From assembly GCA_046116545.1 (NCBI GenBank), contig CP175956.1, positions 77,219 to 141,218 on the forward strand: a stretch of DNA of 64,000 nucleotides, in the 5' to 3' direction. The translations under genes were made by a program, and so were the position numbers. Shown piece after piece: positions 1 to 64,000 of the stretch. The notes beneath the pieces were generated by a model, which was not told the DNA's origin, did not search any database, and worked only from the letters and a program-made list of their open reading frames with translations. The number at the start of each line of letters is the position of its first letter. Positions within the stretch are counted from its first letter, which is position 1. This stretch comes from Candidatus Moraniibacteriota bacterium (GTDB taxonomy: Bacteria; Patescibacteriota; Minisyncoccia; Moranbacterales; GCA-2747515).

Positions 1-128
1 TCGAGGCAAAAGGTCATTCTGACGTTCAATGTATTGGATCGAGTTGTCAAATAATTGGTGGTCACTCCGATTCAAATTCCTTCTTAACTATCCTGACTAA
101 GGATATAAATGAGGTAATAGTAGTTACT

Positions 129-776
129 GTGACTGCAAGAAATTCGAATGGTAATTATACTGGTGTTAGAAAAACTTTTCTTATTGGTATTGAATGGAAA
201 GATAACATCCCATTTATTGATAATAGCCGTAACTTCGTATCATTTGCCACTGATCGTCACATTGCAATTTCTGGGGATGACTTAGATGCTCTCATCGACG
301 GGAAAATTTATACATCCCGCACAGATAACCAAGGTGACTATGTCATAGACGCTGATACTCTATGCAAATATGCTGCTCTCAAAATTGATGCTGATAAAGT
401 AAAATTAGTGGCAAAAGAGATTGCAGAAGAACAATCTCTTGTTGACAAACTCAAGCAGGAGCTGACAGATCAAACTACTGCAGCAAAAGGCAGAGCTTCC
501 GTGGCACAAAATCTTGTTGATAGACTTCAACGAGAAATTCACGCACGTGAGATTGAAGTGGATGAAGTAAATCTCAGTCTTACCACTACCGCTCATGAAA
601 TAGATGACTTACAAAATGATCTCAATAATAGCTTATCTAAAAGAGATACTTGGAGAACAGCTGCTCAAAAGTTGTTAGTAGTTTGCACAGATAATTGGAA
701 AGTTTTCCCCATTCCAAATAAAATTGCTATTGAAATGAAAAACATTAACGATCTAAGCAACGACTTGCCTAAATAA
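129..776 (+). CDS. Hypothetical coiled-coil protein. The N-terminus may lie upstream; the first in-frame start is GTG at 129 after a TAA at 96-98. The region is noticeably GC-richer than the rest of the window.
   Basis: 215-aa ORF. The central part is charged and heptad-like (KEIAEEQSLVDKLKQELTDQ...). I recognise no family motif. The composition differs from neighbouring genes. Confidence 0.35.
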   Translation: MTARNSNGNYTGVRKTFLIGIEWKDNIPFIDNSRNFVSFATDRHIAISGDDLDALIDGKIYTSRTDNQGDYVIDADTLCKYAALKIDADKVKLVAKEIAEEQSLVDKLKQELTDQTTAAKGRASVAQNLVDRLQREIHAREIEVDEVNLSLTTTAHEIDDLQNDLNNSLSKRDTWRTAAQKLLVVCTDNWKVFPIPNKIAIEMKNINDLSNDLPK

Positions 777-910
777 TTTAGGATGAACCACTACTCAATG
801 ACTCCAGAAGGAATTTATATTCCCTCTGGAGTTTTTTTATTTATTTTGTATATCACTTTTGTTTCTGTAGTGGTAGAACACTGTTCTACCACTACTTGAC
901 TAATGAACAT

Positions 911-2638
911 TTACCTCACAAAACAACCATTTGGAATTTGTATATCCATGTTATTTATCTTTTTTGGACTCATTCTATACAACATCAATGTTCCAAAATT
1001 CTTTTTATCAACAACATTATGAATTTCCAACATTTCATCAGCAATATGCACCTTTGATTTTGTTCGCACTAGTACGTAATATCCTTTTCCATCAACTTGC
1101 TCCGTTTCAAAACTACTTCTTTTTATATAACATTGTGCATTATCAATTCCATTTTCAATATTTGTCAAAAAATATAATGTACGTGCATAACGGTTATCAC
1201 CAACAATTAGAAATTTAGACTCATTCTGCTCTTCACTAATATACCGAGATACTTCACGCAATTGTCCAAGTGTAATATAATCTGCACGTTTCATTATTAA
1301 ATCACGCCATTGTAGAGACGCGATTAATCGCGTCTCTACGTTATTTAAAATTGTAAAATATTGCCATGAACTCACGAGGTTGAAAATAAGCAAACAACTT
1401 ACAATGACAATGCTTACGCCAATCCCAACTCTACCAAATTTCTTTTGTAATACTTGTAATACTGTTCCAAACATAATTAAAAATACCGGAACAATCAAAA
1501 GATAAAATCGTGGAGAAATTTGATATGCCATCAATACCAAAAATATATTTACAATACCAAGCCAGAGTACGATAAGTAACTGCCTTTGATACAAATTAAG
1601 TTCAATCTGACTCTCTTTCCGTTTTTTATAACTCACAATAAATGGATATAAGAATACAATACTAATAAGTATTAAGCTACTCATTGCAACTACATGTACT
1701 GGCAATCGTTCCTTACAATCCTTATCACACAAGAAATATCCTGTTGTCGTTTTTTTTGTGCGAATATTATCTCCACCAGACTGATTTCCGGTTAATACTA
1801 CAAAATTATATGTACTTGTTTCTTGTGCACTTCTAAATATTTTTTCAGCAATGTTATGTTTATCGTCTTTGTTGCCTTTTTCAAAGATGACATTTACCAA
1901 TGACTTTGCATTTGCACCACTAGTTTGTATTTCACTAAATATCACAGGAGCATATAACAAGCAAAAAAGTCCTACTGACATAAGCATAACTCTCCAGTCT
2001 ACTTTCATCTTTGTAAATAGGATGTAAGAAATTACTATCAATGGCAGTGTCAAAAATGCTATAAAATGCAATTGCATCGCTACTGCACTAGCTCCCACCA
2101 TCACTAAGAACCAACTTTTTGAAAAAACCTTATTATCCCATGCTCGTAAAAGTCCGTACATCGACAAAGTCATCCAAAAAGGTAACGCATTAGGATTCCA
2201 AGCAAAACGACCGTATGTAATCAAAAAAAGCGATGTCGCAGCCACAGCAACTAACATTACACTTATTGAACGAGAAAAATACAATCGAGCAAATAAATAA
2301 AATAACGGTAAAAATAAAATAGAAAATAATAAATCTGGCAATGCAACAATGCTCGGACCGACTCCAAAAAAGATAGCTGGAATTGCTTGAAAATAATAAA
2401 AAATTGGACCTAAATATAATTCACTTCCCCGTGCATATGGACCAAGTAATGGAATACTACCCCCATTCAACATATCATATACAACAAATACATCTCTAGC
2501 CTGATCTAACTCAAAGTGTAATAAATCTGCATAGTTATAAACACGCAAAAAAATACCCAGTAGAATAAAAATACCAAGCAAAATATATATCACTTTATTA
2601 GATTTGATTTCTGCTAATAAGTCTTTTATTTTCAACAT
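911..2638 (-). CDS. GT-C fold polytopic membrane glycosyltransferase (ArnT/PMT-like, GT39/GT83-type)
   Basis: 575 aa with more than 10 predicted TM helices. An early extracytoplasmic loop carries an acidic motif (ELDQARDVFVVYD) resembling the DE motif of polyprenol-P-sugar-dependent GT-C enzymes. It sits next to three further GT-C paralogs. Confidence 0.55.
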   Translation of the reverse strand: MLKIKDLLAEIKSNKVIYILLGIFILLGIFLRVYNYADLLHFELDQARDVFVVYDMLNGGSIPLLGPYARGSELYLGPIFYYFQAIPAIFFGVGPSIVALPDLLFSILFLPLFYLFARLYFSRSISVMLVAVAATSLFLITYGRFAWNPNALPFWMTLSMYGLLRAWDNKVFSKSWFLVMVGASAVAMQLHFIAFLTLPLIVISYILFTKMKVDWRVMLMSVGLFCLLYAPVIFSEIQTSGANAKSLVNVIFEKGNKDDKHNIAEKIFRSAQETSTYNFVVLTGNQSGGDNIRTKKTTTGYFLCDKDCKERLPVHVVAMSSLILISIVFLYPFIVSYKKRKESQIELNLYQRQLLIVLWLGIVNIFLVLMAYQISPRFYLLIVPVFLIMFGTVLQVLQKKFGRVGIGVSIVIVSCLLIFNLVSSWQYFTILNNVETRLIASLQWRDLIMKRADYITLGQLREVSRYISEEQNESKFLIVGDNRYARTLYFLTNIENGIDNAQCYIKRSSFETEQVDGKGYYVLVRTKSKVHIADEMLEIHNVVDKKNFGTLMLYRMSPKKINNMDIQIPNGCFVR

Positions 2639-2688
2639 TTTTTCGCTATACTCTATTTATATAGTAATTATAGTTTTTTTTATCATTT

Positions 2689-4932
2689 ATGCAAAGATTC
2701 ACATTAAAAGAATATATTTCTTCTCTCATAATTTTTCTTAGCACTTGTGGAATTATTATATATAAAGTGCATTTCTTCACATCATTGCGCATTGGCACAT
2801 CTCCACGCATATTATATGCGTTTTTTATAATTGCTCTTATATCTCTAATATTTTTTCTATACAAAAACAAGAACTCAGAATTTATCAAAAATTTCCTGAT
2901 ACTCACACTACCCACTGAATTAATTCTCTTGTTAGTAAATAATTTAACTCATAAACTTCACTGGACGTTTGATGTTCTTAGTGGCCTATGGCTATTGCTT
3001 CTTGGTTTTTTCATCATTCAAAAATATACAAAAAATCACAAGAGCACAGAAAACACTGAGACTACTGCAAAACTATATACACCTGTTATCATTACGATGC
3101 TTTTAATCATATCTGTTATTCATATTTTTTTTGGTGCTTATAATTTGGGTAAAGCAGCTTATATTGACGAACGCCTCTGGACTTATAGCAATGAAAAGCG
3201 TATCGAAAAATACTGGAATAATATTTTAGAACATGATTGGAGAAATACACGTCCTAGCGATAAACCTGGTGTCACTCTAGCAATACTTTCTGGTCCATCA
3301 CTCTTATCAGTAACACCTTCTGACTTCAAAGATGACATCAACGATAAAAATGCTTTTGCTCACATGCTTTTTACAATGCGTTTGCCTATAATTATCTTTA
3401 GCACATTGGCTCTATTCTTTTTTTATCATGTACTTGGAAAACTTTTTAACCCCACAATAGGAATGCTCTCTACTGCGTTCATTGGACTCTCCCCAATACT
3501 GCTTGGCGTTAGTCGCATCATTAATCCAGATGCTTTGACATGGATTTTTATACCCTTAACACTATATGCCTATTTCACATATCAAAAAACACAAAATATT
3601 AATTGGATTTATACAACCGGTATTTTACTAGGACTTGGATTGCTTACAAAATACATTGCAAATCTTATATTTCCATTCTTTTTCATTTTACTTTTCACAC
3701 ATACGCTATTTGGTAAATATACAAAAGATCAACTACGCACCCATCTGCGCAATACACTGTCAGGAATTGGAATAATTACACTTATTGCAATAATGACATT
3801 CTATATACTTTATCCTGGAACTTGGGTGAAACTTGATCGCATATTTATCGGTACACTTTGGAGTCAACCATTTGAACCAATTTGGCAATATTTTGTTATT
3901 TTTGTCGCACTTATTGTTATCGACTTTTTCTTTAACAACTCAACAGTAATCCTATGGATATCACTGCAACTACGCAAATTCAAATCTATTATTATTGCAA
4001 TAATTCCAATTATTTTTTTGATTGTGATTTCATTTACTCTATATCATACATATCTTGCCCCACAACCAATCAACTTTGAACAAATTTTAACATCACCAAA
4101 AATAACAGCTAATGAGACTGATAGCGCTACAACATTAGAGGCCTTTGCTACAAGTTTTTATGCTCTTATATTTGGCATATCTCCAATAGCACTACTAGGT
4201 ATATTATTTACATTAATTTTTATTACTTTAAATAAATGGTCTATACCGAACATTCAACGTTCTACAATATGGAATATTTTATTATTTATTCTTATCTTTT
4301 ATTTTGGATCTATATTTAGTTCTACAATACCCACTGTACGTTATCAAATAATTTTATATCCACTGATACTTACTGTATCTGCATTTGGTTGGTACTATTT
4401 ATCTAAAATACTATTTCCACGTAATAAAACCATCTTCTTTTATGTACTTTTTGCTATTATCATTGCCACCTCCACCTATACATTTCTCACATTCAAACCT
4501 TTTTACTTTAGCTATAACAGTCCCATCCTACCCAATGGACAACTTATAAATCCTAAAGACATGGGTGATGGTAATTATGAAGCAGCACAATTTCTCAATT
4601 CACTTCCAAATGCAAAAAATCTAAATGTTTGGTCTGACAAGAGAGGTGTTTGTACATTTTTCATTGGAGATTGTGTTAGTGTCATCCGTAAATCAGATTT
4701 TATAAAGAATGGACCACATTATGATTATTTTGTAATATCTAAAGGCCGTGAAACTCGCACAGTCAATATGTCTCGTGGTTATTCACAAGGACGAATTGAT
4801 TATCCTGTACGTCTAGATTTACTATATACTGAAAATCCTGAATCTATCTTTGAATTAAATCCTGGAAATATAAGTGCAAATTACATAAAGGTAATACCAA
4901 AAGAAAATGTAAATGTCTGGCGCGGTAATTAA
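2689..4932 (+). CDS. GT-C fold membrane glycosyltransferase paralog with a C-terminal soluble domain
   Basis: 747 aa and multi-TM. It has the motifs YIDERLW (DE motif), DKPGVT, RIINPDAL and GLLTKY. The C-terminal non-TM domain motif LNSLPNAKNLNVWSD...C.FF.GDC is conserved in the next two genes. Confidence 0.5.
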   Translation: MQRFTLKEYISSLIIFLSTCGIIIYKVHFFTSLRIGTSPRILYAFFIIALISLIFFLYKNKNSEFIKNFLILTLPTELILLLVNNLTHKLHWTFDVLSGLWLLLLGFFIIQKYTKNHKSTENTETTAKLYTPVIITMLLIISVIHIFFGAYNLGKAAYIDERLWTYSNEKRIEKYWNNILEHDWRNTRPSDKPGVTLAILSGPSLLSVTPSDFKDDINDKNAFAHMLFTMRLPIIIFSTLALFFFYHVLGKLFNPTIGMLSTAFIGLSPILLGVSRIINPDALTWIFIPLTLYAYFTYQKTQNINWIYTTGILLGLGLLTKYIANLIFPFFFILLFTHTLFGKYTKDQLRTHLRNTLSGIGIITLIAIMTFYILYPGTWVKLDRIFIGTLWSQPFEPIWQYFVIFVALIVIDFFFNNSTVILWISLQLRKFKSIIIAIIPIIFLIVISFTLYHTYLAPQPINFEQILTSPKITANETDSATTLEAFATSFYALIFGISPIALLGILFTLIFITLNKWSIPNIQRSTIWNILLFILIFYFGSIFSSTIPTVRYQIILYPLILTVSAFGWYYLSKILFPRNKTIFFYVLFAIIIATSTYTFLTFKPFYFSYNSPILPNGQLINPKDMGDGNYEAAQFLNSLPNAKNLNVWSDKRGVCTFFIGDCVSVIRKSDFIKNGPHYDYFVISKGRETRTVNMSRGYSQGRIDYPVRLDLLYTENPESIFELNPGNISANYIKVIPKENVNVWRGN

Positions 4933-4985
4933 TATTAATTGTAGAGACGCGATTAATCGCGTCTCTACGTAACCATACTATTAAA

Positions 4986-6818
4986 ATGTCACTAATAAAA
5001 AATAATCTAAAATCAATAGTCTTAATTATCGCTGTTGTTTTTGTATTTGTTGGAAGTGGCTTGTATCATCTAAATCAATTTGAAACAAGTGATGAACACT
5101 TTTGGAGACTAGAACGCATCCCACAATACTGGACTGCTATAACAACACTTGACCCAGCACAAACATATATAAATGATAAACCTGGAGTCAGCGTAGCACT
5201 TGTATCTGGGATGAGTCTACCATTTACATCATTAGAACGATCATCCTATCCAGATGTACAAGAATATACAATGACACTAAATTATGCTCTCCGCCTCCCT
5301 ATCCTTTTATTCAATGGACTTGTAATGTTGCCTTTGCTCTTTTGGTTAATGACACGAGCGTTTGATAGACGTGTTGCATCTATTGGTATTATCTTAATTG
5401 GAGTAAATCCAATTCTTATTGGAATATCTCAAATTATAAATCCTGATGCTCTCCTGTGGAGTTTTAGTGCTAGTGCACTTTTTAGTTTCTTTGCACTACT
5501 GAAAACTAATGAAAAGAAGTTTATTATACTAACTGGAGTCCTTACTGGATTCGCATTACTTTCTAAATATACCGCAAACCTTTTATTTGTTTTTTATATT
5601 ATGATTGCTGGACTATGGATTATTTACACAGACATCTCTAATATAAAAAAATGGCTACGCACATTTCTTTTAAATTATTTGTTTATCTTTCTGATTTCTG
5701 TTAGCATTTTTGCACTATTTTTACCTGCTACAATTTTAGATTTATCACTGTTTTTATATGGCACAATCCTATCTCCACCCATTAAACCAATTATCATTCC
5801 ATTATTTATAAGTATTATATTACTTACTATTGATGCGTATTTTATCAAAGCTCAAGTCACTGCATCTATTACAAATCTACTCAAAAAAATAAAACTTCCA
5901 ATTTTATATATTTCTGTACTACCATTATTACTTATAATTTTATTTTCACTATTAAATGCTTGGACAGACACACAATTTATTACATTGGATAATTTAAAAG
6001 AAGTAGTTGCAGACAAACAAGAATTGAGGTTTCCTATGCTCGAGGGACTTCCTGCACCTATTTATTTTGCTGGAGAAATAGCTATACAATCTTTTAATAT
6101 ATTATTTTCTCTCACTCCAATCGTTCTTATTTTCACTCTCACAACTTTACTACTTGTTTTTTTCAAAAAAATACCAACTAAATATTATGTGCTACTTATT
6201 TTTTGCGCAATTACCCCACTTTTATTTTTTGTAGGCGGTCTTTTATCTGAAACATTTGTCAACATCCGTTACGCTATAATACTGCAACCATTATTTGCAC
6301 TTATCGCAAGTATTGGATTATCGATCATCATTCCACAAAGAAAATATTTTTTCACATTCTCTTTGATATTTATATTTTTCATTCAAAGTTTGTCAGTGTA
6401 TTATGCTGCTCCATATTATTTCAATTACCAAAATATCTTTTTACCTCAAAAATTTATACTCACAGATTCCTGGAGTTATGGGATATTTGAAGCTACTCAA
6501 TACTTAAATTCCCTACCAAATGCCCAAGATCTAACTATCTGGTCAGATCGCAAAGCTGCTTGTTATTATTTTGATGGCAAGTGCATAATGAGACGAAAAT
6601 TAGATGGCAAAAATCAATTACCTGATTATTTCATAGTTACCAGAAGAGGTGTATTGCGACATCATTTCAAATGGCAAGATGCCGAAATAGCTCCCTTCCC
6701 TGTGGAAACTATCTATACTGAATCAGTTCTAAATAATCCTCATTGGCGTTATGATATATTGAATAGACCACAAAATTATATTAAAATAATTAAAACGCAA
6801 GACATACTTAATAAATAA
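4986..6818 (+). CDS. GT-C fold membrane glycosyltransferase paralog
   Basis: 610 aa and multi-TM. It has SDEHFW, NDKPGVSVA, QIINPDAL and the C-terminal motif YLNSLPNAQDLTIWSD. A ~320-bp stretch is almost identical to the next gene. Confidence 0.5.
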   Translation: MSLIKNNLKSIVLIIAVVFVFVGSGLYHLNQFETSDEHFWRLERIPQYWTAITTLDPAQTYINDKPGVSVALVSGMSLPFTSLERSSYPDVQEYTMTLNYALRLPILLFNGLVMLPLLFWLMTRAFDRRVASIGIILIGVNPILIGISQIINPDALLWSFSASALFSFFALLKTNEKKFIILTGVLTGFALLSKYTANLLFVFYIMIAGLWIIYTDISNIKKWLRTFLLNYLFIFLISVSIFALFLPATILDLSLFLYGTILSPPIKPIIIPLFISIILLTIDAYFIKAQVTASITNLLKKIKLPILYISVLPLLLIILFSLLNAWTDTQFITLDNLKEVVADKQELRFPMLEGLPAPIYFAGEIAIQSFNILFSLTPIVLIFTLTTLLLVFFKKIPTKYYVLLIFCAITPLLFFVGGLLSETFVNIRYAIILQPLFALIASIGLSIIIPQRKYFFTFSLIFIFFIQSLSVYYAAPYYFNYQNIFLPQKFILTDSWSYGIFEATQYLNSLPNAQDLTIWSDRKAACYYFDGKCIMRRKLDGKNQLPDYFIVTRRGVLRHHFKWQDAEIAPFPVETIYTESVLNNPHWRYDILNRPQNYIKIIKTQDILNK

Positions 6819-6828
6819 TCAAAATTAT

Positions 6829-8781
6829 ATGAAAAAATTCATGAAAAAATATTTTCCACTATTATTAGCGATGTTAATCTTTGTTGGATTTGGACTTTAT
6901 CACATCAGCAAATTTGAAACAATTGATGAACACTTTTGGAAATATGATCGCATAGAAAAATATTACAACGGTCTAAGTGAACATAATCTCAAGAAAACAC
7001 GTATAAATGACAAACCTGGTGTAACAGTTGCTCTACTTACAGGAATTGGTTTACCATTCTCTCCATCATTATCAGAACATCAAATTGTAACACAAAGACA
7101 ACAATACACCATGACAAAAGATAATGGTAAAGAACGTGTTTTATATAATTTATTCAACACAAATCAAACACAACAGATAAACTACTCTCTCCGACTTCCA
7201 ATTCTTCTATTCAATGGGCTTGTCATGCTACCTTTACTCTTTTGGTTAATGACACGTGCATTTGATAGACGTGTTGCATCTATTGGTATTATCTTAATTG
7301 GAGTTAATCCGATTCTTATTGGAATATCTCAAATTATAAATCCTGATGCTCTTTTATGGAGTTTTAGTGCTGGTGCTCTTTTTAGTTTCTTTGCACTACT
7401 CAAAACAAATGAAAAAAAGTTCATTGTTCTGACTGGAGTTCTTACAGGATTTGCACTTTTATCTAAATATACTGCAAACCTTTTATTTGTTTTTTATTTG
7501 ATTTCTTATATTTTTTATACAGTACTCAACCAAAATAATGCAGAGTCTTTCAAAAATATGCTTTTGTCATTTGCAAAAAAGATGGTCGGTATCTCTATTG
7601 TTGCATGGATAACCCTTTCAGTATTCATGCCAGCTGTCATTATAACTCCAAAACATTTTCTTTATGCAACATTATACTCTCCTGTTTTTGAGCCCATAGT
7701 AAATATTTTTGCATCATTATTACATATTAAAAATTATATTATCTTTAGCAATGGCACTTATAATACATTGCCATTGGCACTTTTTTCTATGTTAATCTTT
7801 GGTTTTTTATTTATAGCGCTTCCACCATTTATTGCATTTTTATTACAAAAAAAACCAATTATAATTCTTATCATTGGTAAAATATTTATTATAATTCTTG
7901 TGCTTATTTTCGTTTTATCATTTATCAATGCCTGGTTTAATACGCCTTTCTTCTCACTTGAAAATCTCAAAGAAGTTTCTCGCTCTGAAGGGAGTGTAAC
8001 ATTTCCACAATTAGCTAATGAACCCACCCCACTATTTTGGACTAAGGCATTACTAATACAAGCACAAAATTTTATATTCTCCATCCATTCTATTGTAATA
8101 TTTTTCATATTCACAGTATTTATATTTACATTTCGCACAAAACAAATTAAATATGAATGGTTTATATACTTTGCAGCATTCATGCCGTTTGTCTTTCTTG
8201 GAGGAGCTTTAATGTCCAATGTATTTGTGAATGTCCGATATAGTCTTATGCTATATCCAATGTTCATGGCACTTGGTGCAATTGGGATTATAACTCTTTG
8301 CGACGTAATTAATTGGAAATTTAAACGCCCCCTCTTTTTAGGATTATTACTCATCACAAGTATTTATTCGCTATGGATTATCAAGCCTTTCTACTTCAAT
8401 TATACAAACTTCCTATTACCTCATAAATATGTTGTTACAGATGCTTGGGGATATGGATTTTATGAAACAGCACAATATCTAAATCAACTAGATAATTCTA
8501 AAGATATTATCGTTTGGGTTGATCGTGAAGGTCTTTGTCAGTTTTTTGAAGGCAAATGTATCACATCACGTGAAGTATATCTTGATCACACTACAGTAGA
8601 CTATCTAGTTGTCACGCGACGTGGATCTCTCATACGAGAACCAATCCCCATTACCAAAAATGAAAACTCTATGACTTTCAAAAAATACTATACGCCCCAA
8701 TATTTCAATAACCCAATTTGGGAATTAAATATTGATAATCGTCCTGGAAACTTCATAAAGATTATAAAAATTGAAAAATAA
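6829..8781 (+). CDS. GT-C fold membrane glycosyltransferase paralog
   Basis: 650 aa and multi-TM. It has IDEHFW, NDKPGVTVA, QIINPDAL and the C-terminal motif YLNQLDNSKDIIVWVD...C.FFEGKC. Confidence 0.5.
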   Translation: MKKFMKKYFPLLLAMLIFVGFGLYHISKFETIDEHFWKYDRIEKYYNGLSEHNLKKTRINDKPGVTVALLTGIGLPFSPSLSEHQIVTQRQQYTMTKDNGKERVLYNLFNTNQTQQINYSLRLPILLFNGLVMLPLLFWLMTRAFDRRVASIGIILIGVNPILIGISQIINPDALLWSFSAGALFSFFALLKTNEKKFIVLTGVLTGFALLSKYTANLLFVFYLISYIFYTVLNQNNAESFKNMLLSFAKKMVGISIVAWITLSVFMPAVIITPKHFLYATLYSPVFEPIVNIFASLLHIKNYIIFSNGTYNTLPLALFSMLIFGFLFIALPPFIAFLLQKKPIIILIIGKIFIIILVLIFVLSFINAWFNTPFFSLENLKEVSRSEGSVTFPQLANEPTPLFWTKALLIQAQNFIFSIHSIVIFFIFTVFIFTFRTKQIKYEWFIYFAAFMPFVFLGGALMSNVFVNVRYSLMLYPMFMALGAIGIITLCDVINWKFKRPLFLGLLLITSIYSLWIIKPFYFNYTNFLLPHKYVVTDAWGYGFYETAQYLNQLDNSKDIIVWVDREGLCQFFEGKCITSREVYLDHTTVDYLVVTRRGSLIREPIPITKNENSMTFKKYYTPQYFNNPIWELNIDNRPGNFIKIIKIEK

Positions 8782-8798
8782 AAAAGGCACCGCAAACT

Positions 8799-9143
8799 TC
8801 ACGGTACCTCTTCAGTAAAAATAAGATTGTATAAGTTTATACAAAATTTTACTGCATCACTCAAATGCTCACTATTACTTATTTTTTTACAAAACTCATT
8901 ATATTCCTTTTTTGATAAATTTTCCTTCAAAATAAGCATATGTCTTTCCGAAAAAGATGTGACCACAAAATTATCATAAACTAGCTTACTAGCAAAGATT
9001 ATTTGATCACCAACAAACTTTTGTTTAATGCCTTCCCTCCGCAACGATTGAACTTCCGCAGCTGTAAAAATTTGACTTGCTTTGAAAGTATGTTTTTTGT
9101 GAATACCTTCATAAATCTTTTGCGCTAACTTTTCATAATCCAT
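8799..9143 (-). CDS. Hypothetical protein
   Basis: 114-aa ORF with no recognisable motif. A plausible AT-rich upstream region is present. Confidence 0.35.
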   Translation of the reverse strand: MDYEKLAQKIYEGIHKKHTFKASQIFTAAEVQSLRREGIKQKFVGDQIIFASKLVYDNFVVTSFSERHMLILKENLSKKEYNEFCKKISNSEHLSDAVKFCINLYNLIFTEEVP

Positions 9144-9273
9144 AATGACCTCCCAGTCTCAGACTTCAATATATAAAGAACTTGTTTTTGACTAAATATA
9201 TTATCATAAATTACATCATTCGTCAACTTAAAATATTGTAAGCTCTCACACATCTAAACAAAATACACAACCA

Positions 9274-9490
9274 GTCTTTGCGAACAGAAGTGATGCTTAC
9301 TGTGTTATGTGAAGCAATCTCAAAAGTTTATAAATAATCTAACCGAGATTGCTTCGTCGTACCTCCTCCACCCAGGTGGTCCATCTACTACGCTTTAAAT
9401 TCAGAATAGTCGCTATACAGCTCCTTTCTTCATTTATCTTGAACAGAGTTCAATTTATTATGCCCTTGTGGTACACCTTGACGCAATGAC
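9274..9490. repeat. Palindromic element family A, long variant. It has unit I (gtctttgcgaaca...gtgaagcaatctc) and unit II (gagattgcttcgtcgtacctcctccacccaggtggtcc...), and extends to cttgaacagagttcaatt...caccttgacgcaatgac.
   Basis: Two-stem imperfect palindrome. gaagcaatctc pairs with gagattgcttc, and gtctttgcga pairs with tcgcaaagac. The sequence recurs at 12 or more further sites. Confidence 0.8.
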
Positions 9491-9571
9491 GCACTTTTTT
9501 GAGGCTTGTTTGAGAGTGTTAGGGATTACAAAATATTTAAATTCTATCATTTTCGTAAAACAAACTTTTTG

Positions 9572-9712
9572 GTAGGGACAGTGCCTTGTGCCTGTCCATT
9601 CAAATTTTAGAAATCCTTTATCCGGAATCTAAACTTTAATATTATAGTATAGATTCCGGACAGATTTATTTGTATTCTGATATCTCGGACAGGCACAAGG
9701 CACTGTCCCTAC
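9572..9712. repeat. Palindromic element family C. A 26-bp inverted-repeat pair (gtagggacagtgccttgtgcctgtcc / ggacaggcacaaggcactgtccctac) flanks about 90 bp that contain a nested palindrome (ccggaatctaaac...tagattccgg).
   Basis: The perfect 26-bp inverted repeats are read directly from the sequence. Single arms recur at 15751..15776 and, degenerate, at 45184..45241. Confidence 0.75.
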
Positions 9713-9856
9713 CAAATAATATCTTCCGGAATGGCACAGGCCTATGTTTATTTGTTAATTGAGATTGGGTGTAGTATGTAAAATTCTTGAATTCTAACCA
9801 ATTTAAAAAGACATGACTAACATCATGTCTTTTTATTAAAATTTCATTTTTGAAAT

Positions 9857-10810
9857 TTATTCTTTTTCTTCCAGCTCATCTTCATCATTATCCACATCAT
9901 CACTTTCGTCAGCGTCAGATTTATCACCTTCTAGAGCAAGCTCACCTCCGAAAGCTTCAATTAATTCTGCACGTGCAGCATCAACTGTTACTTTAAATGC
10001 ACTAATAGCATCTTTTACAGCTGCTTTCCGTACAGCAACTAATTCTTGTACTTCTGGACCAACTTGTTTCATTTCTTGTACTTCTTTACGAAATGTTGTA
10101 GCGATACCTTTTAATTCAGCATTAAGATCTTTTGCAATATTTTTCAAATCATCTGCTGTTGCATCTTCACTACACGCGCCTTCTGATGCAGCGATTGCTG
10201 TATTATACGATGCTTGATATTCACTATATGATGCTGTTACTGTAGCTTTTTTTTCTTCAACTAATGCATCTACAGCTTCTTGTAATGCCAATGTTGCAGC
10301 GTCAATTGCTTCACGACGAACTATTACAGCCTCCTCAACAGTTGCTTTAAATGTTGATACAGCAGCTATTTGCTCATCTGTTTGTGCCTTTTCTTCTAAA
10401 TTATTGTAGGATGTCTCACGCTGCCCATCTCGCTTCTGTCGTTGTTCTTGCAATTCTTTATTTTGCATAACTCGCTTGTCCTGTACCTGTACCAATCTAT
10501 CTTCAAGTTTAGATGAATTTATTTCTTCACGCTTCGCAGACCGGTCTTTAAGTCGCAAAATTGTTTTGTCAACACGTTCACATATTCTTTCAACTTTTTT
10601 TGCATCAAGTTCTTCTTTTTTATCTGCAATTGCAGCTTCACGTTCCACCTTTTTATCTTCAATTATAGTCTCACGTTCTGCTTTTTTTGCATCACGTTCT
10701 GCTATCATAGCATCTCTATCTGCTGGTGCTGCAAAAACAACACTACTAGACATTACCGTTACAATTGCTAGACCTCCAATAATTTGATATTTTTTCATAT
10801 TCTTATGCAT
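9857..10810 (-). CDS. Secreted coiled-coil protein with an acidic C-terminal tail
   Basis: Signal-peptide-like N-terminus (MKKYQIIGGLAIVTVMSSSVVFAAPA). The body is a long charged helical-repeat region. The C-terminus is DESDDVDNDEDELEEKE. Confidence 0.5.
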   Translation of the reverse strand: MHKNMKKYQIIGGLAIVTVMSSSVVFAAPADRDAMIAERDAKKAERETIIEDKKVEREAAIADKKEELDAKKVERICERVDKTILRLKDRSAKREEINSSKLEDRLVQVQDKRVMQNKELQEQRQKRDGQRETSYNNLEEKAQTDEQIAAVSTFKATVEEAVIVRREAIDAATLALQEAVDALVEEKKATVTASYSEYQASYNTAIAASEGACSEDATADDLKNIAKDLNAELKGIATTFRKEVQEMKQVGPEVQELVAVRKAAVKDAISAFKVTVDAARAELIEAFGGELALEGDKSDADESDDVDNDEDELEEKE

Positions 10811-10825
10811 ATTTTTTATATAAAT

Positions 10826-11113
10826 TTAAAATACTATAATTTCTTCATCTACAAAACCATTGACATCGTCAAAATCACTCATATCAATAACTTCTACAAA
10901 ATCAAGCTCATCCATCTCAAAATCCTCATCTGTGAGAATATTAATTTCTTTTTTTAGAATGACTGCATCTTCATCCTTTGTAATTGTTGTCTTTTTTACA
11001 ACTGTTTTTTCACTAGGAACTGCATCGTAAACAGTACTAGAATTATATAGTAAAGCTCCTCCTACGACCACAAACACAACAACTAAAATTGCAATGTAAT
11101 ATCCACTTTTCAT
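10826..11113 (-). CDS. Small membrane-anchored acidic protein
   Basis: 95 aa with an N-terminal TM helix and a D/E-rich C-terminus. Confidence 0.35.
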   Translation of the reverse strand: MKSGYYIAILVVVFVVVGGALLYNSSTVYDAVPSEKTVVKKTTITKDEDAVILKKEINILTDEDFEMDELDFVEVIDMSDFDDVNGFVDEEIIVF

Positions 11114-11170
11114 ATTTATTTTGATTTAATTATTATAACAATTTTATTATATCACAGATTTACCTTTCTA

Positions 11171-12112
11171 TCACCTAAATTTATCTTTATTTTGCAAATA
11201 AAATGGAATTGCTATTAAGCTAACTAGCATCTGTAAGACTCTCGATAAAATAACAACTGTCACTGCAGCACTAGCACTCACTCCAAATATTCCAAACAAA
11301 AATACATAAGCCCATTCTTTCACACCAATATTACCCATACTTATAGGAACAGCAGCAATTATACTTGATAAAAATATAACACTCATAAAATCTTCCACAG
11401 ATAAACAAATCCCTATCGACTTAAATAGTAAATAATTTGCGATGGCAACTCCTACAAAAGCAAATACAAAAGCATACAATAAAGACTTAGTCATTATTTC
11501 AATATTTCTAAATTTAGCAAGTTGCTTTATATATACTTGTATAAAATTTGGTAATAAATTTATAAAATACCTTATGAACCTACTGTTAAAAAATATTATA
11601 ACAATAACGAATGTAGTAATTGTAATGATCAGTCCATATACTATCCAGACTATTATTTCATGATCTATCAAAACTTTAAAATTATAAAATGCAAAAATGA
11701 TTGATAAAATCATAATACCAATAAGCCCACTAATCCTATCAACAACAATTGTTGTTGAGCTCTCACTCACTCTACCAACAGGCTTCCCTAGTGAATACGC
11801 TCTATACGTATCCCCACCAATAAAAGAAGGGAGAAAATTGTTCAAAAAAGTTCCAAGTAAATATGACTTGATGTAGAAAATAAATTTATTAGTAAATTTT
11901 TTAAATCTAGCTATAATTTGCCATTTACGAGCACTTATCACAATTCCCAAAATATAAAAAATCACAAATGCAATAATATAATAAATATTTGCACCTACTA
12001 TATATCCCCACACCTCCGTCCAATCAACATTGATTATCAATAAAAATACCAAAAAAGAAGATATGGCTATCTTCAAAAAAGTTTTACATTTACTATTATT
12101 TTTACAAATCAT
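11171..12112 (-). CDS. Polytopic membrane protein, flippase-like (UPF0104 / lysyl-PG synthase TM-domain-like)
   Basis: 313 aa with about 8 TM helices. The motif FLPSFIGGDTYRAYSLGKP is typical of this family. Confidence 0.45.
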   Translation of the reverse strand: MICKNNSKCKTFLKIAISSFLVFLLIINVDWTEVWGYIVGANIYYIIAFVIFYILGIVISARKWQIIARFKKFTNKFIFYIKSYLLGTFLNNFLPSFIGGDTYRAYSLGKPVGRVSESSTTIVVDRISGLIGIMILSIIFAFYNFKVLIDHEIIVWIVYGLIITITTFVIVIIFFNSRFIRYFINLLPNFIQVYIKQLAKFRNIEIMTKSLLYAFVFAFVGVAIANYLLFKSIGICLSVEDFMSVIFLSSIIAAVPISMGNIGVKEWAYVFLFGIFGVSASAAVTVVILSRVLQMLVSLIAIPFYLQNKDKFR

Positions 12113-12141
12113 TTTTTATTATTATGTCAGTTGTTTTACAT

Positions 12142-12229
12142 GAGATTGCTTCGTCGTACCTCCTCGCAAAGACGATATCTAGTCATTGCGAACAGAACCA
12201 AAATCATCTGTGACCTGTGAAGCAATCTC
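12142..12229. repeat. Palindromic element family A (unit II then unit I, opposite order to 9274)
   Basis: gagattgcttcgtcgtacctcctcgcaaagac ... gtcattgcgaacagaacc...gtgaagcaatctc. Confidence 0.8.
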
Positions 12230-12236
12230 GATCATT

Positions 12237-12539
12237 TTATCCATTTTCTATCATTTTACCATATAAATCAACCCACTCAATATTACTATTTTCAATCAAT
12301 GCAATTTTATTTTTACGCGAACCACTTTTTATTTGTTTTTCTCTAGAAATTGCAGACTCAATTGATGGACATACTTCATAATGTACTAACTTATGCAAAT
12401 TATATCTTTGAGTAAATCCCCTTACAATATTATTTTTGTGTTCCCAAATTCGTTTTTGCAAATTAGTAGTAACTCCAACGTACAAAGTACCATCTTTTTT
12501 ATTCGTTAAAATATACACGCACGAAATTTTTTCATTCAT
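12237..12539 (-). CDS. GIY-YIG domain nuclease family protein (UPF0213-like)
   Basis: Motifs VYILTNKKDGTLYVGVTTNLQKRIWEHK and RPW-like. It is flanked on both sides by family-A repeats. Confidence 0.75.
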   Translation of the reverse strand: MNEKISCVYILTNKKDGTLYVGVTTNLQKRIWEHKNNIVRGFTQRYNLHKLVHYEVCPSIESAISREKQIKSGSRKNKIALIENSNIEWVDLYGKMIENG

Positions 12540-12575
12540 AATTTTGTCATATAATAAATCTCATGTCTTCATCTC

Positions 12576-12680
12576 GTCTTTGCGAGCAACTGTGACTTTT
12601 ATTATGTCTAGCGAAGCAATCTCCACCAGGTTTATTAATATACTCACTAAGATTGCTTCGTCGTACCTCCTCGCAATGAC
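12576..12680. repeat. Palindromic element family A. Its unit II overlaps the 3' end and supplies the stop codon of the GT4 gene.
   Basis: gtctttgcgagcaactgtgac...gcgaagcaatctc / ctaagattgcttcgtcgtacctcctcgcaatgac. On the minus strand, unit II reads ...V S L R G G T T K Q S stop. Confidence 0.8.
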
Positions 12681-13831
12681 ACATTATTATATAGCTCAAC
12701 ATACTCATTTGCCACATTTTCCCAGTTCATTGTCTCCGCTATCAATCTACTTGCATGTCCCATACCATCACATATTTCTGGATTTTCTATTAATATTTTT
12801 AATTTTTCTACGATTGACTGTACATCATTCATTTTTATGAGATAACCATTTTCTCCATTTCTCACAAGCTCCTCCGCTCCACCTGTTGGTGTCATGAGCA
12901 CTGGAAGACCTGATGCCAATGCTTCTAATAAATTATTACTCATTCCTTCATTTAACGATGGCATCACAAATACATCCGCACTATTATAGATACCTGCAGA
13001 TTCTTCCTTTGTATACAATCCACTAAATGTTACTCGTCCATCTAATCTATATTTTTTCACCTGAGCTTTTAACTCTTCCATTGCATTTCCCTCTCCCCCA
13101 GCTATTTGCATTTTGATATGAGGATACATATCAAATAATTCCACAAAAGCATCTATCGCATAATTAAATCCCTTTCGCCTTGATATTCTAGAAGCTAACA
13201 AAATTTTAAATTCTTTTTTTCTATCTTCAACTGTCCTGCTGCTACTACTATAAAAATCTGTATCCACTCCATTAAATATTTGTACAAATTCTTGTTCTGG
13301 CATAGTACTACTAGCAAGCTCTGTAAGACCTTTACTATTTGTTACAACATAATGTGCATCTTTCCATACTTTGTGAATTGTTGGTGTAATGATTTTATAT
13401 AATTTTTTAAATCTTTCACTGTAACCTGGCACATCAGCACCTCGCAGAGATACAATATATGGAATACCATATTTCTTTTTTAATCTTCTTGATATCACAC
13501 CACTAGGCACAGCAAAAAAACTATGCGTCAAATCATAATCATTTCTAGCAATTAATTTTTTGGCAAATTGATATGCCCTAAACGTGTACTTCAATAATTC
13601 TCCTTTTGTTTGATAATTTAAATTATTTGCACTTTTGCCTATTGGAAGTCTATGTATTATTATATTTTCCCCAACTCTCTCTTGCACGTATTCATCTATA
13701 ATTGAAGATGTAACAAGATCAACAAAAACATCATCTCGACGAGAATACTCATCCAAGATGTATTTTGTAGCATTTGCAGCACCACCTCCAAGTGGAGGAT
13801 ATTCATAATTAAAAAATAATACTCTTTTCAT
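12647..13831 (-). CDS. GT4-family (GT-B fold) glycosyltransferase. Its C-terminal 10 aa and stop codon are encoded by a family-A repeat.
   Basis: N-terminal motif FFNYEYPPLGGGAANA, and a C-terminal domain with an E-x7-E-like segment (FVMPSLNEGMSNNLLEALASGLPVL). It ends ...SLRGGTTKQS. Confidence 0.8.
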   Translation of the reverse strand: MKRVLFFNYEYPPLGGGAANATKYILDEYSRRDDVFVDLVTSSIIDEYVQERVGENIIIHRLPIGKSANNLNYQTKGELLKYTFRAYQFAKKLIARNDYDLTHSFFAVPSGVISRRLKKKYGIPYIVSLRGADVPGYSERFKKLYKIITPTIHKVWKDAHYVVTNSKGLTELASSTMPEQEFVQIFNGVDTDFYSSSSRTVEDRKKEFKILLASRISRRKGFNYAIDAFVELFDMYPHIKMQIAGGEGNAMEELKAQVKKYRLDGRVTFSGLYTKEESAGIYNSADVFVMPSLNEGMSNNLLEALASGLPVLMTPTGGAEELVRNGENGYLIKMNDVQSIVEKLKILIENPEICDGMGHASRLIAETMNWENVANEYVELYNNVSLRGGTTKQS

Positions 13832-13858
13832 ACATACAATTATACAACAAAAGAAAAA

Positions 13859-13886
13859 ATACTGGAAACATTTGTGTTTCCAGTAT
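13859..13886 (-). terminator. Hairpin followed by a T-run on the minus strand, downstream of ugd
   Basis: atactggaaaca-tttgt-gtttccagtat, then TTTTTCTTTT on the transcribed (minus) strand. Confidence 0.55.
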
Positions 13887-13897
13887 TTTATTTTATT

Positions 13898-15211
13898 CTA
13901 AAGTTGACCGTGGCCAACATATTTAAATCCTGCCTCCTCCATCTTTTTTGTCCTATACACATTTCTAAAATCAACAAATGCTGGATCTTCATTCATAAGA
14001 TCTTTCAATCTATTTAAATCCAATGCACGAAATTGATTCCATTCAGTCATTAGAACAATACAATCAGCTCCATCGGCCGCATTATACGCATCTGTCGCAT
14101 AATAAGTTTCCTCTGGCAATGAGCTGCGAGCTTCATTCATACCTTTTGGATCATAGACTCTAACTATCGCACCTTTCTCAGCAAGTGTATTAACAATCAA
14201 CACTGCTGCAGAGGCCCGAGTATCATCTGTTTCTGGCTTAAATGTTAAACCTAAAACAGTGATTGTTTTTCCTGCTACATCACCGTCAACAATACTTTTG
14301 ATTTTTTTGATCATTGATGCTTTTTGAGCACTATTTGCCTCAACAGTTGCACTAACAATACGCAAATTACTACCATATTCCTGAGCAATTCGCAAAAGCG
14401 CTAACGTATCTTTGGGAAAGCAAGAGCCGCCATAGCCTGGACCAGGATGTAAAAATTTATCACCAATTCTCCCATCCATGCCCATACCTTTGGCAAGTTT
14501 TAGCACATCAGCACCAACACATTCACAAAGATTAGCCATCTCATTAATAAAGCTAATTTTCATTGCTAAAAAAGCGTTTGATGCATACTTGATTAGCTCT
14601 GCCGTCTCCAAAGTAGTTTCTAAAATTGGTGCCTCTCTGATATACAACGGCTCATAAACATCACACATAATATCAAATGCTTCTTTAGTTTCAGCACCAA
14701 TAACAATCCTGTCTGGCCTCATGAAATCATCAATAGCCGCACCCTCTCGCAAAAATTCTGGATTAGATACCATGTCAAAGTTTGCATTTGGATTTGTGCT
14801 ACTGATTATTCGCTTAACCTGCATTGCCGTCCCTGCTGGAACTGTACTTTTGTTAACTATGACAGTGTAATCCCTGAGATGCGGTGCTATATTCTTAGCT
14901 GCCGCATGTACATAAGACAAATCAGCATATCCATCTCCACGACGACTTGTGGGAGTGCCTACTGCTATAAATATAACATCAGCACCCAGAACTGCCTCTT
15001 CTAATTCAGTCGTGAAAATCAAGCTTTTACCTGCAGAAACTTTGGAAATCAAGACTTCTAACCCTGGCTCATAAATCGGAACTCCTCCACCCTTGAGAAG
15101 TGCCACCCTGTCTTCATCAATATCCACACATGTAACATAATGACCAAGATCAGCAAAACATGCCCCAGTAACAAGTCCAACATAACCAGCGCCTATCATT
15201 GTAATATTCAT
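13898..15211 (-). CDS. ugd: UDP-glucose 6-dehydrogenase
   Basis: N-terminal NAD fold IGAGYVGLVTGACFADLGH, catalytic-cysteine motif GGSCFPKD, and the family's C-terminal domain. Confidence 0.9.
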   Translation of the reverse strand: MNITMIGAGYVGLVTGACFADLGHYVTCVDIDEDRVALLKGGGVPIYEPGLEVLISKVSAGKSLIFTTELEEAVLGADVIFIAVGTPTSRRGDGYADLSYVHAAAKNIAPHLRDYTVIVNKSTVPAGTAMQVKRIISSTNPNANFDMVSNPEFLREGAAIDDFMRPDRIVIGAETKEAFDIMCDVYEPLYIREAPILETTLETAELIKYASNAFLAMKISFINEMANLCECVGADVLKLAKGMGMDGRIGDKFLHPGPGYGGSCFPKDTLALLRIAQEYGSNLRIVSATVEANSAQKASMIKKIKSIVDGDVAGKTITVLGLTFKPETDDTRASAAVLIVNTLAEKGAIVRVYDPKGMNEARSSLPEETYYATDAYNAADGADCIVLMTEWNQFRALDLNRLKDLMNEDPAFVDFRNVYRTKKMEEAGFKYVGHGQL

Positions 15212-15377
15212 TTTCTACTTTCTCCTTTTTTAAATTGAATAGTTACACTTTTAATAAATGCTAACTGTATAATTAAAGAACACATCTCAAAATAAAGATG
15301 TGTCAAAAGTATAACAAAATAGGGAAACTCGTCAATGAAAAATAATCATATATAACTCCGTTCCTTTCTGTGTTTAT

Positions 15378-15543
15378 GTCATTGCGAACAGAGCCCACAT
15401 CATTTGTAACATGTGAAGCAATCTCATTACAATATCTATGTCTTTGCGAACAGAGCCCATGTTCATTATGACATGTGAAGCAATCTCATTGGGTTTATTA
15501 GTTCACTTACTGAGATTGCTTCGTCGTACCTCCTCGCAAAGAC
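15378..15543. repeat. Palindromic element family A. Two tandem unit-I copies are followed by unit II.
   Basis: gtcattgcgaacagagcccacatcatttgtaacatgtgaagcaatctc, then gtctttgcgaacagagcccatgttcattatgacatgtgaagcaatctc, then gagattgcttcgtcgtacctcctcgcaaagac. Confidence 0.8.
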
Positions 15544-15590
15544 GATAGCCTGTGGATAAACTTGAACAGTTATAGAATTATATCCAACCA

Positions 15591-15632
15591 AAACCACCCC
15601 TCAGTCCCCTCCTTAAAAAGGAGGGGAGGTAA
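15591..15632. repeat. Hairpin element family B, part 1 (accacccctcagtcccctccttaaaaaggaggggagg)
   Basis: Near-identical copies lie at 41471..41510 and 45381..45420. A variant lies at 19851..19880. Confidence 0.7.
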
Positions 15633-15635
15633 AAA

Positions 15636-15672
15636 CTAAACTAAACTAAACTAAACTAAACTAAACTAAACA
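15636..15672. repeat. Pentanucleotide microsatellite (ctaaa), about 7 copies
   Basis: Direct tandem ctaaactaaactaaa..., read from the sequence. Confidence 0.85.
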
Positions 15673-15750
15673 GAATAAAACAGAACTAAGCTAAACATAC
15701 ATCATACGCTCCTACAGACTTGTCATTCCAGAAAATATTATTTGTATCCT

Positions 15751-15776
15751 GTAGGGACAGTGCCTTGTGCCTGTCC
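15751..15776. repeat. Family C arm, single copy
   Basis: gtagggacagtgccttgtgcctgtcc, identical to the 9572 arm. Confidence 0.7.
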
Positions 15777-15850
15777 GAGATATTACTTTACAAATAAATT
15801 CATCAGGAATTTACACTATACGATTATTTCAAATCTTTAGTAACATTCAA

Positions 15851-15905
15851 GCCTCTCCCCTTTTTTAAAGGGGGAGATGTCCTAAGGACAGAGGGGGTTC
15901 CACGC
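15851..15905. repeat. Hairpin element family B, part 2 (ctctcccctttttt aaagggggagatgtcctaaggacagagggggtt)
   Basis: Copies lie at 19931..19980 and 41373..41420. Confidence 0.7.
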
Positions 15906-15981
15906 CAACAACTAATAATAAAAAAAGCTACTGTACCTTTTAAAGATACAGTAACTTCAACAAATACAATAACTGATTATT

Positions 15982-16929
15982 CTATAGTTCTACAACATTC
16001 TTAACAGTATAATTCATTCTTTTCTGACCTTTATAATAATTTTTCATTACAATATCTGCAAGAAGTCCAAACACAAAGAACTGTACTCCCAACATTATGA
16101 AAAATGTACCCATAAGTGGCCAGATTCGCTCTGACAATGCAGCGTCAAAAAATACTTTCTCAACACTCATCCATGCAAGAATTGTCATGCCAAAAAATAT
16201 AAACACCATGCCTCCTCCGCCAAAGAAATGTAATGGTCTTGAAGCATACTTACGCCAAAACCAGATTGATATCATATCAACAAACCCCTTCACTGAACGT
16301 TTCCAATTATATTTAGTAACACCCGCAACTCTAGCGTGATGAGAAACCTTCACCTCTCCCACTGTATATCCATCTAATTCTAAAATAGCCGGTATAAAAC
16401 GATGCATTTCTCCAAACAAATCAATTCCTCGAAGTGCATCACCATCATACACCTTTAAACTACAACCAGAATCATGTATAGAATCTTTCAATAATAATTT
16501 TCGAAGCTTGTCAGCTGTTCTAGAAAAGAATTTTTTTGAAAAAGAATCTTTTCTATCAAATCTCCAGCCTGATACAATATCATACCCTTCAGCCTTTTTT
16601 TCTAGTAACTTTCCTATGTCAGCAGGATCATTTTGCAAATCACCATCCATCGTAACAATTACATCACCTACAGATGCCTTGAAGCCAGCATCAAACGCAG
16701 CTGTCTGACCAAAGTTCTTACGCAATTCAATCAATGTTAAATTAGATAAAGACTTACAAATTTCAACAGTCTTATCACAAGAACCATCATCCACAAAAAT
16801 AACCTCGTATGATTTATTCAATCCATCACATGCTTCAACAATTTTCCTGTGTAATTCTGCAACATTTCCTTCCTCATTATAAACAGGAACTACAACTGAT
16901 AACTGTACCTTTTTTTCTGAATTTTCCAT
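15982..16929 (-). CDS. GT2 polyprenol-phosphate glycosyltransferase (DPM1/ArnC/GtrB-like) with C-terminal TM helices
   Basis: Motifs VVVPVYNEEGNV, FVDDGS and MDGDLQND (DxD), plus two C-terminal TM helices. This is the expected partner enzyme for GT-C transferases. Confidence 0.85.
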   Translation of the reverse strand: MENSEKKVQLSVVVPVYNEEGNVAELHRKIVEACDGLNKSYEVIFVDDGSCDKTVEICKSLSNLTLIELRKNFGQTAAFDAGFKASVGDVIVTMDGDLQNDPADIGKLLEKKAEGYDIVSGWRFDRKDSFSKKFFSRTADKLRKLLLKDSIHDSGCSLKVYDGDALRGIDLFGEMHRFIPAILELDGYTVGEVKVSHHARVAGVTKYNWKRSVKGFVDMISIWFWRKYASRPLHFFGGGGMVFIFFGMTILAWMSVEKVFFDAALSERIWPLMGTFFIMLGVQFFVFGLLADIVMKNYYKGQKRMNYTVKNVVEL

Positions 16930-17043
16930 TCTAGCTTTTTTAATTTCTTAAATTCTTAACTAAATACTAACATACCAAATACACAGATTCAACTCTAAGT
17001 TGTATAAGTGCTCCCAAATTTCAGTCTTTGCGAGCAACTGTGC

Positions 17044-17186
17044 CATTTCATACGTCCTGCGAAGCAATCTCGTCAAAATATTTATGTCATTGCGAACAGA
17101 AACCACATCATTTGTAACATGTGAAGCAATCTCCGTAGGTTTATTAATGCACCCACTAAGATTGCTTCGTCGTACCTCCTCGCAAA
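17044..17186. repeat. Palindromic element family A. Two unit-I variants are followed by unit II.
   Basis: gtctttgcgagcaactgtgccatttcatacgtcctgcgaagcaatctc ... gtcattgcgaacagaaaccacatcatttgtaacatgtgaagcaatctc ... ctaagattgcttcgtcgtacctcctcgcaaaaac. Confidence 0.8.
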
Positions 17187-17238
17187 AACAAAATACTTTA
17201 TTGCCTCTCCTTGTAAAGACGTTGTTTTTTAAATGTTT

Positions 17239-18216
17239 TTATTTGTTATCTTCCTTGCTCTTCTTTCCAAAAATATGCTTTGCTGCAAAATATAGAAACC
17301 ATGCGCCAACTGCAAATATAATTATAAATGGAAGTGATGTTATCGTAAATCTTATAACAATATTTAGTAGGTTAGTTGCTTTTTTGATAAGTGTATTAAA
17401 CGAATCTGTCACAACTTGCATTGGTCGCCAAGAATCAGAAACTACAATACTTGAATCTTCTCTCAAAGATACATTAATTGTTGAATATTGTGTTTGATCT
17501 TTTAAATATTTCAACTGTCCTTCCATACTCTCAACTTCTGTACGCACCCGAGCAAGTTCACGCTCAACCTGTATTAGCTCATCTACATCATCAGCTTTTT
17601 TGAAAAAACTTCTCAATCTTTCTTCATGTTCTTTTTTGTTTTTTATACGAGATTCCAAATCTATAAATCGAGCTGTTACATCTTGTGATTGTGATGATTC
17701 ATCAATTACAAGCGGAGCAATTCTTTTAATAGCTGCAAAAGTTTCTGCATATTGATTTACTGGCACCTTCACTACTATAAAACCATTTTTATAAGTATCA
17801 CTTTTTGATATATCAGACGACACCTCATCTCCACCATGTGCGTTTGTAATCCATCTAATTTCATCCATGGAATCCTCAACTGAATTAACTCTCATATCTA
17901 TTGAACCTGTTTTGATAACTTTTTTGTCGACTGCAACTTCGCCACCAACATTGTCAGCCGTCACTACCGTTGTTGTTTGACTATTTCTTGCTTTAACTTC
18001 TGGCGCCACAGGACTTTCCATCATTGGCTCCATCATGTCCACCGGCATAACATCCCCCATAGGCATTCCAACAACACTTTCCATACCACCACCATAGCCC
18101 ACATCAGACATTGTTTTATTTGAAGTTCTATTTGACAAAAACACTATCAAAAGTGCAAATGCAACAAAAATTATAATATAAATTACAATTCTTTTTTTAC
18201 CAGGTTTTTCCGACAT
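17239..18216 (-). CDS. DUF4349-like membrane protein (N-terminal TM, central coiled coil, C-terminal TM)
   Basis: The architecture and a segment (RFIDLESRIKNKKEHEERL...ELARVRTEVESMEGQLKYLKDQ) resemble DUF4349. Confidence 0.4.
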   Translation of the reverse strand: MSEKPGKKRIVIYIIIFVAFALLIVFLSNRTSNKTMSDVGYGGGMESVVGMPMGDVMPVDMMEPMMESPVAPEVKARNSQTTTVVTADNVGGEVAVDKKVIKTGSIDMRVNSVEDSMDEIRWITNAHGGDEVSSDISKSDTYKNGFIVVKVPVNQYAETFAAIKRIAPLVIDESSQSQDVTARFIDLESRIKNKKEHEERLRSFFKKADDVDELIQVERELARVRTEVESMEGQLKYLKDQTQYSTINVSLREDSSIVVSDSWRPMQVVTDSFNTLIKKATNLLNIVIRFTITSLPFIIIFAVGAWFLYFAAKHIFGKKSKEDNK

Positions 18217-18333
18217 AATATTATTATTACTTTTTACTATATTTAATATTATAGCATAAATTATATTTTACTACTTATATTTTTATCTACATTAGTTTGA
18301 TGTGAAATATTTGATTGGTCTTATGCGTAATAT

Positions 18334-19842
18334 TTGATATACTGTTTATATATTCACATTGAAATAAATACTAAAATGTTACATAAAAAAAATATTACAA
18401 TTGCAAATTCAACAATATTCTTAACTATCCTGTGCTTATTATTTTTTGGCATGACTAAATTTTCTTTTGCTGCTGAGTGGCGCTATGAGGGGGTTGCCTA
18501 TTATGTACCAACCTCATCAAGTAATAACCTTCCTATATATCGATTTTATTCTCCGAAAAATAAATCTCATTTCTTTACAAAGTCAAAATCAGAAAAAGAT
18601 GCTATTATCAAAAAATATCCTACAACAGAGTGGAGATATGAAGGAGTTGCCTATTATGTGCCAAAGTCCTCAACAGGAAACCAGGCTGTTTATCGATTTT
18701 ATTCTCCTAGCAAAAAAACACATTTCTTTACAAAATCAAAATCAGAAAAAGATGCTATTATCAAAAAATATCCCACAACAGAGTGGCGATATGAAGGAGT
18801 CGCATATTATGTGCCAATAACTTCTACTAACAATAAACCTGTATATCGATTTTACAATACTATAAACAAGGCACATTTTTTTACAGCCTCAGAAAGTGAA
18901 AAGATTAGGTTAACTGCTAGTATTTATGGACCGTATATTTCTATTGGACTTCATGAATATTCACGTAGCACACTAAAAGACTCTGCATTCAAAATTGACT
19001 CAAAAAAAGATTATCTCATCAAAGACAAAAATGGTACAACAATTGCAAAAATTAAGGCTGGTGTACAAACAAAAGTTAAATATGATTCTGATGGAAATTT
19101 AAAAATATATAATTCCATATCAGAAAAAAAAGTTAATAAAGAGGTTAGATTTGAAGCAGCTGATGGAAACAATAGTGGTATGATATTTGATATACACAAA
19201 CCAGAATCTGATTTTGATGAATACCGTGGCAAAACAAAACTACGTTATAGTGATACAAGCAAAAATATTTGGGTTATCAATGAATTACCATTGGAATATT
19301 ATATTTGGGGTATGGGTGAAATCACTGGAACAGGTCCAATGGAATATAATAAAATGATGACCACAGCATATCGTACATATGGTTATTGGAAAATCCTCTA
19401 TTCCACCAAGTATGCTACTGAAGGATTTAAAGTAAATGCAACGCCTGGTAATCAAATTTATTATGGTTATGAATGGGAAAAAAGGTATCCTCGTATTAGA
19501 GAAGGAGCTGAATCAACACGTGGGAAAATTGCAAAACATGGTGATGATGTGGCATTAACTCCTTACTCAAGCTGGACTGATGGCAAGACACGTAGTTTTG
19601 AAGAACATTGGGGATCAACACTATATCCATGGTGTCAGTCTGTATCAGACCCTTATGGTGATTATAATGGTGACTATTGGGACAATTCATATAAAAGTAC
19701 ATCCGACCTTGTAGCAAGTGGCAATCATATGGTAGGTATCAGTGCACATGGAGCACTAACACTAGCAAATGATAAAAATTGGAATTGGGACAGAATTATG
19801 AAATACTATTTAGATGGAATTAATATTGTTTCAATTTATTAA
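18334..19842 (+). CDS. Secreted SpoIID/LytB-domain protein with three N-terminal 42-aa tandem repeats
   Basis: Signal peptide, then three copies of EWRYEGVAYYVP...PVYRFYSP.NK.HFFT.S.SEK. The C-terminal domain has SpoIID-like motifs INELPLEYYIWGMGEI...AYRTYGYW and YPWCQSVSDP. Confidence 0.65.
   Translation: MIYCLYIHIEINTKMLHKKNITIANSTIFLTILCLLFFGMTKFSFAAEWRYEGVAYYVPTSSSNNLPIYRFYSPKNKSHFFTKSKSEKDAIIKKYPTTEWRYEGVAYYVPKSSTGNQAVYRFYSPSKKTHFFTKSKSEKDAIIKKYPTTEWRYEGVAYYVPITSTNNKPVYRFYNTINKAHFFTASESEKIRLTASIYGPYISIGLHEYSRSTLKDSAFKIDSKKDYLIKDKNGTTIAKIKAGVQTKVKYDSDGNLKIYNSISEKKVNKEVRFEAADGNNSGMIFDIHKPESDFDEYRGKTKLRYSDTSKNIWVINELPLEYYIWGMGEITGTGPMEYNKMMTTAYRTYGYWKILYSTKYATEGFKVNATPGNQIYYGYEWEKRYPRIREGAESTRGKIAKHGDDVALTPYSSWTDGKTRSFEEHWGSTLYPWCQSVSDPYGDYNGDYWDNSYKSTSDLVASGNHMVGISAHGALTLANDKNWNWDRIMKYYLDGINIVSIY
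18475..18860 (+). repeat. Three 126-bp (42-aa) tandem coding repeats
   Basis: Periodicity is visible in the DNA and in the protein. The alternate-frame ORF 18467..18820 is an artefact of this periodicity. Confidence 0.8.
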
Positions 19843-19850
19843 TAACCACC

Positions 19851-19980
19851 ACTCAATCACCTCCTTTAAAAGGAGGTGAGATAAAAACTAAACTAAACAG
19901 AATTAAAGTTAAGTTAAATTAATCATACTATCCTCTCCCCTTTTTAAGGGGGAGATGTCCGAAGGACAGAGGGGGTTTTG
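19851..19980. repeat. Hairpin element family B (part 1 variant + ctaaa x2 + part 2)
   Basis: tcacctcctttaaaaggaggtga ... ctctcccctttttaagggggagatgtccgaaggacagagggggtt. Confidence 0.7.
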
Positions 19981-20024
19981 CAACAATTTTCTAGACATTT
20001 TCAAATCTATTTAATAACAATAAT

Positions 20025-20528
20025 ATGAAAAAAATATTGATAATAATTTATATACTAATATTTATTGCTCTTGCCTATTATGTTGTAACCATGTTTATAC
20101 GTAGAGACCATACTAAAGTGGATACAAAACAGGAAATTAAAATAGAGTCCTCTATAGAGTACTCCACAAAAGACTCTACAGAGAATTCTGCAGAAAATGA
20201 TTCAGCTGATAATGAAATAACTAATACTATTGAAACTACTCCAGAAAATACTGCCTATGATATAACAACTGAAGATTGTACTACTGAATGTATTAATATC
20301 GAAATTGATTCTAAAAAAGACTACTGTCTACAAGTTTGTGGCCTTATGGGCACCTCAAATGGCGAATCATGCAATGATTTAACTAAAATTGAAAGGGACT
20401 ACTGTTTAAGAAACGCTGCAATATCAGAAAAAAATATAGAAAAATGTAATGACATAAATGATGGTGGCATAAAGAAACAATGTGAAAATAGATTAAAAGA
20501 AGATCTTATTGATGAAATGATGCAATAA
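20025..20528 (+). CDS. Membrane-anchored Cys-rich hypothetical protein
   Basis: N-terminal TM helix, S/T/E-rich linker, and a C-terminal domain with 8 Cys. Confidence 0.4.
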   Translation: MKKILIIIYILIFIALAYYVVTMFIRRDHTKVDTKQEIKIESSIEYSTKDSTENSAENDSADNEITNTIETTPENTAYDITTEDCTTECINIEIDSKKDYCLQVCGLMGTSNGESCNDLTKIERDYCLRNAAISEKNIEKCNDINDGGIKKQCENRLKEDLIDEMMQ

Positions 20529-20604
20529 AAATAATTATCATTATTAAGAGAGATTAATAAAACATCCAGAGCTGAAAGCTACTTAAAATAACACTAGAAA
20601 AATC

Positions 20605-22467
20605 ATGAGAAACATCAAAAATATATATCTAATAATACTTGCATTATTTTTAATAGCATTTCCCACAGTAATTCATGCACAATCAAAATTGCCATCAATC
20701 CCCATACAATCAATCGCAGCTGAAAAAAACTATGTTGAAGGTGAAGTAATTGTAAAATATAAAATAAATACAAAAAAACAACAATTACTAAAAACATCTA
20801 CAGAAAAAAATGAATCACCAAGACTACTGCAATCTCTACAGGAAACACAATCCATGCATGATCTAAAAATAAAAAATACATTCAAAAATTTAAATATCAC
20901 AACATTACAATCAGATATACAATCAACCCAAGATTTAATAACTAAACTAGAACAAGATCCTGAAGTGGAATATGCGGAACCTAACTACAGAAAATATCCT
21001 ACATCAATACCAAATGATACTTATTTCAAAAGTACACAATGGGCACTATACAATACAGGACAGGAACTTTGTACACCTGACTGCACTACAGGAACAATCG
21101 ATGATGATATTGACGCAACAAATGCTTGGGATATAGAGATTAGTGCTGCCCAAAAAATAACCGTTGCAGTAATAGACAGTGGCTTAAATTATAATCACGA
21201 AGATTTATTACAAAATTTATGGAATGGTGCTAGTTGTGTAAATGAAAATGGAACAACTATACATGGTGGTTGTCCATATCATGGATGGGATTACGCCGAT
21301 AATGACAATAATCCTGCTGATACTACTGGAAGTGCGCAAGGACATGGAACAAGCGTTTCAAGTATATTTGGTGCAACAACAAATAATTCAAAAGGACTTG
21401 CAGGCATCAGTCTATATGGCAATGTAAAGGTTATGGCACTTCGATTTGATTTGGATACAATCTCTGAAATAAAAGCTATTGAATTTGCAAAAAATAATGG
21501 TGTCAAAATTATAAATGCAAGTTTTGCAGGAGATGCCTATTCACAATCAGAAAAAGATGCTATTGATGCATTTCCTGGAATATTTATAACAGCATCTGGC
21601 AACGGTGGCATTGATGGCTTACGTGATAACAATGACGTTACACCGCAATATCCATGTAATTATTCATCAAGTAATATAATATGTGTAGGTGCATCTGATC
21701 AAAATGATAATCTTGCTAGTTTTTCAAATTATGGACAAACAAGCGTTGATTTAGTGGCTCCTGGAGTAAATATATTAATTGCTTGTGATAATGTCTACTG
21801 TACTGGTGATGGTACTTCATTTTCTACACCCTACGTAACAGGTGTTGCTGCAATCTTGTCTAGCCACAATACAAAATTGTCTACATCACAAGTGAAAAGT
21901 TTAATACTTGATAATGTCGATAATGTTGGACTATCAACACAGATAAAAACGGGAGGTCGTCTTAATATGTATAAATCTCTTTACGATTTGAAAACTAGTT
22001 ACGGATATTCATACTCCACAAAACCAGTTTACAGATTCTATTCACCAAGCAATAAAGCACATTTCTTTACTGTATCCGAAACTGAAAAGAATCATATTGT
22101 TGCAACTTACCCAACCACTGAATGGCGATATGAAAATATTGCTTATTATGTACCAACAACATCTACTGGCAATAAGCCTGTGTATAGATTCTATTCACCA
22201 CGCAACAAAGCTCATTTTTTCACTGTATCAGAAACTGAAAAGAATCATATTGTTGCAACTTACCCAACCACTGAATGGCGATATGAAAATATTGCTTATT
22301 ATGTACCAACAACATCTACTGGCAATAAGCCTGTATATCGATTTTATTCTCCACGTAACAAAGCACATTTCTTTACTGTATCAGAAAGTGAAAAGAATCA
22401 TATTGTTGCAACTTACCCAACCACTGAATGGCGATATGAAAATATTGCTTATTATGTACCAAAATAA
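20605..22467 (+). CDS. Secreted subtilisin-like serine protease (peptidase S8) with three C-terminal 42-aa tandem repeats
   Basis: Signal peptide. Catalytic triad motifs VAVIDSG (Asp), HGTSVSS (His) and GTSFSTPYVTGVAA (Ser). The C-terminus has three near-identical repeats PVYRFYSPRNKAHFFTVSETEKNHIVATYPTTEWRYENIAYYVP. Confidence 0.85.
   Translation: MRNIKNIYLIILALFLIAFPTVIHAQSKLPSIPIQSIAAEKNYVEGEVIVKYKINTKKQQLLKTSTEKNESPRLLQSLQETQSMHDLKIKNTFKNLNITTLQSDIQSTQDLITKLEQDPEVEYAEPNYRKYPTSIPNDTYFKSTQWALYNTGQELCTPDCTTGTIDDDIDATNAWDIEISAAQKITVAVIDSGLNYNHEDLLQNLWNGASCVNENGTTIHGGCPYHGWDYADNDNNPADTTGSAQGHGTSVSSIFGATTNNSKGLAGISLYGNVKVMALRFDLDTISEIKAIEFAKNNGVKIINASFAGDAYSQSEKDAIDAFPGIFITASGNGGIDGLRDNNDVTPQYPCNYSSSNIICVGASDQNDNLASFSNYGQTSVDLVAPGVNILIACDNVYCTGDGTSFSTPYVTGVAAILSSHNTKLSTSQVKSLILDNVDNVGLSTQIKTGGRLNMYKSLYDLKTSYGYSYSTKPVYRFYSPSNKAHFFTVSETEKNHIVATYPTTEWRYENIAYYVPTTSTGNKPVYRFYSPRNKAHFFTVSETEKNHIVATYPTTEWRYENIAYYVPTTSTGNKPVYRFYSPRNKAHFFTVSESEKNHIVATYPTTEWRYENIAYYVPK
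22018..22464 (+). repeat. Three near-identical 126-bp tandem coding repeats
   Basis: The copies differ at only a few nucleotides. The alternate-frame ORF 22097..22525 is an artefact. Confidence 0.85.
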
Positions 22468-22540
22468 AATAATACCTACCAACTCATCGCCATTGCTAGG
22501 AAGTACAACGAAGCAATCTCAATAATAAACTCCAGCATTC

Positions 22541-22575
22541 AAAAAACACCATTAATATTTATAATGGTGTTTTTT
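22541..22575. terminator. Bidirectional hairpin terminator between convergent genes
   Basis: aaaaaacaccattaatatttataatggtgtttttt. The stem is perfect, with T-runs on both strands. Confidence 0.6.
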
Positions 22576-22588
22576 ATATAGACTTCTA

Positions 22589-23539
22589 TTATTTAAAATA
22601 CTCTCTACCATGCACAATAAAGTTTTTTATATCAGATATAAATTTCTTTATTCCTTGTTGCCTAAATGTTCTCCATCCTTTGCGAGATAATGTCAAAAAA
22701 TAATCAGTATCCATCTTGCCCAATTTGAAATATATACCTCGATGTTTCTTGCGAAAGGTTTTCATGTTTTCTTCCATCATCTCTTCAATTTCATCCTCAG
22801 TATATCGTTTTTTAAATGTTGTACGATGATTATGAAATATAAATACATCACATGCGAGTACTAACTTCCATCCAAATTTTCGTGAACGTTCTGCATAATC
22901 ATCATCATCACGAAATCCCACTCCATACTCTTCTGACAACATTCCTACCTGTTCTATAACTTCTCTCTTTAGCAATGTAGAAAAGAACGCCAATATTCCA
23001 TCTCCAACTTGATAAGTCATTCCGCTATATTGTTTATTTATGATTTTTGCATATGATTCAAAATCATCATTATAATCTGGTAAATTTTCAAATATACTCA
23101 TCTTACCTTGTAACCGTTCCACTGACTGCCAACTGTCACATGGTGATGTCAAAGGTCCTACAAGCCCGATTTCAGGATCACTTTCTGCTATTTCAATATA
23201 CCTTTCAAGCCAACTTTCCGTCACTTCAGTATCATTATTTTGAAAAATAGCATAATCAACATCCACATTTTCTAAAAATTTCTCAAGACCTTGATTTGTT
23301 CCCTGCACAAACCCAAGGTTTTCATCATTCAAAATTGCAATATGTGGAATATTATTATCATTCAAAAAATTTTGAACAATTTCCCTATCTTCTTTTTCAC
23401 TTGCATTATCAACCCAAACAATACAATAATCTTTTGTATGTTTTGCAATACTATCAAAGCAACGAATCGTATAATCCGCGTTATTCCATGTTGGTGTAAT
23501 AATATATGTCTGTACTTTTTTCATATTAAAATATTTCAT
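22589..23539 (-). CDS. GT2-family glycosyltransferase (rhamnosyl/WbbL-like), paralog group 1
   Basis: N-terminus IITPTWNNADYTIRCFDSI...VWVDNAS. DxD-like motifs. Paralogous to 28484..29419 and to the N-terminal domain of 26371..28464. Confidence 0.7.
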   Translation of the reverse strand: MKYFNMKKVQTYIITPTWNNADYTIRCFDSIAKHTKDYCIVWVDNASEKEDREIVQNFLNDNNIPHIAILNDENLGFVQGTNQGLEKFLENVDVDYAIFQNNDTEVTESWLERYIEIAESDPEIGLVGPLTSPCDSWQSVERLQGKMSIFENLPDYNDDFESYAKIINKQYSGMTYQVGDGILAFFSTLLKREVIEQVGMLSEEYGVGFRDDDDYAERSRKFGWKLVLACDVFIFHNHRTTFKKRYTEDEIEEMMEENMKTFRKKHRGIYFKLGKMDTDYFLTLSRKGWRTFRQQGIKKFISDIKNFIVHGREYFK

Positions 23540-23622
23540 AATTTTCCTATCATATTACCTGTCTTTGCGAGGAGCGTTTAGCGACGTGGCAATCTCGACA
23601 ATAATACCACTAAACTCTCTAA

Positions 23623-24765
23623 TTAAGGATTCAACAATTTCCTTATTCCTTTTTTATTAAAAATAATATAATCTATCTCATCAAAACTATCACATTGAGT
23701 CAATTCATTATCTGCACTATAACATGCATCACATCGTCTTTGTAATTTACAGATGACATCATCCTTAGCATCATTTATCACGACAAGATAGTTCATGCTA
23801 TATGCTGGCATGTACTCACTCATACGAAGTCCTTTAAGCACTATGTCAATACTATTTTGATGTATTACACGATATACAACATCCTTTTCCTGCAACACTT
23901 TTTTCATATTCATTAAACTACCTCTATCACCGATATCCATAATATAAACAAATATTTTTTTTATACGTTTTATATTCACAATTTGCTCTAATATCTTCTC
24001 ATTATCATTTTTTGCAACAATTATACATGCAATATTTCCTTTTACCTTCCTCAATATATCACCTCCATCAGAATTATCACAAATAGTCATGAGGTCGTGT
24101 TTTGTCATTACACGCATTCTTTCCATATACAATTGCACAGTAGACGTCTTAGATGTCCCATGCAATCGTTTAAACAATAGATGTTCTGATACCCTCTGTG
24201 CCTGTTTATCTTTCAAAAAAGTAAGCCAAGCATCCCAGTCCTGAAATCGTCGCACATTTTCATCAAAGCCTTTAAAATCTTTCTTCCGTATTAAAGATGT
24301 TGTGTCAATATAATTCATCTGTTGTAATGAATTATATTCAAAATTCTTTGACATCCAATACTTTCCTTGTGCTGTTGCAGCAATTAATTTCTCGTCACCA
24401 AAAACAAGATGATCCGTATACACTAAATCAATATCAGTATTTGCATCAAGCACTTTTTGAGTTTTTTCAAGAAACTTATCATCTAAATAATTGTCAGCAT
24501 CCATATTCAAAATATATTCTCCTTTTGACTTTTCCAAACCAAAATTACGAGCCTTTTGAACAGATTCAAAATCAGCAACAAAATACTGCACCAAATCATT
24601 ATCAGTGTATTTTTTCATAACATCCTCAGTATTATCTGAACTAGCATCATTTATAACAATAATTTCAACCGGTAATACACTTTGCGCAAGCAAAGAATCC
24701 ACACACTGTTCAAGATAACATGCGTAATTATGTGCTGTAACAATAATAGTTGTTTTTTGATTCAT
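23623..24765 (-). CDS. GT2-family glycosyltransferase with a C-terminal extension
   Basis: Motifs IIVTAHNYACYLEQCVDSLLAQS...IIVINDASSDNT and MDADNYLDD. Confidence 0.7.
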   Translation of the reverse strand: MNQKTTIIVTAHNYACYLEQCVDSLLAQSVLPVEIIVINDASSDNTEDVMKKYTDNDLVQYFVADFESVQKARNFGLEKSKGEYILNMDADNYLDDKFLEKTQKVLDANTDIDLVYTDHLVFGDEKLIAATAQGKYWMSKNFEYNSLQQMNYIDTTSLIRKKDFKGFDENVRRFQDWDAWLTFLKDKQAQRVSEHLLFKRLHGTSKTSTVQLYMERMRVMTKHDLMTICDNSDGGDILRKVKGNIACIIVAKNDNEKILEQIVNIKRIKKIFVYIMDIGDRGSLMNMKKVLQEKDVVYRVIHQNSIDIVLKGLRMSEYMPAYSMNYLVVINDAKDDVICKLQRRCDACYSADNELTQCDSFDEIDYIIFNKKGIRKLLNP

Positions 24766-24820
24766 TTATTTATAGTCACTAAAAATATATCTATATCCAA
24801 TAATACTACAATCAACTCCA

Positions 24821-24926
24821 CGAAGCAATCTCAAAAAGAACACTCCTCTGTCTTTGCGTCAAGGTGAATTGAGCTCTGCTCAAGAGAGGGACCACCTGGG
24901 TGGAGGAGGTACGACGAAGCAATCTC
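24821..24926. repeat. Palindromic element family A, long variant (intergenic)
   Basis: cgaagcaatctc ... gtctttgcgtcaaggtgaattgagctctgctcaagagagggaccacctgggtggaggaggtacgacgaagcaatctc. ORF 24854..25048 is a read-through of this element. Confidence 0.8.
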
Positions 24927-24933
24927 CACAAGA

Positions 24934-26346
24934 CTATACAAAACAACTCTCCTTATCAAATCCCTTTCTCTCCCCTCTACCACTCTGTTCAATGAAAAAT
25001 GCATCATCCTTTTTATACGTATGCTCACCATGTCGCACACGGATATAATTATATCTATGTGTCGAATAAGCAGAATCACCATTCTCAATGATACGCCCCA
25101 CTAACTCAGCATCAATTGACTTTTTTATACTGGCAAACTTATATTTTTTCATGTCATCTGTTCGTATCAATATAGTTCCACCAGGCAGATGTGACCACCA
25201 ACGATCCTCCGCCTGCTCTCCAAACTCTATCATGACATCACTTTGCTCCAGATACGTAAAATTACCAGTCTTACCCACAATAGTAGCTTGTGAATAATGC
25301 AAGGCAAGATAGATATCATCTAAATGATTTGGACCATAATAATCATCATCATCCATTTTTGTAATATAATCTCCTGTGGCATTATCAACTCCAATATTTA
25401 AATTGTCTCCAAAAATTGTTAATGCATCTTTTTGTATAATCCTCACATCATAAGCCAAGTTCAATGTTTTAGATTTTATTTCATCAACATCAAACTCATC
25501 TCCATGCAATATCAAAATCAATTCTTTATTTGGATAATTTTGCAAAGAAATATTTTCAAATAATTGATTAATGTTCTCTGGACGCATAGTCGAAACAATG
25601 ATTGAAATTTTTTCCAACTTCTTTTTTTCAGACATGTTTATTTGTCCAAACTCAGTCATAACATATCGCCTCAAAACAATACTAAGTTTTTCTCTATAAA
25701 ACAAATCTTCACACTTCATTACAAATTCATCGGCATCATCATATGAACCAATGAAATTCATATATTCTTTTGGTATATATTTTTCCAAAGATGCTTTATC
25801 TCCCACTATCAAAGGCGCTCCCATTGCCATCAATTTCAATACACACCTAGTATAAGCATATTTTGTCTCAAATAATTCATCATCACAAATAACTACACTA
25901 CATAACTTCAATTTTTCTTTATCATATTTATCAGAAAAATCAACAAAATATTTTTTAATTTCGCTATAATTACTAAAATGCTTATCAAAAATACCTGTTT
26001 TAAATAAACTTTTCAGTTTCTTATTATTTCGCCTCTCCCCCACAATACAAATTTTTTCATTAGGATTATTTTGCCAATTGATTGGATTGTATTTCAATAT
26101 ATCTACAATACATTTGGCATTCTTCACATCATTTTCATCACACCCGCACATCTCATCAATTTTCTTACTACCATTTGCTACAAATATCAATTCTTTATTT
26201 TTATTTTCAAATAATATTTTACAGCAATTAACTGGCAGAGTAATGATTTTTACAGAACTTTTTACAGAACGAAAAAATAGCGCCTTTAGCCGCTCTTTTT
26301 TCGTTTCAAAAGTTAAAATATTTTCGATAATATTTAGATTTTTCAT
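24934..26346 (-). CDS. Two-domain protein with a C-terminal GT2-like glycosyltransferase domain
   Basis: C-terminal half has SIIVSTMRPENINQLFENISLQNY...LILHGDEFD and a DDD motif. Confidence 0.5.
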   Translation of the reverse strand: MKNLNIIENILTFETKKERLKALFFRSVKSSVKIITLPVNCCKILFENKNKELIFVANGSKKIDEMCGCDENDVKNAKCIVDILKYNPINWQNNPNEKICIVGERRNNKKLKSLFKTGIFDKHFSNYSEIKKYFVDFSDKYDKEKLKLCSVVICDDELFETKYAYTRCVLKLMAMGAPLIVGDKASLEKYIPKEYMNFIGSYDDADEFVMKCEDLFYREKLSIVLRRYVMTEFGQINMSEKKKLEKISIIVSTMRPENINQLFENISLQNYPNKELILILHGDEFDVDEIKSKTLNLAYDVRIIQKDALTIFGDNLNIGVDNATGDYITKMDDDDYYGPNHLDDIYLALHYSQATIVGKTGNFTYLEQSDVMIEFGEQAEDRWWSHLPGGTILIRTDDMKKYKFASIKKSIDAELVGRIIENGDSAYSTHRYNYIRVRHGEHTYKKDDAFFIEQSGRGERKGFDKESCFV

Positions 26347-26370
26347 TAATTTTATCTAAAACTATAAAAA

Positions 26371-28464
26371 TTAATTTATATCATCTGTATCCACAATCAT
26401 ATCAGTTGGAGCAAAGAATTTTCTATTTTTTTGAGGAAAATCAATATAACAATTTGAAATATTTATACTTTCATGCCATTTTTTATGAGATTTACTATAT
26501 TTTTTTCTAATTTCTGATATGCCATTATTTGTATTTGTGCCAGTGTCAGGATGATTAGTTAATGAACCTGCTTCATTTAAACAAAACATTGATACAAAAT
26601 ATTGATCTATGAATTCATCCTTATCCACAACAGCTCTTAATCTTCCTATAAATTCACTATCTGCACCATATTTAATATTATCCCAATATCCTATATATTT
26701 CTCTAAAAATGTTCTTTCTATTAAACAAGATATTGATGCTACTCTCATAACACCATCTTTTGAAAATGGATCTTCTTCTTGAATTTGAAACTCTCCTTGG
26801 TATGTCAACCTCAACATTCTAGCTAGTACAACCTTAGCATTTGTGTCTATGATATCTTCCATTTGTCTTTCAATTCTTTGAGGATGTGCCCAATCATCAG
26901 CATCATGTCCTGTAATGTAATCACCAGACACTTGTTTTAAAGCAATATTTTTTGATACATAAGGGCCAACATTTTGCTTATTATTTATAATTTTTATACG
27001 TTCATCATTATTAGCAAGAGATTGAATGATATCCCATGTATTATCAGAACTTTTATCATTAATGATAATAAGTTCTATATTTTTCCATGTCTGTGACAAC
27101 ACTGAGTCTACAGCCATCTCTATCGTATCCTCTGCATTGTATACTGGCATAATAACACTAACAACTGGACCATCTACTATATTTTTTTCTATTTTGCAAT
27201 GAAATCGATCAAATAAAGTATTTTTATTTTTTTTCAAAAATACTGGAGCTAACCTAAAACCTTCCAAATAAGCGTTAATATGTTTAAGCCATTTTTCCTC
27301 ATTACCTATATTCATATTTGCACTCAAAATATCAATTGCATCCCTATTTTTTTTTGATACATTTTTTTTTGCATGCAACAAAGATTCTTCTTTATCGTTG
27401 TCAATTTTAAATAATTTATATGCCCTTAATAATGCATCTTTAGTAGAAGGTTTTTCCGTTATTATTTTAAATAAATTAAATGGGAATGTTAATAGCTTAT
27501 ATGGCTTTCGCAAACTTCGAAAAAATAAGTCTCCCAAACGAAAACTCCTTGATTCTTTTAATTCCAAAACTTGCCTATTATTTTCCTGGATTTGTTTATT
27601 ATTTTCTTTTTTTTGATCTCGTAGTATACACCGTAATTCATCAATGTCATTTATATTTTCGAGATTTTTATTTCTATATTTTCCCTTGCCAAATTTTTGA
27701 TCTAATATTTTTTTATTACTTTTCTGCAAATCAACTATTTCATTCTCTGAATAAATTGATTTGAATGTTGTTCTATGATTATGAAAAATAAATACATCTT
27801 TAGCAAGAGCAACTCTCCAGCCAGCATTCATGGCACGATGATTAAAATCATTATCATCTCCAAAGCCAATGCCATATTCTTCAGCCAATAGACCTATGTC
27901 TTCAAATACTTCACTACGTATTAACGCACAAAAAAATGCTATGTAACGATAATCAGCAAGCACTTGTCTGTCATATCTTTTTGCAACTTTCTTTGCATAA
28001 CCTTCATTATCTTTTTTATATTCAGGAAAATCTGCAAACCCATCAACTTTATTTTTCAAATTATTTACAGATTGCCAACTGCCCTCAGTAGGAGAAACAA
28101 CAGTTCCCACTATACCCATTTTCTCGTCACTATTTAAAACTCTCGCCATTCTTTCAAGCCATCCAGCATATACTTCAACATCATTATTCAATAAAACAAT
28201 TTTTTTAACTTTATCATTTAAAGCAAGTTTCACACCTTGATTTGTAGCCTTTACAAAACCAAGATTTTTTTCATTAGAAATTAGAATATATGGTATATCA
28301 TTATTCATCAAAAAATCCTTAACTTCCTTCTTATCTTTTATATTAGATCCATTGTCTACCCAGATGATTTTATAATTCTCTGTATTCTTTGCCACGCTTT
28401 TAAAACAACGAATTGTATAATCCGCATTGTTCCAAGTTGGTGTAATAATATATATTGTAGACAT
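26371..28464 (-). CDS. Dual-domain glycosyltransferase: an N-terminal GT2 (paralog group 1) plus a C-terminal second GT2 domain
   Basis: N-terminus IITPTWNNADYTIRCFKSV...WVDNGS. C-terminal domain VSVIMPVYNAEDTIEMAVDSVLSQT...IIINDKSSDNT...HDADDW. Confidence 0.7.
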   Translation of the reverse strand: MSTIYIITPTWNNADYTIRCFKSVAKNTENYKIIWVDNGSNIKDKKEVKDFLMNNDIPYILISNEKNLGFVKATNQGVKLALNDKVKKIVLLNNDVEVYAGWLERMARVLNSDEKMGIVGTVVSPTEGSWQSVNNLKNKVDGFADFPEYKKDNEGYAKKVAKRYDRQVLADYRYIAFFCALIRSEVFEDIGLLAEEYGIGFGDDNDFNHRAMNAGWRVALAKDVFIFHNHRTTFKSIYSENEIVDLQKSNKKILDQKFGKGKYRNKNLENINDIDELRCILRDQKKENNKQIQENNRQVLELKESRSFRLGDLFFRSLRKPYKLLTFPFNLFKIITEKPSTKDALLRAYKLFKIDNDKEESLLHAKKNVSKKNRDAIDILSANMNIGNEEKWLKHINAYLEGFRLAPVFLKKNKNTLFDRFHCKIEKNIVDGPVVSVIMPVYNAEDTIEMAVDSVLSQTWKNIELIIINDKSSDNTWDIIQSLANNDERIKIINNKQNVGPYVSKNIALKQVSGDYITGHDADDWAHPQRIERQMEDIIDTNAKVVLARMLRLTYQGEFQIQEEDPFSKDGVMRVASISCLIERTFLEKYIGYWDNIKYGADSEFIGRLRAVVDKDEFIDQYFVSMFCLNEAGSLTNHPDTGTNTNNGISEIRKKYSKSHKKWHESINISNCYIDFPQKNRKFFAPTDMIVDTDDIN

Positions 28465-28483
28465 TGATTTATATTTCTAAAAT

Positions 28484-29419
28484 TTAAAGCCAGCTTTTAC
28501 CCTTCTTAAAAAGAAAATATTTAACATATCTAAATGTAAATTTAATACTTTCAACTAAACCATCGTTTTTGTATGTCACTTTTAAAAATTTTAAAAATTC
28601 TTCTAAATTTTTTGGATTTTTATCAATAAGATCTTTATATCTACCATGTTTCTTCTTGAGAATTTCTTGATTTTTTTTCCCCATTTCTTTAATTTCTTCT
28701 TCGGAAAAATGCTTTTTAAATGTCGTTCTATGATTATGAAAAATAAATACATCTTTTGCAAGGTATATTTTGTATCCTTTATCCAATGTTCTTGAACAAT
28801 AATCGTCATCATCACTAAATCCTAATCCATAATCCTCCGAAAGTATGCCAACCGTATTTAACAATTCTTTTTTTATTAATGTACAAAAAAATGCCACATT
28901 TGGATAAACCTCTATTGATTCTCCATTATATTTGTCTTTTATAATTTCTGAATATTTTTCTGGATTATCATTATAATTTGGAAGATTATCAAATTCGTCT
29001 GGCCTTTTTTTACGAAGATTGTTTATATCCTGCCATCCATGACTAGGTGAAGCCAATGGTCCTACAATTCCAATTTTTCTATTTTTAGTAAAAATAGAAA
29101 TCATGCGATTAAGCCAACCCCCATAAACTTCTGTGTCATTATTAAGTAAAACAACATAATCAACATTATCTTCAATTGCTTTTTTCATCCCTTGATTCGT
29201 GCCCTTTACAAAGCCCAGATTTACATTATTTAAAATTGCAATATGCGGCACATTGTTCTCTTTAAGAAAATTTTCAACCATTTCCACTTCTTCTTTTTCT
29301 GAACCATTATCCACCCAAACAATTTTATAATTCTCAGTGTTCTTTAATACACTTTCAAAACAACGTACAGTATAATCTGCATTGTTCCATGTTGGTGTAA
29401 TTATATATGTTTGACTCAT
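28484..29419 (-). CDS. GT2-family glycosyltransferase, paralog group 1
   Basis: YIITPTWNNADYTVRCFESV...VWVDNGS. Same architecture as 22589..23539. Confidence 0.7.
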   Translation of the reverse strand: MSQTYIITPTWNNADYTVRCFESVLKNTENYKIVWVDNGSEKEEVEMVENFLKENNVPHIAILNNVNLGFVKGTNQGMKKAIEDNVDYVVLLNNDTEVYGGWLNRMISIFTKNRKIGIVGPLASPSHGWQDINNLRKKRPDEFDNLPNYNDNPEKYSEIIKDKYNGESIEVYPNVAFFCTLIKKELLNTVGILSEDYGLGFSDDDDYCSRTLDKGYKIYLAKDVFIFHNHRTTFKKHFSEEEIKEMGKKNQEILKKKHGRYKDLIDKNPKNLEEFLKFLKVTYKNDGLVESIKFTFRYVKYFLFKKGKSWL

Positions 29420-29438
29420 GATATAGATTATTAAATAA

Positions 29439-30188
29439 TTATTTTATGTGACTACTATCATAAAGTTTTTTATCCCATTGAAATTGACTTTCTAGAATAT
29501 CAAAATCAACATTATCATTAATGGTAACAAGTACACGTATTTCAAAAAATACATCAATTTCATCAGGAAATATTATCGACATATCTTTTGGAGGGTGCTT
29601 TTTTGAATCATAATCATGTTCATCTATGTTGGCCATCAATGGATGTATTTTTTCATTAGTTGAATCACAAACTGTCTTAAATCCATACAACGCATATCTA
29701 GAAATTTTATTTGTATACAACATTTTCATAAGTAATTGATGAAATTCTATCGCAAGCATATGATTTGGATGTCCTGTCCAAAAAGACCAATAAAACTTCA
29801 ATCCTTTTGAAAACAAAAAACCATCAGCATCAAAAAATGGTTGCTGAATATAGAAAAAATCACGTGAATTATCTGCTGTAACATCTAATATATTTGCAAC
29901 ATCATCCATATTTGATATATGTTCAAGAAAGTGAGACATAATAGTAAATCTAACTTTATTTTCCAATTGTAAATCAATAACATTCGCGTGAAAAGCATTA
30001 TACCCAGCTTTTTTCATTATAAGAATTTTTGATTGATCAATGTCAATACCAAGTCCATTACCCGAATCTATACAAAAATATTTTTGTGCAAAATCAATAC
30101 TGCCACCCTTACTTGCTCCCAAATCAAGAAACTCTATATTATTTTCTTCAATATATTGATCAATGTCTTTATTTAAATCCATGCCCAT
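29439..30188 (-). CDS. Putative SAM-dependent methyltransferase (FkbM-like)
   Basis: Glycine-rich motif FLDLGASKGGS near the N-terminus. The family call is weak. Confidence 0.4.
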   Translation of the reverse strand: MGMDLNKDIDQYIEENNIEFLDLGASKGGSIDFAQKYFCIDSGNGLGIDIDQSKILIMKKAGYNAFHANVIDLQLENKVRFTIMSHFLEHISNMDDVANILDVTADNSRDFFYIQQPFFDADGFLFSKGLKFYWSFWTGHPNHMLAIEFHQLLMKMLYTNKISRYALYGFKTVCDSTNEKIHPLMANIDEHDYDSKKHPPKDMSIIFPDEIDVFFEIRVLVTINDNVDFDILESQFQWDKKLYDSSHIK

Positions 30189-30193
30189 TTATA

Positions 30194-30973
30194 TTATTTT
30201 TTAAAAAAATTCTGAAGTTGTAAGTATCTTCCTCTGATTTTCCAAAATTTTGACTTTTCCATTGTTGTAATTTTTTGCTTTAACATATTAATCTCATGAT
30301 TTTCACGTTGTCCTTCATGATGTGCAACAAAAAAATTTTCATTATCTCGTGCATTGGCATTGATACGATAATAATCTAAATTATTTTTCCAAATTACATA
30401 ATCAAAACTTAATTGATCACGTCTGCTATGTTTTTCAATTTCTCTCCACCAATCTTCATTTATTTTTTTTGTATTTTCTGCTAAATTTCTTCGAAAAACT
30501 ATTGGTGTTTCTGCTAACCCGTTATTCGGTGGATAGCCCTCTTTAATATAAGAAATGATTTGTTTTAACATATCAGCAGGATCATCTTTTGCTCTATAAA
30601 AACATTCAAGCATCTCATCATAAATACAATTTCTTAGTGAGTGTTGGTGTATTGCAACATCATGTTTCTTTAAATACTTATCAATAAGATATTCGATATC
30701 TTCAGTTCGAATCACAACTGATCCATCAATCCACACCACATATTCATATTCTGGAAGGAATTTATGTGTCAATATTTTACGCATCCTAGCATCAAGTGTA
30801 GGATCTGAAAAATAACGATTTTCTAGTCTTACATCAAAAACATCTGAATGAACTGATGCATCATCTGTAAAACAAATAAAATCACAACCTTTTATTTTTT
30901 TAGATGGCTCTTTTATTTTGTCATATCCATCACCAAATACTGCTGTATATATTGCTATTTTATTTTTATTCAT
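30194..30973 (-). CDS. Putative glycosyltransferase of the DUF616-like type
   Basis: N-terminus IAIYTAVFGDGYD...CDFICFTDD resembles the DUF616/TOD1 motif. The C-terminal tail SKFWKIRGRY is shared with the next gene. Confidence 0.4.
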   Translation of the reverse strand: MNKNKIAIYTAVFGDGYDKIKEPSKKIKGCDFICFTDDASVHSDVFDVRLENRYFSDPTLDARMRKILTHKFLPEYEYVVWIDGSVVIRTEDIEYLIDKYLKKHDVAIHQHSLRNCIYDEMLECFYRAKDDPADMLKQIISYIKEGYPPNNGLAETPIVFRRNLAENTKKINEDWWREIEKHSRRDQLSFDYVIWKNNLDYYRINANARDNENFFVAHHEGQRENHEINMLKQKITTMEKSKFWKIRGRYLQLQNFFKK

Positions 30974-30976
30974 AGA

Positions 30977-31861
30977 CTATGCTTTAAACATCTTATTTTT
31001 ATACGCCACATAATGATTTCGTATCTTCCAAAACTTTGATTGTTTAATTATTTGTAATTGGTGATTTTTTTGTTTAATTTCTTGATTTTTTTGTTTAATT
31101 TCTTGATTTTTTTGTTTAATTTCTTGATTTGTTCGCTGTATTTGTGTATTTCTTTTTTTGTGGATCTTTTTTTCTATTTTCAGCATATTAAATGCAAAAC
31201 GATCAGCACGATTTGCATAATACCCTTTTATTTCATCTTGGTTATTAAAGAAAATATCTCGAGATCCATCTTTCATAAATAAAACTCCTAGACCATGCCA
31301 ATGATAAAATTCTATAGTATCATACCTTTCTTTTAATTCATTCCACAATTTATATACACCAAAATCATCTTTTTTTTCATGTATGTCATGAAATAATATA
31401 AGTCCATCTTCCCTAACTTTAGGTAACCATGACTCAAAGTCATGCTTCACTGCCTCATAAGTATGTAATCCATCAATATGTAATATATCTATACTACTAC
31501 TATCAAACTCTTTTAAAGCTTCATCAAAAAATTTACGATGCAACTTTACATCTATTTTGCTATAACTTGCTTTTACTTCTTTTTTAAACACATTAAATAC
31601 CTCATCTTTTTTTTCATATCCTGCTCTAGCATGTGCATCACCTTCCCAAGAATCTACTGCATGCATTTCTGTCCCAAAAGAGTCATCTTTAACTGCCTGA
31701 CACATTGCAAAAAAAGATGCTCCATAATGCGTTCCCAATTCAACAACTCTCTTAGGTTTTACATTTCTAATTAAATCATACGCAAAAAAAGTATGTCCCC
31801 ACCATGTACTTGGAGTTTTACTATCAAATTCAAACTTTGGTTTATAATATTTCCATTTCAT
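30977..31861 (-). CDS. Class I SAM-dependent methyltransferase (Methyltransf_24/CmcI-like) with a C-terminal coiled coil built from QEIKQKN heptad repeats
   Basis: Motifs VVELGTHYGASFFAMCQA, VDSWEGD and ILHIDGLHTYEAV...LILFHDI. The C-terminus has NQEIKQKNQEIKQKNQEIKQKN, then SKFWKIRNHY. Confidence 0.6.
   Translation of the reverse strand: MKWKYYKPKFEFDSKTPSTWWGHTFFAYDLIRNVKPKRVVELGTHYGASFFAMCQAVKDDSFGTEMHAVDSWEGDAHARAGYEKKDEVFNVFKKEVKASYSKIDVKLHRKFFDEALKEFDSSSIDILHIDGLHTYEAVKHDFESWLPKVREDGLILFHDIHEKKDDFGVYKLWNELKERYDTIEFYHWHGLGVLFMKDGSRDIFFNNQDEIKGYYANRADRFAFNMLKIEKKIHKKRNTQIQRTNQEIKQKNQEIKQKNQEIKQKNHQLQIIKQSKFWKIRNHYVAYKNKMFKA
31058..31141. repeat. 21-bp tandem repeat (ttgtttaatttcttgatt ttt), 3-4 copies. 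It encodes the QEIKQKN heptads on the minus strand.
   Basis: Exact direct repeats read from the sequence. The alternate-frame ORF 31058..31282 is an artefact. Confidence 0.85.
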
Positions 31862-31865
31862 AATG

Positions 31866-32744
31866 TTAGTTTACTATAATTATATCATATATTTCAGTAT
31901 GTCTAGGTAAAAAATTCAACTCTTTAATTAATTCATATTCTTTCAATAATTCATCTTTTCTATATAATAATACTCTACAATCTTCTTCAAGAACTCCAGG
32001 ATCAGCAGGATTATTAATTAAACCCGTACTATGAGATCTCTTCCTTCCGCTACTAGTTCCTAAAACTAAATAGTCTTTATTTAAACTCAACCCTCTAGTA
32101 TATCCAACTTTTAATTTTAGCACTTCTGTTTTATTAATTTTTACACTTCTAGACGATGACTCACAATAATACACATTTCTATTTTTAATAAAAACAGAAT
32201 GCGGATGATAAATTTTCTCTATTTTTTTTATTTTCTTGCTTATATTATAAATATACCCATCAGCTGCAGAACTCCATTTTTTTGACTTCTTCATCCCAAA
32301 AGCAGAAACATAAATATCATTATCATATAAAAATATTGAATTTATATGATGAGTATCAATTTCCCCCTTAGAGCCCTCTGGTGACCATTCCTTTCCAATT
32401 AAATCAACTTGCCTACCTTCCTTGTCAAAAGCATACTTAAAAACACTATCATTTCCAGTTGAGACAATATATATACTATCATCTTTTACAGCAATCGAAT
32501 GTGGTGCTAAAAGCTCTACTAACTTTTCATTAAAAATTATTTTTTTGGTTTTTTTGTCAATAATAAATAATCCTTCGTCAACATCTTTTGAAACTGCATA
32601 GAAAAAATCATTATCTTGAGTTATGCCAGTTATGCCTCCACTCTCACCAATAAGGTATTCTTCTTTGCCAGAATCTAAATCCACTAAAAGTAGATTTTTA
32701 CTAAAATTATTTGATTGTTTACAAAAGGATGTCAAAATCTTCAT
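31866..32744 (-). CDS. Hypothetical protein, possibly a beta-propeller-like fold
   Basis: 292 aa with repeated beta-rich segments. No family motif recognised. Confidence 0.35.
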   Translation of the reverse strand: MKILTSFCKQSNNFSKNLLLVDLDSGKEEYLIGESGGITGITQDNDFFYAVSKDVDEGLFIIDKKTKKIIFNEKLVELLAPHSIAVKDDSIYIVSTGNDSVFKYAFDKEGRQVDLIGKEWSPEGSKGEIDTHHINSIFLYDNDIYVSAFGMKKSKKWSSAADGYIYNISKKIKKIEKIYHPHSVFIKNRNVYYCESSSRSVKINKTEVLKLKVGYTRGLSLNKDYLVLGTSSGRKRSHSTGLINNPADPGVLEEDCRVLLYRKDELLKEYELIKELNFLPRHTEIYDIIIVN

Positions 32745-32764
32745 TTCAAAACTATGTTAAATTA

Positions 32765-33454
32765 TTACATCTTTATATTTTTTCTCTGTGCGCGTAATTC
32801 CAAAGCCTTCCTATAAATTTGCATATCTTTCGCATGAAATCTTTCCACATTCTTTCTAAACTCATCCGAAATATCCTCACTATTCTTTCTATTAACACGC
32901 TCATGATAAACTGACATTTCAACCTTTAAAAAAAATTTTGAAAAATATTTCACATCTTCTTCATAAAATTCAGTAATACCAATAAAATCAAAGTCTTCTA
33001 GCGGAAATTTCCATAAATATTTTGAATAAACATTTCTCAACTCATTGCTAAAGCAGAAATTCTCTAATGACCAATTTTCTTCAATTACTTTCTTGTGTAA
33101 ATTAAAGGATTCATTATAATTATAAGACTTCTGCCAATAATTATAATGTGAAATTAATCGATCTACTGGATTACGCATCCATGTTACAAATTTAACATCT
33201 TCTCCTTTTCTGAATTTAATGGGAAGATATTTAAATGGAAGAAAATGACCGTGAATACATTGAATATTCTGATATTTATTTGAAAAAATATAATTATTAA
33301 AATATGCAATATTTGTCATTCCATGTCTTATTAGTGAAGAGTGCTGCAATGGTGCATCTTTATGATCAATTAATAACTGATTACCAAAATAATCATGTAA
33401 AGATTTTCTAAAGCTACTTCCCGCAGTTTTTGGTAAGTGTAGTGATATTAACAT
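32765..33454 (-). CDS. PAPS-dependent sulfotransferase (Sulfotransfer_2 / HS2ST-like)
   Basis: N-terminal 5'-phosphosulfate-binding-like motif LHLPKTAGSSF (compare PKTASTSF in 2-O-sulfotransferases). An internal IHGHF is present. Immediately adjacent to cysQ and cysC. Confidence 0.6.
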   Translation of the reverse strand: MLISLHLPKTAGSSFRKSLHDYFGNQLLIDHKDAPLQHSSLIRHGMTNIAYFNNYIFSNKYQNIQCIHGHFLPFKYLPIKFRKGEDVKFVTWMRNPVDRLISHYNYWQKSYNYNESFNLHKKVIEENWSLENFCFSNELRNVYSKYLWKFPLEDFDFIGITEFYEEDVKYFSKFFLKVEMSVYHERVNRKNSEDISDEFRKNVERFHAKDMQIYRKALELRAQRKNIKM

Positions 33455-33482
33455 TATTTTTAAAAATTAAAAAATATAATTA

Positions 33483-34283
33483 TTATTTATTTATAAATAC
33501 TCTATTACTTACAATATACCCATTTAATAACATCGTTTCTTTGTTATTATATTTAATTGTACTATTCTGCATATCACAAACATATCCACCCGCTTCCTGT
33601 ATAATGATATCACTTGCGCAAATATCCCACAAGCCACTTTTATTACTTGAATTAATATACAATTCTGCATCACCTACTGCAACTTTACATATTTTAATAC
33701 CAGCTGAACCCATAGGAGCCTGTTTCATATTATTTTTCTCTGCAATTTCTTGTTCATAATCTCCCAAGTGATTTCGACTTACTAGAATTCTGCCATTTTT
33801 CATTGGTTTTTTGCTAGTTGAAATTCTTTTAGGAAGATTCCTGCCTTCGTAGGAATGACAATAGAAAAATGCGCCTTTATTTTTCTCGGCATAATATAAT
33901 TCATTTAATACTGGTGCATACACTATACCAAAAATTGACTCACCCTCCTTATTTACTAATCCAATCATTATTGAAAATTCTCCTGTTTTTTGTATGAAAT
34001 CAGATGTCCCATCTAGTGGATCAATAATCCACACAAAGTTTGCTTTTTTTCTATTTTCAAAATCATCCTCAATCTCTTCACTTAATATTGGATAATTATA
34101 TCTTGATAATTTATCCATCAAAAAATTATTCACTGCAATATCTGCCTCCGTTACAGGTGTTTTGTTTTGTTTTTGTTCTATGGTGTATTCTTTATCATAA
34201 AACTGCATGGCGATGTTACCTGCTTCAATTGCTATTTTTATTATTTCTTGGATATTTATATTGTAATTTTGCATGATTATCAT
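33483..34283 (-). CDS. cysQ: Inositol monophosphatase family protein, probably 3'(2'),5'-bisphosphate nucleotidase (CysQ-like PAP phosphatase)
   Basis: Motifs EEIEDDF...WIIDPLDGTSDF, IVYAPVLNELYYA and GSAGIKICKVAVGDAELY. Genomic context is cysC and a sulfotransferase. Confidence 0.7.
   Translation of the reverse strand: MIIMQNYNINIQEIIKIAIEAGNIAMQFYDKEYTIEQKQNKTPVTEADIAVNNFLMDKLSRYNYPILSEEIEDDFENRKKANFVWIIDPLDGTSDFIQKTGEFSIMIGLVNKEGESIFGIVYAPVLNELYYAEKNKGAFFYCHSYEGRNLPKRISTSKKPMKNGRILVSRNHLGDYEQEIAEKNNMKQAPMGSAGIKICKVAVGDAELYINSSNKSGLWDICASDIIIQEAGGYVCDMQNSTIKYNNKETMLLNGYIVSNRVFINK
33836..33860. repeat. Family-D hairpin (gattcctgccttcgtaggaatgaca) embedded in-frame in the cysQ-like CDS
   Basis: Differs by 1 nt from the copy at 45483..45508 downstream of another gene. 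Encodes HSYEGRN within the CDS. Confidence 0.6.
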
Positions 34284-34294
34284 TACTCAAACTA

Positions 34295-34320
34295 GATTCC
34301 CGCCTACGCGGGAATGACAC
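34295..34320. repeat. Family-D hairpin (gattcccgcctacgcgggaatgaca) in the 3' intergenic spacer
   Basis: Short palindrome ending in ggaatgaca. Terminator-like position downstream of cysC. Confidence 0.55.
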
Positions 34321-34328
34321 TAAAAAAA

Positions 34329-34853
34329 TTATAATTGTTTGTCTATGTAACTTACTATTTTTTGAACGCTTTCTTCTACTGTTTCCTTTTCCGTATTCAC
34401 TATTATTTCTGAATTAACTGGTTTTTCAAATGGGTCTTGTACTCCTGTGAAATCCATTATTTCTCCTTTTTCTGCTTTAGCATACATACCCTTCACATCC
34501 CTCCTTTTACATTCTTCTACACTACACTCTACATACACCTCTATAAAATTTTCACATAAACCTCTCGTAAAATTACGCATTTTTTGATATGGTGATACAA
34601 ATGCTGATACCACATTTACACCATTATCAGATAACATCTGTGCAATATATGATAATCGTTCTATATTTTTATTTCTATCCTCTTTGCTGAAATCTAAATC
34701 ATTACTAATTGTTTCACGTACAATATCACCATCTAATCTTTGAATTGATAAATACTTCTCTTGAAAATATTTTTCAATTTCTTTTGATAGTGTTGTTTTT
34801 CCGCTACAAGGTAATCCAGTAAACCAAATTACTAATCCTTTGTCTTTTTTCAT
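34329..34853 (-). CDS. cysC: Adenylylsulfate (APS) kinase
   Basis: GLVIWFTGLPCSGKTTLSKEI (P-loop), LDGDIVRETISNDLDFSKEDRNKNIERL, and VNVVSAFVSPY. Canonical APS kinase motifs. Confidence 0.9.
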   Translation of the reverse strand: MKKDKGLVIWFTGLPCSGKTTLSKEIEKYFQEKYLSIQRLDGDIVRETISNDLDFSKEDRNKNIERLSYIAQMLSDNGVNVVSAFVSPYQKMRNFTRGLCENFIEVYVECSVEECKRRDVKGMYAKAEKGEIMDFTGVQDPFEKPVNSEIIVNTEKETVEESVQKIVSYIDKQL

Positions 34854-34870
34854 ATTTATAAATATTTTCT

Positions 34871-34897
34871 AGATTCTCGCCTTCCACGAGAATTACA
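34871..34897. repeat. Family-D-like hairpin downstream of wzt
   Basis: agattctcgccttccacgagaattaca. Confidence 0.45.
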
Positions 34898-34902
34898 GCT
34901 GA

Positions 34903-36318
34903 TTATTTTTTGCTCCATTCGTGTTCAATGCGCATTATTCCTACTCCAGACCCTTTTTGTTTTTTAATTTTGATAATATGATTATTTAGTTCTTTTGTTG
35001 AATTAGAATCCACAATATCATTTTGTCCACTTTTATTTTCAAATAAAACAGCTTTTATATATATTTCCCCCGTGTTAAACATCGTGTTTTTAAAATAAAT
35101 TATAAATACATTTCTATCTTTTTGCCAACTGCAATTAAAATTATCTACATCTGTATTATTACCACACAAAAATACATTTGTTTCATTGTCAAAAATTTGC
35201 ACTGCTTGCACAAGATTATGCTTAATTTTTGAAACTTGCACTTCAATCTCTACAAAAAAATCATCACCCCATGTAATTTCAGTTAATTTATTTCTATCTA
35301 TATCAAAAACCTGTATATCTGTAATTATATTTTCATTTTTCACTTGTCTTTTCATACCACCTCTTAGTGATTTCTCATGTTCCTGCTCTTCTTTTTCAAT
35401 CCGTTCCTTTTTTTCTAATTCTTCACGTTGGTCTTCAGACATATTTTTAATAATATATTCATCACATACATCATTCACATCACCAGAACCAAGTAATTCA
35501 CCCTTATGTAATAATAAAGCTCTATCACAATATTCTCGCACTGTTGCCATACTGTGGGTTACTAATATTACAGTTTTTCCCCTCTCTTTATATCCTCTGA
35601 AAATATCAAGACACTTCTCTTGAAATCTACTATCCCCCACAGCCAATACCTCATCCATAATAAGTATTTCACGATCTGCATGAATTGACACACTGAAAGC
35701 GAGACGAGCCTTCATGCCACTTGAATAATTTTTTAATTGTTCGTCTATAAATTTTTCTAATTCTGCAAATGCGACTATTTCATCAAACTTTTCATCAATT
35801 TGTTTTTTTGTTAAACCTAGTACTGTCGCATTGAGATATATATTGTCTCGTCCTGATAATTCTGGATTAAAACCTATTCCTAGCTCAAGGAATGGTGATA
35901 TCATACCATTTACCTCAATTGATCCAGATGTTGGTTGATAAACACCTGCTAAAATCTTTAACAATGTAGACTTACCTGCCCCATTATGTCCTATAATTCC
36001 CAAAAATTCTCCTTTTTTTACTTCTACTGAAATATCTTTGAGAGCGTAGAATTCTTCATATGTATTTTTTTTCAAAGAATTCACAAAAGCACTTTTCATT
36101 GAATCAATTTTTTTGTGAGGAATTTTAAAGATTTTTGAGACGTTTTTTACTTTTACTGCTATTTCTTTATCTGGCTGAGATTGCTTCGTCGTACCTTCTC
36201 CACCCAGGTGGTCCCTCTCTTGAACAGAGTTCAATTCACCTTGACGCAAAGATGCATCTTTTTTTACTTTGATGCTTTTATCTTTTTTATTTGATTGTTG
36301 GTTATTTTTTTTATTCAT
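34903..36318 (-). CDS. wzt: ABC transporter ATP-binding protein of the Wzt/TagH/KpsT polysaccharide-export type, with a C-terminal substrate-binding (Wzt_C-like) domain. It carries an in-frame 84-nt family-A insertion near the N-terminus.
   Basis: Walker A GHNGAGKST, signature YSSGMKARLAF and Walker B ILIMDEVLAVGD. An extra ~180-aa beta-rich C-terminal domain is present. The N-terminal leader contains SLRQGELNSVQERDHLGGEGTTKQSQP, encoded by repeat A. Confidence 0.8.
   Translation of the reverse strand: MNKKNNQQSNKKDKSIKVKKDASLRQGELNSVQERDHLGGEGTTKQSQPDKEIAVKVKNVSKIFKIPHKKIDSMKSAFVNSLKKNTYEEFYALKDISVEVKKGEFLGIIGHNGAGKSTLLKILAGVYQPTSGSIEVNGMISPFLELGIGFNPELSGRDNIYLNATVLGLTKKQIDEKFDEIVAFAELEKFIDEQLKNYSSGMKARLAFSVSIHADREILIMDEVLAVGDSRFQEKCLDIFRGYKERGKTVILVTHSMATVREYCDRALLLHKGELLGSGDVNDVCDEYIIKNMSEDQREELEKKERIEKEEQEHEKSLRGGMKRQVKNENIITDIQVFDIDRNKLTEITWGDDFFVEIEVQVSKIKHNLVQAVQIFDNETNVFLCGNNTDVDNFNCSWQKDRNVFIIYFKNTMFNTGEIYIKAVLFENKSGQNDIVDSNSTKELNNHIIKIKKQKGSGVGIMRIEHEWSKK
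36177..36251. repeat. Palindromic element family A, long unit II, inserted in-frame in wzt
   Basis: gagattgcttcgtcgtaccttctccacccaggtggtccctctcttgaacagagttcaattcaccttgacgcaaagat. This is the reverse complement of the intergenic copy at 24850..24926. Confidence 0.85.
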
Positions 36319-36328
36319 TGCTTTATAA

Positions 36329-37156
36329 TTATATCTTTTCTGCTACATTTGTGATTAATTTCCTGTATGCCCAAATACTAAATATGAAAAATGCAATAAT
36401 TACACTTATAAACATTGCTATTTGACTCAAATCTGGATAATGATTGTTAAACATTGATTCTTTTGTGAAATGGATGATAAATGCCACTGGATTCAGAAGA
36501 ATAAACTTATGTGTCCACACTGGTAACATTGTCAATGGATATAGAATTGGCAATATATAAAACATAACTCTCAATGCAACTTGCCAGATCATTGCCACAT
36601 CACGAAGATACAAAAGTAATGGCGCTGTAATAAGTGAAAATGACAATATTAGTATATATAACGCTACTGCAAAAGTAATTGAAAGTATGATAGATGCAAT
36701 AGACGGCATAAATTGAAATCCTATGAAAAATGCAATGATGACAATTATATTCATCAGAAATACCATCCCTGTATTTATAGTTGATGCCAGAATAATTGAC
36801 CACCTTGGTACATAAATTTTTGTTACTAATTGTGCTTTACTCTTAAGCGCATTCATACCCGCATTAGTTCCTTCTGAAAAAAATGTAAAAAGCATCAATG
36901 CAACTAGTAATTGCAAAGAATAATTTTCTATTCCACCACCACGAGCACCTGTACCAAACACACCGGAAAAAACAGCTGCCAAAACCAAAAACAAAAGAAG
37001 TGGCTGTAATACCGCCCATACATAACCCAAAACAGATCCTTGATAACGAAGTTTAAAATCCGTTTTAGCAAGCATCCAGATTAGCTCTTTATAATTTTCG
37101 TGTTCTTGTAGTGATTCTTTAATTATTTTCATAAATAAATAGTACAATAAAAACAC
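36329..37156 (-). CDS. wzm: ABC-2 type transporter permease (Wzm/TagG-like)
   Basis: 275 aa with 6 TM helices. Sits immediately upstream of the Wzt ATPase, with overlapping or adjacent arrangement. Confidence 0.75.
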   Translation of the reverse strand: MFLLYYLFMKIIKESLQEHENYKELIWMLAKTDFKLRYQGSVLGYVWAVLQPLLLFLVLAAVFSGVFGTGARGGGIENYSLQLLVALMLFTFFSEGTNAGMNALKSKAQLVTKIYVPRWSIILASTINTGMVFLMNIIVIIAFFIGFQFMPSIASIILSITFAVALYILILSFSLITAPLLLYLRDVAMIWQVALRVMFYILPILYPLTMLPVWTHKFILLNPVAFIIHFTKESMFNNHYPDLSQIAMFISVIIAFFIFSIWAYRKLITNVAEKI

Positions 37157-37226
37157 CTATCCCAAGGCTTTTTCATTATATCACATGGTAGCATTGTTGC
37201 AATAATACAACAATGCCTGCCAAAAT

Positions 37227-37640
37227 TTACTTTGGCACATAGTATGATACTCCTTCATACCTCCATTCTGTTGTAGGATATGTTGCAATAATATGATCCT
37301 TTTCACTTTCTGAAACTGTGAAAAAATGTGCCTTATTACGTGATGAATAAAATCTATATACTGGTTTATTACCTGCTGCAACTGTTGGCACATAGTATGA
37401 TATACCTTCATATCTCCATTCTGTTGTAGGATATGTTGCAATAATATGATCCTTTTCACTTTCTGAAACTGTGAAAAAATGTGCCTTATTACGTGATGAA
37501 TAAAATCTATATACTGGTTTATTACCTGATGCAGATGTTGGCACATAGTATGATATTCCTTCATATCTCCATTCTGTTGTAGGATATGTTGCAATTATAT
37601 GATTCTTTTCACTTTCTGAAACTGTGAAAAAATGGGCCTT
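37227..37640 (-). repeat. Three near-identical 126-bp tandem coding repeats
   Basis: Visible DNA periodicity. The alternate-frame ORF 37181..37594 is an artefact. Confidence 0.85.
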
Positions 37641-40600
37641 ATTACGTGCTGAGTAAAATCTATATACAGCTTGTTTTTCTTGTCTATCTGCATTCTCTTC
37701 TTCTATACCGTCTACATCAAAACTTATTGGAAAATCTGTATCATTTGTATTTCCTGATTCTTCTGTACACCTTATATAATAATTGTACGTATTTCCGTCT
37801 GATAATCCTGTTATATCATGTCCATGATCCTCGCCTCCTGTAACATTTGTCATTGCTGACATATCTGCATAAACTGTATTTAGAGCATCAGAATATCTAC
37901 ATGTTGCATTTTCCCATGTATTTAAATATATTTCTACACTAGTTGTTCCACTTGGTTGTGTCCCATCTGGGCTACCATCAAATCTATCTGGCATTGTATT
38001 ATCTACTTCAAAAGAAGTAACACTTAATACATTACTGGTATTTGCAGAACCATCTGTCACACTAATTGTACAATTACTATGAGTTCCCTCCGATAAAAAA
38101 TTAAAAGTAATTGTGTTATTTCCAACAGTCGCTGTACTTGTAACACTAGAGCAATCACCTCCATAAGTAATAGTTCCTACTTCATCTGTGTTGAATGTAT
38201 AGTCTGGTGTATTATTATTTGTTGGAGTTGATACTGGTGTCACTTCCGTTACTATAGGCGCTACCACATCGCTAATTGATTCATCTTTTATTTTTGATAC
38301 AAAAATATCATAACATCCATATGATGTTAAAGTATTTCCAGTCATATTAATTGTATCTTTAAATCTTCCAACTAAATATCCTTTCCCATAGTCATTAAAA
38401 GCCATTGCTTCACCTGTGTCAGTGCTTGTATTGCCCCAAGACTCTAATGAACTAGCATCTCCAGTTACAACATCTAATATTCCATAAAATATATCATAAC
38501 CACCAGCAGAACTCACGGGCAATGCGTCTGCATATAATGTTCCATAAAATCCACCTGTTATATATATGTTATTATCATTTACTTTAATGTCTGTACTATT
38601 CGTTGATGACGCGTTAGTCCAATGCTTCATCCAATCTACATCTCCATCAGTATTCAATCTTGCAATATATATATTATCATTACTGATTCCTGCTAAGGCT
38701 TGTCCAAATACATCTGCATTATTTTGAAACGTGCCTGATGTATACACATTTCCACTATCATCTATATCAATTGTATATCCATAATCACGAGCATACTCTG
38801 CACTACCACCTCCCTGTTTGGACCATACACTATCTCCATTTACATCTAATTTTGCCAAAAATATATCATATCCTCCAGTTCCACCACCTTCCGTAAATAC
38901 ATTCCCAAAAATATTTGCAACATCACTAAAATAACCGGTAACAAATACATTTCCATTTGTGTCTGTGACAATATCATTGCCTTTATCTAGGCTAGAGCCA
39001 CCCGATCTTTTTGCCCAAATATTATTTCCATCACTATCTATCTTTGCTACAAAAATATCATCACTACCAGCTGATACTAGAGATACTCCTAAAATATCAG
39101 TAGTCCCCGCAAATGAACCAGTTATGTACAAATCATCATTATCATCTATATATATCGATTTAGGATATTCTGTACTTGTACCACCAAAATTATATGCCCA
39201 AATCACATTACCATCATTATCTAATTTTGAAAGATAACCATCATAACTTCCGTTTGATGTTAAATCTATTCCAAAAATATTTGCATCATTACTAAAATAG
39301 CCTGTTAGATATAAATTACCCATGCTATCAATTTCAATAGATGGACTAGTTACATAACCAGTACCGTAAGCATGTTTTGTCCAAACAGAATTCCCATCTA
39401 AATCCAACTTTGTAATGAACGTATCCCACGGTCCATCTGCCACTAAATTTGTACCAAATATATCAGCATCTGTGTTAATAATTCCAACAACATAAGCATT
39501 TCCAGAATCATCAATAACAACATCATAAGCACCTTCACTTCCGCCTGAGTACGTATATGAGTTACACAATCCTGCATAATCCCCACCAGCATGTTTTGTC
39601 CACTCTGTAGTTCCAATATTAATATTTTTCATCATCAATTTTGTACCATTTGAACCGTCTGGCATATTATCATTTGATTCAAATGCTATTTTACTTCTGT
39701 CGGGTGAGATTGATGGTGCTCCATCATATCCTGCAAAATTTGTAAGTCTCTCCACAGTACCGCCTGCAACTGGAATTTTATAAATTTGTGCTAAATTTGT
39801 TTCAAAATCACTACTGTAGATTATATAATGACCATATTCTGAAAATACAGCATCTGTCTTGTCACCTGCACCACTTGTAACTTTTGATTTGTCTGTTCCA
39901 TCTGTATTCATAGTCCATATATCCCACATACCTCCATCTAATTTTTGATATAAAATTTTATCTCCTTTTGGTGACCAATTTGGTTGTCTACAATCATCTC
40001 CCGTATCTGTTAGATTTATGTAACTACTACTTCCATCAATTTTATACTTTGTAATAATTCCATCAGTTGGCACATCTACATCATGAGTTTCAAAAACAAC
40101 CCACTGACCATCGTGACTAAATGACGGTTCATATGACATTTTAGCACTCCCGCCTATTCTATCTGTAATTTTAACTTCTGCTCCTGTTGTAGCACTATCA
40201 CCTATACGAAATACTTCATCATGTGGATCTTTAGATGAAGAAAATGTTATTTCATTTCCAACCCATGAACTCCCAGGTAAATTCACATTATCATTTCCAT
40301 CACTCATGAGTTCTGTCACATTTTCTGATGCTATATCATAAATGTATAAATCAGCCGGACCTTCATTATATCCATTTCTCCACCGTGTAAAAAGAATTTT
40401 ACTTCCATCGGGAGAAAAAGCAGGGTTTTGCAAACTACCTGTTAAATTTATATTTAATACTGTCTCCCCATCATTTCTGACTATATAATCCTCGCATCCA
40501 AATCTGTATGCATCTAAATCAAGATTTTTCTTAAGCCAAGAATATCCACTAGAGTTTGCCTGTGAACAAAATTTATCTGTATCTACTCTGTACTCAACTC

Positions 40601-41255
40601 CAAAAACTGGCTTATCTGCATTTATAAAAGTTTGATATCCGTCACATTCATTATATTGATAGCATTGTTCATTTAATGCCCAATCAAAACTTCCAACCAA
40701 GTCATTGATTTGATCTACATCGTTTTTAAGTCCTATTGATAAATCCCGACTGTGCGCTTCTGTTGCTAACCAATTATTATACGTGAGTTGATCGCCTGCT
40801 GTAAGTGGAAATCCTGTTGTATTTGTATACCCATCTATATTATCTGGTTCTACTCCATCACAATTTTTTGAAACAGCCAAATCCAATCTTGCCTGCATAA
40901 TTGGTTGTAGTGATGCATCTCTAATATCTAACCATTTTTCACCAGCCCAACCATCCAAATCATCACCTTTCACAGATTCTGCAAAATCACCCGCATCACT
41001 ACGCCAATCTTCCCAGCTCCCAGCAGAAAAATAACAAATAACTATTCTACCATCTGCATGTAATTCATCTATCTTACTTTGTGGAGTATCAAACAAATCA
41101 ACATCATACATATCAACATCATATGAAGTATCCACATCTCCAGAATTCAATTGCCACTGCCAAGTTAAATCTTGCGCAGCAGTAGGTTGCCACCAAGCAT
41201 CCGTAAAGCTAACTGGTATCAATAATAGTGCTATGAATAATATTATTTTTTTCAT
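37227..41255 (-). CDS. Giant secreted multi-domain protein. Domains: signal peptide, GH114 (endo-alpha-1,4-polygalactosaminidase-like) glycoside hydrolase, TolB/PD40-type beta-propeller, SBBP-type beta-propeller repeats, and three C-terminal 42-aa repeats.
   Basis: GH114 hallmarks WQWQL, VDLFD, ICYFSAGSWEDWRSD, EKWLDIRD and CDGVEPDNIDGY. PD40-like repeats SPDGSKILFT, SHDGQWVVFE, SPKGDKILYQ and SPDRSKIAFES. SBBP-like GNAYVVG, GNLYLTGYF, DLYITGSF and GNVFVTGYF. C-terminus has three copies of PVYRFYSSRNKAHFFTVSESEKDHIIATYPTTEWRYEGISYYVP. Confidence 0.65.
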   Translation of the reverse strand: MKKIILFIALLLIPVSFTDAWWQPTAAQDLTWQWQLNSGDVDTSYDVDMYDVDLFDTPQSKIDELHADGRIVICYFSAGSWEDWRSDAGDFAESVKGDDLDGWAGEKWLDIRDASLQPIMQARLDLAVSKNCDGVEPDNIDGYTNTTGFPLTAGDQLTYNNWLATEAHSRDLSIGLKNDVDQINDLVGSFDWALNEQCYQYNECDGYQTFINADKPVFGVEYRVDTDKFCSQANSSGYSWLKKNLDLDAYRFGCEDYIVRNDGETVLNINLTGSLQNPAFSPDGSKILFTRWRNGYNEGPADLYIYDIASENVTELMSDGNDNVNLPGSSWVGNEITFSSSKDPHDEVFRIGDSATTGAEVKITDRIGGSAKMSYEPSFSHDGQWVVFETHDVDVPTDGIITKYKIDGSSSYINLTDTGDDCRQPNWSPKGDKILYQKLDGGMWDIWTMNTDGTDKSKVTSGAGDKTDAVFSEYGHYIIYSSDFETNLAQIYKIPVAGGTVERLTNFAGYDGAPSISPDRSKIAFESNDNMPDGSNGTKLMMKNINIGTTEWTKHAGGDYAGLCNSYTYSGGSEGAYDVVIDDSGNAYVVGIINTDADIFGTNLVADGPWDTFITKLDLDGNSVWTKHAYGTGYVTSPSIEIDSMGNLYLTGYFSNDANIFGIDLTSNGSYDGYLSKLDNDGNVIWAYNFGGTSTEYPKSIYIDDNDDLYITGSFAGTTDILGVSLVSAGSDDIFVAKIDSDGNNIWAKRSGGSSLDKGNDIVTDTNGNVFVTGYFSDVANIFGNVFTEGGGTGGYDIFLAKLDVNGDSVWSKQGGGSAEYARDYGYTIDIDDSGNVYTSGTFQNNADVFGQALAGISNDNIYIARLNTDGDVDWMKHWTNASSTNSTDIKVNDNNIYITGGFYGTLYADALPVSSAGGYDIFYGILDVVTGDASSLESWGNTSTDTGEAMAFNDYGKGYLVGRFKDTINMTGNTLTSYGCYDIFVSKIKDESISDVVAPIVTEVTPVSTPTNNNTPDYTFNTDEVGTITYGGDCSSVTSTATVGNNTITFNFLSEGTHSNCTISVTDGSANTSNVLSVTSFEVDNTMPDRFDGSPDGTQPSGTTSVEIYLNTWENATCRYSDALNTVYADMSAMTNVTGGEDHGHDITGLSDGNTYNYYIRCTEESGNTNDTDFPISFDVDGIEEENADRQEKQAVYRFYSARNKAHFFTVSESEKNHIIATYPTTEWRYEGISYYVPTSASGNKPVYRFYSSRNKAHFFTVSESEKDHIIATYPTTEWRYEGISYYVPTVAAGNKPVYRFYSSRNKAHFFTVSESEKDHIIATYPTTEWRYEGVSYYVPK

Positions 41256-41370
41256 ATATTTTTATATTCCTGAACACTCAGTATACCATAATTATAAAAC
41301 TAATTTTGATTGATTTTTCGCTCTCTACTGTATGATTTTTGAAATTTCTTTGTTATTAAATCAATGATCT

Positions 41371-41512
41371 ACCTTCTCCCCTTTTTAAAAGGGAAGATGT
41401 CCGATAGGACAGAGAGGGGTTTGTTATAGTAGCTTTTTAATCTTTGTATTATTTAGTTCTTATTTTTACCAAAACCACCCCTCAGTCCCCTCCTTAAAAA
41501 GAAGGGGAGGCT
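41371..41512. repeat. Hairpin element family B (part 2 then part 1)
   Basis: ccttctcccctttttaaaagggaagatgtccgataggacagagaggggtt ... accacccctcagtcccctccttaaaaagaaggggagg. Confidence 0.7.
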
Positions 41513-41920
41513 TTATTTATTTTTCTTTTCTTTGATTGTCAGCCAAATGAACATTATAAGACTAATTATCACAAACATTATACTTGCAAATGTTGATACT
41601 TGCTCTTTTGTATCTAATATCTCTATAAAACTCCCTGAACTTTCAGATGAAATCATAATCCAAATTACTGATATAAAAAAATACCAAAAGGTAAACTTTA
41701 ACCATTTTTTGAATATTTTGTCTGAGATGAAAAATGTAAAAATTGCGGTTATTAATAATCCTAATGACATCCATGCTATCGGATCCACATACCAATTATA
41801 TTCAAAAATTATTTCAAACAAATTATTTTTAATATCTAAATATGCTGCAATATAACTGTACGTAAAAAAAGTTATGGCAATTACTAATACTTCGACTCTT
41901 TTAATATATTTTTTTTTCAT
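41513..41920 (-). CDS. Small integral membrane protein
   Basis: 135 aa with 4 predicted TM helices. Confidence 0.4.
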   Translation of the reverse strand: MKKKYIKRVEVLVIAITFFTYSYIAAYLDIKNNLFEIIFEYNWYVDPIAWMSLGLLITAIFTFFISDKIFKKWLKFTFWYFFISVIWIMISSESSGSFIEILDTKEQVSTFASIMFVIISLIMFIWLTIKEKKNK

Positions 41921-41934
41921 AATTTAATTTAATT

Positions 41935-44900
41935 TTATTTAATTAACTTTTTAAAAATAAACACACTAACAATCATCAAAAATAATAGGAATATTCCAAT
42001 CAAAATATCTTTGATTGATTTTTTGTTTTCGGAATTATTATCATCTTTTATTTCCTTATTTTCATTTTCTACTGTATTGTTTTGAGATTTCTCTACTTCG
42101 GTCGAAATAACGTCCTTTTCATTTGCCACATCATCCCCCAGAGATTGCTTCGTCGTACCTCCTCGCAAAGACTCATTATTAAAAATATTTTCCGTAATAT
42201 TATTTTTTTCGTCATCGTCATCATCATTGTCTTTGTCATCATCTTTATTTTCATTGCTTTCACTACTACTAAATACTGTACTTCCATCATTTCCATCCTC
42301 TAATGTAGTAGTTCCATTGATTTGTGGTACAACTTCATAATCATTACTTCCATCACCATCATAATCAGCTGTGAGTCTTGTAATATTTTCCAATCCAGTT
42401 CTTGGAATTGCAAAACTTACTTTTGTATTTTCTGATGTTGGTAGATTTTCCATTGTTAGATATGAGGTTACTTCTTCTCCTGCCTCCGTGATACTCACTT
42501 CCTCTAATTTGATAGTATATGAACCTGTATTATAACCATCCAACTCCACGATTATATCACTACCACCCCATCCTACAAATTTATGTTCTCCAAATACATC
42601 GTAATAACTATTTGGCATATTTTCTTCTATAATTTGATTTCCATTTTCATCTATTATGGGTCCTGTGTGATTTCCTTGATTGTCGTATAAATGAATGTCT
42701 AGTGGTGAATATAATGCCATTCTAAGTCTTTTTGCACTGTGTTTACTATGCTTTATTGCGTCAGTGTCATCTGGTCTATTTTTCGTGATATAATCAGACA
42801 ATTCTTCTTGAATTTCATGTTTACTGATGATATTTGAGATTAAATTTCGTAACGACTTAACTTCTAAAATATCTTTGTGCTTTCTATCTTTCGCAAAACC
42901 CTTATTTTCTTCATACATATCCAAAAAATATTTCTCAACATTCTCAGATTCTGACATCATAAGTGAACTTGGTGTTACTACAACATTATCTCCATCTACT
43001 GTATATTTTGGTATATATGATTCTACTGTTACATCTTTGCATTTCGTTCTTTTTATTCCTTCTTTTGTTACTTTATCTTCACATTCTACTTTTGTGATAC
43101 TTTCATAATCTATTTCACTTATTGTATCAAGCCCCCAGCCTCCTATTTGTATTAGATTTACATTTTCTGGTGGTGTCCAGTTATTTAACTCTTCGTGCAA
43201 TTCTTTATTTTCATCAAATAATTTCTCATTTAATATATTTGCTCTTTTTGTATCATTCTTATTTGGTTTGTGTCTATTATCTTTTTTTGCCAATAGAAAA
43301 TCCTTGAATTCATCATAACTATTTATTGTATCTCCATATGCTTTTTTGTATTTCTTGTATTCTGATTTTTCTGATTTAAAATTTATTATTGGTTTATCTA
43401 TTCTTCTGAAATATTCTTCTGTTGGTAAAAGTCCATAAGCAGATGGCATATTTCGTACTACCTCCCTAGCTTCTGCGTCACTGATAACTGAATTTAATTC
43501 TATTTTTTCATCAAATCCATACAACATTGTCAAGATTGCCTTTGATGTTCCCATTTGTGGTGAACTTACCATGACAATATTATCAACTTTATCTGTCATG
43601 TTCAATATTTCAAGTTGTTGCATTATGGATTTTGCTAGTAATCCACCATTTGAATGAGCTACAATTGTAACTTTTCCACTAACTGATGAGTCAGATAATC
43701 TCATCACTTCACTTATTGGATTTTTTATAGAACTCATTTCATAATTTGTTCCATTTATTGCAATATCGTCTACACTTTTTCTCCAATCATATGCATATAA
43801 AGAATAATCATTTATTATTCTATCATCTTTTAAGTTTTTTAAATCTCCAAAAAATCTTTTGTAAATATTTGGAGCTAATACACTAGGAAGTCCTGCTTCA
43901 TAAATTGGCTCTTCAGTGAAAATATCATTTATACTATTTCCATCTTCATCTAATAATATATTTTTGTAATCATCTCCACCTGGAGTAGGTGGCCATACTT
44001 GATTTGTACCGTCATATAATCTGCTAGCTTTTGCACCTGGTAAAAACAATACATTTGATGCAAAATCCGATGATCCTCTCCAATCGTATTCTAATACATT
44101 TGTATCTCCGCTTACTTTTTCACCTGCTGCTAATATTGCATAATCGTCTCCATTTTCATTAACAAAGTTACCTGTTGGACCGTTTGTATGTCCGTACCAA
44201 TTATTTTCTAAAATAACCTTGCTACTGTCATGAGTCATTGCATCATTTTCACATGTTTCACAACATGCATCATAAATAGCATCATTTTGATTATTGTTAT
44301 ATTCATCATCACAGTTATCATAACAAATATCTTCTCCTTCAAAGTCATAAACTACAACATTTGAAATTACTGCTATATTTTGTCCACTTTCTTCAAAATT
44401 AGAATTTTTAATATGTACATAACTATTTTCATTGTAATCTTCTTCAAGTTCCATCTCTACTTGAATATCTGCATACTTGCTATTTTTGAAAATAACATTT
44501 TCCATATCTAATTGTCCTGACATATGTAGTATTGCTGGTGCTTTTCGAATAGCTTCTTCATCTGCATAAACATTATTTGTTATGATGTCATGTATTGCTA
44601 TCCCTGGACAATGTAATTCATTGTAATCAAAATATTCTCCCAATCCATCAAATTCTACAAATTTAAAAAATGATGGTTCAAATATATAACCATCAATTTC
44701 ATACGTATCAAATTTAAATGCTGAAACTCCACCTAAATCACACTGCTCATCAAACTCATTTCCTTCATTAAATGGAGTTTTTGTAAAAACTATTTTATTA
44801 TCAATATCGCCAACTGCAACAATACGTCCAGCATCTTGTACTACGATATGCTTTATTGATATATGTGATCCAGCTTCAATAGTTACTGTTGCACCATCAA

Positions 44901-45090
44901 TGATATATACCGCACCATACTCACTCAAATCTGTATCACTGTTCCATGTTACATCTGTAGTAATATATAAGTCATCACCATACCAAGCGTTTATATATTT
45001 GTGTATATATAAAAAATCAAATCGCAATGGTGCGAGAATGATTATTAGGATTAGAATTGTATTGATCGACTTTAAGATAAAGTTTTTCAT
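41935..45090 (-). CDS. Large secreted alpha/beta-hydrolase (lipase/esterase, LCAT/PGAP1-like) with an acidic low-complexity region, an in-frame family-A insertion and a C-terminal TM anchor
   Basis: Signal/TM N-terminus. Nucleophile-elbow-like VTIVAHSNGGLLAKS. Acidic tract DDDKDNDDDDDEKNN. Insertion NESLRGGTTKQSLGDD. C-terminal TM ILIGIFLLFLMIVSVFIF. Confidence 0.55.
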   Translation of the reverse strand: MKNFILKSINTILILIIILAPLRFDFLYIHKYINAWYGDDLYITTDVTWNSDTDLSEYGAVYIIDGATVTIEAGSHISIKHIVVQDAGRIVAVGDIDNKIVFTKTPFNEGNEFDEQCDLGGVSAFKFDTYEIDGYIFEPSFFKFVEFDGLGEYFDYNELHCPGIAIHDIITNNVYADEEAIRKAPAILHMSGQLDMENVIFKNSKYADIQVEMELEEDYNENSYVHIKNSNFEESGQNIAVISNVVVYDFEGEDICYDNCDDEYNNNQNDAIYDACCETCENDAMTHDSSKVILENNWYGHTNGPTGNFVNENGDDYAILAAGEKVSGDTNVLEYDWRGSSDFASNVLFLPGAKASRLYDGTNQVWPPTPGGDDYKNILLDEDGNSINDIFTEEPIYEAGLPSVLAPNIYKRFFGDLKNLKDDRIINDYSLYAYDWRKSVDDIAINGTNYEMSSIKNPISEVMRLSDSSVSGKVTIVAHSNGGLLAKSIMQQLEILNMTDKVDNIVMVSSPQMGTSKAILTMLYGFDEKIELNSVISDAEAREVVRNMPSAYGLLPTEEYFRRIDKPIINFKSEKSEYKKYKKAYGDTINSYDEFKDFLLAKKDNRHKPNKNDTKRANILNEKLFDENKELHEELNNWTPPENVNLIQIGGWGLDTISEIDYESITKVECEDKVTKEGIKRTKCKDVTVESYIPKYTVDGDNVVVTPSSLMMSESENVEKYFLDMYEENKGFAKDRKHKDILEVKSLRNLISNIISKHEIQEELSDYITKNRPDDTDAIKHSKHSAKRLRMALYSPLDIHLYDNQGNHTGPIIDENGNQIIEENMPNSYYDVFGEHKFVGWGGSDIIVELDGYNTGSYTIKLEEVSITEAGEEVTSYLTMENLPTSENTKVSFAIPRTGLENITRLTADYDGDGSNDYEVVPQINGTTTLEDGNDGSTVFSSSESNENKDDDKDNDDDDDEKNNITENIFNNESLRGGTTKQSLGDDVANEKDVISTEVEKSQNNTVENENKEIKDDNNSENKKSIKDILIGIFLLFLMIVSVFIFKKLIK
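42141..42172. repeat. Palindromic element family A, unit II, inserted in-frame (encodes SLRGGTTKQS)
   Basis: gagattgcttcgtcgtacctcctcgcaaagac. Exact match to intergenic copies. Confidence 0.85.
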
Positions 45091-45183
45091 GTCTTTATTT
45101 TAGCATGCTTTATTTGTTGTGGTCTAGTTTTTTTGATATATAAACCATTTCTAACTAACGAGCACTACTCATTGTAGTGGCGT

Positions 45184-45241
45184 GGCCTTGTGCCCGCCAT
45201 GTAGATCTAATGCGAGGACAGCCACAAGGGCATGTCCCTAC
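45184..45241. repeat. Family C, degenerate copy
   Basis: ggccttgtgcccg...gacagccacaagggcatgtccctac. Confidence 0.5.
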
Positions 45242-45273
45242 AAAAAATAGATGTCACTCTTAAATGGCGAATC

Positions 45274-45321
45274 GAGATTGCTTCACATATCACAAATAAT
45301 GTCACTTCAGTTCGCAAAGAC
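45274..45321. repeat. Palindromic element family A, unit I in reverse orientation
   Basis: gagattgcttcacatatcacaaataatgtcacttcagttcgcaaagac. Confidence 0.75.
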
Positions 45322-45380
45322 GCTACACAAATGATACTGATTTTTCATTTAAAATTTGTTTTATACTTACGTTATATACA

Positions 45381-45420
45381 AAAACACCTCTCAGTCCCCT
45401 CCTTAAAAAGGATGGGAGGT
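45381..45420. repeat. Hairpin element family B, part 1
   Basis: aaaacacctctcagtcccctccttaaaaaggatgggagg. Confidence 0.7.
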
Positions 45421-45482
45421 TATTAAACTTACACAAAATAGATATTACATAATATTATAGGATTTTCTCAAACTTTTCGAAA

Positions 45483-45508
45483 GATTCCTGCCTTCGCAGG
45501 AATGACAT
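45483..45508. repeat. Family-D hairpin immediately downstream of the GT gene (terminator-like)
   Basis: gattcctgccttcgcaggaatgaca. Confidence 0.6.
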
Positions 45509-45514
45509 TGATTT

Positions 45515-46714
45515 TTATTTTAACTTACTTTTTAAATACTCATAATATTCCGCATTCTTTGTATTTTGTGTTGTATATTCTTTTATTGTTTTTTGATATG
45601 CTTTTTGTCCCATTTTGATTCTTAGATCTTTATTTTCTATTAACTGTGCTAGTTTGTCTGTCCATTCTTCTGAGTTTTTTGCTGTGAATCCATCCACTCC
45701 ATCTTCAATAGCATCTTGATATGTTTGATTGTCTATTGCTATTGTTGGAACTTTTACTATTCCTGCCTCAAAAAACTTTAATTCTGACTTTGCTTCACAA
45801 AATGGATTATTATATTCTAATGGCGCAAGATTAATATCACATTGTGCTATATTTGCAAAATGTTTACTACGCTTCACGTAGGGTAATTGTTTAATTCTAT
45901 CTCCAAACTTTTTCACTAAATCATTTTCAACATCCAATGGACCGACTAATAATAACTCTACATTTTTATACTTTTCCATTATTGTCATCAATGGTTCTGT
46001 GATTGTTGCAAAATCTTTGTTGTGGCTTATTGTTCCACTGAAGTAGCCTAGTTTTACTATATCCTCTCGAGATTGCTTCGTCGTCGTACCTCCTCCTCGC
46101 AATGACAATAAAGCTTTTTTTGCACCATCAATATCTTTTTTTGATAATTTATTTTGTACTATGAAAACTTCTTTATTTTCTTGTCTTAATTTGTTTGCAA
46201 GAAATTTTGTGGTTGTGGTTGCGACTTTCACATATTCATCTTTTAATATTTCTCCACCCACTCCATTTTCATAAAGCTTCTTTTCCAGACTATTCATTTT
46301 TTTATAATAATCCATATGTTCTAAATATTTTGGATCATATACCAAATCATCTGTTTCAAAAATGATTATCTTATTTTGTTTTTTTATTTCTTCTACTAGC
46401 TTTGCTATTTTTTTTGTATTTAAAGTTCTATGAAAAATAAATATTGAAAATTTATTTACATAACTAACTAGTCTTGGATTATCTTGTACTGTAACTGAGC
46501 ATTTGAATCCATTAAATTCTAATTCTTCGGCTATATGAGTTGTCCTGTGTAACGCACTATCACCTACTCCACCTGAAATAAATAAAATGTCTCCACTGCC
46601 AACCTTGCGAAATAATGCAAAGAACGCACTTAAAACACGTTTTGAACCATTGATGAGTCCATCTCGTTTTATTACTTGCCACGACTTTCCTATTTTAATT
46701 AAGAATGTATTCAT
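45515..46714 (-). CDS. GT-B fold glycosyltransferase (GT1/GT4-like) with an in-frame family-A insertion in the inter-domain linker
   Basis: C-terminal Rossmann domain with an E-x7-E-like segment (CEAKSELKFFEAGIVKVPTIA). Linker contains LSLRGGGTTTKQSRED. Confidence 0.55.
   Translation of the reverse strand: MNTFLIKIGKSWQVIKRDGLINGSKRVLSAFFALFRKVGSGDILFISGGVGDSALHRTTHIAEELEFNGFKCSVTVQDNPRLVSYVNKFSIFIFHRTLNTKKIAKLVEEIKKQNKIIIFETDDLVYDPKYLEHMDYYKKMNSLEKKLYENGVGGEILKDEYVKVATTTTKFLANKLRQENKEVFIVQNKLSKKDIDGAKKALLSLRGGGTTTKQSREDIVKLGYFSGTISHNKDFATITEPLMTIMEKYKNVELLLVGPLDVENDLVKKFGDRIKQLPYVKRSKHFANIAQCDINLAPLEYNNPFCEAKSELKFFEAGIVKVPTIAIDNQTYQDAIEDGVDGFTAKNSEEWTDKLAQLIENKDLRIKMGQKAYQKTIKEYTTQNTKNAEYYEYLKSKLK
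46068..46106. repeat. Palindromic element family A, unit II, with internal triplet duplications, inserted in-frame
   Basis: gagattgcttcgtcgtcgtacctcctcctcgcaatgac. The tcg and cct triplets are duplicated relative to the canonical unit. Confidence 0.85.
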
Positions 46715-46738
46715 ATTAACTTAAAAAATATTAATATT

Positions 46739-47989
46739 CTACTTATAAAGTATATTTGCTATATTCCTATAATCAATATAATTAACATTATCAATTTTAT
46801 TTAATTGATTTAGGCTGAGCACAAACATTTCTTTCTTTTTATTATTTTTCCCTTCAAAACCTCGTAATACACGAGAATCAATTTGTTTTTTTAGACTTTT
46901 GTATTTAACTTCAACAAGTTTAATTGTTTTTGCACGATCTACAATGAAATCAATTTCAGATTTTGATATCGTTCTATAAAAGAATATTTTATTTTTCACA
47001 TCACTACTTAATTCCAAAAATACAAAATTTTCAAATAACATTCCATTATCTTGCCTATCCTCAATTTCCAAAAAATTGTTCAATATTGCATTACGTAGAC
47101 CTAAATCAGAAAAATATATTTTTGGCATCTTTATAATTTCTTTTCTAATATTATTTTGAAAAGAGCTTACTTTATTCAAAATGAATGTGTATTCCAATAG
47201 CTCTATATATTTTTCAACATTTCTTCTAGAAATATCAGCTGTATTTGATAATTCTGAAATATTCAACAAATTACCAATTTGAGATGCTAATAATTTAATA
47301 ATTATATTAAATTGTGAGATATTATCAATTCTTCCTATGTAACGAATATCTTTATTTATATAAGTATTTACATATTCATACAGCATTTTTTGTTTCAATG
47401 CAAAATCAGACTGCAATACGACAGCGGGCATGCCTCCATATATCAAATATTCATTCAAGTCATTATCAAATTTATTCTTTACTTCATTTGGAATTTCTTT
47501 TTTATCTAAATATTTTATATATTCAACTTGTTTGAATTGTAAAAACTCCTCGAAACAAAGTGGATTTACCAAAAAAGAAACTTTTCTACCCACCAAAGAG
47601 TCCTGTAACTGAGCTTTCAATTCTAAACTTGAAGAACCCGTTGTGATTATTTTTAATTGATCAGAATATTTATCATACAAATGTTTTAAAAAATTTGATG
47701 GATTATCTAAATATTGTATCTCATCTATAAAAAAATAATTTTTCTGACTATCCTTTGTTATATATTTTAATAAATTTTCCGGATCATTATTTAAATCTTC
47801 TAAAATATTTATTTCTTCCAAATTTAAATAAAATATATTATCCTCAGACACTTGTTGTTCTAAGAGTCTCTTTCTTATTAACTTCAACAAAGACGTTTTA
47901 CCCACCTGTCTGGGACCATTTAAAATAATTATTTCTTTCTCAAATAACCATTTATCAATATCTTCTTGTATTTTTCGTGAAAACAACAT
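46739..47989 (-). CDS. AAA-family ATPase with a C-terminal DUF4143-like domain
   Basis: Walker A ILNGPRQVGKTSLLK. Walker B-like FFIDEIQ. About 416 aa, matching the AAA_14+DUF4143 architecture. Confidence 0.65.
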   Translation of the reverse strand: MLFSRKIQEDIDKWLFEKEIIILNGPRQVGKTSLLKLIRKRLLEQQVSEDNIFYLNLEEINILEDLNNDPENLLKYITKDSQKNYFFIDEIQYLDNPSNFLKHLYDKYSDQLKIITTGSSSLELKAQLQDSLVGRKVSFLVNPLCFEEFLQFKQVEYIKYLDKKEIPNEVKNKFDNDLNEYLIYGGMPAVVLQSDFALKQKMLYEYVNTYINKDIRYIGRIDNISQFNIIIKLLASQIGNLLNISELSNTADISRRNVEKYIELLEYTFILNKVSSFQNNIRKEIIKMPKIYFSDLGLRNAILNNFLEIEDRQDNGMLFENFVFLELSSDVKNKIFFYRTISKSEIDFIVDRAKTIKLVEVKYKSLKKQIDSRVLRGFEGKNNKKKEMFVLSLNQLNKIDNVNYIDYRNIANILYK

Positions 47990-48092
47990 ATTTTTTATAA
48001 TAATTGTAAAAACTTATACTATAATATTAACATAATGTGTGAAAAATATCAATAAATCCATTTATACCAAGTTGAACTATTTGACTATACCA

Positions 48093-49214
48093 TTATGAAC
48101 AAAAAATATCATCTTGTTTGTTTAAGTATTCAACTATTTCTGGTCGCATAAATTTACCTGATATTTCTTTTTTATCTTGTAATAATCCTCGCATCTTCGT
48201 ACCTGACAATGAAACCTTGCAATTGTCATCGCATTCACATCCACTTATAAATACATTGTCATCACAGTTATCACAAAAAATTGCATTTTCATATTTCAAA
48301 ATATCTACACCTATATCACCATCCGTAAATCCATCAAAAATATCATGAGCTGCCTGTGGCTCATAATAATCACCTACACCTGCATGATCTCTACCGATTA
48401 TCATATGAGTACAGCCAAAGTTTTGTCTAACTTGCGCGTGAAAAACGGCTTCCCTCGGACCAGCATAGCGCATATATGTGTGAAATGTATTTAAGAAAAC
48501 AGAGTTTTTTGGAAAATACTTTTCAATTAAAATTTCATATGTACCGATAATATACTCGTCTTTTATGTCACCTTCTTTTTTCATACCAATTACTGGTTGA
48601 ATCATTATACCATTTGCATGTTCCAGTGATTGCTTTTGCAAAAATTCATGTGAGCGATGTGGTGGGTTCCGTGTTTGAAAAGCTGATATATATTCCCAAT
48701 TGTTTTTACGAAAAATTTCCTTTGTATCTTCAGGTTTTGTGTAAGCTTCATCATCCATTATAAATTCTTTTCCCTCTACGGTCTTCACATCCCCACTTAC
48801 AAAATATCTTCCATATCCCATAAATCTTTTTACACCTGGATGAATAATGTCATCTGTACCAAAAATAGTTTTTACATATTTATTCTTATTGATTTCATAT
48901 ATTGTAATATTTGTAAGCACAAATTCAGATTCACCATTATAAATAATGATTTCAGATGTAGTAACCAGGTTGCTATTTTCAATCTCTCTTTTCATTACAT
49001 CATCAATATCAAGAATTATAGGCATAGCCCATACCTGCCCATTAACAAGTTTCATTCTGTCACATACACTTTTGAAATCATCTTCACCCACAAAGCCTGT
49101 AAGTGGTGCATATACACCATCTACAATATTTTGTGCTTCTTGCATAATCTCATCAGATACAATTATTTTTTTCATCTTTATTATACTTAAAAATATATTT
49201 ATTACCTCAACCAA
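48093..49214 (-). CDS. sat: Sulfate adenylyltransferase (ATP sulfurylase, Sat type). The true start is probably the internal Met at MKKIIVSDEI.
   Basis: Motifs QTRNPPHRSHEFL and GRDHAGVGDYY. N-terminal PUA-like domain. A Cys-rich insert CDNCDDNVFISGCECDDNC lies near the C-terminus. Confidence 0.85.
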   Translation of the reverse strand: MVEVINIFLSIIKMKKIIVSDEIMQEAQNIVDGVYAPLTGFVGEDDFKSVCDRMKLVNGQVWAMPIILDIDDVMKREIENSNLVTTSEIIIYNGESEFVLTNITIYEINKNKYVKTIFGTDDIIHPGVKRFMGYGRYFVSGDVKTVEGKEFIMDDEAYTKPEDTKEIFRKNNWEYISAFQTRNPPHRSHEFLQKQSLEHANGIMIQPVIGMKKEGDIKDEYIIGTYEILIEKYFPKNSVFLNTFHTYMRYAGPREAVFHAQVRQNFGCTHMIIGRDHAGVGDYYEPQAAHDIFDGFTDGDIGVDILKYENAIFCDNCDDNVFISGCECDDNCKVSLSGTKMRGLLQDKKEISGKFMRPEIVEYLNKQDDIFCS

Positions 49215-49235
49215 ACAAATGCGAATAAAGAGACA

Positions 49236-49284
49236 TTGTCATTCCGGAAGTGAAAAATTAGAATTTTAACTTCCGGAATGACAA
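49236..49284. repeat. Family-D-like palindrome (ttgtcattccggaagtg ... cacttccggaatgacaa)
   Basis: Perfect 17-bp inverted arms around a 15-bp loop, read from the sequence. Confidence 0.7.
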
Positions 49285-49298
49285 CTTTCGTAAAGCCC

Positions 49299-50927
49299 TT
49301 ATTCTGCAACAACTAACTCCTTGCCATTTTCTGTATCCTGTAGCTCAAATATTGTATCTCCTTCAAATTCTAATTCTTTTGTATGTACTTTTCCATCTGA
49401 TGTTATGACTGTGACTTTAAGTGGGATATTTCCAATTCCTGATTGTTTTTGAATTTTTAATTTATAATTTTCTTCTGTAATTGTATTTGGAAGCGTATAT
49501 TGAAGCATTGTTGGTATTGTATCTCCAAGTAATACATCAAACTTATATGTATAGACCTGCTTGTCACCAAATACACCTTGTTCTGACCCAGGTGGTTCAA
49601 ACCATTCTCTTACATACCATTTACTTCCATTTGGCACATACAATCTTGTAAGTGAATGATAATCCATATTGAAATAACTAGGCTGGGTTGCTGTATTTTC
49701 ATATGTCATACGTGCAGTTGCCAATGGCTTAGTAGTAACAAATGTTCCATTCATAACTTGTTCTTTTATGTCTTCACCAATATATCGTACCATTCTACCT
49801 GCCGCTACATCATTTGCCTCTGCGCTCTTCCCTGTGAAATCAACTTTGTATTCCATCGCCCGTTTCATATAATAATCAGACTTCAGAGCTCCTACATTTG
49901 CATCAGATATCATAACGTAATCACCATTCCAATTTGTATCCACTTCACCTGCCCAATTTGCACTACTAGCTAATTGTTGTAACCCTTCATTTTTGAACCA
50001 TAGCTGAATATCTTTTTCGTTTAAACTAGTAGTGACCATCTTTATCATTGGTTCAATATTTTCTAATTTTGCAAGCTTCGGCACAATCGCTTTTGCAATC
50101 ACATCTATCACATACTTTCTTGCAGCTCTTTGACCATGGTTCATTTTTTTCATCTTCTTACCACCTTCATCATATTGACAATCTTCCCATCTATCGTCAT
50201 CATCTGAAACATTTAATTTTTTCAATGCTTTTTCACAAGCCTTTCTTTCATCAGCTCGAAAAACTGGTTCCTCTACTATTTTTTGTAATTTCATCAAACC
50301 TCCATCACTTGTAAATTCACCATATTTTTCATAATCCTTTTCTGTCAATGATATCGGACCAGTAATCGCTAAGATATCTTCAAAAATAGAAGCATTCATC
50401 GCTATGACACCATCAAAATCATTTTCTTGTCCTGAAAGTCCATAGAAATGTTTCGCATTTGAAACATTAGTTGGATAATCTGGAGAGTAATTACTATCTC
50501 TAAACTTCCACTTCTTCGTATCACTTAAATATTTCTGTAAAGCTTCTGGCAAAAACTTGTCTGATTTATATGTATTATCCAGATTATTTGAATCTTCAAC
50601 TTCATACGAAACTATCTCACCATTTTTCACTTCTACAACCGCAAATTGCCCTAAAAAACCTCCTCCAGGACGAAGTTCTAAGTTATTTTGAAGCAATATC
50701 AAATATCTCCTAGTTATATCATCTTGAGCTAACATCTGATTTGCAATATCTTGAATTACACCAAATTGTTCTCTAGTATTTTCATCGAGTTGATCAAATT
50801 TCAAAACATTATCAACAGACTGAATAGTCTTTTGTAATACAGCTCCTTTTTTATATTTAGCGACATACCAAATAATTCCTCCTCCTATCAGTGATATTAT
50901 TAATAAGACAGCAATAAACTTTTTCAT
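49299..50927 (-). CDS. DUF4012-like secreted/membrane-anchored protein
   Basis: N-terminal TM helix. Motifs LILLQNNLELRPGGGFLGQFAVVEV resemble the DUF4012 signature. Confidence 0.45.
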   Translation of the reverse strand: MKKFIAVLLIISLIGGGIIWYVAKYKKGAVLQKTIQSVDNVLKFDQLDENTREQFGVIQDIANQMLAQDDITRRYLILLQNNLELRPGGGFLGQFAVVEVKNGEIVSYEVEDSNNLDNTYKSDKFLPEALQKYLSDTKKWKFRDSNYSPDYPTNVSNAKHFYGLSGQENDFDGVIAMNASIFEDILAITGPISLTEKDYEKYGEFTSDGGLMKLQKIVEEPVFRADERKACEKALKKLNVSDDDDRWEDCQYDEGGKKMKKMNHGQRAARKYVIDVIAKAIVPKLAKLENIEPMIKMVTTSLNEKDIQLWFKNEGLQQLASSANWAGEVDTNWNGDYVMISDANVGALKSDYYMKRAMEYKVDFTGKSAEANDVAAGRMVRYIGEDIKEQVMNGTFVTTKPLATARMTYENTATQPSYFNMDYHSLTRLYVPNGSKWYVREWFEPPGSEQGVFGDKQVYTYKFDVLLGDTIPTMLQYTLPNTITEENYKLKIQKQSGIGNIPLKVTVITSDGKVHTKELEFEGDTIFELQDTENGKELVVAE

Positions 50928-50947
50928 AATGTATGTATTAATATTTT

Positions 50948-51154
50948 TTATTTAATCTCATGATCCTCCCTGACCAACTTTTCATTATTTTTTTGAATCC
51001 CTTTCAAAACATACTCATCTACCACGTCTTCTCCTGATCTTTCTTGTTCACTTTTCTCAAGTTCTCGAGCATTCTTTATAATTTCTTGCTTTTCTTCATT
51101 TGTTATAGGTTCTCTCTTTTTTTTCTCTATTTCATCTGGTGTAAACATTTCCAT
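50948..51154 (-). CDS. Small charged hypothetical protein
   Basis: 68-aa ORF, K/E-rich. Confidence 0.3.
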   Translation of the reverse strand: MEMFTPDEIEKKKREPITNEEKQEIIKNARELEKSEQERSGEDVVDEYVLKGIQKNNEKLVREDHEIK

Positions 51155-51164
51155 AATTATTTCA

Positions 51165-51815
51165 TTATCTTTTTACAATAAATTGTGGCAATATACCAAC
51201 CTCTTTATTTATATCCGAAAATTTATTTCTATCAACTTCATTTGTTAACAACAAAAATTGTTCTAATCTTTGACTTTCTTTCATTGATTGCTCATTTTTA
51301 CAAATTTTCCCTTCGTTTTCTTGAGCTTGTTTTTTTTGAGCTATAAACGGATTTACTTTTATAGGACTTCTCCGACCAACAACTTTTACAGTATTAGTTG
51401 ATGCATCAAAAATTAAAGTGTTTTCTTCTCCTGGTCTAGCAACTATAGTTATTGAAGCAACCTTCTTATCTTTGCTACGAATTTTTTCTTTATTATCATA
51501 TTTATGTTTCATACAATCTTTACATTTGTAAAAATTTATTAAATATGTTCCATTTTTTGCATCGTCAAATGTTGCATGTTTACCAAATTCAACTTCTATA
51601 TATTTTCCGTCCCGAAACATCATCGCTTTATACTTGTCAGTATTACTAGTTCCTTTCACCGTATAGCTAATTGTTGTACCACCGTTTTTGCGTACCCATT
51701 CTGGTGAACGATATCCTTCACCCCACCAAGCATCTGCACTCACAAATTCAAAAGACATTGCAAAAAATAACATCGCTACTAATAAAAATTTTAAATTATA
51801 AGTAATTTTATTCAT
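51165..51815 (-). CDS. Secreted hypothetical protein
   Basis: Signal peptide MNKITYNLKFLLVAMLFFAMSFEFVSA. No family motif recognised. Confidence 0.4.
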   Translation of the reverse strand: MNKITYNLKFLLVAMLFFAMSFEFVSADAWWGEGYRSPEWVRKNGGTTISYTVKGTSNTDKYKAMMFRDGKYIEVEFGKHATFDDAKNGTYLINFYKCKDCMKHKYDNKEKIRSKDKKVASITIVARPGEENTLIFDASTNTVKVVGRRSPIKVNPFIAQKKQAQENEGKICKNEQSMKESQRLEQFLLLTNEVDRNKFSDINKEVGILPQFIVKR

Positions 51816-51817
51816 AA

Positions 51818-54130
51818 TTAATCTTTCTTATATTTGCCACTAAGTGATTCATCCCACAATTTCATCATTGGATCCCTAAAGTTTGGCTTTGCACTTTCAT
51901 CCAATGGCATATCTTTATTTATAAAATGTAATATGCTCTGTCCTCCATATGATGATTTATACCTCTTTTCTAATTTTTCTGGATCCATCTTTCTTGCTTT
52001 TTCTGCTGAAATTTGCTTTCCTGTCCCTTTGTGATAATACTTCATTTCTCCACTTTCGCCCATACCATCTGGACGATTTCCAGTGACCATCATATTACTT
52101 GATGATACTGCCGTATATGGCTTAAATTTTGTATCTGGTAAACTTTCTAATTCTCTTGAAATAAACGTATTCCACAACGGTGCAGCAACCCTTGAGCCGA
52201 TACTCCCAGCTCGCATAAGTTTACCATCATTATTTCCAATCCATACCCCGACAGCTATCTCTGGTGTATAACCAATTGTAAGTGCGTCTCTGTAATCTTG
52301 TGTTGTACCAGTTTTTGCTGCAACAGTTTTACCTGGTACATAAACTGGAGCACTCGGACCAAATACATATGTTCTAGCTTTATTGTCTGACAATATACTA
52401 TTCATCTTTCTGGCAACATCTTCATTTATTACTCTTTCTGATCCTGGGGCAGACCCAATTTCTTTACCATTAGAATCTATGACTTTATGTATCCCATGAA
52501 CTGGAGTCCTTACACCATCATTTGCAAATACAGAAAATGCTCCAACATGCTCAAGTAGCTTTACTTCTCCACCACCTAGCACAAGTGACAAGCCATATCT
52601 ATCTCTCTGGGTAAGAGTTGAGAAACCAAGTGTTTCTGCAAAATCAATAGCATTATCAATTCCAGTCAAATAAAGCATCTTTACTGCTGGTACATTAAGT
52701 GAACCCTGAATTGCTTTTCTTACTGATACAAGTCCATGATTTTGTCCATCAAAATTTTGTGGTATATAATTTTTACCACTTCCATCTGCACCAAAATTTG
52801 TAGGCACATCGTATAATAATGTCTCTGGTTGATATCCCTTATCAAATCCTGCTGCATACACAATAGGTTTAAATGATGAACCTGGTTGCCTCAAACTTGT
52901 CGTAACATTTACCTCTCCATCATTTTCTTTATCAAAATAATCAACACTTCCAACCATCACTTTTATTTCTCCGCTACTTGGTTCAATCGCTACCATAGCT
53001 GCATTTGATGCTCCAAATCCTGGCAATTTTTCTGCATACGCACTAACGTCGTCCTCTGCTCGTCCTTGCATATCATAATCAAGTGTTGTGTATATCCTCA
53101 GACCTCCTCTTCTGAGTACATCTTCTCCATACATTTTTTCTAATTGCTCTCTTACATAAAAAACAAAATGTGGTGCATCAATTTCCTCCTGAAAATTAAC
53201 TAATTTTTCCAATGTGTTTGTATTTAATGCTTCTTGCACTTCCTCATCGCTATACATTTCTAATTCTCCCATCCTCTCTAAAATACTTGTTTGCCTATCT
53301 TCTAATTTTTTTATATTACTTCCATATGGAGAATAATATGTTGTAGCTTTTGGAAGTGATGCCAGCAGAGCTGCTTCATCTATGGTCAAATCTTTTGCAT
53401 CTTTATCAAAAAATACATTAGCTGCTACTTGTGCACCATACGCGTTTGAACCATACGGCACTTCATTTAAATAAAAATCTAAAATTTCATCTTTACCATA
53501 GTGTCGTTCCATTTTTATAGCCAAGACCATCTCCGTAAACTTACGCTTAATAGTTTTATCTCTAGTTAAGAATGTATTACGTACTAATTGTTGAGTTATT
53601 GTACTACCTCCTTGAGCTGCACTACCAGCTATAAAGTTTTTATGCATTGCTCGCATAATTCCAAATGGATCAATTCCTTTGTGGTTATAAAAATTATCAT
53701 CTTCAGCTGCAATTGTTGCATTTCTTAATGTATCTGGTATTTCATTATGTGAAACTACTTTTCTATTTTCTTCTCCATGCATTTTATATAATTCATGTTC
53801 ACCTGTTTTGTCATATATTATAGAAGTCTCTACAATAGCTCTATTTATAAGAGCCTCGGGACTCACAGTTGTATAATAAACATACAAAAATATAACAGCG
53901 ATAGCTAACGCAGTTATAAAACCAAGGTCAAAAATGCTTTTGAAAATTATTGCAAAAAAAGATTTTATCCCTAGCCAAATTTTCTTACCTACTGACTTTT
54001 CTTCTGGAGAAATATCTTTCTCAATTTGCTTTTCAACTTTCGGCTGCTTTTTCTCTACAGCCTTAACAGAAGAAGATTGCTTCTTCTTTTTTTTCTTAGT
54101 TTTCTTCTTTTTTGCATTCTTTTTTCCCAT
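51818..54130 (-). CDS. Class A penicillin-binding protein (PBP1A; glycosyltransferase GT51 + transpeptidase) with a poly-lysine N-terminal tail
   Basis: GT51 motifs EDDNFYNHKGID and RKFTEM. Transpeptidase motifs SSFKP (SxxK), SLN and KTGT. N-terminus MGKKNAKKKKTKKKKKKQ, then a TM helix. Confidence 0.9.
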   Translation of the reverse strand: MGKKNAKKKKTKKKKKKQSSSVKAVEKKQPKVEKQIEKDISPEEKSVGKKIWLGIKSFFAIIFKSIFDLGFITALAIAVIFLYVYYTTVSPEALINRAIVETSIIYDKTGEHELYKMHGEENRKVVSHNEIPDTLRNATIAAEDDNFYNHKGIDPFGIMRAMHKNFIAGSAAQGGSTITQQLVRNTFLTRDKTIKRKFTEMVLAIKMERHYGKDEILDFYLNEVPYGSNAYGAQVAANVFFDKDAKDLTIDEAALLASLPKATTYYSPYGSNIKKLEDRQTSILERMGELEMYSDEEVQEALNTNTLEKLVNFQEEIDAPHFVFYVREQLEKMYGEDVLRRGGLRIYTTLDYDMQGRAEDDVSAYAEKLPGFGASNAAMVAIEPSSGEIKVMVGSVDYFDKENDGEVNVTTSLRQPGSSFKPIVYAAGFDKGYQPETLLYDVPTNFGADGSGKNYIPQNFDGQNHGLVSVRKAIQGSLNVPAVKMLYLTGIDNAIDFAETLGFSTLTQRDRYGLSLVLGGGEVKLLEHVGAFSVFANDGVRTPVHGIHKVIDSNGKEIGSAPGSERVINEDVARKMNSILSDNKARTYVFGPSAPVYVPGKTVAAKTGTTQDYRDALTIGYTPEIAVGVWIGNNDGKLMRAGSIGSRVAAPLWNTFISRELESLPDTKFKPYTAVSSSNMMVTGNRPDGMGESGEMKYYHKGTGKQISAEKARKMDPEKLEKRYKSSYGGQSILHFINKDMPLDESAKPNFRDPMMKLWDESLSGKYKKD

Positions 54131-54132
54131 AC

Positions 54133-55323
54133 CTACACAGAACTAACTAATTGTTTATAAATATCATCTAATTTTTTACCAATTTGATTCCAATCAAACT
54201 TCTCAACATCCAGTCTGGCACCATTTGCACACTTATCTAAAAGCCCTCTATCATTATAAAAATTCTCAATCGCAACACTTAACGAACTAGCATCTACAGC
54301 GTCTATAAATTGTGCACTACTATTTGATAAATATTTGTGATTTGTTGGTCTATTTACACAAATTATTCCTACGCCTGCAGCCATGTATTGCAATAATTTT
54401 CCACTTGCCTGATTTACCGTGGCATCCTTTGGGTCAATAGCTATATCTGCCACACTATTTACTTGGGCTAATGTGAAATAATTAAGTGGTGATATTACCT
54501 TCACGTTTTTTTCCAACTTTCTTGTTTTTATATATTTTTTAACCCAACTAGCTGGATAACCACCCAACACAAATTGCACATCTTCATGTTTTTTTATAAC
54601 AAATGGAATTGACTCTAAGATATGATTAATTCCTTTATTTTCTATGAAAGCACCCGTATAAACAATTACAAATTTATTTTTTGCAATTTCATATTTTTTC
54701 CTCATAGCAAATTTATCTAGATCCTCGTCATAATCAGAAATATTTACACCATCCCATAAATAAGTTGCTTTTTTGTCATCTCTTGCATTTTCTATCGTAG
54801 CTACATTCTCTTCCCCACTCACTACAGCCACATCGCCCATACTACTTATCCATTTTTCTAATGAACGAAAAATAGTTCCAATTGGTGGAACTCCCAAATA
54901 TCCATGAGACCGCATTTCACCAACCAAACTTCCATGAAAATCTGAAACTAATGGTAACTTTCTGCCAAAAAATAAAATTTGCATCAATCGCCCAATCAAA
55001 ATACCTTCATGCAAATGTGAATGTACAACATCAGGTTTCCAAGAACGTATCATATTAAATGATTTCACTATGAGAAAAATATTCAAAAGTACCTTTTGCC
55101 AATCAGGTCCTGCCTCTGTTTTTTTATACCAAAAAAGCCACCTACGGATACGCCGTACGTCAATATTTGTATCTATAAAATCAGTAATATCATCACCATT
55201 GTGATAAGTCACAATCATGATTTTGTGCCCTAATCGTTCCAATGCCCGAGCTTCTTCTAAAATTCGAATATGTGTCCCCCGATGCGAAAAAAACGGTGTC
55301 GGTGCAATCATTAAAATCTTCAC
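54133..55323 (-). CDS. GT4-family glycosyltransferase
   Basis: N-terminus ILMIAPTPFFSHRGTHIRILEEARAL. GT-B two-domain layout of about 396 aa. Confidence 0.65.
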   Translation of the reverse strand: MKILMIAPTPFFSHRGTHIRILEEARALERLGHKIMIVTYHNGDDITDFIDTNIDVRRIRRWLFWYKKTEAGPDWQKVLLNIFLIVKSFNMIRSWKPDVVHSHLHEGILIGRLMQILFFGRKLPLVSDFHGSLVGEMRSHGYLGVPPIGTIFRSLEKWISSMGDVAVVSGEENVATIENARDDKKATYLWDGVNISDYDEDLDKFAMRKKYEIAKNKFVIVYTGAFIENKGINHILESIPFVIKKHEDVQFVLGGYPASWVKKYIKTRKLEKNVKVISPLNYFTLAQVNSVADIAIDPKDATVNQASGKLLQYMAAGVGIICVNRPTNHKYLSNSSAQFIDAVDASSLSVAIENFYNDRGLLDKCANGARLDVEKFDWNQIGKKLDDIYKQLVSSV

Positions 55324-55399
55324 GAAACCGACTGTTTACAAGTAATTTCTATACTAAAAATAACACATTTTTTTAGTTCTGACAAACTATTTGCAAATA

Positions 55400-57859
55400 C
55401 TAATCATCCAAGTCATCTACAGTAAAATTCAATGTTTCTCCCCTGTTTATATTTCCTGTTATTAACTTTTTTGCAAGTGCATCTGCTACTGTTTCATCTA
55501 TATAATGAATTAGTGATCTAGCACCAAAAATTGGATCAAATCCTTTTTCTATTATGTTTTGAAGCACTTCATCGTCAAATGTTACTGTTATGTGTTGTTC
55601 CTCATCCATCCTAGCCGCAAATTTATCCAATAACATCTTACCTACACGTACTACATGATCATCTCCCAATGGATGAAATATTACAACATCATCAAAACGA
55701 TTCAGAAATTCAGGCCGAAACTCTCCACTATTTATTACAACATCAATAACTTTCTTTTTCATTTTATCATCTTTAATTCCATTTTCTATCATTTTTTTAA
55801 TAGTGATTGCAGCAGCATTGGATGTTGCAATTATTATCATTGTTGTAAAATTCACTTTTCTACCAAAGGCATCATGCAAAAACCCCTCATCCAAAACCTG
55901 CAAGAAAATATCTAATACTCTAGGATTAGCTTTTTCAACTTCATCCAATAGAAGTAATGCATATGGATTTTCACGTGCTGCTGTTGTAAGAATACCTTGT
56001 TGATTTAATGCTCTTGATCCAATGAGTCTATCTAGTGCACTATCACCTTGGAATTCACTCATATCCAATCTAATAACTTTTTTTCTAGAGCCAAAATATT
56101 GATCAGCTAATACCTTTGCCATCTCAGTTTTACCTACACCAGTCGGACCAAGAAATAGAAAACTTCCTGCTGGCTTATTTGGACTTGCCATACCAGATCT
56201 CATCCGTCTTACAGCAGAAGCAACATTTCTCACAGCATATTCCTGACCTACTATATATTTATGAAAACTATCTTCTAGAGATAATAATTTATCAGATTCT
56301 TCTGCATCAATTTTTCCAACAGGCACTCCGGTTTTCTTTGTTATAAATTCATCTACTGTTTGAGCTACTATAAATCCAGAACCATTTGACTGCCAATTTA
56401 TAAAAACTTCCATTGCCAAATCGATTGCTCGAGATGGGAGTGGCGATGTATTTGTATATTTACTAGAATCTATTAGTATTTGCCTAAGAGCTTGATATGT
56501 AAACGGTGTATGATCTTTTCCATAAAATCTAGAAAATAAAACTCTCATAGCATGTTCATCATCCATTTCTTCAATATCTACAACGTCAAAATGTCTCATC
56601 AAAATTTGATTGTTATTTACATCAGTATAGAAATTCTCTTCTGTTGTTATTGCTATCATTCTAAATGTTTCCAATGATGCGTATTGATCTATTATTGTTG
56701 TAAATGAAAATCCATGACTTTCATTGGTGTTCATGTAATTTTTAAAGTTATCCACAACCAATATTACATTTCCAGCATGTGCCGCCTCATGAAATAAATT
56801 ATTTATAACAAGTTCAGCATCACCACCCTCACTCCTAACTTGTGCCATTATTCCAGAAAAATCACATTTGAGTACACGCATGTATTTCATGAAACTGTTT
56901 TCAAAATATCCATTTCTAATTCTACGTGATAGTTCTTCTACTATCATATGTCTACCTGTACCTGGTTCACCTGTTAAAATAACACTATTTTCACTAGGTC
57001 TGGATAAAACTACATTTATCAAATCCATTTCCCTTTCAAATCCATGAAATGCATCGAAGGCAATATTGCTCGTGTTAAACTTAGTTAAATCTTGTGCGTA
57101 TTTATCTAAATTCACAGTATACCCAAAATGCCAACTCAATCCTATTGGACGTTTTTTCAAAAACTTTTTTGCAGAAAATATTCTAGCATCTTCTTCCCTC
57201 TTTTTTTGTTTATCTATTTCCCATGCTACAATCTTTTCAAATTCTTCTATGGTTATATTCTTTTGAATTAAGAATTTTTTAAATTCTTCAAAGTCCTTCA
57301 AGATTGATGCTGGTATATTTTCTTTACTAACTCCAATTCTTTCATAAACACGATAAAACCACTTCTGATTATTCAATTCCATTATATCCATCTTGTGATA
57401 TGACTTATGTCCACTTATTTTATAAATTCTATATGCAAATAACGTGATCATCACAGATAATACAAAGAAAGCTACTGCTATTTGCCAATAAGTAGTAAAG
57501 AAAAATACAAATGTCACAATCCACAGAGCAGGCAATGTGATGTAAATTGATACAATAATTCCACCAACTACAACTGTTATGCTCCATATCATTATTGCGA
57601 CAGCAATCACACACAACCTAACAACCGCACCTATGATTCTAGAAAATATATTCCATAATATTCTTTCTGAGGATCTCACCAAACTAAACCCTCTCCAATT
57701 TTTTGCACTAACATCTTTGTGCCATGGAGATAATAATGTTCGTAATAATAATACAATTGAAAAATATCTTGGTATAAATAACACAAGCCTTTTCCATATT
57801 CCAAAAAACTCGCTAACGCCATCTGAAATATACCATTTTATAAAACTTTTTTTATTCAT
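55400..57859 (-). CDS. Membrane-anchored ClpA/ClpC-like double AAA+ ATPase lacking a long M-domain. Its D1 P-loop is non-canonical.
   Basis: About 150 aa of N-terminal TM helices. D1 Walker A GEPGTGRHM (Lys->Arg, Thr->His). D2 Walker A GPTGVGKTEMAK with Walker B LLLDEVEKA, sensor FRPEFLNRFDDVV. Confidence 0.65.
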   Translation of the reverse strand: MNKKSFIKWYISDGVSEFFGIWKRLVLFIPRYFSIVLLLRTLLSPWHKDVSAKNWRGFSLVRSSERILWNIFSRIIGAVVRLCVIAVAIMIWSITVVVGGIIVSIYITLPALWIVTFVFFFTTYWQIAVAFFVLSVMITLFAYRIYKISGHKSYHKMDIMELNNQKWFYRVYERIGVSKENIPASILKDFEEFKKFLIQKNITIEEFEKIVAWEIDKQKKREEDARIFSAKKFLKKRPIGLSWHFGYTVNLDKYAQDLTKFNTSNIAFDAFHGFEREMDLINVVLSRPSENSVILTGEPGTGRHMIVEELSRRIRNGYFENSFMKYMRVLKCDFSGIMAQVRSEGGDAELVINNLFHEAAHAGNVILVVDNFKNYMNTNESHGFSFTTIIDQYASLETFRMIAITTEENFYTDVNNNQILMRHFDVVDIEEMDDEHAMRVLFSRFYGKDHTPFTYQALRQILIDSSKYTNTSPLPSRAIDLAMEVFINWQSNGSGFIVAQTVDEFITKKTGVPVGKIDAEESDKLLSLEDSFHKYIVGQEYAVRNVASAVRRMRSGMASPNKPAGSFLFLGPTGVGKTEMAKVLADQYFGSRKKVIRLDMSEFQGDSALDRLIGSRALNQQGILTTAARENPYALLLLDEVEKANPRVLDIFLQVLDEGFLHDAFGRKVNFTTMIIIATSNAAAITIKKMIENGIKDDKMKKKVIDVVINSGEFRPEFLNRFDDVVIFHPLGDDHVVRVGKMLLDKFAARMDEEQHITVTFDDEVLQNIIEKGFDPIFGARSLIHYIDETVADALAKKLITGNINRGETLNFTVDDLDD

Positions 57860-57931
57860 TTATCGCTTATCTGCCACAGTTCCATGAACTAAGGAAGATT
57901 TTTTATTTTATTAATTTTTTTAGAACAATCT

Positions 57932-58957
57932 CTATAATACTATAACTTCAGCATCTCTTTGTGTTTTTATTACTTTTACAATTTTAAATTCTCTAAAAAG
58001 CATAAAAATAAATCTAGTAGTTAAAACTGTAATAAATCTAATTATAGCCGCTAATGAAAATATTATTATAAAAAACACTACAGCAAATATTTCTGATTTA
58101 TATTCTTTCAAAAATACATTTTCATTTACTACACTTTCTATTTGAGCAGATATTATTTCACCCATTACATCTGAAACCATCTCACTCCCATTTATTTCTC
58201 TACCAACTATTTCTGATATGTTTTCACGCATTGCATTTAATGTTGTTTCCTGTGCATCTACTTGAAGCGTCTCTATTTCTATGCCTGTACTCCCAGCTAA
58301 CCTCACAAGCATCTCCCTATCTTCATCCTTAACCCTTGGCCCCTGCGCAACTTCTTCTGACATATTTTCGATCATAAAGTTCAAAAAGTCATCAACCGAC
58401 ATGGTGTTTATTGATACAGCTTCAACTCCACTTTTTTGCAAAATATAATCAACTACCATATTTGAAAGTTCTACATTTTTGCTAGCATCAAATGCCAGTT
58501 CAGCATTATCCTTTATGAAGAAATAATACTGACTAGAAATAACTAGTATAAGTGAAAAAGTCAGATAAGCTATCCCACTCTTTACGATAGTGCCCATATT
58601 TATTTTCAATCCATTGAACAATGTTTCTCTCATTATCCACATCCCCTTAAGTGCCACAAGAATTGCCAACACCACCACTACCATATGAATTATCACTGGC
58701 ATAAAAATTACACTTGGTAAAAATGCGATTATAACTATAGGTATTATCATTTTTTTCTTTGCAACAGTTACTGCGAACACAGATAAAAATGTCAGAAATG
58801 CAACAGCACACATCATCGCAGAAAACCATGGATTCAAAATCGATTCGCCTGCTAATGATCTCGTTATACACAAAAAAAATAATGCTCCTAAAGTTGTGAC
58901 AATAAATGCCATTATTAAATCAAATGTCCTTATTTTATGTTTTTTATTTTCTTCCAT
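57932..58957 (-). CDS. Polytopic membrane protein, hypothetical
   Basis: 341 aa with several TM helices and a central soluble acidic region. Confidence 0.4.
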   Translation of the reverse strand: MEENKKHKIRTFDLIMAFIVTTLGALFFLCITRSLAGESILNPWFSAMMCAVAFLTFLSVFAVTVAKKKMIIPIVIIAFLPSVIFMPVIIHMVVVVLAILVALKGMWIMRETLFNGLKINMGTIVKSGIAYLTFSLILVISSQYYFFIKDNAELAFDASKNVELSNMVVDYILQKSGVEAVSINTMSVDDFLNFMIENMSEEVAQGPRVKDEDREMLVRLAGSTGIEIETLQVDAQETTLNAMRENISEIVGREINGSEMVSDVMGEIISAQIESVVNENVFLKEYKSEIFAVVFFIIIFSLAAIIRFITVLTTRFIFMLFREFKIVKVIKTQRDAEVIVL

Positions 58958-59070
58958 ATTTTATATATTTTTATATTTATTTCATTATATCACATTATAT
59001 TTACAATCACACGTTATTGTGCTAATTTACACTAAACTTCAATATTTACATAAATAAAGGAGGGGCTATA

Positions 59071-59421
59071 ATGGAGTTTTATTTATTTTATGATCGTCCA
59101 CAGCGACTGATTAGTGATGCAAAGATGATTCCAAATGGAATATTTTCAATCTATACAGCATTTAATCCAGAAAGTCTGATTTGTTTTGATGGTTTATTTT
59201 TAACCATCCACGCAACTGATTCATCACCTGCCGTGATACAATGCACACTTCTGGAAGAAACACCTCGTATATTAGATATTGAGTTGGATGAAACCACCTT
59301 ACAAACTTTTGATGAATTGATAGCTAATGAAGACTATCTACCAGCAACATTATCAGAGAAAATATCAAATATAGTAAAGAGTAGTGCGATGGATTTTGGT
59401 TCTCAACTTGTAACAAACTAG
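59071..59421 (+). CDS. Hypothetical protein
   Basis: 116-aa ORF with a strong RBS (aaggagg) 8 nt upstream of the ATG. Confidence 0.4.
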   Translation: MEFYLFYDRPQRLISDAKMIPNGIFSIYTAFNPESLICFDGLFLTIHATDSSPAVIQCTLLEETPRILDIELDETTLQTFDELIANEDYLPATLSEKISNIVKSSAMDFGSQLVTN

Positions 59422-59483
59422 GATATTTATTAAAATTTTATTAATAAATATCAAATCAACCACCTTAACAATAGGACTCTAAG

Positions 59484-59723
59484 ATGGAAAAGAAAGATTT
59501 AAAAATCATCAAAGAAAAACTCGAAACTGAATGGCCTGGAGAATCAGTGTATTTCTTTGATAGCAAGGACAATCCAAATAATGACGGTCACCGGACTATT
59601 GAATTATGGTCTCGACGACATGCAAGTCTTTCATCTGAACTATTTCGCTGTATTATATGTGAGCTTAATCATTCACATTCAACATGTCCAGAATGTGGAA
59701 TGACTGCAACGCAGGATGAGTGA
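59484..59723 (+). CDS. Small protein with a C-terminal Cys4/His zinc-ribbon-like motif
   Basis: CIICELNHSHSTCPECG. Followed by a hairpin terminator. Confidence 0.35.
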   Translation: MEKKDLKIIKEKLETEWPGESVYFFDSKDNPNNDGHRTIELWSRRHASLSSELFRCIICELNHSHSTCPECGMTATQDE

Positions 59724-59768
59724 GATTCCGTTGATTAACCTGGTTATCGTTTTTCCCACCACAAAACA

Positions 59769-59810
59769 AAAGGCACCTCACAAATGTGAAGTGCCTTTTT
59801 CTTTTTGAAT
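59769..59810 (+). terminator. Rho-independent terminator
   Basis: aaaggcacctcacaaatgtgaagtgcc, then tttttcttttt. Confidence 0.6.
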
Positions 59811-59827
59811 TTATACTAATATACTAC

Positions 59828-59947
59828 GTCTTTGCGAGCATTGCCATAACATATGTAATAAGCGAAGCAATCTCGTTTAATTTTTTAATATTCTAATTGA
59901 GATTACTTCGCCTTGTGGTAATAAATATCCCAATTGCTCGCAAAGAC
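59828..59947. repeat. Palindromic element family A, complete unit I + loop + unit II
   Basis: gtctttgcgagcattgccataacatatgtaataagcgaagcaatctc ... gagattacttcgccttgtggtaataaatatcccaattgctcgcaaagac. Confidence 0.8.
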
Positions 59948-59957
59948 ATTGAATTTA

Positions 59958-60320
59958 TTATGCTTTTTTATTCATAACAATTCCTTTGTTAAACCCACCC
60001 CGCTTTTGACGTTTTTCATCTTGTATCCGCAATACATCTTTCTTGTCGATATTCATCACTGCACACATAGCATCAATCACCTCAAGCACATCAGCCATTT
60101 CTTCAACAATGTGTTCTGTATTATTTGCATCCCTAAGCTCACTCGCCTCCTCAACAACTTTTTTCTTCAAATATTCTAAATGTTCATCCTTATCTTTAAC
60201 TAAAAACACATCAGCATCAATACCATCATTATCCTTAATGATTCGAGGAATCTCATCCCGCACAATCTTAGGATATTCATTTTCTTCTGGAATATTTGTT
60301 TGTGTATGTGTATATTTCAT
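59958..60320 (-). CDS. MazG-like nucleoside triphosphate pyrophosphohydrolase
   Basis: EExxE-type motifs KVVEEASELRDA...EEMADVLEVIDAM. Confidence 0.6.
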   Translation of the reverse strand: MKYTHTQTNIPEENEYPKIVRDEIPRIIKDNDGIDADVFLVKDKDEHLEYLKKKVVEEASELRDANNTEHIVEEMADVLEVIDAMCAVMNIDKKDVLRIQDEKRQKRGGFNKGIVMNKKA

Positions 60321-60336
60321 AAAATTATAGAAATAA

Positions 60337-60366
60337 AACCGAGAGATAAATCTCTCGGTTTTATTG
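60337..60366 (-). terminator. Perfect hairpin downstream of dnaK
   Basis: aaaccgagagat-ttat-atctctcggttt. The minus-strand transcript continues ATTTCTATAATTTT. Confidence 0.55.
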
Positions 60367-60375
60367 TTTTAAGAC

Positions 60376-62346
60376 TTATTTCTTGTCTTCGTCTTTTTTA
60401 TCATCCTCTTTTTTCTCTTCATCAGCTTTTTCATCTGATTCATCTTCTTTTTTATCTTCTTCTACTTCAGCTTCTTTTGTTCCGTCAGCATCACACGTTC
60501 CGCCTTCACAACCGTCTTTAGCTGCGTTAGCTTCTTGAGCTGCTTTGTACAATTTTTCTCCAATTGCTTGAGCTGCTGTTGAAAGCTCTTCTGTTGCAGC
60601 TTTTACTTTTTCTGCATCAGCTTTTTCATCTTTCAATACTTCATTCAATGCTTCAACTTTTTCTTCAACAGGTTTCTTTTCTTCATCTGTCAATTTATCT
60701 CCAGCATCTTTAATTGCCTTTTCAGTTGTGAAAACAAGTGTTTCAGCTGCATTTCTGATTTCAACTGCTTCTTTCTTTTTCTTGTCTTCCTCAGCATGTG
60801 CTTCAGCATCTTTTTTCATATTCTCAACTTCTTCGTCTGACAATCCACTTGATCCTTCAATTTTAATTGATTGTTCTTTGCCAGAAGCTTTATCAACTGC
60901 CTTTACACTAAGAATTCCGTTTGCATCAATATCAAATGATACTTCAACTTGTGGAACGCCTCTTGGTGCTGGTGGAATTGAATCTAGGATAAATTTACCT
61001 AATGCCTTATTATCAGCTGCCATTTCACGTTCTCCTTGCAATACATTTATTTCAACACTTGGTTGATTGTCCATTGCAGTAGAAAATGTTTGTGATTTTG
61101 TAGCTGGAATTGTTGTATTTTTCTCAATAAGTGCCGTTCGTACACCACCCATTGTTTCGATTCCAAGTGTAAGAGGTGTTACATCTAATAGAAGAACATC
61201 TTTCACATCGCCTTGGAACACACCACCTTGGATTGCAGCACCCATTGCTACTACCTCATCAGGATTAACTGTCATATTTGGTTTTTTACCAAAGAACTCT
61301 TCAACAGTTTTTTGTACAATTGGCATACGAGTCATACCACCAACTAAGATTACCTCGTCAATATCATCTTTAGAAAATCCAGAATCCTTCAAAGCTTGTT
61401 CTGTAGGGATTAAAGTTTTCTTTACTAAATCATGTACAAGTTCCTCAAGTTTTGCACGAGTCAAAGTCATAACTAAATGTTTCGGACCTTCATCACTTGT
61501 TGTGATAAATGGTTGATTGATTTCACTTTGATCTGCAGTTGAAAGTTCGATCTTTGCTTTTTCAGCTGCTTCTTTTACTCTTTGAAGAGCAAGGTTGTCT
61601 TTTGAAATATCAATTCCTTCTGACTTTTTGAATTCATCAAGTATCCACTTAATAAGAACCTGATCAAAATCATCACCACCTAAATGTGTATCACCATGAG
61701 TTGCTTTTACTTCGATAGTATCATCACTCACTTCCAAGATTGAAACATCAAATGTTCCACCTCCAAGGTCATAAACTGCAATTTGCTCATCATTTTTCTT
61801 ATTAAATCCATAAGCAAGAGCTGCAGCTGTTGGCTCATTGATAACACGACGAACTTTCATTCCAGCAATTTCTCCAGCCTCTTTTGTTGCTTTTCTTTGA
61901 GCATCATCAAAATATGCAGGAACTGTAATTACAGTTTCTTCGATTGTTTCACCAAGCTTTTCTTCTGCATCAGCCTTAAGCTTTCCCAAAATCATAGCAC
62001 TCACTTCTTGTGGAGTATAATCTTTATCTCCCATTTTTACTTTAATGCTACCGTTATCACCTTTGACCAATTCATACGGTGATAATTTGATGTCTTCCTG
62101 CACTTCAGCATCATCAAACTTTTTACCTATAAAACGCTTGATACTGTACAAAGTATTTTCAGGATTTGTTACAGCCTGACGTTTTGCCAAAAGACCTGTA
62201 AGTCTTTCACCGTTTTTGTTTACTGCCACCATTGATGGAGTTGTTCGATTACCTTCTTTGTTTTCTACGATTTCTGGTTGACCACCTTCAACAACAGCCA
62301 TTGCTGAGTTTGTAGTTCCTAGATCGATTCCCAATATTTTTCCCAT
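60376..62346 (-). CDS. dnaK: Molecular chaperone DnaK (Hsp70)
   Basis: [30 protein letters not shown] and [18 protein letters not shown]. 656 aa. Acidic C-terminal tail. Confidence 0.95.
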
Positions 62347-62372
62347 ATTATTTTATTTAAATTAGTACCATC

Positions 62373-62400
62373 TTGTCATTCCTGCGTAGGCAGGAATCTT
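62373..62400. repeat. Family-D hairpin (gtcattcctgcgtaggcaggaatc) in the grpE-dnaK spacer
   Basis: Read from the sequence. A related tggaatgacaa lies at 62490..62510. Confidence 0.5.
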
Positions 62401-62640
62401 TCTGTAATTTCAAAGATATTTTATAATCTGTTCAAAAGATTCCGGACAATGATATTTTTTGCCAATCACTTTGTTCTTGGAAAAATATACATTTCTGGAA
62501 TGACAATTTATATATGTTACTAACTTGATTGATTAAACTAGTTATAAATTGAATATTTATCATTCTCATGAACATAGAATCCTCGCGATTAAATTCTATA
62601 TTCATTTTGAATGACAATATTCTCAATGTTTGATTATTAA

Positions 62641-63537
62641 TTATTTAAGTACAACACGTGCTGGACGTAAAACTTTTTCTCCTATTTTGTATCCAGGTTG
62701 CGCAACCTTTTCTACTTTAGGATCTTCACTTAATTCTTCTTCATCATCATGCTTCACTGCCTCCATTGTAAGTGGATCAAATTCATCTCCAACCTTGATT
62801 TCAATTCTAGTAACATTATGTTCTTCAAAAACTTTTTCCATTTGTTGTTGTATAAACATTATTCCTGTCACCCATGGATTATCCGATTCACCCTCTGGAA
62901 TATGTCCTGTAGCTGCATGAAAATTATCTAGTACTGGTAACATGTCATTTATTACTCCTTCTGCTGCATATTTTGTAAATTCTTTTTGATTTTCTGTCTG
63001 CCTTTTTTTATAGTTATCAAAATCTGCCATACATCTGTGCCAACTATCAACTGAACTTTGTGATTCTAATTTCTCAACTGCTTTTTGCACAGCATCCTTT
63101 ATCCATGACTTCACATCCTTCATCTCAAGGATTTCTTCTGCGCTTAGCCATTTATATTCTTCATGCTCCTCAGAAAGAATAACAGCACCTGCATATTTCA
63201 CTAGATAAATAGTTGTTATTCCTGTATTTGGATTTTTACTATTAGCCATAAATTCTATACCGCACAATTCTCTTCCTAGATTTTCTAAATTTATTTCAGA
63301 CTCCTCTTTTATTTCTCTATCCATTGATATAGTAAAATCAGTTTCACCAATTTCTACATGTCCACCTGGCAAATCCCATGGCCCATATTTCTTAAACCAT
63401 TCTTTATGTGCCTCAATATCATCCTTTATTTTTGAAGCTTTCATTATTAAAAATTGATTTTTATCTTCATCAAAAAATAATACTTTTTGAGATAATCTAA
63501 ATAATTGCTTTTGATTTGTTATTTTTTCTTGTGTCAT
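62641..63537 (-). CDS. grpE: Nudix hydrolase domain fused to the nucleotide-exchange factor GrpE
   Basis: N-terminal Nudix box GGHVEIGETDFTISMDREIKEESEI (G-x5-E-x7-REUxEExGU). C-terminal GrpE motifs ADFDNYKKRQ, DNF..A...H and KVLRPARVVL. One continuous 298-aa ORF. Confidence 0.75.
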   Translation of the reverse strand: MTQEKITNQKQLFRLSQKVLFFDEDKNQFLIMKASKIKDDIEAHKEWFKKYGPWDLPGGHVEIGETDFTISMDREIKEESEINLENLGRELCGIEFMANSKNPNTGITTIYLVKYAGAVILSEEHEEYKWLSAEEILEMKDVKSWIKDAVQKAVEKLESQSSVDSWHRCMADFDNYKKRQTENQKEFTKYAAEGVINDMLPVLDNFHAATGHIPEGESDNPWVTGIMFIQQQMEKVFEEHNVTRIEIKVGDEFDPLTMEAVKHDDEEELSEDPKVEKVAQPGYKIGEKVLRPARVVLK

Positions 63538-63547
63538 TTATTTTTTA

Positions 63548-64000
63548 TTAAATTATTATGAGTACAATCACTACAATTCCTCCCAATGTTTTTTTCACAA
63601 GATCTATAAGTGATTTATTTTTTTCATATTCCATATTTTTTGGACCGATGAGTGCTACTATTCCCTTTTCTCCATTTTGTTCATATTGACTCACAATCAT
63701 TGAATAATTTTCTGTCTTACTGATAGGATTTTCATCTCCTATAAATATCTTTGTCTCTCCGTCTGATAATTCGGCCATGAGATCATCACATCTTTCATCT
63801 ATATAATCCAAACCTTCAGCTAATGCACAAATTTCATCCATATTGTCTGCATCAACATTTGAAAGTAATGACTTGAGTCCACACTCTGAGAAATCATTAT
63901 TACAAGGAACTCCGCTTATTGCCACATATCCACTTAATGTTGAAAGTAATTTTGCAGTAGTACGAGTCAATCTAGAATTTTGGGCTCTCAGCTGTAATAG
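63548..64000 (-). CDS. hrcA: Heat-inducible transcription repressor HrcA, C-terminal part. The gene continues beyond the window edge.
   Basis: C-terminal motif GIVALIGPKNMEYEKNKSLIDLVKKTL, compare HrcA GVIGPTRMDYERVIPLVD. The reading frame is open through to position 64000. Confidence 0.65.
   Translation of the reverse strand, partial: LLQLRAQNSRLTRTTAKLLSTLSGYVAISGVPCNNDFSECGLKSLLSNVDADNMDEICALAEGLDYIDERCDDLMAELSDGETKIFIGDENPISKTENYSMIVSQYEQNGEKGIVALIGPKNMEYEKNKSLIDLVKKTLGGIVVIVLIII

Follow-up and report, generated by a model that had tools for sequence, protein, structure and literature searches.

A GH114-family modular protein with two beta-propellers and a DUF5648 repeat tail, predicted to be secreted, from a Moranbacteria genome

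In the 64-kb stretch of Moranbacteria DNA analysed here (the window), a gene for a large modular protein with a GH114 polygalactosaminidase-like domain lies next to genes for a Wzm/Wzt-type exporter, which raises the question of whether the encoded enzyme acts on a foreign polysaccharide or on a polymer of the organism itself. The 1342-aa protein described in an earlier note on this DNA is encoded by a real, unbroken, ATG-started frame of 1342 codons on the minus strand, a strand that the note had not given, while the plus-strand frame over the same interval is full of stops. An open frame of ~4 kb at a uniform G+C of ~31-34%, coupled with four independent domain matches, shows that this is not a chance ORF. 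An overlapping TTG-started ORF of 137 aa (37181 to 37594) was discarded as an out-of-frame by-product of the repeat region. The features of the gene are as follows:

37227 to 41255, minus strand: whole gene for the modular GH114 protein, 1342 aa, predicted secreted (stop codon 37227-37229)
41196 to 41255, minus strand: predicted Sec-type signal peptide, aa 1-20, MKKIILFIALLLIPVSFTDA (read from the sequence; hydrophobic segment aa 1-19; low pLDDT)
40482 to 41195, minus strand: GH114 (beta/alpha)8-barrel catalytic domain, aa 21-258 (Pfam PF03537, Ega3 6oj1, Foldseek, pLDDT >90)
40842 to 40844, minus strand: codon of D138, predicted catalytic nucleophile (equivalent to Ega3 Asp189), inside CDGVEPDNIDGY (alignment to Ega3)
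40668 to 40670, minus strand: codon of E196, predicted general acid/base (equivalent to Ega3 Glu247), inside ALNEQC (alignment to Ega3)
39615 to 40481, minus strand: PD40/TolB-like beta-propeller, aa 259-547 (Pfam PD40, TolB matches in the PDB by sequence and Foldseek, pLDDT ~90-97)
38280 to 39614, minus strand: SBBP beta-propeller, aa 548-992, seven ~61-aa repeats (Pfam, CylK match, repeat consensus, pLDDT >90)
37686 to 38279, minus strand: two Ig-like spacer domains, aa ~993-1090 and ~1091-1190 (BLAST matches to repeated units)
37230 to 37685, minus strand: three tandem DUF5648 repeats, aa 1191-1342, a putative glycan-binding tether (Pfam, TRF, model, literature)

The first residues, MKKIILFIALLLIPVSFTDA/WW, have the look of a Sec signal peptide, suggesting that the protein is secreted, and no lipobox Cys was seen on inspection of this segment. 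It is followed by the GH114 domain, the PD40 and SBBP propellers, the two Ig-like domains and the three DUF5648 repeats, in that order. The Glyco_hydro_114 profile (PF03537) matches aa 31-248 over profile positions 1-228 of 231 (E=4.8e-88; 294.7 bits against a cut-off of 27). In a PDB sequence search, Ega3 of Aspergillus fumigatus (6oj1) matched at E=5.4e-62 with an alignment that is ungapped across both catalytic motifs, FsGH114 (9ep6) at E=4e-26 and a GH191 protein (9ep5) at E=1e-4, while PelA (GH166) and Sph3 (GH135) gave no match at E<=0.01; with the families assigned as in PMC12054363, the domain is thus nearer in sequence to GH114 enzymes that have been characterised than to GH166, GH191 or GH135, the sister families. 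The AlphaFold2 model of the domain (pLDDT mostly >90) is predicted to share the (beta/alpha)8-barrel fold of Ega3, with a Foldseek alignment to 6oj1 of 246 columns at a TMt of 0.88, an rmsd of 1.8 A and 45% identity. The GH114 assignment of the earlier note had been based on four motifs, all of which were located in the N-terminal domain (WQWQL at aa 32, ICYFSAGSWE at aa 73, WLDIRD at aa 108 and CDGVEPDNIDGY at aa 132), and it is borne out by the very strong profile match, the modelled fold and the presence of the acidic catalytic residues. The protein is well supported as a further, fairly ordinary member of this known enzyme family.

Ega3 (PDB 6OJ1/6OJB) shares with the target the Asp/Glu pair, four aligned cysteines and acidic residues, but is a single-domain, membrane-bound fungal enzyme from the GAG cluster, whereas the target is a multidomain protein with a signal peptide from a bacterium of the candidate phyla radiation (CPR). 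A partly characterised bacterial GH114 enzyme, the endo-alpha-1,4-polygalactosaminidase of Pseudomonas (putida) sp. 881, was likened to the target by description; it is endo-acting and retaining with a minimal substrate of four residues, and by analogy the same mode would be expected for the target. The Pseudomonas enzyme is of a plain, secreted and degradative kind and is not known to carry propellers. The nucleophile Asp189 and acid/base Glu247 of Ega3 have been verified experimentally (PMC12054363), and the equivalent D138 and E196 are each conserved in at least 97% of 115 homologous GH114 domain copies, as are E82, D87, E106, D110, D191 and E221. The cleft of Ega3 is strongly electronegative, and the specificity of this enzyme is for stretches of deacetylated GalN; the GH114 domain of the target has a net charge of -28, which is weak evidence since the whole protein is acidic. 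The candidate bacterial GH114 enzymes of one study could reportedly not be obtained in soluble form (PMC12054363), and the specificity of the target is therefore predicted by extension from Ega3, a fungal protein with which it shares 45% identity. The earlier note had also counted PelA of Pseudomonas aeruginosa among the GH114 enzymes, which does not hold, as its hydrolase domain (PelA_H) is the founding member of CAZy family GH166 (PMC12054363). PelA, which acts on a cationic GalN/GalNAc exopolysaccharide and is encoded with biosynthetic genes, resembles the target in its (beta/alpha)8 fold class and Asp/Glu retaining mechanism, but carries a fused deacetylase domain that the target lacks.

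The PD40 profile (PF07676) matches at E=3.8e-16 (59 bits against a cut-off of 20.9), and this part of the protein aligns with TolB propellers at E~1e-16 in Foldseek, from which, together with its length, about six blades are judged to be present. It is not TolB itself, as the NCBIfam scores are far below their cut-offs (TIGR02800, 103.7 bits against 343, over part of the propeller only). In the SBBP region (PF06739; E=1.1e-8, 35.3 bits against a cut-off of 20.5) a seven-repeat consensus was found, and CylK matches it both in sequence (E=5.7e-30) and as the top Foldseek match; assignment to the LipL53-family SBBP lipoproteins was rejected, given an NCBIfam score of 137.8 bits against a cut-off of 400 and a signal peptide without Cys. 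The C-terminal beta-propeller of CylK and related SBBP-repeat proteins resemble the target in having a propeller built of SBBP repeats. Friedel-Crafts alkylation by CylK also involves its N-terminal domain, and nothing in the target points to this chemistry. Of the earlier description of two propeller types, the PD40 and SBBP propellers are thus upheld by profiles and structure prediction, while TolB proper is not. PD40 modules 44-66% identical to that of the target occur in many phyla, where they are fused to GH5, GH8, GH9, GH26, beta-helix and GH114 domains. Three GH114-PD40 fusions, P0010 ('endo alpha-1,4 polygalactosaminidase [Anaerolineae bacterium]'), P0003 and P0011, contain the same contiguous cassette as the target (aa ~14-548, 43-53% identity), but stop after PD40 or run into a TIGR01370/GH191-like domain, as read by eye and from JGI names, and lack SBBP, Ig and DUF5648 domains. 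The GH114 and SBBP domains are combined in none of the 380 retrieved relatives, so that the target is a mosaic of known cassettes.

The Ig-like region, modelled poorly (pLDDT <50) and without a significant Pfam profile match, matches repeated ~95-aa units of P0123, P0132, P0138, P0159 and P0009 in BLAST, and such units are also supported by giant repeat proteins. The C-terminal repeats recognised in the earlier note are confirmed by profile search and structure prediction: DUF5648 (PF18885) matches aa 1197-1340 (E=1.5e-58, 197.2 bits against a cut-off of 25), TRF resolves three 51-aa repeats with a 153-bp period and 95% DNA identity, and the model consists of three beta-beta-alpha-beta units, in agreement with the published description of three beta3-alpha units. 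The same domain is common to three enzymes of the window, all regarded as secreted, the other two being:

20605 to 22467, plus strand: secreted S8 protease with a DUF5648 triple repeat, 83% identical at the amino acid level to that of the target
18334 to 19842, plus strand: SpoIID-like protein with DUF5648 repeats near its N-terminus

Between MAGs, the identity of these repeats falls to ~48-50%, against 83% within the genome. A functional analogy may be drawn between such a triple module and the CWB2 repeats, likewise three in number, of wall proteins in Clostridioides difficile. The DUF5648 domains of the BSAP-2/-3 toxins and GH70 enzymes form a similar three-unit beta/alpha module at the protein terminus, while in the target this module, putatively glycan-binding, sits on a hydrolase of a CPR bacterium. 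Published work ascribes the domain in BSAP-2/-3 to O-antigen/glycan recognition and regards it as a putative cell-wall-binding domain in an endolysin. The anchoring role proposed for the repeats gains indirect support from this work, from the occurrence of the domain on three enzymes of the window and from its presence on a cohesin-like protein in the orthologous locus L005.

The target gene is situated between a lipase-like/small-membrane-protein gene pair and the Wzm/Wzt genes, within a large glycan cluster that also carries PAPS-synthesis and sulfotransferase-like genes:

41935 to 45090, minus strand: PGAP1/lipase-like protein, 1051 aa, with an N-terminal signal and a C-terminal TM segment
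41513 to 41920, minus strand: conserved 135-aa membrane protein with three hydrophobic segments, also upstream of GH114 in L004 and L005
41256 to 41512, minus strand: upstream intergenic region with a terminator-like hairpin (41411-41398), and a TATAAT-like hexamer (41296-41291) and AGGAA (41271-41267) picked by eye, not called by scan
37157 to 37226, minus strand: downstream spacer with an inverted repeat, GCATTGTTG...CAACAATGC
37202 to 37175, minus strand: promoter-like site before the Wzm gene, TTGCAA-16-TATAAT with TG, in the downstream spacer
36329 to 37156, minus strand: Wzm-type ABC-2 permease, with a 63% identical orthologue in L005
34903 to 36318, minus strand: Wzt-type ABC ATPase with a C-terminal Wzt_C-like domain, below the cut-off here and above it in the L005 orthologue

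The lipase-like and 135-aa genes are paired in all five of the other loci long enough to show the pairing. Terminator-like and promoter-like signals occur on both sides of the GH114 gene, which is missing from the homologous locus L086, and for these reasons the gene seems to be an accessory insertion that carries signals of its own. The closest loci are found in Candidatus Moraniibacteriota MAGs, where orthologues keep the GH114 domain and exchange the others. In the Moranbacteria orthologues in L005 (1778-3601) and L004 (1310-3316; P0283), the GH114 domain is 71-80% identical to that of the target and the 135-aa membrane-protein gene again lies upstream, with Wzm/Wzt downstream in L005, yet neither contains a propeller. 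The L004 protein combines an uncharacterised 270-aa domain with GH114 and DUF5648, while that of L005 consists of a PL-like domain (PF14099), GH114 and a dockerin (29.2 bits against a cut-off of 22.9). In L005 an 802-aa alpha/beta hydrolase gene and a gene for a separate cohesin-like protein bearing DUF5648 follow before Wzm, the latter two genes from the dockerin-bearing GH114; its cohesin scores 20.4 bits, below the Pfam cut-off of 24.1, with no PDB sequence match. In the target, the Pfam profile search matched neither dockerin nor cohesin, and by this measure it is not itself of the cellulosome type.

With a probability of roughly 0.5, we consider the target to be a Sec-secreted, surface-displayed modular GH114 enzyme of a probable Moranbacteria bacterium (Patescibacteria), one of several DUF5648-tagged exo-enzymes, which depolymerises the cationic matrix of a biofilm or partner organism. 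The barrel at the distal N-terminal tip would, like Ega3, work as a retaining endo-alpha-1,4-galactosaminidase in which D138 is the nucleophile and E196 the acid/base. The further conserved acidic residues would suit a cationic, de-N-acetylated GalN-rich polymer, possibly a Pel- or galactosaminogalactan-like matrix polysaccharide. The PD40 and seven-blade SBBP propellers and the two Ig-like domains may serve as a long stalk or as an additional region for binding, and the three-unit DUF5648 module may bind a surface glycan and so tether the enzyme non-covalently. The target, the S8 protease and the SpoIID-like protein would then constitute a set of enzymes acting on extracellular material, the GH114 member perhaps serving access or amino-sugar scavenging. 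A degradative character is suggested by domain content, namely the PL-like and dockerin fusions of the orthologues, a PL-like+GH26+DUF5648 protein in L012 and the association of PD40 with GH5, GH8, GH9 and GH26.

It is possible, and we hold this tentatively, that the substrate is instead a cell-surface polymer of the organism itself, exported by the neighbouring Wzm/Wzt. The enzyme would then trim this polymer, release it or set its size, a role that Ega3/Sph3 play for fungal GAG and PelA for Pel, and DUF5648 would bind to it as well. The position of GH114 upstream of Wzm/Wzt in two MAGs, directly in the window and with two genes between in L005, behind the same upstream gene pair, and that of its closest homologue, P0009 (GH114 79% identical, fused to other modules), beside a Wzx/GT4/GT2 glycan cluster fit such a role equally well, and glycosidases are known to take part in the biosynthesis of GAG and Pel. 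The greater identity of the DUF5648 repeats within the genome would likewise make sense if the repeats follow a glycan peculiar to the lineage, for instance the one produced by the variable cluster next to the gene. However, no polysaccharide deacetylase or UDP-GalNAc epimerase gene was found in the 64-kb window, and the presence of PAPS-synthesis and sulfotransferase-like genes points to a polymer that is anionic and completed in the cytoplasm, which sits poorly with a hydrolase of cationic GalN. The signals of its own around the GH114 gene and its absence from L086 also argue against this role, as do the Saccharibacteria GH114 (L070) and P0042 (L003), both outside glycan clusters.

That the fold serves another job, be it action on a different polymer of alpha-linked (amino)sugars or a main role in transglycosylation or binding, such that the label 'polygalactosaminidase' is wrong for this clade, appears distinctly unlikely. 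Studied GH114 proteins are limited to two enzymes (Ega3 and FsGH114) and one partly characterised bacterial preparation, acetylation preference varies among related families and a GH114 enzyme has been documented to transglycosylate, but the target is closer to Ega3 than FsGH114 is (33-35% identity; PMC12054363), and almost no variation is seen in its catalytic pair or in many of the acidic residues of the cleft. That unrelated genes were united by chimeric assembly or by a fused gene call is very improbable: the full domain order occurs in none of the 380 retrieved relatives and the exact protein has no database record, but the frame is single, without internal stops and uniform in G+C, its junctions recur elsewhere (GH114-PD40 in P0003, P0010 and P0011, SBBP-Ig in four proteins and Ig-Ig-DUF5648 in P0197) and the flanking genes are syntenic with L005.

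The preferred reading, of a tethered enzyme degrading a foreign cationic matrix, admits a bolder form, which is unlikely. The GH114 enzyme, the S8 protease and the SpoIID-like wall-lytic factor might together serve an episymbiotic Moranbacterium as a kit for attacking a host or feeding on it, in which DUF5648 would recognise a strain-specific partner glycan as the BSAP toxins do O-antigen, the GH114 tip would strip away a cationic, Pel-like matrix and a sister lineage would assemble the kit through dockerin/cohesin-like pairs. If true, the dockerin/cohesin-like assembly in that sister lineage would mean that the candidate phyla radiation has a display system resembling the cellulosome.

The 1342-aa GH114 protein is encoded on the minus strand at window positions 37227..41255 by a single open frame that starts with ATG and runs for 1342 codons; the plus-strand reading there is stop-rich, and an exact-sequence look-up of the protein matched no record. 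By inspection, its N-terminus, MKKIILFIALLLIPVSFTDA/WW, reads as a putative Sec signal peptide; the signal region is without a lipobox cysteine and the N-terminal stretch is the only hydrophobic segment of the protein. Neither a tRNA scan nor an Rfam scan gave any match in the window. Six modules follow one another along the chain.

Modules of the 1342-aa protein, with borders set by BLAST against the retrieved relatives and Pfam matches in brackets
aa 21-258, GH114 module (Glyco_hydro_114, aa 31-248, E=4.8e-88)
aa 259-547, PD40 propeller (PD40 repeats, E=3.8e-16)
aa 548-992, SBBP propeller (SBBP repeats, E=1.1e-8)
aa ~993-1090, Ig-like domain 1
aa ~1091-1190, Ig-like domain 2
aa 1191-1342, DUF5648 module (DUF5648, aa 1197-1340, E=1.5e-58)

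The predicted structures agree with this division. A model of aa 1-570 (mean pLDDT 90) has a GH114 barrel that superposes on Ega3 of Aspergillus fumigatus (6oj1; TMt 0.88, rmsd 1.8 Å, 45% identity) and a PD40 propeller whose structural match is to TolB propellers. The SBBP region in the model of aa 545-1342 (pLDDT >90) comprises seven repeats of ~61 residues, with the CylK propeller as its best structural match, so that the fusion of two propeller types to GH114 proposed in the earlier note is borne out by both Pfam and the predicted folds. TolB itself and the LipL53 lipoprotein were both rejected as identities for the protein. For the Ig-like region the model is poor (pLDDT <50), and the local Pfam copy gave no significant match. 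The DUF5648 part (pLDDT 70-80) is modelled as three β-β-α-β units, in agreement with the published (β3α)3 and 'three-bladed β-α propeller' descriptions, and its DNA is a tandem array with a 153-bp period (2.8 copies, 95% identity).

The assignment of the N-terminal domain to GH114 was made in the earlier note from four motifs, WQWQL (aa 32), ICYFSAGSWE (aa 73), WLDIRD (aa 108) and CDGVEPDNIDGY (aa 132), all of which are present, and it holds in both the Pfam profile match and the superposition of the predicted fold on Ega3. Absence of the catalytic acidic residues had been named as grounds for abandoning the assignment. In Ega3, experiments have verified Asp189 as the nucleophile and Glu247 as the acid/base (PMC12054363). 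A single offset (chain position + 41) in the HMMER alignment to 6oj1 fits Asp189 in D-P-D-N and Glu247 in N-E-Q-C, and the equivalents in the target are D138 (VEPDN) and E196 (LNEQC). Both are kept in at least 97% of 115 GH114 domain copies, BLAST-trimmed from the retrieved homologues, as are W32, E82, R85, D87, E106, W108, D110, R123, N139, D191, E221, C230 and C254. The inclusion of PelA of Pseudomonas aeruginosa in GH114 has to be withdrawn, as its hydrolase domain is the founder of GH166 (PMC12054363). HMMER comparison with PDB chains gave no match between PelA and the target at E≤0.01, and membership of PelA/GH166 was rejected on this basis. GH114, GH135, GH166 and GH191 are distinct families with a common barrel (PMC12054363); the target matches Ega3 at E=5e-62, as against 4e-26 for FsGH114 and 1e-4 for GH191 (HMMER). 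By every criterion open to computation the target is thus a GH114 protein with predicted hydrolytic activity, and its mode of action is likened, by analogy, to that of Ega3. The catalytic assignment is routine, since homologues, including P0047 from Patescibacteria, are already automatically annotated as 'endo alpha-1,4 polygalactosaminidase' at NCBI.

A set of 380 relatives was gathered by an exhaustive HMMER search and two indexed ones; of these, 99 proteins carry GH114 only, 223 SBBP only, 12 GH114 and PD40, two GH114 and DUF5648, one (P0009) GH114 and the first Ig-like domain, four the first Ig-like domain and SBBP, and one (P0197) both Ig-like domains and DUF5648. None of the 380 joins GH114 to SBBP, and no relative has four or more of the six modules. 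On these domain combinations the target is a mosaic, each cassette of which is known elsewhere, with the exact combination new to the 380-relative set. Conservation of the PD40 module is strong, with 44-66% identity in WOR-3, Bacteroidota, Chlorobiota, Myxococcota, Chloroflexota and further groups, and its fusion to GH5, GH8, GH9, GH26, β-helix, PL-like and GH114 domains among the matches marks it as a likely travelling accessory part of secreted carbohydrate-active enzymes. Extreme variety of accessory domains is usual in the homologue lists of the GH114 family, and in the Moranbacteria orthologues GH114 is constant while the partner domains are exchanged: the orthologue in the metagenome-assembled genome (MAG) L005 combines a PL-like domain (PF14099), GH114 and a dockerin, that in MAG L004 a ~270-aa domain, GH114 and DUF5648, and P0009 a PL-like domain, GH114 and an Ig-like domain. 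The N-terminal ~270-aa domain of the L004 protein (L004 1310-2134), which by eye has an esterase-like 'HHSTGG' start, had no match in Pfam at E<=10 or among PDB sequences. Tandem GH114 copies, recorded for locus L001 (7197-11483), number five in P0001 (1428 aa) and three in P0002 (927 aa); P0001, although the top homologue (1056 bits), was rejected as a full-length relative given its five tandem domains and unrelated context. In P0008, P0010 and P0014, GH114 and PD40 are accompanied by a third domain resembling a TIGR01370/GH191-like barrel (by eye and from JGI names), so that these may be multi-galactosaminidase enzymes. The giant proteins P0241-P0244 of the exhaustive search, 2,000-7,000 aa long, contain up to 61 copies of the ~95-aa Ig-like unit (target aa 996-1089), at ~50% identity.

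Triple DUF5648 repeats are found on three secreted proteins of the window: the target, a SpoIID-like protein (18334-19842, plus strand) and an S8 subtilase (20605-22467, plus strand) whose repeats are 83% identical to those of the target. Identity between MAGs is only ~48-50%, a difference that suggests that the copies of one genome follow a single lineage-specific ligand. In published work, DUF5648 forms part of the C-terminal, receptor-binding domains of BSAP-2/-3, which target O-antigen, and is also described in GH70 auxiliary domains and, as a putative wall-binding domain, in a prophage GH25 endolysin. We infer that the module is a putative glycan-binding tether, either for the cell's own wall glycan or for a partner surface. 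The GH114 enzyme of L005 (1778-3601) ends instead in a dockerin (29.2 bits, over the cut-off) with two clear calcium-loop repeats, and two genes downstream L005 encodes a protein (6356-7315) with a cohesin-like N-terminal domain (20.4 bits) and DUF5648. The cohesin-like domain had no PDB sequence match and therefore stays sub-threshold. This pair looks like a split form of the fusion seen in the target. Dockerin-bearing SBBP proteins (P0124, P0128) also occur among close relatives and, together with the L005 pair, may reflect cellulosome-like display in CPR bacteria; a literature search found no specific report of GH114 in Patescibacteria or of cohesin/dockerin in CPR.

In a genome-collection scan, the nearest relatives of the target came from Candidatus Moraniibacteriota MAGs (L004, 80%; L012, 78%; L005, 71% identity). 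On this similarity and on the synteny with L005, the window probably belongs to a Moranbacteria-like CPR bacterium. All annotated genes of the ~28-kb block around the target gene (22589-50927) lie on the minus strand.

Genes of the 22589-50927 block in ascending order, with coordinates where assigned
minus, five GT2 genes
minus, TOD1/MUCI70-like glycosyltransferase
minus, methyltransferase
minus, DUF4915
32765-33454, minus, borderline Sulfotransfer_1 protein
33483-34283, minus, CysQ-like phosphatase
34329-34853, minus, APS kinase
minus, Wzt with a sub-threshold Wzt_C domain
minus, Wzm
37227..41255, minus, target GH114 protein
minus, 135-aa membrane protein (within the pair at 41513-45090)
minus, 1051-aa PGAP1/lipase-like protein with C-terminal TM segment (within the pair at 41513-45090)
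minus, GT4-type transferase
46739-47989, minus, AAA_14/DUF4143 ATPase
48093-49214, minus, ATP sulfurylase
minus, DUF4012

The block, a large surface-glycan cluster, thus encodes a full PAPS pathway (ATP sulfurylase, APS kinase and CysQ-like phosphatase) beside the borderline sulfotransferase and methyltransferases, and its product is suggested to be a sulfated and/or methyl-capped, ABC-exported glycan, with the cap possibly acting as chain terminator. Downstream of the gene for the PGAP1/LCAT-like lipase (1051 aa, with N-terminal signal and C-terminal TM anchor) there is always one for a conserved membrane protein of ~135-141 aa, which has three hydrophobic segments and carries the invariant motif FISDKIFKKWLKFTFW; this pair occurs in the window and in each of the five other loci of sufficient length (recorded for L005 71-1701, L084, L085 and L086). 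The AAA_14/DUF4143 gene, which interrupts the cluster, has homologues close to GH114 or Wzt genes on contigs that are otherwise unrelated (L001 19751-21085, L086 2604-3773), and is thus possibly an insertion of a mobile or defence type; L005 instead has, between Wzm and Wzt, a gene of Schlafen/AlbA_2 type. The window also encodes a class A PBP, ClpB-like, DnaK and GrpE housekeeping proteins and a DUF4012 protein, along with a run of four large PMT_2 (ArnT/PMT-like membrane glycosyltransferase) genes at 911-8781, one minus and three plus. A UDP-glucose/GDP-mannose dehydrogenase-family gene adjoining a GT4 gene (12647-15211, minus) is reminiscent of uronic-acid polymer synthesis. In the GrpE protein (62641-63537, minus), the GrpE domain (aa 150-296) is preceded by an N-terminal NUDIX domain (aa 19-144), a fusion of which we know of no earlier instance.

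In the proposed model, Sec would export the protein, the DUF5648 tail would hold it on the glycan-coated surface, and the two Ig-like domains and two propellers would push the GH114 barrel outward, where it would cleave a cationic polysaccharide within its α-1,4-GalN stretches, with retention, via D138 and E196. The favoured reading, to which we assign a probability of about 0.5, is that this polymer is foreign, namely a Pel- or GAG-like matrix of a biofilm or partner. It is favoured because of the degradative partners (PL-like, GH26, dockerin) and the companion protease, and because the gene is accessory and its predicted specificity mismatched with a self polymer that is probably sulfated and completed in the cytoplasm.

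That the enzyme instead processes the cell's own polymer, exported by the adjacent Wzm/Wzt, is less likely, although the gene order has something to say for it. The succession of lipase-like, 135-aa, GH114, Wzm and Wzt genes recurs in L005 (Wzm 63%, Wzt 60%, 135-aa protein 50% and lipase-like protein 51% identity), there with an 802-aa α/β hydrolase gene and the cohesin-like/DUF5648 gene inserted between GH114 and Wzm; the 135-aa gene also precedes GH114 in the short contig L004, and P0009, with a 79% identical GH114 domain, adjoins a Wzx-type glycan cluster. However, the target is preceded by TATAAT-like hexamers and, on the minus strand, by a terminator-like hairpin (41411-41398), and its gap to wzm holds an inverted repeat together with a promoter-like site (10/12, with extended TG). 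All three further metagenomic loci found via the 135-aa protein have the lipase-like gene upstream and lack GH114, with Wzt and GT2 genes following in one of them (L086). GH114 genes also lie outside glycan clusters in Saccharibacteria (L070, among Mur ligases and folate/purine genes) and in locus L003, where that of P0042 adjoins BipA and an FG-GAP protein. The window itself holds neither a polysaccharide deacetylase nor a UDP-GalNAc epimerase for making a GalN polymer, as judged from five Pfam scans, one at E<=1. The link to the glycan cluster is therefore, on comparison of these loci, apparently confined to the closest relatives of the target, and on balance we conclude that GH114 is probably an accessory insertion at the locus in a few close relatives and not a core pathway member.

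Divergent specificity, by which the same fold would serve another substrate or job, is improbable. An assembly artefact is exceedingly improbable, and the similar G+C content of the gene (~0.32-0.34) and the window (0.26-0.38) gives no hint of a composition break.

GH114 enzymes cleave the cationic GalN-rich polymers (Pel, galactosaminogalactan) that bind many bacterial and fungal biofilms, and are pursued as anti-biofilm agents. To our knowledge, GH114 structures are of fungal members only. Candidate bacterial GH114 enzymes were not obtained in soluble form in one study (PMC12054363), which makes a CPR enzyme 45% identical to Ega3 a reasonable new candidate for expression. The DUF5648-tagged enzyme set and the dockerin/cohesin-like variant in the sister MAG are further points of interest. 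If its tethering and its target were worked out, the protein would offer a view of how ultra-small, host-dependent bacteria handle extracellular matrix.

Follow-up and report, generated by a model that had tools for sequence, protein, structure and literature searches.

The Ssn nucleases, described in Neisseria by Chenal et al. (2025, PMC11893778), are GIY-YIG proteins of ∼94 aa that belong to the CDD cd10448 clade, and their site-specific and strand-specific cleavage of single-stranded DNA takes place adjoining repeats that flank their own gene. The published expression for these repeats, the Ssn-related motifs (NTS/SRM), reads HGTCWYN(0-2)YYVSBRHN(0-5)WNVSBRGN(0-2)RNCYNB and denotes a hairpin-forming inverted repeat of 20–50 nt (PMC11893778). 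Related in appearance are the CGTC-tagged REPs, including dRS3 of Neisseria and RPE-4 and RPE-6 of Rickettsia, some of which are found in frame inside genes (Di Nocera et al. 2013, PMC3733652); stems of 8–9 bp, loops of 4–5 nt, and a CCA tail characterize the four CGTC families in that paper (PMC3733652). In-frame insertion in ORFs is likewise described for the Rickettsia palindromic elements (Ogata et al. 2000, as cited in PMC3733652 and PMC1779305).

The repeat discussed here, family A, is best regarded as a new representative of an already known kind of repeat system, probably the Ssn type. Its copies were studied in a window of 64 kb, i.e., the whole stretch of DNA that was analyzed, with a focus on a 32-nt copy located inside a hydrolase gene.

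Anatomy of family A and comparison with described repeats

Family A is modular, its head (GTCWTTGCGA) and tail (GAAGCAATCTC) being fixed and the small predicted hairpin between them variable; the outer stem of 5 bp (ATTGC/GCAAT) leads into an internal loop, with CTC as the tail. The window holds about 20 copies, of which ∼16 are intergenic, and a strict pattern, GAGATTGCTTC..GCAAWGAC, has 13 matches in it vs none in shuffles.

The units around a GIY-YIG gene occupy 12142–12229 on one side and 12576–12680 on the other. On the downstream side of the gene, an exact, intergenic 32-nt unit (12142–12173, minus strand) is accompanied by an inverted 48-nt unit (12182–12229, plus) that lies 8 nt past the stop codon, while on the opposite side a 48-nt unit (12576–12623, plus) is found 37 nt upstream of the start codon, and a 32-nt unit with two mismatches (12649–12680, minus) forms the last 10 codons of a GT4 glycosyltransferase gene (12647–13831; ...VSLRGGTTKQS*). 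Two intergenic mosaics share one layout: at 15378–15543, 48-nt units (15378–15425 and 15440–15487, both plus) are followed by a conserved 24-nt spacer and an exact 32-nt unit (15512–15543, minus), and at 17024–17189 the corresponding units lie at 17024–17071 and 17086–17133 (plus) and 17158–17189 (minus). At 9274–9490, a 48-nt unit (9274–9321, plus), a spacer, and an expanded unit of 146 nt (9345–9490, minus) follow each other, and an intergenic inverted pair at 59828–59947 consists of units of 47 nt (59828–59874, plus) and 48 nt (59900–59947, minus). Further intergenic units are a 35-nt form, GTCTTTGCGAGGAGCGTTTAGCGACGTGGCAATCT (23561–23596, plus), a 48-nt unit (45274–45321, minus), and a 77-nt form, made of the 32-nt unit and a 45-nt internal module, directly past the stop codon of the reading frame at 24934–26346 (24850–24926, plus). 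Two other forms are in frame within genes, namely a 77-nt form (36176–36253, minus) in the N-terminal extension of an ABC/Wzt ATPase (34903–36318; ASLRQGELNSVQERDHLGGEGTTKQSQ), and a 38-nt form, i.e., the 32-nt unit with GGA and ACG triplets (46069–46106, minus), in the interdomain linker of a glycosyltransferase (45515–46714; LSLRGGGTTTKQSRE).

Regarding secondary structure, the isolated 32-mer gave no predicted fold when treated as DNA on both strands with nearest-neighbour parameters (z = +0.8); being no more stable than shuffles, the lone 32-mer is not claimed to form a canonical hairpin, and the hairpin proposed for it depends on tandem G.A pairs. The interiors of 151 distinct units have end-to-end stems of at least 3 pairs in 52% of cases vs 2.7% for shuffled interiors, with the pairing frame G-GA-[stem-loop]-GA-C. 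Inverted doublets form long hairpins (z = −3.6 to −6.6), as does the stretch 15436–15547, which covers the first mosaic from its last 48-nt unit through the spacer to the 32-nt unit. RNAalifold, applied to nine units of 47–48 nt, returned only a 4-bp outer stem and one covarying pair, which is too little for an RNA call, and at gathering score no Rfam family matched anywhere in the window. Integron attC sites, DNA uptake sequences, CRISPR, k-turn RNA, and self-cleaving ribozymes were dropped as candidates, a consensus match or a supporting structure being missing in each. A literature search by sequence (GTCATTGCGAG, CTCGCAATGAC, GAAGCAATC, and GATTGCTTCG) led to unrelated primers only.

As in the Ssn/SRM system, a small (∼100 aa) single-domain GIY-YIG gene carries a short oriented repeat on both sides, and the repeat has many dispersed copies, which are clustered around envelope and surface genes and seldom lie within a gene. 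The family-A repeat starts with HGTCWY and has an end resembling ..RNCYNB (AATCTC); moreover, close homologs of the nuclease in the window (51–62% identity) have flanks that fit the published SRM expression. However, this expression matches none of the family-A units, its sole match in the window being an NTS-like unit at 34292–34319, and, in place of an 8–9 bp ATTCCCGC stem, family A has an ATTGC/GCAAT stem that is followed by an internal loop (GA/GAA) and another, variable mini-hairpin. In addition, family A goes with a separate nuclease subclade (G, not W, following REKQIKx), and its host belongs to the CPR bacteria, which PMC11893778 does not mention.

With the CGTC-tagged REPs, family A shares a stem that begins with A–T pairs, frequent head-to-head dimers, and some in-frame copies at termini or in modular linkers, along with the circumstance that no transposase was known; a terminal unpaired tag, (C/T)GTC, would be common to both for part of the family-A copies. 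Family A differs from these REPs by its 5-bp outer stem, internal loop, variable inner hairpin, and CTC tail, and, while the tags of the window copies are CGTC, TGTC, or AGTC, the intragenic copy at 42141–42172 carries AGTC and not CGTC. The Rickettsia palindromic elements, in the account relayed by PMC3733652 and PMC1779305, resemble family A as selfish-looking repeats that are found in intergenic DNA and also in frame inside functional genes, are tolerated in surface-exposed or linker segments, and are common to several species; in that account, RPE-1 has ∼100–150 bp and is confined to Rickettsia, whereas the unit here has 32 nt and belongs to a cross-phylum family with a candidate cognate nuclease.

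Two other systems were compared. REPIN/RAYT (Bertels and Rainey 2011, PMC3116915) has in common with family A the inverted doublets of short repeats that give long hairpins, the single small nuclease or transposase gene flanked by repeats, and the long persistence, but the family-A head is GTC(A/T)TTGCG with no GTAG, and the enzyme belongs to the GIY-YIG nucleases instead of the tyrosine transposases of IS200/IS605 type; within the window, no RAYT came to light. Bacterial MITEs (reviewed in PMC10969869) are also short, non-coding, and multicopy, and sometimes lie in frame in genes. Family A, unlike these, has no terminal inverted repeats of 15–30 bp, its ends matching only as GNNATTGC, and is far below 70–300 bp; no target-site duplication was seen beside the copies at 42141, 46069, and 12142.

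The copy inside the hydrolase gene

The host gene (41935–45090, minus strand) is identical to NCBI ACKUBY_00600 of Candidatus Moraniibacteriota and encodes a secreted or anchored, lipase-like α/β-hydrolase of 1051 aa, PGAP1/LCAT-like, which matches the PGAP1-like, Palm_thioest, and LCAT α/β-hydrolase families and has an AHSNGG nucleophile elbow. A D/E/N-rich low-complexity linker (minus, approximate limits 42007–42249), which evolves fast and with indels between orthologs, precedes the C-terminal hydrophobic anchor, ILIGIFLLFLMIVSVFIF plus KKLIK (41938–42006, minus), which is kept in orthologs. The family-A unit lies in this linker at 42141–42172 (minus): the 32 nt of GAGATTGCTTCGTCGTACCTCCTCGCAAAGAC read GTCTTTGCGAGGAGGTACGACGAAGCAATCTC on the sense strand and encode (E)SLRGGTTKQS(L), i.e., the peptide ESLRGGTTKQSL within the translation ...NNESLRGGTTKQSLGDD..., with the hydrophobic segment ILIGIFLLFLMIVSVFIFKKLIK ∼55 residues further on. 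The minus-strand reading thus agrees with the original prediction, which had placed the unit in the acidic low-complexity tail of a large α/β-hydrolase, ahead of its TM anchor. Because 32 is not a multiple of 3, a detail that the original prediction had overlooked, the entity maintained in frame is the unit together with its flanks, and the frame is intact for ∼70 codons past the unit, up to the conserved anchor, in a genome of 31% GC.

The 32/32 match to intergenic copies that had been reported is also confirmed, with exact copies at 12142–12173 and 15512–15543, copies with two mismatches at 12649–12680 and 17158–17189, and no matches in 100 dinucleotide-preserving shuffles. This identity had been taken for the mark of a recent insertion, still undiverged, and comparison with orthologs had been suggested as a check. 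The ortholog of the sister species (GCA_029933995.1), although only 70% identical in amino acids and 76% in nucleotides (65% at third codon positions), has this 32-mer without any change, at the corresponding position and between identical immediate flanks. The strictly shared block comprises 41 nt, i.e., AATAATGA, the unit, and T, and is the second longest exact run in the gene between these two orthologs. The linker windows that flank the unit are 60–72% identical, with indels, whereas the 8 nt upstream and 1 nt downstream are identical, with one difference in the next 11 nt. Judged from this one close ortholog pair (n = 1), the insertion predates the split of two well-diverged species, so the claim of recency is not supported.

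An ortholog of 56% identity carries a 40-nt member of the family at the same site, and the unit is absent from all hydrolase orthologs at or below 51% identity; with respect to the wider ortholog family, it is an insertion. The part of the original interpretation that saw a member of the intergenic family inserted in frame into a coding linker is supported.

All four coding copies in the window are on the same strand and in the same frame (SLR..KQS), and lie in linkers or at protein ends of unrelated proteins: an N-terminal extension, an interdomain linker, an extreme C-terminus, and the pre-anchor linker. Besides the hydrolase copy, two others are common to GCA_029933995.1. The N-terminal ABC copy is 74/76 nt identical to that of the sister genome, against 72.5% for the gene as a whole. 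The glycosyltransferase linker has a family-A unit in four lineages, 76–80% identical to each other, in 32-, 38-, and 77-nt forms among sister lineages, and its distant orthologs have peptides from unrelated repeat families at this site. The 77-nt glycosyltransferase copy of the sister genome has four interior substitutions relative to the ABC copy of the same genome, so coding copies can drift and the constraint is not absolute. Exact insertion boundaries or a target duplication, sought in empty and filled glycosyltransferase alleles, gave no clean boundary, because this linker varies in length and sequence even among empty alleles. Particular linkers serve repeatedly as landing or retention sites, and reduced CPR genomes carry REP-like repeats that persist across species in frame within envelope genes.

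Cross-phylum occurrence and the GIY-YIG gene

At least 120 metagenome contigs, unrelated and with GC contents of 0.32–0.60, contain a 26-nt core of the unit without change. Since the same core is unchanged in unrelated bacteria, the step from undiverged to young fails, and the identity of the hydrolase copy to the intergenic ones is uninformative on age. In family A, identity between copies is no measure of age, which corrects a natural but wrong inference, and counts of divergence between coding and intergenic copies would for this reason mislead.

The gene flanked by units on both sides (12237–12539, minus) encodes a 100-aa single-domain GIY-YIG nuclease, putatively of the Ssn-like family, which is the candidate cognate enzyme. 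The Pfam GIY-YIG domain spans residues 7–79 (E = 1.3e-17), no other domain being found, and searches of PDB and NCBIfam with the protein yielded nothing beyond a remote UPF0213 structure (1zg2) and matches below threshold. GIY-YIG ORFs occur within ∼200 nt of the core at 9 of ∼120 metagenome loci, and two viral contigs with the core have no GIY-YIG gene nearby.

The genome scan for GIY-YIG homologs used a two-sequence alignment as query. Family A flanks 31 of 80 homologs from many phyla, 22 of them on both sides; for 29, at 51–62% identity, the flanking repeats fit the published SRM expression, which lends indirect support to a place of the window protein in the cd10448 clade. Flank type agrees between a nuclease and its nearest neighbour in 53 of 55 cases (mean 27 and maximum 40 under permutation), and a diagnostic residue separates the types, with REKQIKxG in 27/29 of the A type and REKQIKxW in 26/26 of the SRM type; the protein in the window has G. 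The nuclease sequences sort by flank type, and the GIY-YIG gene is linked to the repeat. From these sequence patterns, the family-A repeat is probably the target of the small DNA-cutting enzyme encoded nearby. We infer, as we do for the way in which copies spread, that the nuclease may bind or cut the unit as single-stranded DNA, and that this would constrain its sequence. A very widespread motif is in this manner tied to the recently discovered Ssn single-stranded-DNA nucleases.

Explanations for the intragenic copy

The reading that we prefer, with a probability of about 0.7, is that the 32-mer is an old, tolerated, in-frame copy of the REP-like family A, the presumed cognate motif for one subclade of the single-domain GIY-YIG nucleases of Ssn type, and that constraint keeps the copies identical. 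Its insertion into the hydrolase's disordered acidic linker would have preceded the split from the GCA_029933995.1 lineage, and the unit would have survived there owing to the permissive linker and to the short, hydrophilic, and flexible peptide, SLRGGTTKQS, that it encodes on this strand and in this frame. Family A is presumably held nearly invariant at the nucleotide level, likely by the need to stay a recognition site of the nuclease and possibly with some help from gene conversion between copies; the hydrolase copy would then equal the intergenic ones through this family-wide near-invariance and not through youth. This copy is best read as an Ssn-type repeat that is old and is tolerated within the gene, in analogy to the Rickettsia palindromic elements.

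A bolder and tentative extension, which we are inclined to doubt, is that family A may represent a second, undescribed class of recognition site for the Ssn subclade with G for W after REKQIKx, its intragenic copies being kept by nucleotide-level selection as cleavage or binding sites that, in the CPR bacteria with their dependence on DNA uptake, would gate the recombination or transformation of genes for envelope and surface proteins. If so, the linker would be under a dual constraint, that of a tolerated peptide and that of a preserved nuclease site. A second motif class and its matching subclade would make a concrete enzyme–site pair, possibly with a new specificity for single-stranded-DNA tools.

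It is unlikely that an old neutral insertion, devoid of functional constraint, stayed identical solely via gene conversion from other genomic copies. Many donor copies with identical ends are at hand, and the interiors of 32, 38, and 77 nt replace one another at the glycosyltransferase linker as conversion would produce; yet conversion within genomes leaves unexplained both the same 26–30-mer unchanged between unrelated phyla and the nuclease sequence that tracks the repeat type, and the four interior differences between the glycosyltransferase and ABC copies of the sister genome show that homogenisation is not efficient.

Parallel, independent insertions into a hot-spot site, by which each genome's copy may be young, are less probable still. 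The 40-nt member at the same site of the 56%-identical hydrolase ortholog, together with the several forms and unrelated repeat peptides at the glycosyltransferase linker, is what such a process would leave, although the latter variety is also explicable by a permissive linker with internal indels or conversion. Inheritance fits the hydrolase pair better than re-insertion, since the immediate flanks of the unit (8 nt upstream, 1 downstream) are shared in a linker otherwise 60–72% identical.

Recent transposition into the hydrolase gene, with the copy exact through very recent arrival, would suit the local abundance of family A and the match to two intergenic copies, but is very improbable given that the same unit, site, and immediate flanks recur in the sister ortholog, and given a core so invariant that its identity is no sign of youth. 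Harder yet to credit is a selected protein motif, e.g., a processing or sorting signal, with the DNA similarity secondary: the 4/4 coding copies on one strand and in one frame speak for it, but such a bias is expected from filtering, as the other sense frames give VFARRYDEAI and LCEEVRRSNL, and the DNA in question lies mostly between genes, the peptide occupies differing positions in host proteins that have no relation to each other, and synonymous positions are conserved too. Finally, an assembly or sequencing error at this locus, which the original prediction had named as its possible refutation, would be a repeat-induced chimera that places the repeat inside the ORF. Short GC-rich repeats can mislead assemblers, but such an error is excluded for practical purposes by the independently assembled genome of another species (GCA_029933995.1), which has the same insertion, and by the frame kept to the anchor.

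The family-A motif is presumably also behind many spurious "hypothetical proteins", e.g., those with ...SLRGGTTKQS or ...VIARR....

The hydrolase unit and the forms of its family

The 32-mer GAGATTGCTTCGTCGTACCTCCTCGCAAAGAC, at positions 42141-42172 of the window, lies within the minus-strand gene 41935..45090, whose 1051-aa product is identical to NCBI ACKUBY_00600 (Candidatus Moraniibacteriota MAG, contig of 1.29 Mb) and matches the PGAP1-like, LCAT and palmitoyl-thioesterase families of alpha/beta-hydrolases. The minus-strand reading passes through it as ...ITENIFNNESLRGGTTKQSLGDDVANEKD..., within a stretch rich in D, E and N that is closed by the hydrophobic tail ILIGIFLLFLMIVSVFIFKKLIK. 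Exact matches occur at 12142-12173 and 15512-15543, and matches with two mismatches at 12649-12680 and 17158-17189; none was present in 100 dinucleotide-preserving shuffles. The original prediction, that a unit of repeat family A sits in frame in the acidic linker and agrees at 32/32 positions with intergenic copies, is correct, and its family assignment is right. Since the GC content of the window is ~31%, the GC-rich unit is conspicuous against its background, and a frame that stays open for ~70 codons past the unit at this composition is good evidence that the region is translated.

The pattern GAGATTGCTTC-N(0-30)-GCAAWGAC has 13 matches in the window and 0 in shuffles, and a looser scan gives ~20 real family-A copies. 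On the strand beginning with GTC, every member consists of GTC(A/T)TTGCG(A), an interior, and GAAGCAATCTC, with total lengths of 32 nt (the hydrolase unit), 35, 38, 47-48, 77 and 146 nt. In the 77-nt form a 45-nt module, TCAAGGTGAATTGA(G/A)CTCTG(C/T)TCAAGAGAGGGACCACCTGGGTGG, sits at a fixed point inside the 32-nt unit, after GTCTTTGCG; a longer version, of 146 nt, also exists. The module or its longer version is found at 24850-24926, 36176-36253 and 9345-9490 of the window, and at 1046-1121 of L125, from the sister genome GCA_029933995.1. Intergenic mosaics combine one or two 48-nt units, a conserved spacer of 24-25 nt (..AGGTTTATTAAT..CACT) and an inverted 32-nt unit. The GTC strand of 32-nt-type units is the minus strand in all but one case and that of 48-nt units is mostly the plus strand, and these opposite preferences suggest a rule governing orientation with respect to replication or transcription; almost everywhere in the window GC skew is negative, and the minus strand holds the majority of the genes.

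Folding predicts long hairpins for the intergenic doublets (DNA z-scores of -3.6 to -6.6), and the isolated 32-mer gave no fold under standard parameters (z = +0.8), putatively because standard energy models give no credit to tandem G.A pairs. With such pairs allowed, end-to-end pairing of at least 3 pairs is obtained for 52% of the 151 distinct family-A interiors from all loci, versus 2.7% of shuffles. This covariation supports a common frame in which an outer stem, ATTGC/GCAAT, would be followed by an internal loop, GA/GAA, and then by G-GA-(variable stem-loop)-GA-C, with the 32-mer as its probable minimal version, GGAG-GTA-CGAC. The related interior GCGAAGC is the well-known, very stable DNA mini-hairpin. 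An Rfam search of the whole window returned 0 matches.

Family A and a subclade of GIY-YIG nucleases

Repetitive extragenic palindromes (REPs) have been sorted into GTAG- and CGTC-tagged superfamilies, the latter including dRS3 of Neisseria and RPE-4/-6 of Rickettsia (Di Nocera et al., PMC3733652). CGTC REPs dimerise head to head, are found in frame within genes, both at termini and in modular proteins, and had no known transposase (PMC3733652); the Rickettsia elements are, like the hydrolase unit, in-frame intragenic repeats. In N. meningitidis, SsnA, a single-domain GIY-YIG protein of 94 aa, binds the oriented repeat CGTCATTCCCGCGMAVGCGGGAATCYRG as single-stranded DNA only (Chenal et al., PMC11893778), with cleavage immediately upstream of the repeat, and it reduces transformation by repeat-carrying DNA. 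Ssn homologs are widespread, usually with related flanking motifs in a motif-gene-motif layout that resembles an insertion sequence, and an intragenic position is rare (2%) among the Neisseria repeats (PMC11893778). Family A has the HGTCWY head and the tail of the published Ssn-related motif (SRM) but fails the published expression, which on the window gave no match to family A and a single match, at 34292-34319, resembling the Ssn repeat (NTS). Alongside family A the window has canonical NTS-like units, TGTCATTCCCGCGTAGGCGGGAATCTAG and TGTCATTCCTGCGTAGGCAGGAATCTT, at 34292-34319, 45480-45507 and 62374-62400, of which the SRM expression fits the first only.

The unit pairs 12142-12229 and 12576-12680 enclose an ORF of 100 aa whose one domain is GIY-YIG (E = 1.3e-17). 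A scan limited to one genome per species yielded at least 535 of its relatives, and flanks were analysed for the best 80 (L127-L206; 51-62% identical), which come from Bacillota, Coxiellaceae, Rickettsiaceae, Saccharibacteria, Chloroflexi, Nitrospirae, Treponema, Omnitrophota and others. Up to 300 nt from the gene, family-A units occur in 31 of these 80 (both sides in 22), the SRM expression is matched in 29 (both sides in 12), and 22 have neither. The proteins group by flank type, which a nuclease shares with its nearest neighbour in 53 of 55 cases, against a permutation mean of 27 and a maximum of 40, and one alignment column is diagnostic: REKQIKxG in 27/29 family-A-flanked proteins versus REKQIKxW in 26/26 SRM-flanked ones. 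The residue two positions after REKQIK, G or W, is therefore a candidate specificity determinant; the window protein has G, and the window yielded no GIY-YIG gene of the W type. At the level of sequence, family A encloses the genes of one Ssn-like GIY-YIG subclade and varies in step with them, which is evidence that it is a motif class of its own, matched to a nuclease subclade of its own.

The 26-nt core GATTGCTTCGTCGTACCTCCTCGCAA is exact in at least 120 metagenome stretches (locus GC 0.32-0.60) from samples that include seawater, soil and gut, usually as one copy per locus and often with an inverted shorter unit, such as GTCATTGCGAGGAACGAAGCAATC, ~20 nt upstream. Nine of these loci have GIY-YIG ORFs within ~200 nt of the core, typically with family-A units on both sides. 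The core is also exact on two viral-classified IMG/VR contigs (L207 6831-6856 and L208 3436-3461), one with the usual inverted partner; no GIY-YIG gene was found on either within the stretches examined around the core. By these matches the 32-mer belongs to a cross-phylum repeat family.

Coding copies and their age

The closest hydrolase ortholog, P0002, is 70% identical at the aa level and belongs to another Moraniibacteriota MAG, the sister genome. Its DNA carries the identical 32-mer at the corresponding position, within the block AATAATGA-(32-mer)-T. In a codon-guided alignment the two genes are 76% identical in nucleotides and 65% at third codon positions, and the linker windows flanking the unit are 60-72% identical; 39 residues of the window's linker, after the unit, are absent from P0002. 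The exact run at the unit, 41 nt, is the second longest of the gene after one of 43 nt in a conserved domain. By our own arithmetic, eleven unchanged third positions at 65% identity have a chance of ~0.009, and thirty-two unchanged bases at 76% identity one of ~1.5e-4. At the same site P0003, a 56% ortholog, has a 40-nt relative, GTCATTGCTAGACAGAGCGAGGTAATTCACAATCAATCTC, translated NVIARQSEVIHNQSQ, and orthologs at 51% identity or less show no trace of the unit, which is thus an insertion relative to the wider hydrolase family.

Three further ORFs overlap family-A copies, so that ~4 of the ~20 copies are coding though the window is mostly coding, which fits strong filtering against most coding insertions. 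All coding copies lie in linkers or at protein ends, with the GTC strand as sense and in one frame; of the three sense-frame readings, VFARRYDEAI, SLRGGTTKQS and LCEEVRRSNL, the one used is hydrophilic and glycine-rich. The final ten codons of a GT4 enzyme (...VSLRGGTTKQS*) come from a 32-nt unit at 12649-12680. An ABC/Wzt ATPase carries in its N-terminal extension the 77-nt form at 36176-36253, read ASLRQGELNSVQERDHLGGEGTTKQSQ, which has a counterpart in the same place of the sister genome, identical at 74/76 bases in genes that are 72.5% identical overall and 57% at third positions. The glycosyltransferase (GT) gene 45515-46714 carries at 46069-46106, in its interdomain linker, a 38-nt form (the 32-mer enlarged by a GGA and an ACG triplet), read LSLRGGGTTTKQSRE. 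A unit occupies this site in four lineages that are mutually 76-80% identical: it measures 38 nt in the window, 77 nt in the sister genome and 32 nt in the other two, where it is exact in one and has one substitution in the other. The sister-genome copy differs from the ABC copy of that genome at four interior positions, with both ends intact. More distant orthologs have a short empty linker or peptides seemingly from other GC-rich repeat families, and the linker is a site at which repeats have been retained repeatedly. Linker fillings among 120 orthologs (P0121-P0240) include CHSERSEESQ, CHSGLDPES, ISRQARNDK, PSPPTPLPKGEGD and IQNSKFKIQNS.

By these comparisons three coding copies, that of the hydrolase among them, also occur in a diverged sister species, and their conservation far exceeds that of the surrounding sequence. 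Independent insertions at a hot-spot site in each lineage are possible in principle and would account for the variety of forms at the GT and hydrolase sites, but inheritance is favoured by the flanks that the hydrolase pair shares. Gene conversion alone would keep units identical and explains the swapping of forms at one site, but it leaves unexplained both the cross-phylum identity and the match between nuclease and repeat type. The fixed-point module and the exchange of 32- and 77-nt forms at the GT site suggest nested insertion or conversion. That the peptide is a selected protein motif is unlikely, since the majority of copies lie between genes and the positions in the host proteins bear no relation to each other. 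The original prediction of a recent insertion is contradicted: because P0002 has the identical 32-mer at the same site, the insertion is, on this comparison, older than the split of two well-separated species. Nor can divergence between coding and intergenic copies serve as the clock then proposed, since a core unchanged between unrelated bacteria makes identity to neighbouring copies uninformative about age. An assembly error is excluded by the agreement of two independent assemblies.

The hydrolase unit is an in-frame intragenic REP-type repeat, of the Ssn-repeat kind. The window nuclease would recognise the GTC strand of family-A units as single-stranded DNA, and the unit sequence may be fixed by this requirement, perhaps aided by conversion among copies; the hydrolase copy would then be a tolerated passenger and not a protein adaptation. 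Less ordinary are the deep nucleotide-level conservation of coding repeat copies in a CPR genome and the evidence for family A as a separate motif class with a matching nuclease subclade.

Other repeats in the window and the sister genome

This small genome is unusually repeat-rich. The ABC/Wzt N-terminus of the sister genome (L125 5091-6608) has a second in-frame repeat, SRDAINRVST, a translation of the GTAG-type palindrome GTAGAGACGCGATTAATCGCGTCTCTAC (28/28 at window positions 1312-1339 and 4941-4968), so a second REP superfamily also occurs inside genes in this lineage. Other GC-rich short repeats, mostly downstream of genes, are CCACCCCTCAGTCCCCTCCTTAAAAAGGAGGGGAGG (15589-15630, 19841-19882, 41470-41511, 45379-45420), CTCCCCTTTTTTAAAGGGGGAGATGTCC..GGACAGAGGGGG (15855-15899, 19933-19977, 41376-41420) and, as inverted pairs, GGTAGGGACAGTGCCTTGTGCCTGTCC (9559-9725, 15751-15826). 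Tandem coding repeats of 153 nt (YRFYSxRNKAHFFTVSESEK...) are found at the C-terminus of a 1342-aa surface protein (37232-37690), with relatives at 77-79% identity in two other genes on the opposite strand (18389-18994, 22034-22486). A short tandem array of ACTAA(A) pentamers/hexamers at 15632-15670 adjoins a repeat mosaic.

Follow-up and report, generated by a model that had tools for sequence, protein, structure and literature searches.

A divergent CGTC-tagged repeat read in frame within a glycosyltransferase linker of a CPR bacterium, and its probable SsnA-like partner

Introduction

Palindromic elements of Rickettsia lying in frame within protein genes were reportedly described by Ogata et al. 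in 2000. The CGTC-tagged REP superfamily includes dRS3 of Neisseria and RPE-4 and RPE-6 of Rickettsia, and copies of RPE-4 and RPE-6 inside Rickettsia genes are documented (Di Nocera et al. 2013, BMC Genomics, PMC3733652). In 2013 these families were described without a dedicated enzyme, and CPR were unsampled (PMC3733652).

The NTS and SRM repeats have been linked to SsnA GIY-YIG single-strand nucleases (Chenal et al. 2025, Nat Commun, PMC11893778). The Neisseria SsnA binds the single-stranded form of its own repeat, with cleavage a few bases upstream, and the flanking GTC and C and the core-end positions matter for cutting and binding (PMC11893778). The published SRM pattern is HGTCWYN(0-2)YYVSBRHN(0-5)WNVSBRGN(0-2)RNCYNB, and the main text of that paper makes no mention of CPR, Bacteroidota or intragenic copies (PMC11893778). 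Our literature search for the present repeat in CPR or within genes found nothing beyond these two papers.

In this study, we examined a repeat copy inside a glycosyltransferase (GT) gene in a 64-kb stretch of DNA from a CPR bacterium, hereafter the window. The repeat belongs to the CGTC-tagged REP / Ssn-related-motif (NTS-like) class, hairpin repeats that typically bracket a small GIY-YIG gene, ssnA.

Results

The gene and the repeat copy within it are as follows.

45515..46714, minus strand: GT-B (group 1 / GT4-like) glycosyltransferase by Pfam, 399 aa, more than 1500 homologues
46069..46106, minus strand: 38-nt repeat copy, GTCATTGCG(AGG)3T(ACG)3AAGCAATCTC, with in-frame product (L)SLRGGGTTTKQS

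On re-reading the sequence, the plus strand of the copy is GAGATTGCTTCG-TCG-TCGTACCTCC-TCC-TCGCAATGAC; its translation, LSLRGGGTTTKQS, makes up residues 203-215 of the GT. The canonical 32-nt form, with the core TTGCGAGGAGG[C/T]ACGACGAAGCAATC, has one TCG and one CCT fewer. The first-pass annotation had described an in-frame repeat copy with two duplicated triplets in a glycosyltransferase linker, and both parts of this description hold: the copy is the canonical unit plus TCG and CCT, and it lies in an interdomain loop of the GT. Its span was right apart from the start at 46068, which is one base before the element and 2 nt off the codon register; the difference is immaterial. The repeat is built from (C/T)GTC, ATTGC, GA, the segment (AGG)n-N-(ACG)n, AA, GCAAT and C. 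An unpaired end tag of CGTC, TGTC or CCTC type is present, and the copy in the GT gene reads TGTC-ATTGCG. Neither Rfam, searched at gathering thresholds, nor tRNA scanning matched anything in the window.

Named homologues of the host GT are from Moranbacteria or Parcubacteria. The closest orthologues share 76-80% identity, and the best match in the protein collection reaches 80%. The AF2 model (mean pLDDT 90.2) has a helix at 192-206, a coil at 207-219 and a strand at 220-225, and the element site is the loop from this helix to this strand, between two Rossmann domains. Residues 209-215, within the element-encoded insertion, form the sole stretch of the protein with pLDDT below 50. In this model, the element is in a surface loop or linker and is predicted to leave the GT fold undisturbed.

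Across 121 GT orthologues, the linker was the sole internal insertion site. Linkers were 25-74 residues long (modal length 27-30) and unrelated in sequence; 68 of 121 were at most 30 residues long, mostly without a visible element, and 32 of 121 had at least 36 aa. Some hold other repeats of like layout, as in P0003. The element of the window is wholly inside an intact conserved ORF, keeps the frame, and is missing from many orthologues. In the window GT and in three relatives (P0001, P0005 and P0002), the element stands 5 codons ahead of KLGYF and in identical frame; P0001 and P0005 have a 32-nt form of it and P0002 a 77-nt form. The insertion would most likely precede the split from these three lineages, since the codon position of the element is shared with them. 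The NJ tree of GT orthologues was star-like, the element-bearing GTs were not cleanly monophyletic, and a single ancestral insertion was not resolved by it.

Two further ideas about this gene were rejected. Third-codon identity was 8/9 in the element versus 0.62 in the rest of the gene, and nucleotide identity 26/30 versus 0.78; extra DNA-level conservation of the element was dropped, as the sites are few and the difference is not significant. Domain shuffling by recombination at the linker was discarded because, whichever two of the nine closest sequences are compared, N-domain identity tracks C-domain identity.

In the window there are about 24 copies with common ends and lengths of 32, 48, 77 and 146 nt. 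The following are among them, listed with the nuclease gene that some of them bracket and with one hairpin of another type.

9274..9490: intergenic pair, 48-nt copy 9274-9321 (plus) and 146-nt long form 9345-9490 (minus)
12142..12229: head-to-head pair directly downstream of the ssnA homologue, 32-nt copy 12142-12173 (minus) and 48-nt copy 12182-12229 (plus)
12237..12539, minus strand: SsnA homologue, single-domain GIY-YIG nuclease of 100 aa, Pfam GIY-YIG at residues 7-79
12576..12680: tail-to-tail pair directly upstream of the ssnA homologue, 48-nt copy 12576-12623 (plus) and 32-nt copy 12649-12680 (minus)
15378..15543: intergenic cluster, two 48-nt copies (plus) and one 32-nt copy (minus)
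17024..17189: intergenic cluster, two 48-nt copies (plus) and one 32-nt copy with degenerate head (minus)
24850..24926, plus strand: intergenic 77-nt long form, the 32-nt form with a 45-nt insert
34292..34319, minus strand: intergenic canonical NTS-type hairpin, TGTCATTCCCGCGTAGGCGGGAATCTAG
36177..36253, minus strand: 77-nt long form in frame, head degenerated to ATC
42141..42172, minus strand: canonical 32-nt copy, in frame as SLRGGTTKQS, residues 973-984 of a 1051-aa ORF
45274..45321, minus strand: 48-nt copy between genes, 194 bp past the 3' end of the host GT gene
59828..59947: intergenic pair, 47-nt copy (plus) and degenerate 49-nt copy (minus)

The 28-nt core gave six window matches at up to 3 mismatches and none in 100 dinucleotide shuffles, and the pattern GTC-ATTGC...GCAAT-C was kept in all 16 strict window copies. 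The 32-nt form occurs five times, at 12142, 12649, 15512, 17158 and 42141, and SLRGGTTKQS is the product of the two coding copies among these. One of them, 12649-12680, supplies the final 10 codons of the GT4 gene 12647..13831, whose TAG stop (12647-12649) overlaps the last T of the element by its first base alone. The other, at 42141..42172, lies in a low-complexity stretch before the C-terminal hydrophobic tail of its ORF. The 77-nt copy at 36177..36253 encodes SLRQGELNSVQERDHLGGEGTTKQS in the N-terminal tail of a Wzt-type ABC ATPase ORF (Pfam). In the copy at 24850..24926, the insert lies between GCG and AGG and bears two small hairpins. When the published SRM pattern was run against the window, no copy of this family matched, and the NTS-type hairpin at 34292..34319 was the sole hit.

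All four coding copies in the window share one frame, giving S-L-R-G-G-T-T-K-Q-S, the most linker-like of the six. All short window copies also have the same strand orientation, which confounds the observation of a shared frame. Together with an insertion exactly at the hinge of two Rossmann domains that adds G and T residues, the shared frame might be taken to mean that a longer, flexible Gly/Thr linker was selected for better GT-B interdomain movement. We consider this very improbable: linkers of such varied length and unrelated sequence imply little constraint, the same nucleotide change is found outside genes, and a tolerance filter would by itself lead to a shared frame, even apart from the strand bias.

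The ORF at 12237..12539 is flanked by repeat copies on both sides (12142-12229 and 12576-12680). Pfam finds no domain in it besides GIY-YIG, and it is under the Ssn-family limit of 150 aa. Since NCBIfam and PDB sequence searches with this protein returned generic GIY-YIG matches alone, with no subfamily, its subfamily identity was settled through the gonococcal locus. The tblastn search of its product hit a single N. gonorrhoeae locus at E=8e-24 (published threshold E<1e-10), a 94-aa ORF among 16 NTS repeats with the published SsnA length and catalytic residues. Against this orthologue, BLASTP gave 48% identity over 92 aa without gaps (E=2e-34), and Y9, Y20 and E67 aligned to the catalytic Y6, Y17 and E64 of gonococcal SsnA.

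A homologue was also found in 15 of the 240 repeat-centred outside loci listed (1.45 Mb). Among the loci listed, 11 of these 15 have repeat copies within 200 bp on both sides of the homologue, and copy density near its gene is 18.5 times that in the rest of the same loci. At locus L147, the homologue adjoins a canonical NTS. As the nuclease is SsnA-like and its homologues are bracketed by repeats, the element at 46069..46106 is a divergent CGTC-tagged REP/SRM member. Judged from sequence and gene arrangement, the product of 12237..12539 is probably the partner protein of the repeat family.

Outside the window, the exact 26-nt core accounted for 86 of 137 among the matches listed, in GTDB genomes of at least six phyla; both genome-collection scans were selected by pattern, and their counts are lower bounds. 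Among the matches listed, CGTCA (37) or TGTCA (35) stands before the core in 72 of 86 canonical copies. The repeat had initially been labelled "family A" as a local family, which does not hold: the identical core is present in Bacteroidota, Proteobacteria, Omnitrophota, Chloroflexota, Planctomycetota and CPR. Many metagenome assemblies have peptides such as SLRGGTTKQS in their proteins and spurious ORFs.

The number of triplets was next compared between the two arms. Among the copies listed, arm counts (AGG, ACG) were (1,1) in 22, (2,2) in about 120 and (3,3) in 5, and none of the 147 was asymmetric; the copies are non-independent, and the (3,3) copies could be one spread subfamily. A variant with a compensating G...C insertion occurred at least 7 times. 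In the 46 third-unit copies listed, x3-x7 was C-G in 34, T-A in 7 and T.G in 3, x2-x8 was G-C in 43, A-T in 2 and G.T in 1, x1-x9 was A.G in 45, and the loop was GNA in 34. With the 18 distinct sequences, pairing holds at 30 of 36 positions in register versus 0-6 of 36 when slid by one. For the x3-x7 pair alone, a weak shuffle control reached the observed value in 848 of 10000 shuffles.

Nearest-neighbour folding of single copies as DNA was no better than shuffles (z +0.5 to +1.4), and a simple Watson-Crick hairpin was rejected on this ground in favour of the co-variation model. Only 5 consecutive Watson-Crick pairs stand at the stem base, followed by a G.A-rich segment or a long interior. The case for a hairpin rests on co-variation and on non-canonical G.A pairs, which the energy model leaves unscored. 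The co-variation supports a putative hairpin stem made of 3-nt units. Each unit would consist of A.G / G-C / G.A, with a GNA-type triloop as the cap, and the extra triplets in the GT gene would be one added unit per arm of this triplet-periodic stem. Arm lengths would then shift only in matched pairs, in intergenic and coding copies alike.

The first-pass annotation had read the triplet-only changes differently, as ordinary indels after insertion of which purifying selection on the frame let only multiples of three survive, and it had named the same pattern in intergenic copies as evidence against this. Such copies exist: (AGG)3-N-(ACG)3 is found at L037, L119, L146, L185 (two copies) and L220, and these are considered intergenic because the ORFs over them are short or spurious and made of repeat clusters. 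The (AGG)1/(ACG)1 form was seen in at least 22 copies; over 7 of the 8 with an intact head, every ORF is shorter than 100 aa. Nor does frame selection explain the arm pairing, seen in 147 of 147 copies listed, since a single +3 change would keep the frame too. Both triplets extend existing tandems, (AGG)2 and (ACG)2, so the 3-nt step is built into the mutation, and one coding copy is too few for a statistical argument. The non-triplet changes of intergenic copies (+1 in the loop, a compensating G...C pair) also count against the selection reading, as they lie at other positions. In favour of selection, the GT is intact with close orthologues and a confident fold, so that frameshifts are removed, and the existence of +1 and +2 changes in copies elsewhere, mostly intergenic ones, means that the family can vary by other lengths. 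Frame selection certainly acts on the intact GT gene, yet the triplet pattern does not demonstrate it, and we regard it as a decidedly unlikely cause of the pattern.

The (3,3) form may also have been imported, either inserted already expanded or copied by gene conversion. It recurs in unrelated organisms, the 32-nt and 77-nt forms of the linker are also dispersed in the window, suggesting copy exchange, and P0003 shows that independent insertion into the GT linker happens. Against this stand the lack of a second (3,3) copy in the 64-kb window, where the 5 other short copies are all (2,2), the agreement of four lineages in junctions and frame, which favours one ancestral insertion, and conserved ends of 9-11 nt, short for homologous conversion. 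The data fit in-place expansion as well as gene conversion or re-insertion; we hold an imported form to be doubtful, though a serious contender.

Discussion

Taken as a whole, the data are best explained by a CGTC-tagged REP/SRM copy in a permissive loop whose extra triplets are one unit per arm, and we consider this explanation likely. The copy would have entered the GT gene at the sole internal site that tolerates extra residues, the disordered inter-Rossmann loop, and may since be read through as a Gly/Thr/Ser/Lys-rich linker peptide. The 3-nt step would come from the repeat architecture and from slippage in (AGG)n and (ACG)n, so that the frame would be satisfied automatically.

The event itself is small. 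Flexible protein loops that tolerate a repeat, selfish or domesticated, have long been described for Rickettsia and other bacteria. The present case is likewise of an ordinary type, with an in-frame REP placed within a permissive loop, but the repeat family is a variant one. On sequence grounds, the Ssn nuclease-repeat partnership appears to extend into CPR and to a many-phylum repeat family outside the published motif. As the published SRM motif misses this family, published counts of such repeats are probably too low. The matched arms and co-variation point to a G.A-mismatch-rich, triplet-periodic hairpin, a candidate substrate model for a site-specific single-strand nuclease. Recognising SLRGGTTKQS-like peptides as repeat-derived also helps gene calling.

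A broader reading can be proposed, which is speculative and, taken whole, unlikely. The G.A-rich repeat would be the cognate target of a large undescribed SsnA clade (CPR, Bacteroidota and other phyla) missed by the SRM pattern. A stem of 3-nt units, which changes length only by matched triplets, and three open sense frames would pre-adapt the family to genes, and cut sites at domain boundaries of surface-glycan enzymes could set recombination breakpoints in DNA uptake.

Among known systems, Rickettsia elements resemble this case as selfish short repeats tolerated as extra peptide in surface loops of conserved proteins, with orthologous insertions common to related lineages. RPE-1 differs in being 100-150 bp long and unrelated in sequence, and our host is not Rickettsia but a CPR bacterium, free-living or episymbiotic. 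As in REP/REPIN-RAYT systems, hairpin repeats in hundreds of copies form inverted pairs and bracket the single-copy gene of the presumed enzyme; here, however, the enzyme is a GIY-YIG nuclease and not a HUH tyrosine transposase, and the tag is CGTC and not GTAG.

The CGTC-tagged REPs share with this family the terminal CGTC/TGTC tag, A-T pairs first in the stem, a short unpaired tail, frequent head-to-head dimers and occurrence in several phyla. Some of their copies likewise lie in frame within ORFs, at ORF ends, or give the last codons before the stop. They have perfect stems of 8-9 bp and loops of 4-5 nt, whereas the present stem starts A-T, T-A and has 5 consecutive Watson-Crick pairs.

As with NTS/SRM, short oriented repeats stand on both sides of the small single-domain GIY-YIG gene to which they belong, many more copies are dispersed and clustered around surface-structure genes, and GTC precedes and C follows a core that starts with ATT and ends with AAT. 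Measured from GTC to AATC, the minimal (1,1) form is as long as the NTS (24 nt), and the two are identical at 16 of 24 positions. Unlike in NTS/SRM, the stem beyond 5 base pairs is a G.A-rich variable triplet segment or an interior of 48-146 nt.

Identity of the inserted copy and its host protein

The sequence at 46069..46106 belongs to an Ssn-associated repeat with a CGTC tag and a putative hairpin; this copy is in frame within a CPR glycosyltransferase, where it occupies a permissive loop between the domains. The forward strand reads GAGATTGCTTCG-TCG-TCGTACCTCC-TCC-TCGCAATGAC, in agreement with the first-pass annotation. In ORF 45515..46714 (- strand, 399 aa), it is translated as LSLRGGGTTTKQS (residues 203-215). 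The host protein has group-1 glycosyltransferase C-terminal domains and more than 1500 homologues, of which the named ones belong to Candidatus Moranbacteria or Parcubacteria and the top match in the protein collection is 80% identical.

We built an AlphaFold2 model of the host protein on 63 orthologues, and found that it was confident (mean pLDDT 90.2), with a coil at residues 207-219 between helix 192-206 and strand 220-225. Only residues 209-215 fall below pLDDT 50. Since the model makes these residues its only low-pLDDT segment, the copy was correctly described earlier as inserted in frame into the linker of a glycosyltransferase. Some codons of the element are seldom used in this 31%-GC genome, ACG making up 11% of Thr codons and CGA 13% of Arg codons; this would fit an origin as foreign DNA.

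Copies of the repeat in the window

The canonical 32-nt unit, with one TCG and one CCT fewer than the glycosyltransferase copy, starts at 12142, 12649, 15512, 17158 and 42141. Its 28-nt core has six matches in the window at three or fewer mismatches, against none in 100 dinucleotide shuffles. The 64 kb hold 16 strict and about 8 degenerate copies, in size classes of 32, 48, 77 and 146 nt. Read on the strand starting with GTC, all of them share the ends GTC(A/T)TTGCG ... GAAGCAATC(TC) and differ in interior length; placing 45 extra nt between GCG and AGG of the 32-nt form gives the 77-nt form. The window gave no Rfam match, and the tRNA scan found no tRNA. Four copies, including the one studied here, are located inside ORFs, and the others are intergenic, often as inverted pairs. 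The three further coding copies are:

12649..12680, sense strand, final ten codons of a GT4 gene (SLRGGTTKQS), immediately 5' of the TAG stop
42141..42172, sense strand, low-complexity stretch of a 1051-aa protein
36177..36253, sense strand, 77-nt form, N-terminal tail of a Wzt-type ABC ATPase

On the sense strand, all four are read in the same frame (S-L-R...T-K-Q-S).

The longer forms (24850..24926, 36177..36253, 9345..9490) have the look of nested growth. The 45-nt insert carries two small hairpins, TTGAGC-TCT-GCTCAA and CCACC-TG-GGTGG, and the 146-nt form has extra material within this insert.

Other repeats were also observed in the window. A second conserved module, AACCACCCCTCAGTCCCCTCCTTAAAAAGGAGGGGAGG, has four copies (15589-15630, 19841-19882, 41470-41511, 45379-45420) and contains a perfect hairpin, CCCCTCCTT/AAGGAGGGG. 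Because at least one copy directly follows a stop codon, the module may be a shared terminator. Directly beside this hairpin module and the repeat cluster 15378-15543 lies a microsatellite (15633..15696) with 12.8 copies of the pentanucleotide (AAACT). Three large ORFs carry 153-nt (51-codon) tandem repeats of 84-95% identity (18475-18854, 22033-22462, 37232-37667), which look like a shared repeated protein module; one set lies in the region of a DUF5648 match in a subtilase-like protein (20605..22467). Neighbouring - strand genes of a glycosyltransferase-rich locus contain three paralogous stretches of 63-74% identity (22767-23500, 27716-28446, 28671-29401), suggesting local gene duplication. 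ORF 30977..31861 contains, at 31062..31130, 3.3 perfect tandem copies of a 21-nt unit (7 codons).

An SsnA homologue flanked by the repeats

ORF 12237..12539 (- strand) encodes a 100-aa single-domain GIY-YIG protein, with a 32/48-nt repeat pair on either side (12142-12229 and 12576-12680). SsnA of Neisseria is a 94-aa single-domain GIY-YIG nuclease, which binds its repeat NTS, CGTCATTCCCGCGMAVGCGGGAATCYRG, in single-stranded form only and cuts a few bases upstream of it. Cutting depends most on the GTC preceding the palindrome, and binding on the C just after it; many other bacteria have homologues, with Ssn-related motifs (SRM) of their own on the flanks (Chenal et al. 2025, PMC11893778).

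Searching the plasmid collection by tblastn gave two N. gonorrhoeae records with one match each (E about 1e-23). These records (PLSDB NZ_CP119140.1 and NZ_CP119142.1, locus L248) are 2.17-Mb replicons filed as plasmids, evidently chromosomes. The gonococcal locus is ssnA, because it holds a 94-aa ORF with Y6, Y17 and E64 among 16 NTS copies within 3.3 kb. The window protein is 48% identical to gonococcal SsnA without gaps (E=2e-34), and its Y9, Y20 and E67 align with the catalytic positions. By these sequence features, ORF 12237..12539 encodes an SsnA homologue.

The window also has an intergenic hairpin, TGTCATTCCCGCGTAGGCGGGAATCTAG (34292..34319, - strand), near-identical to the Neisseria NTS consensus. 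As the window has this NTS-type hairpin in addition to the main repeat, two repeat types of the same class coexist in this CPR genome.

Distribution of the repeat and its link to the nuclease

We scanned species-representative genomes with a pattern fixing the ends and centre and leaving both triplet tracts free, and obtained at least 120 loci. Among the matches listed, 86/137 have the exact canonical core TTGCGAGGAGG[C/T]ACGACGAAGCAATC, almost always preceded by CGTCA or TGTCA; they come from Pedobacter, Sphingobacterium, Mucilaginibacter, Flavobacterium, Hymenobacter, Janthinobacterium, Limnohabitans, Omnitrophota, Chloroflexota, Planctomycetota, Falkowbacteria and Peribacteria. A metagenome scan left the canonical length out of the pattern used to select loci. 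Among the matches listed, the base is conserved and the apical segment is longer by any number of bases from 1 to 19; extra length modulo 3 is 31/34/61, and thus triplets are not favoured across the whole superfamily. Both scans selected by pattern, and counts are of copies, not independent events.

A homologue of the window SsnA-like protein (45-58% identity) was found in 15 of the 240 loci listed (1.45 Mb). Repeats lie within 200 bp on both sides of it in 11/15 loci and on one side in 2 more, and copy density beside its gene is 18.5 times that in the rest of the same loci. In one locus (L147), the homologue adjoins a canonical NTS.

Arm lengths and the frame-selection claim

In GTC-strand orientation, the canonical unit reads GCG-(AGG)2-Y-(ACG)2-AAGC and the glycosyltransferase copy GCG-(AGG)3-T-(ACG)3-AAGC, so that both changes lengthen tracts already tandem. 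Arm counts were taken over the window and all fetched loci; (3,2) and (2,3) forms were detectable by both scans.

Arm counts (AGG, ACG) in the window and the loci listed
(1,1): 22 copies in 18 loci
(2,2): about 120 copies
(3,3): 5 strict copies; 9 with a looser pattern
asymmetric: 0 strict; at most two doubtful cases with a looser pattern

In each of the 7 copies with a G added to the 5' arm, the 3' arm has gained a C at the mirror position. Covariation was examined in 46 copies with a nine-base apical segment, read as a third unit plus triloop.

Apical covariation in 46 copies
x3-x7: C-G 34, T-A 7, T.G 3, mismatch 2
x2-x8: G-C 43, A-T 2, G.T 1
x1-x9: A.G in 45/46
loop: GNA 34, ANA 12

In this register 30/36 positions pair (18 distinct sequences), against 0 to 6/36 if it is slid by one base. 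The arm counts, the compensating G...C and the covariation fit a triplet-unit hairpin stem with a GNA-type triloop. Such a stem would consist of 3-nt units (A.G, G-C, G.A), with putative G.A pairs that carry no score in the energy model, and an AGG on one arm with an ACG on the other would add exactly one unit. Single copies folded no better than shuffles.

The first-pass annotation had taken triplet-only change as a sign of purifying selection on the reading frame. This is not borne out: intergenic copies with the same triplet pattern, which the annotation itself had named as refuting that reading, were found, and both arms grew together. Further (AGG)3-N-(ACG)3 copies occur in outside loci L037, L119, L146, L185 (two) and L220. 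These are intergenic by an ORF-length heuristic, because only short or spurious high-GC ORFs, made of strings of repeat-derived peptides, cover them; by the same heuristic, among the eight (1,1) copies whose head is intact, seven have no ORF of 100 aa or more across them. A single extra triplet would also keep the frame, and therefore frame maintenance does not explain the growth of both arms. The family does show length changes that are not multiples of three, though elsewhere in the unit (loop +1, paired G...C). Purifying selection on frame surely acts on the intact host gene, and the triplet pattern is no evidence for it.

History of the copy among orthologues

At the DNA level, the closest orthologues share one element site, five codons before KLGYF and in the same frame. 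P0001 and P0005 have the 32-nt form there, and P0002 a 77-nt form nearly matching the window's own; P0004 and P0009 lack the element. The DNA of P0003 shows, seven codons before KLG, another element that shares this layout, GTCATCTCGAG...CGAGAGATCTC, and is an independent insertion. A tree built from the closest orthologues has a star-like shape. The simplest reading is one old insertion followed by remodelling; re-insertion into the linker site, or conversion there from other copies, is also conceivable. The identities of the N- and C-domains agree with each other, and thus give no sign that the linker repeat acted as a recombination breakpoint.

Among 121 orthologues, internal insertions occur in the linker and nowhere else; its modal length is 27-30 residues, and in 32/121 it reaches 36 or more. 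At least a dozen carry repeat-type linkers, read as peptides from the alignment. Unrelated ones include SFRLKQSEVEKSQ, ISRQARNDK, KCHSERSEESQ and MKHVTCNMK-type peptides; carriers include P0003, P0008, P0068, P0070, P0075, P0086, P0088, P0091, P0097 and others, and also L247 4001-5263.

Comparison with known repeat families

The repeat family would be grouped functionally with the SRM/NTS repeats, and it also belongs to the CGTC-tagged REP superfamily (Di Nocera et al. 2013, PMC3733652), with deviations from both definitions. It does not follow the published SRM pattern, whose sole strict match in the window is the NTS-type hairpin at 34292..34319, and Watson-Crick pairing at its base is limited to five pairs (ATTGC/GCAAT). 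Three Bacteroidota loci, L081 (Saprospiraceae MAG, 6398-7740), L048 and L023, have 6-10 canonical copies around an ssnA homologue in ~1.3 kb, a packing that resembles the dense NTS clusters of Neisseria. In-frame REP-type insertions of this kind are already known: copies within genes and in frame, among them RPE-4 and RPE-6 of Rickettsia, have been documented, as have copies at the ends of ORFs (PMC3733652). What goes modestly beyond the literature searched is a G.A-rich, multi-phylum repeat family linked to SsnA homologues despite failing the published motif, together with its strictly matched, triplet-quantised arm lengths.
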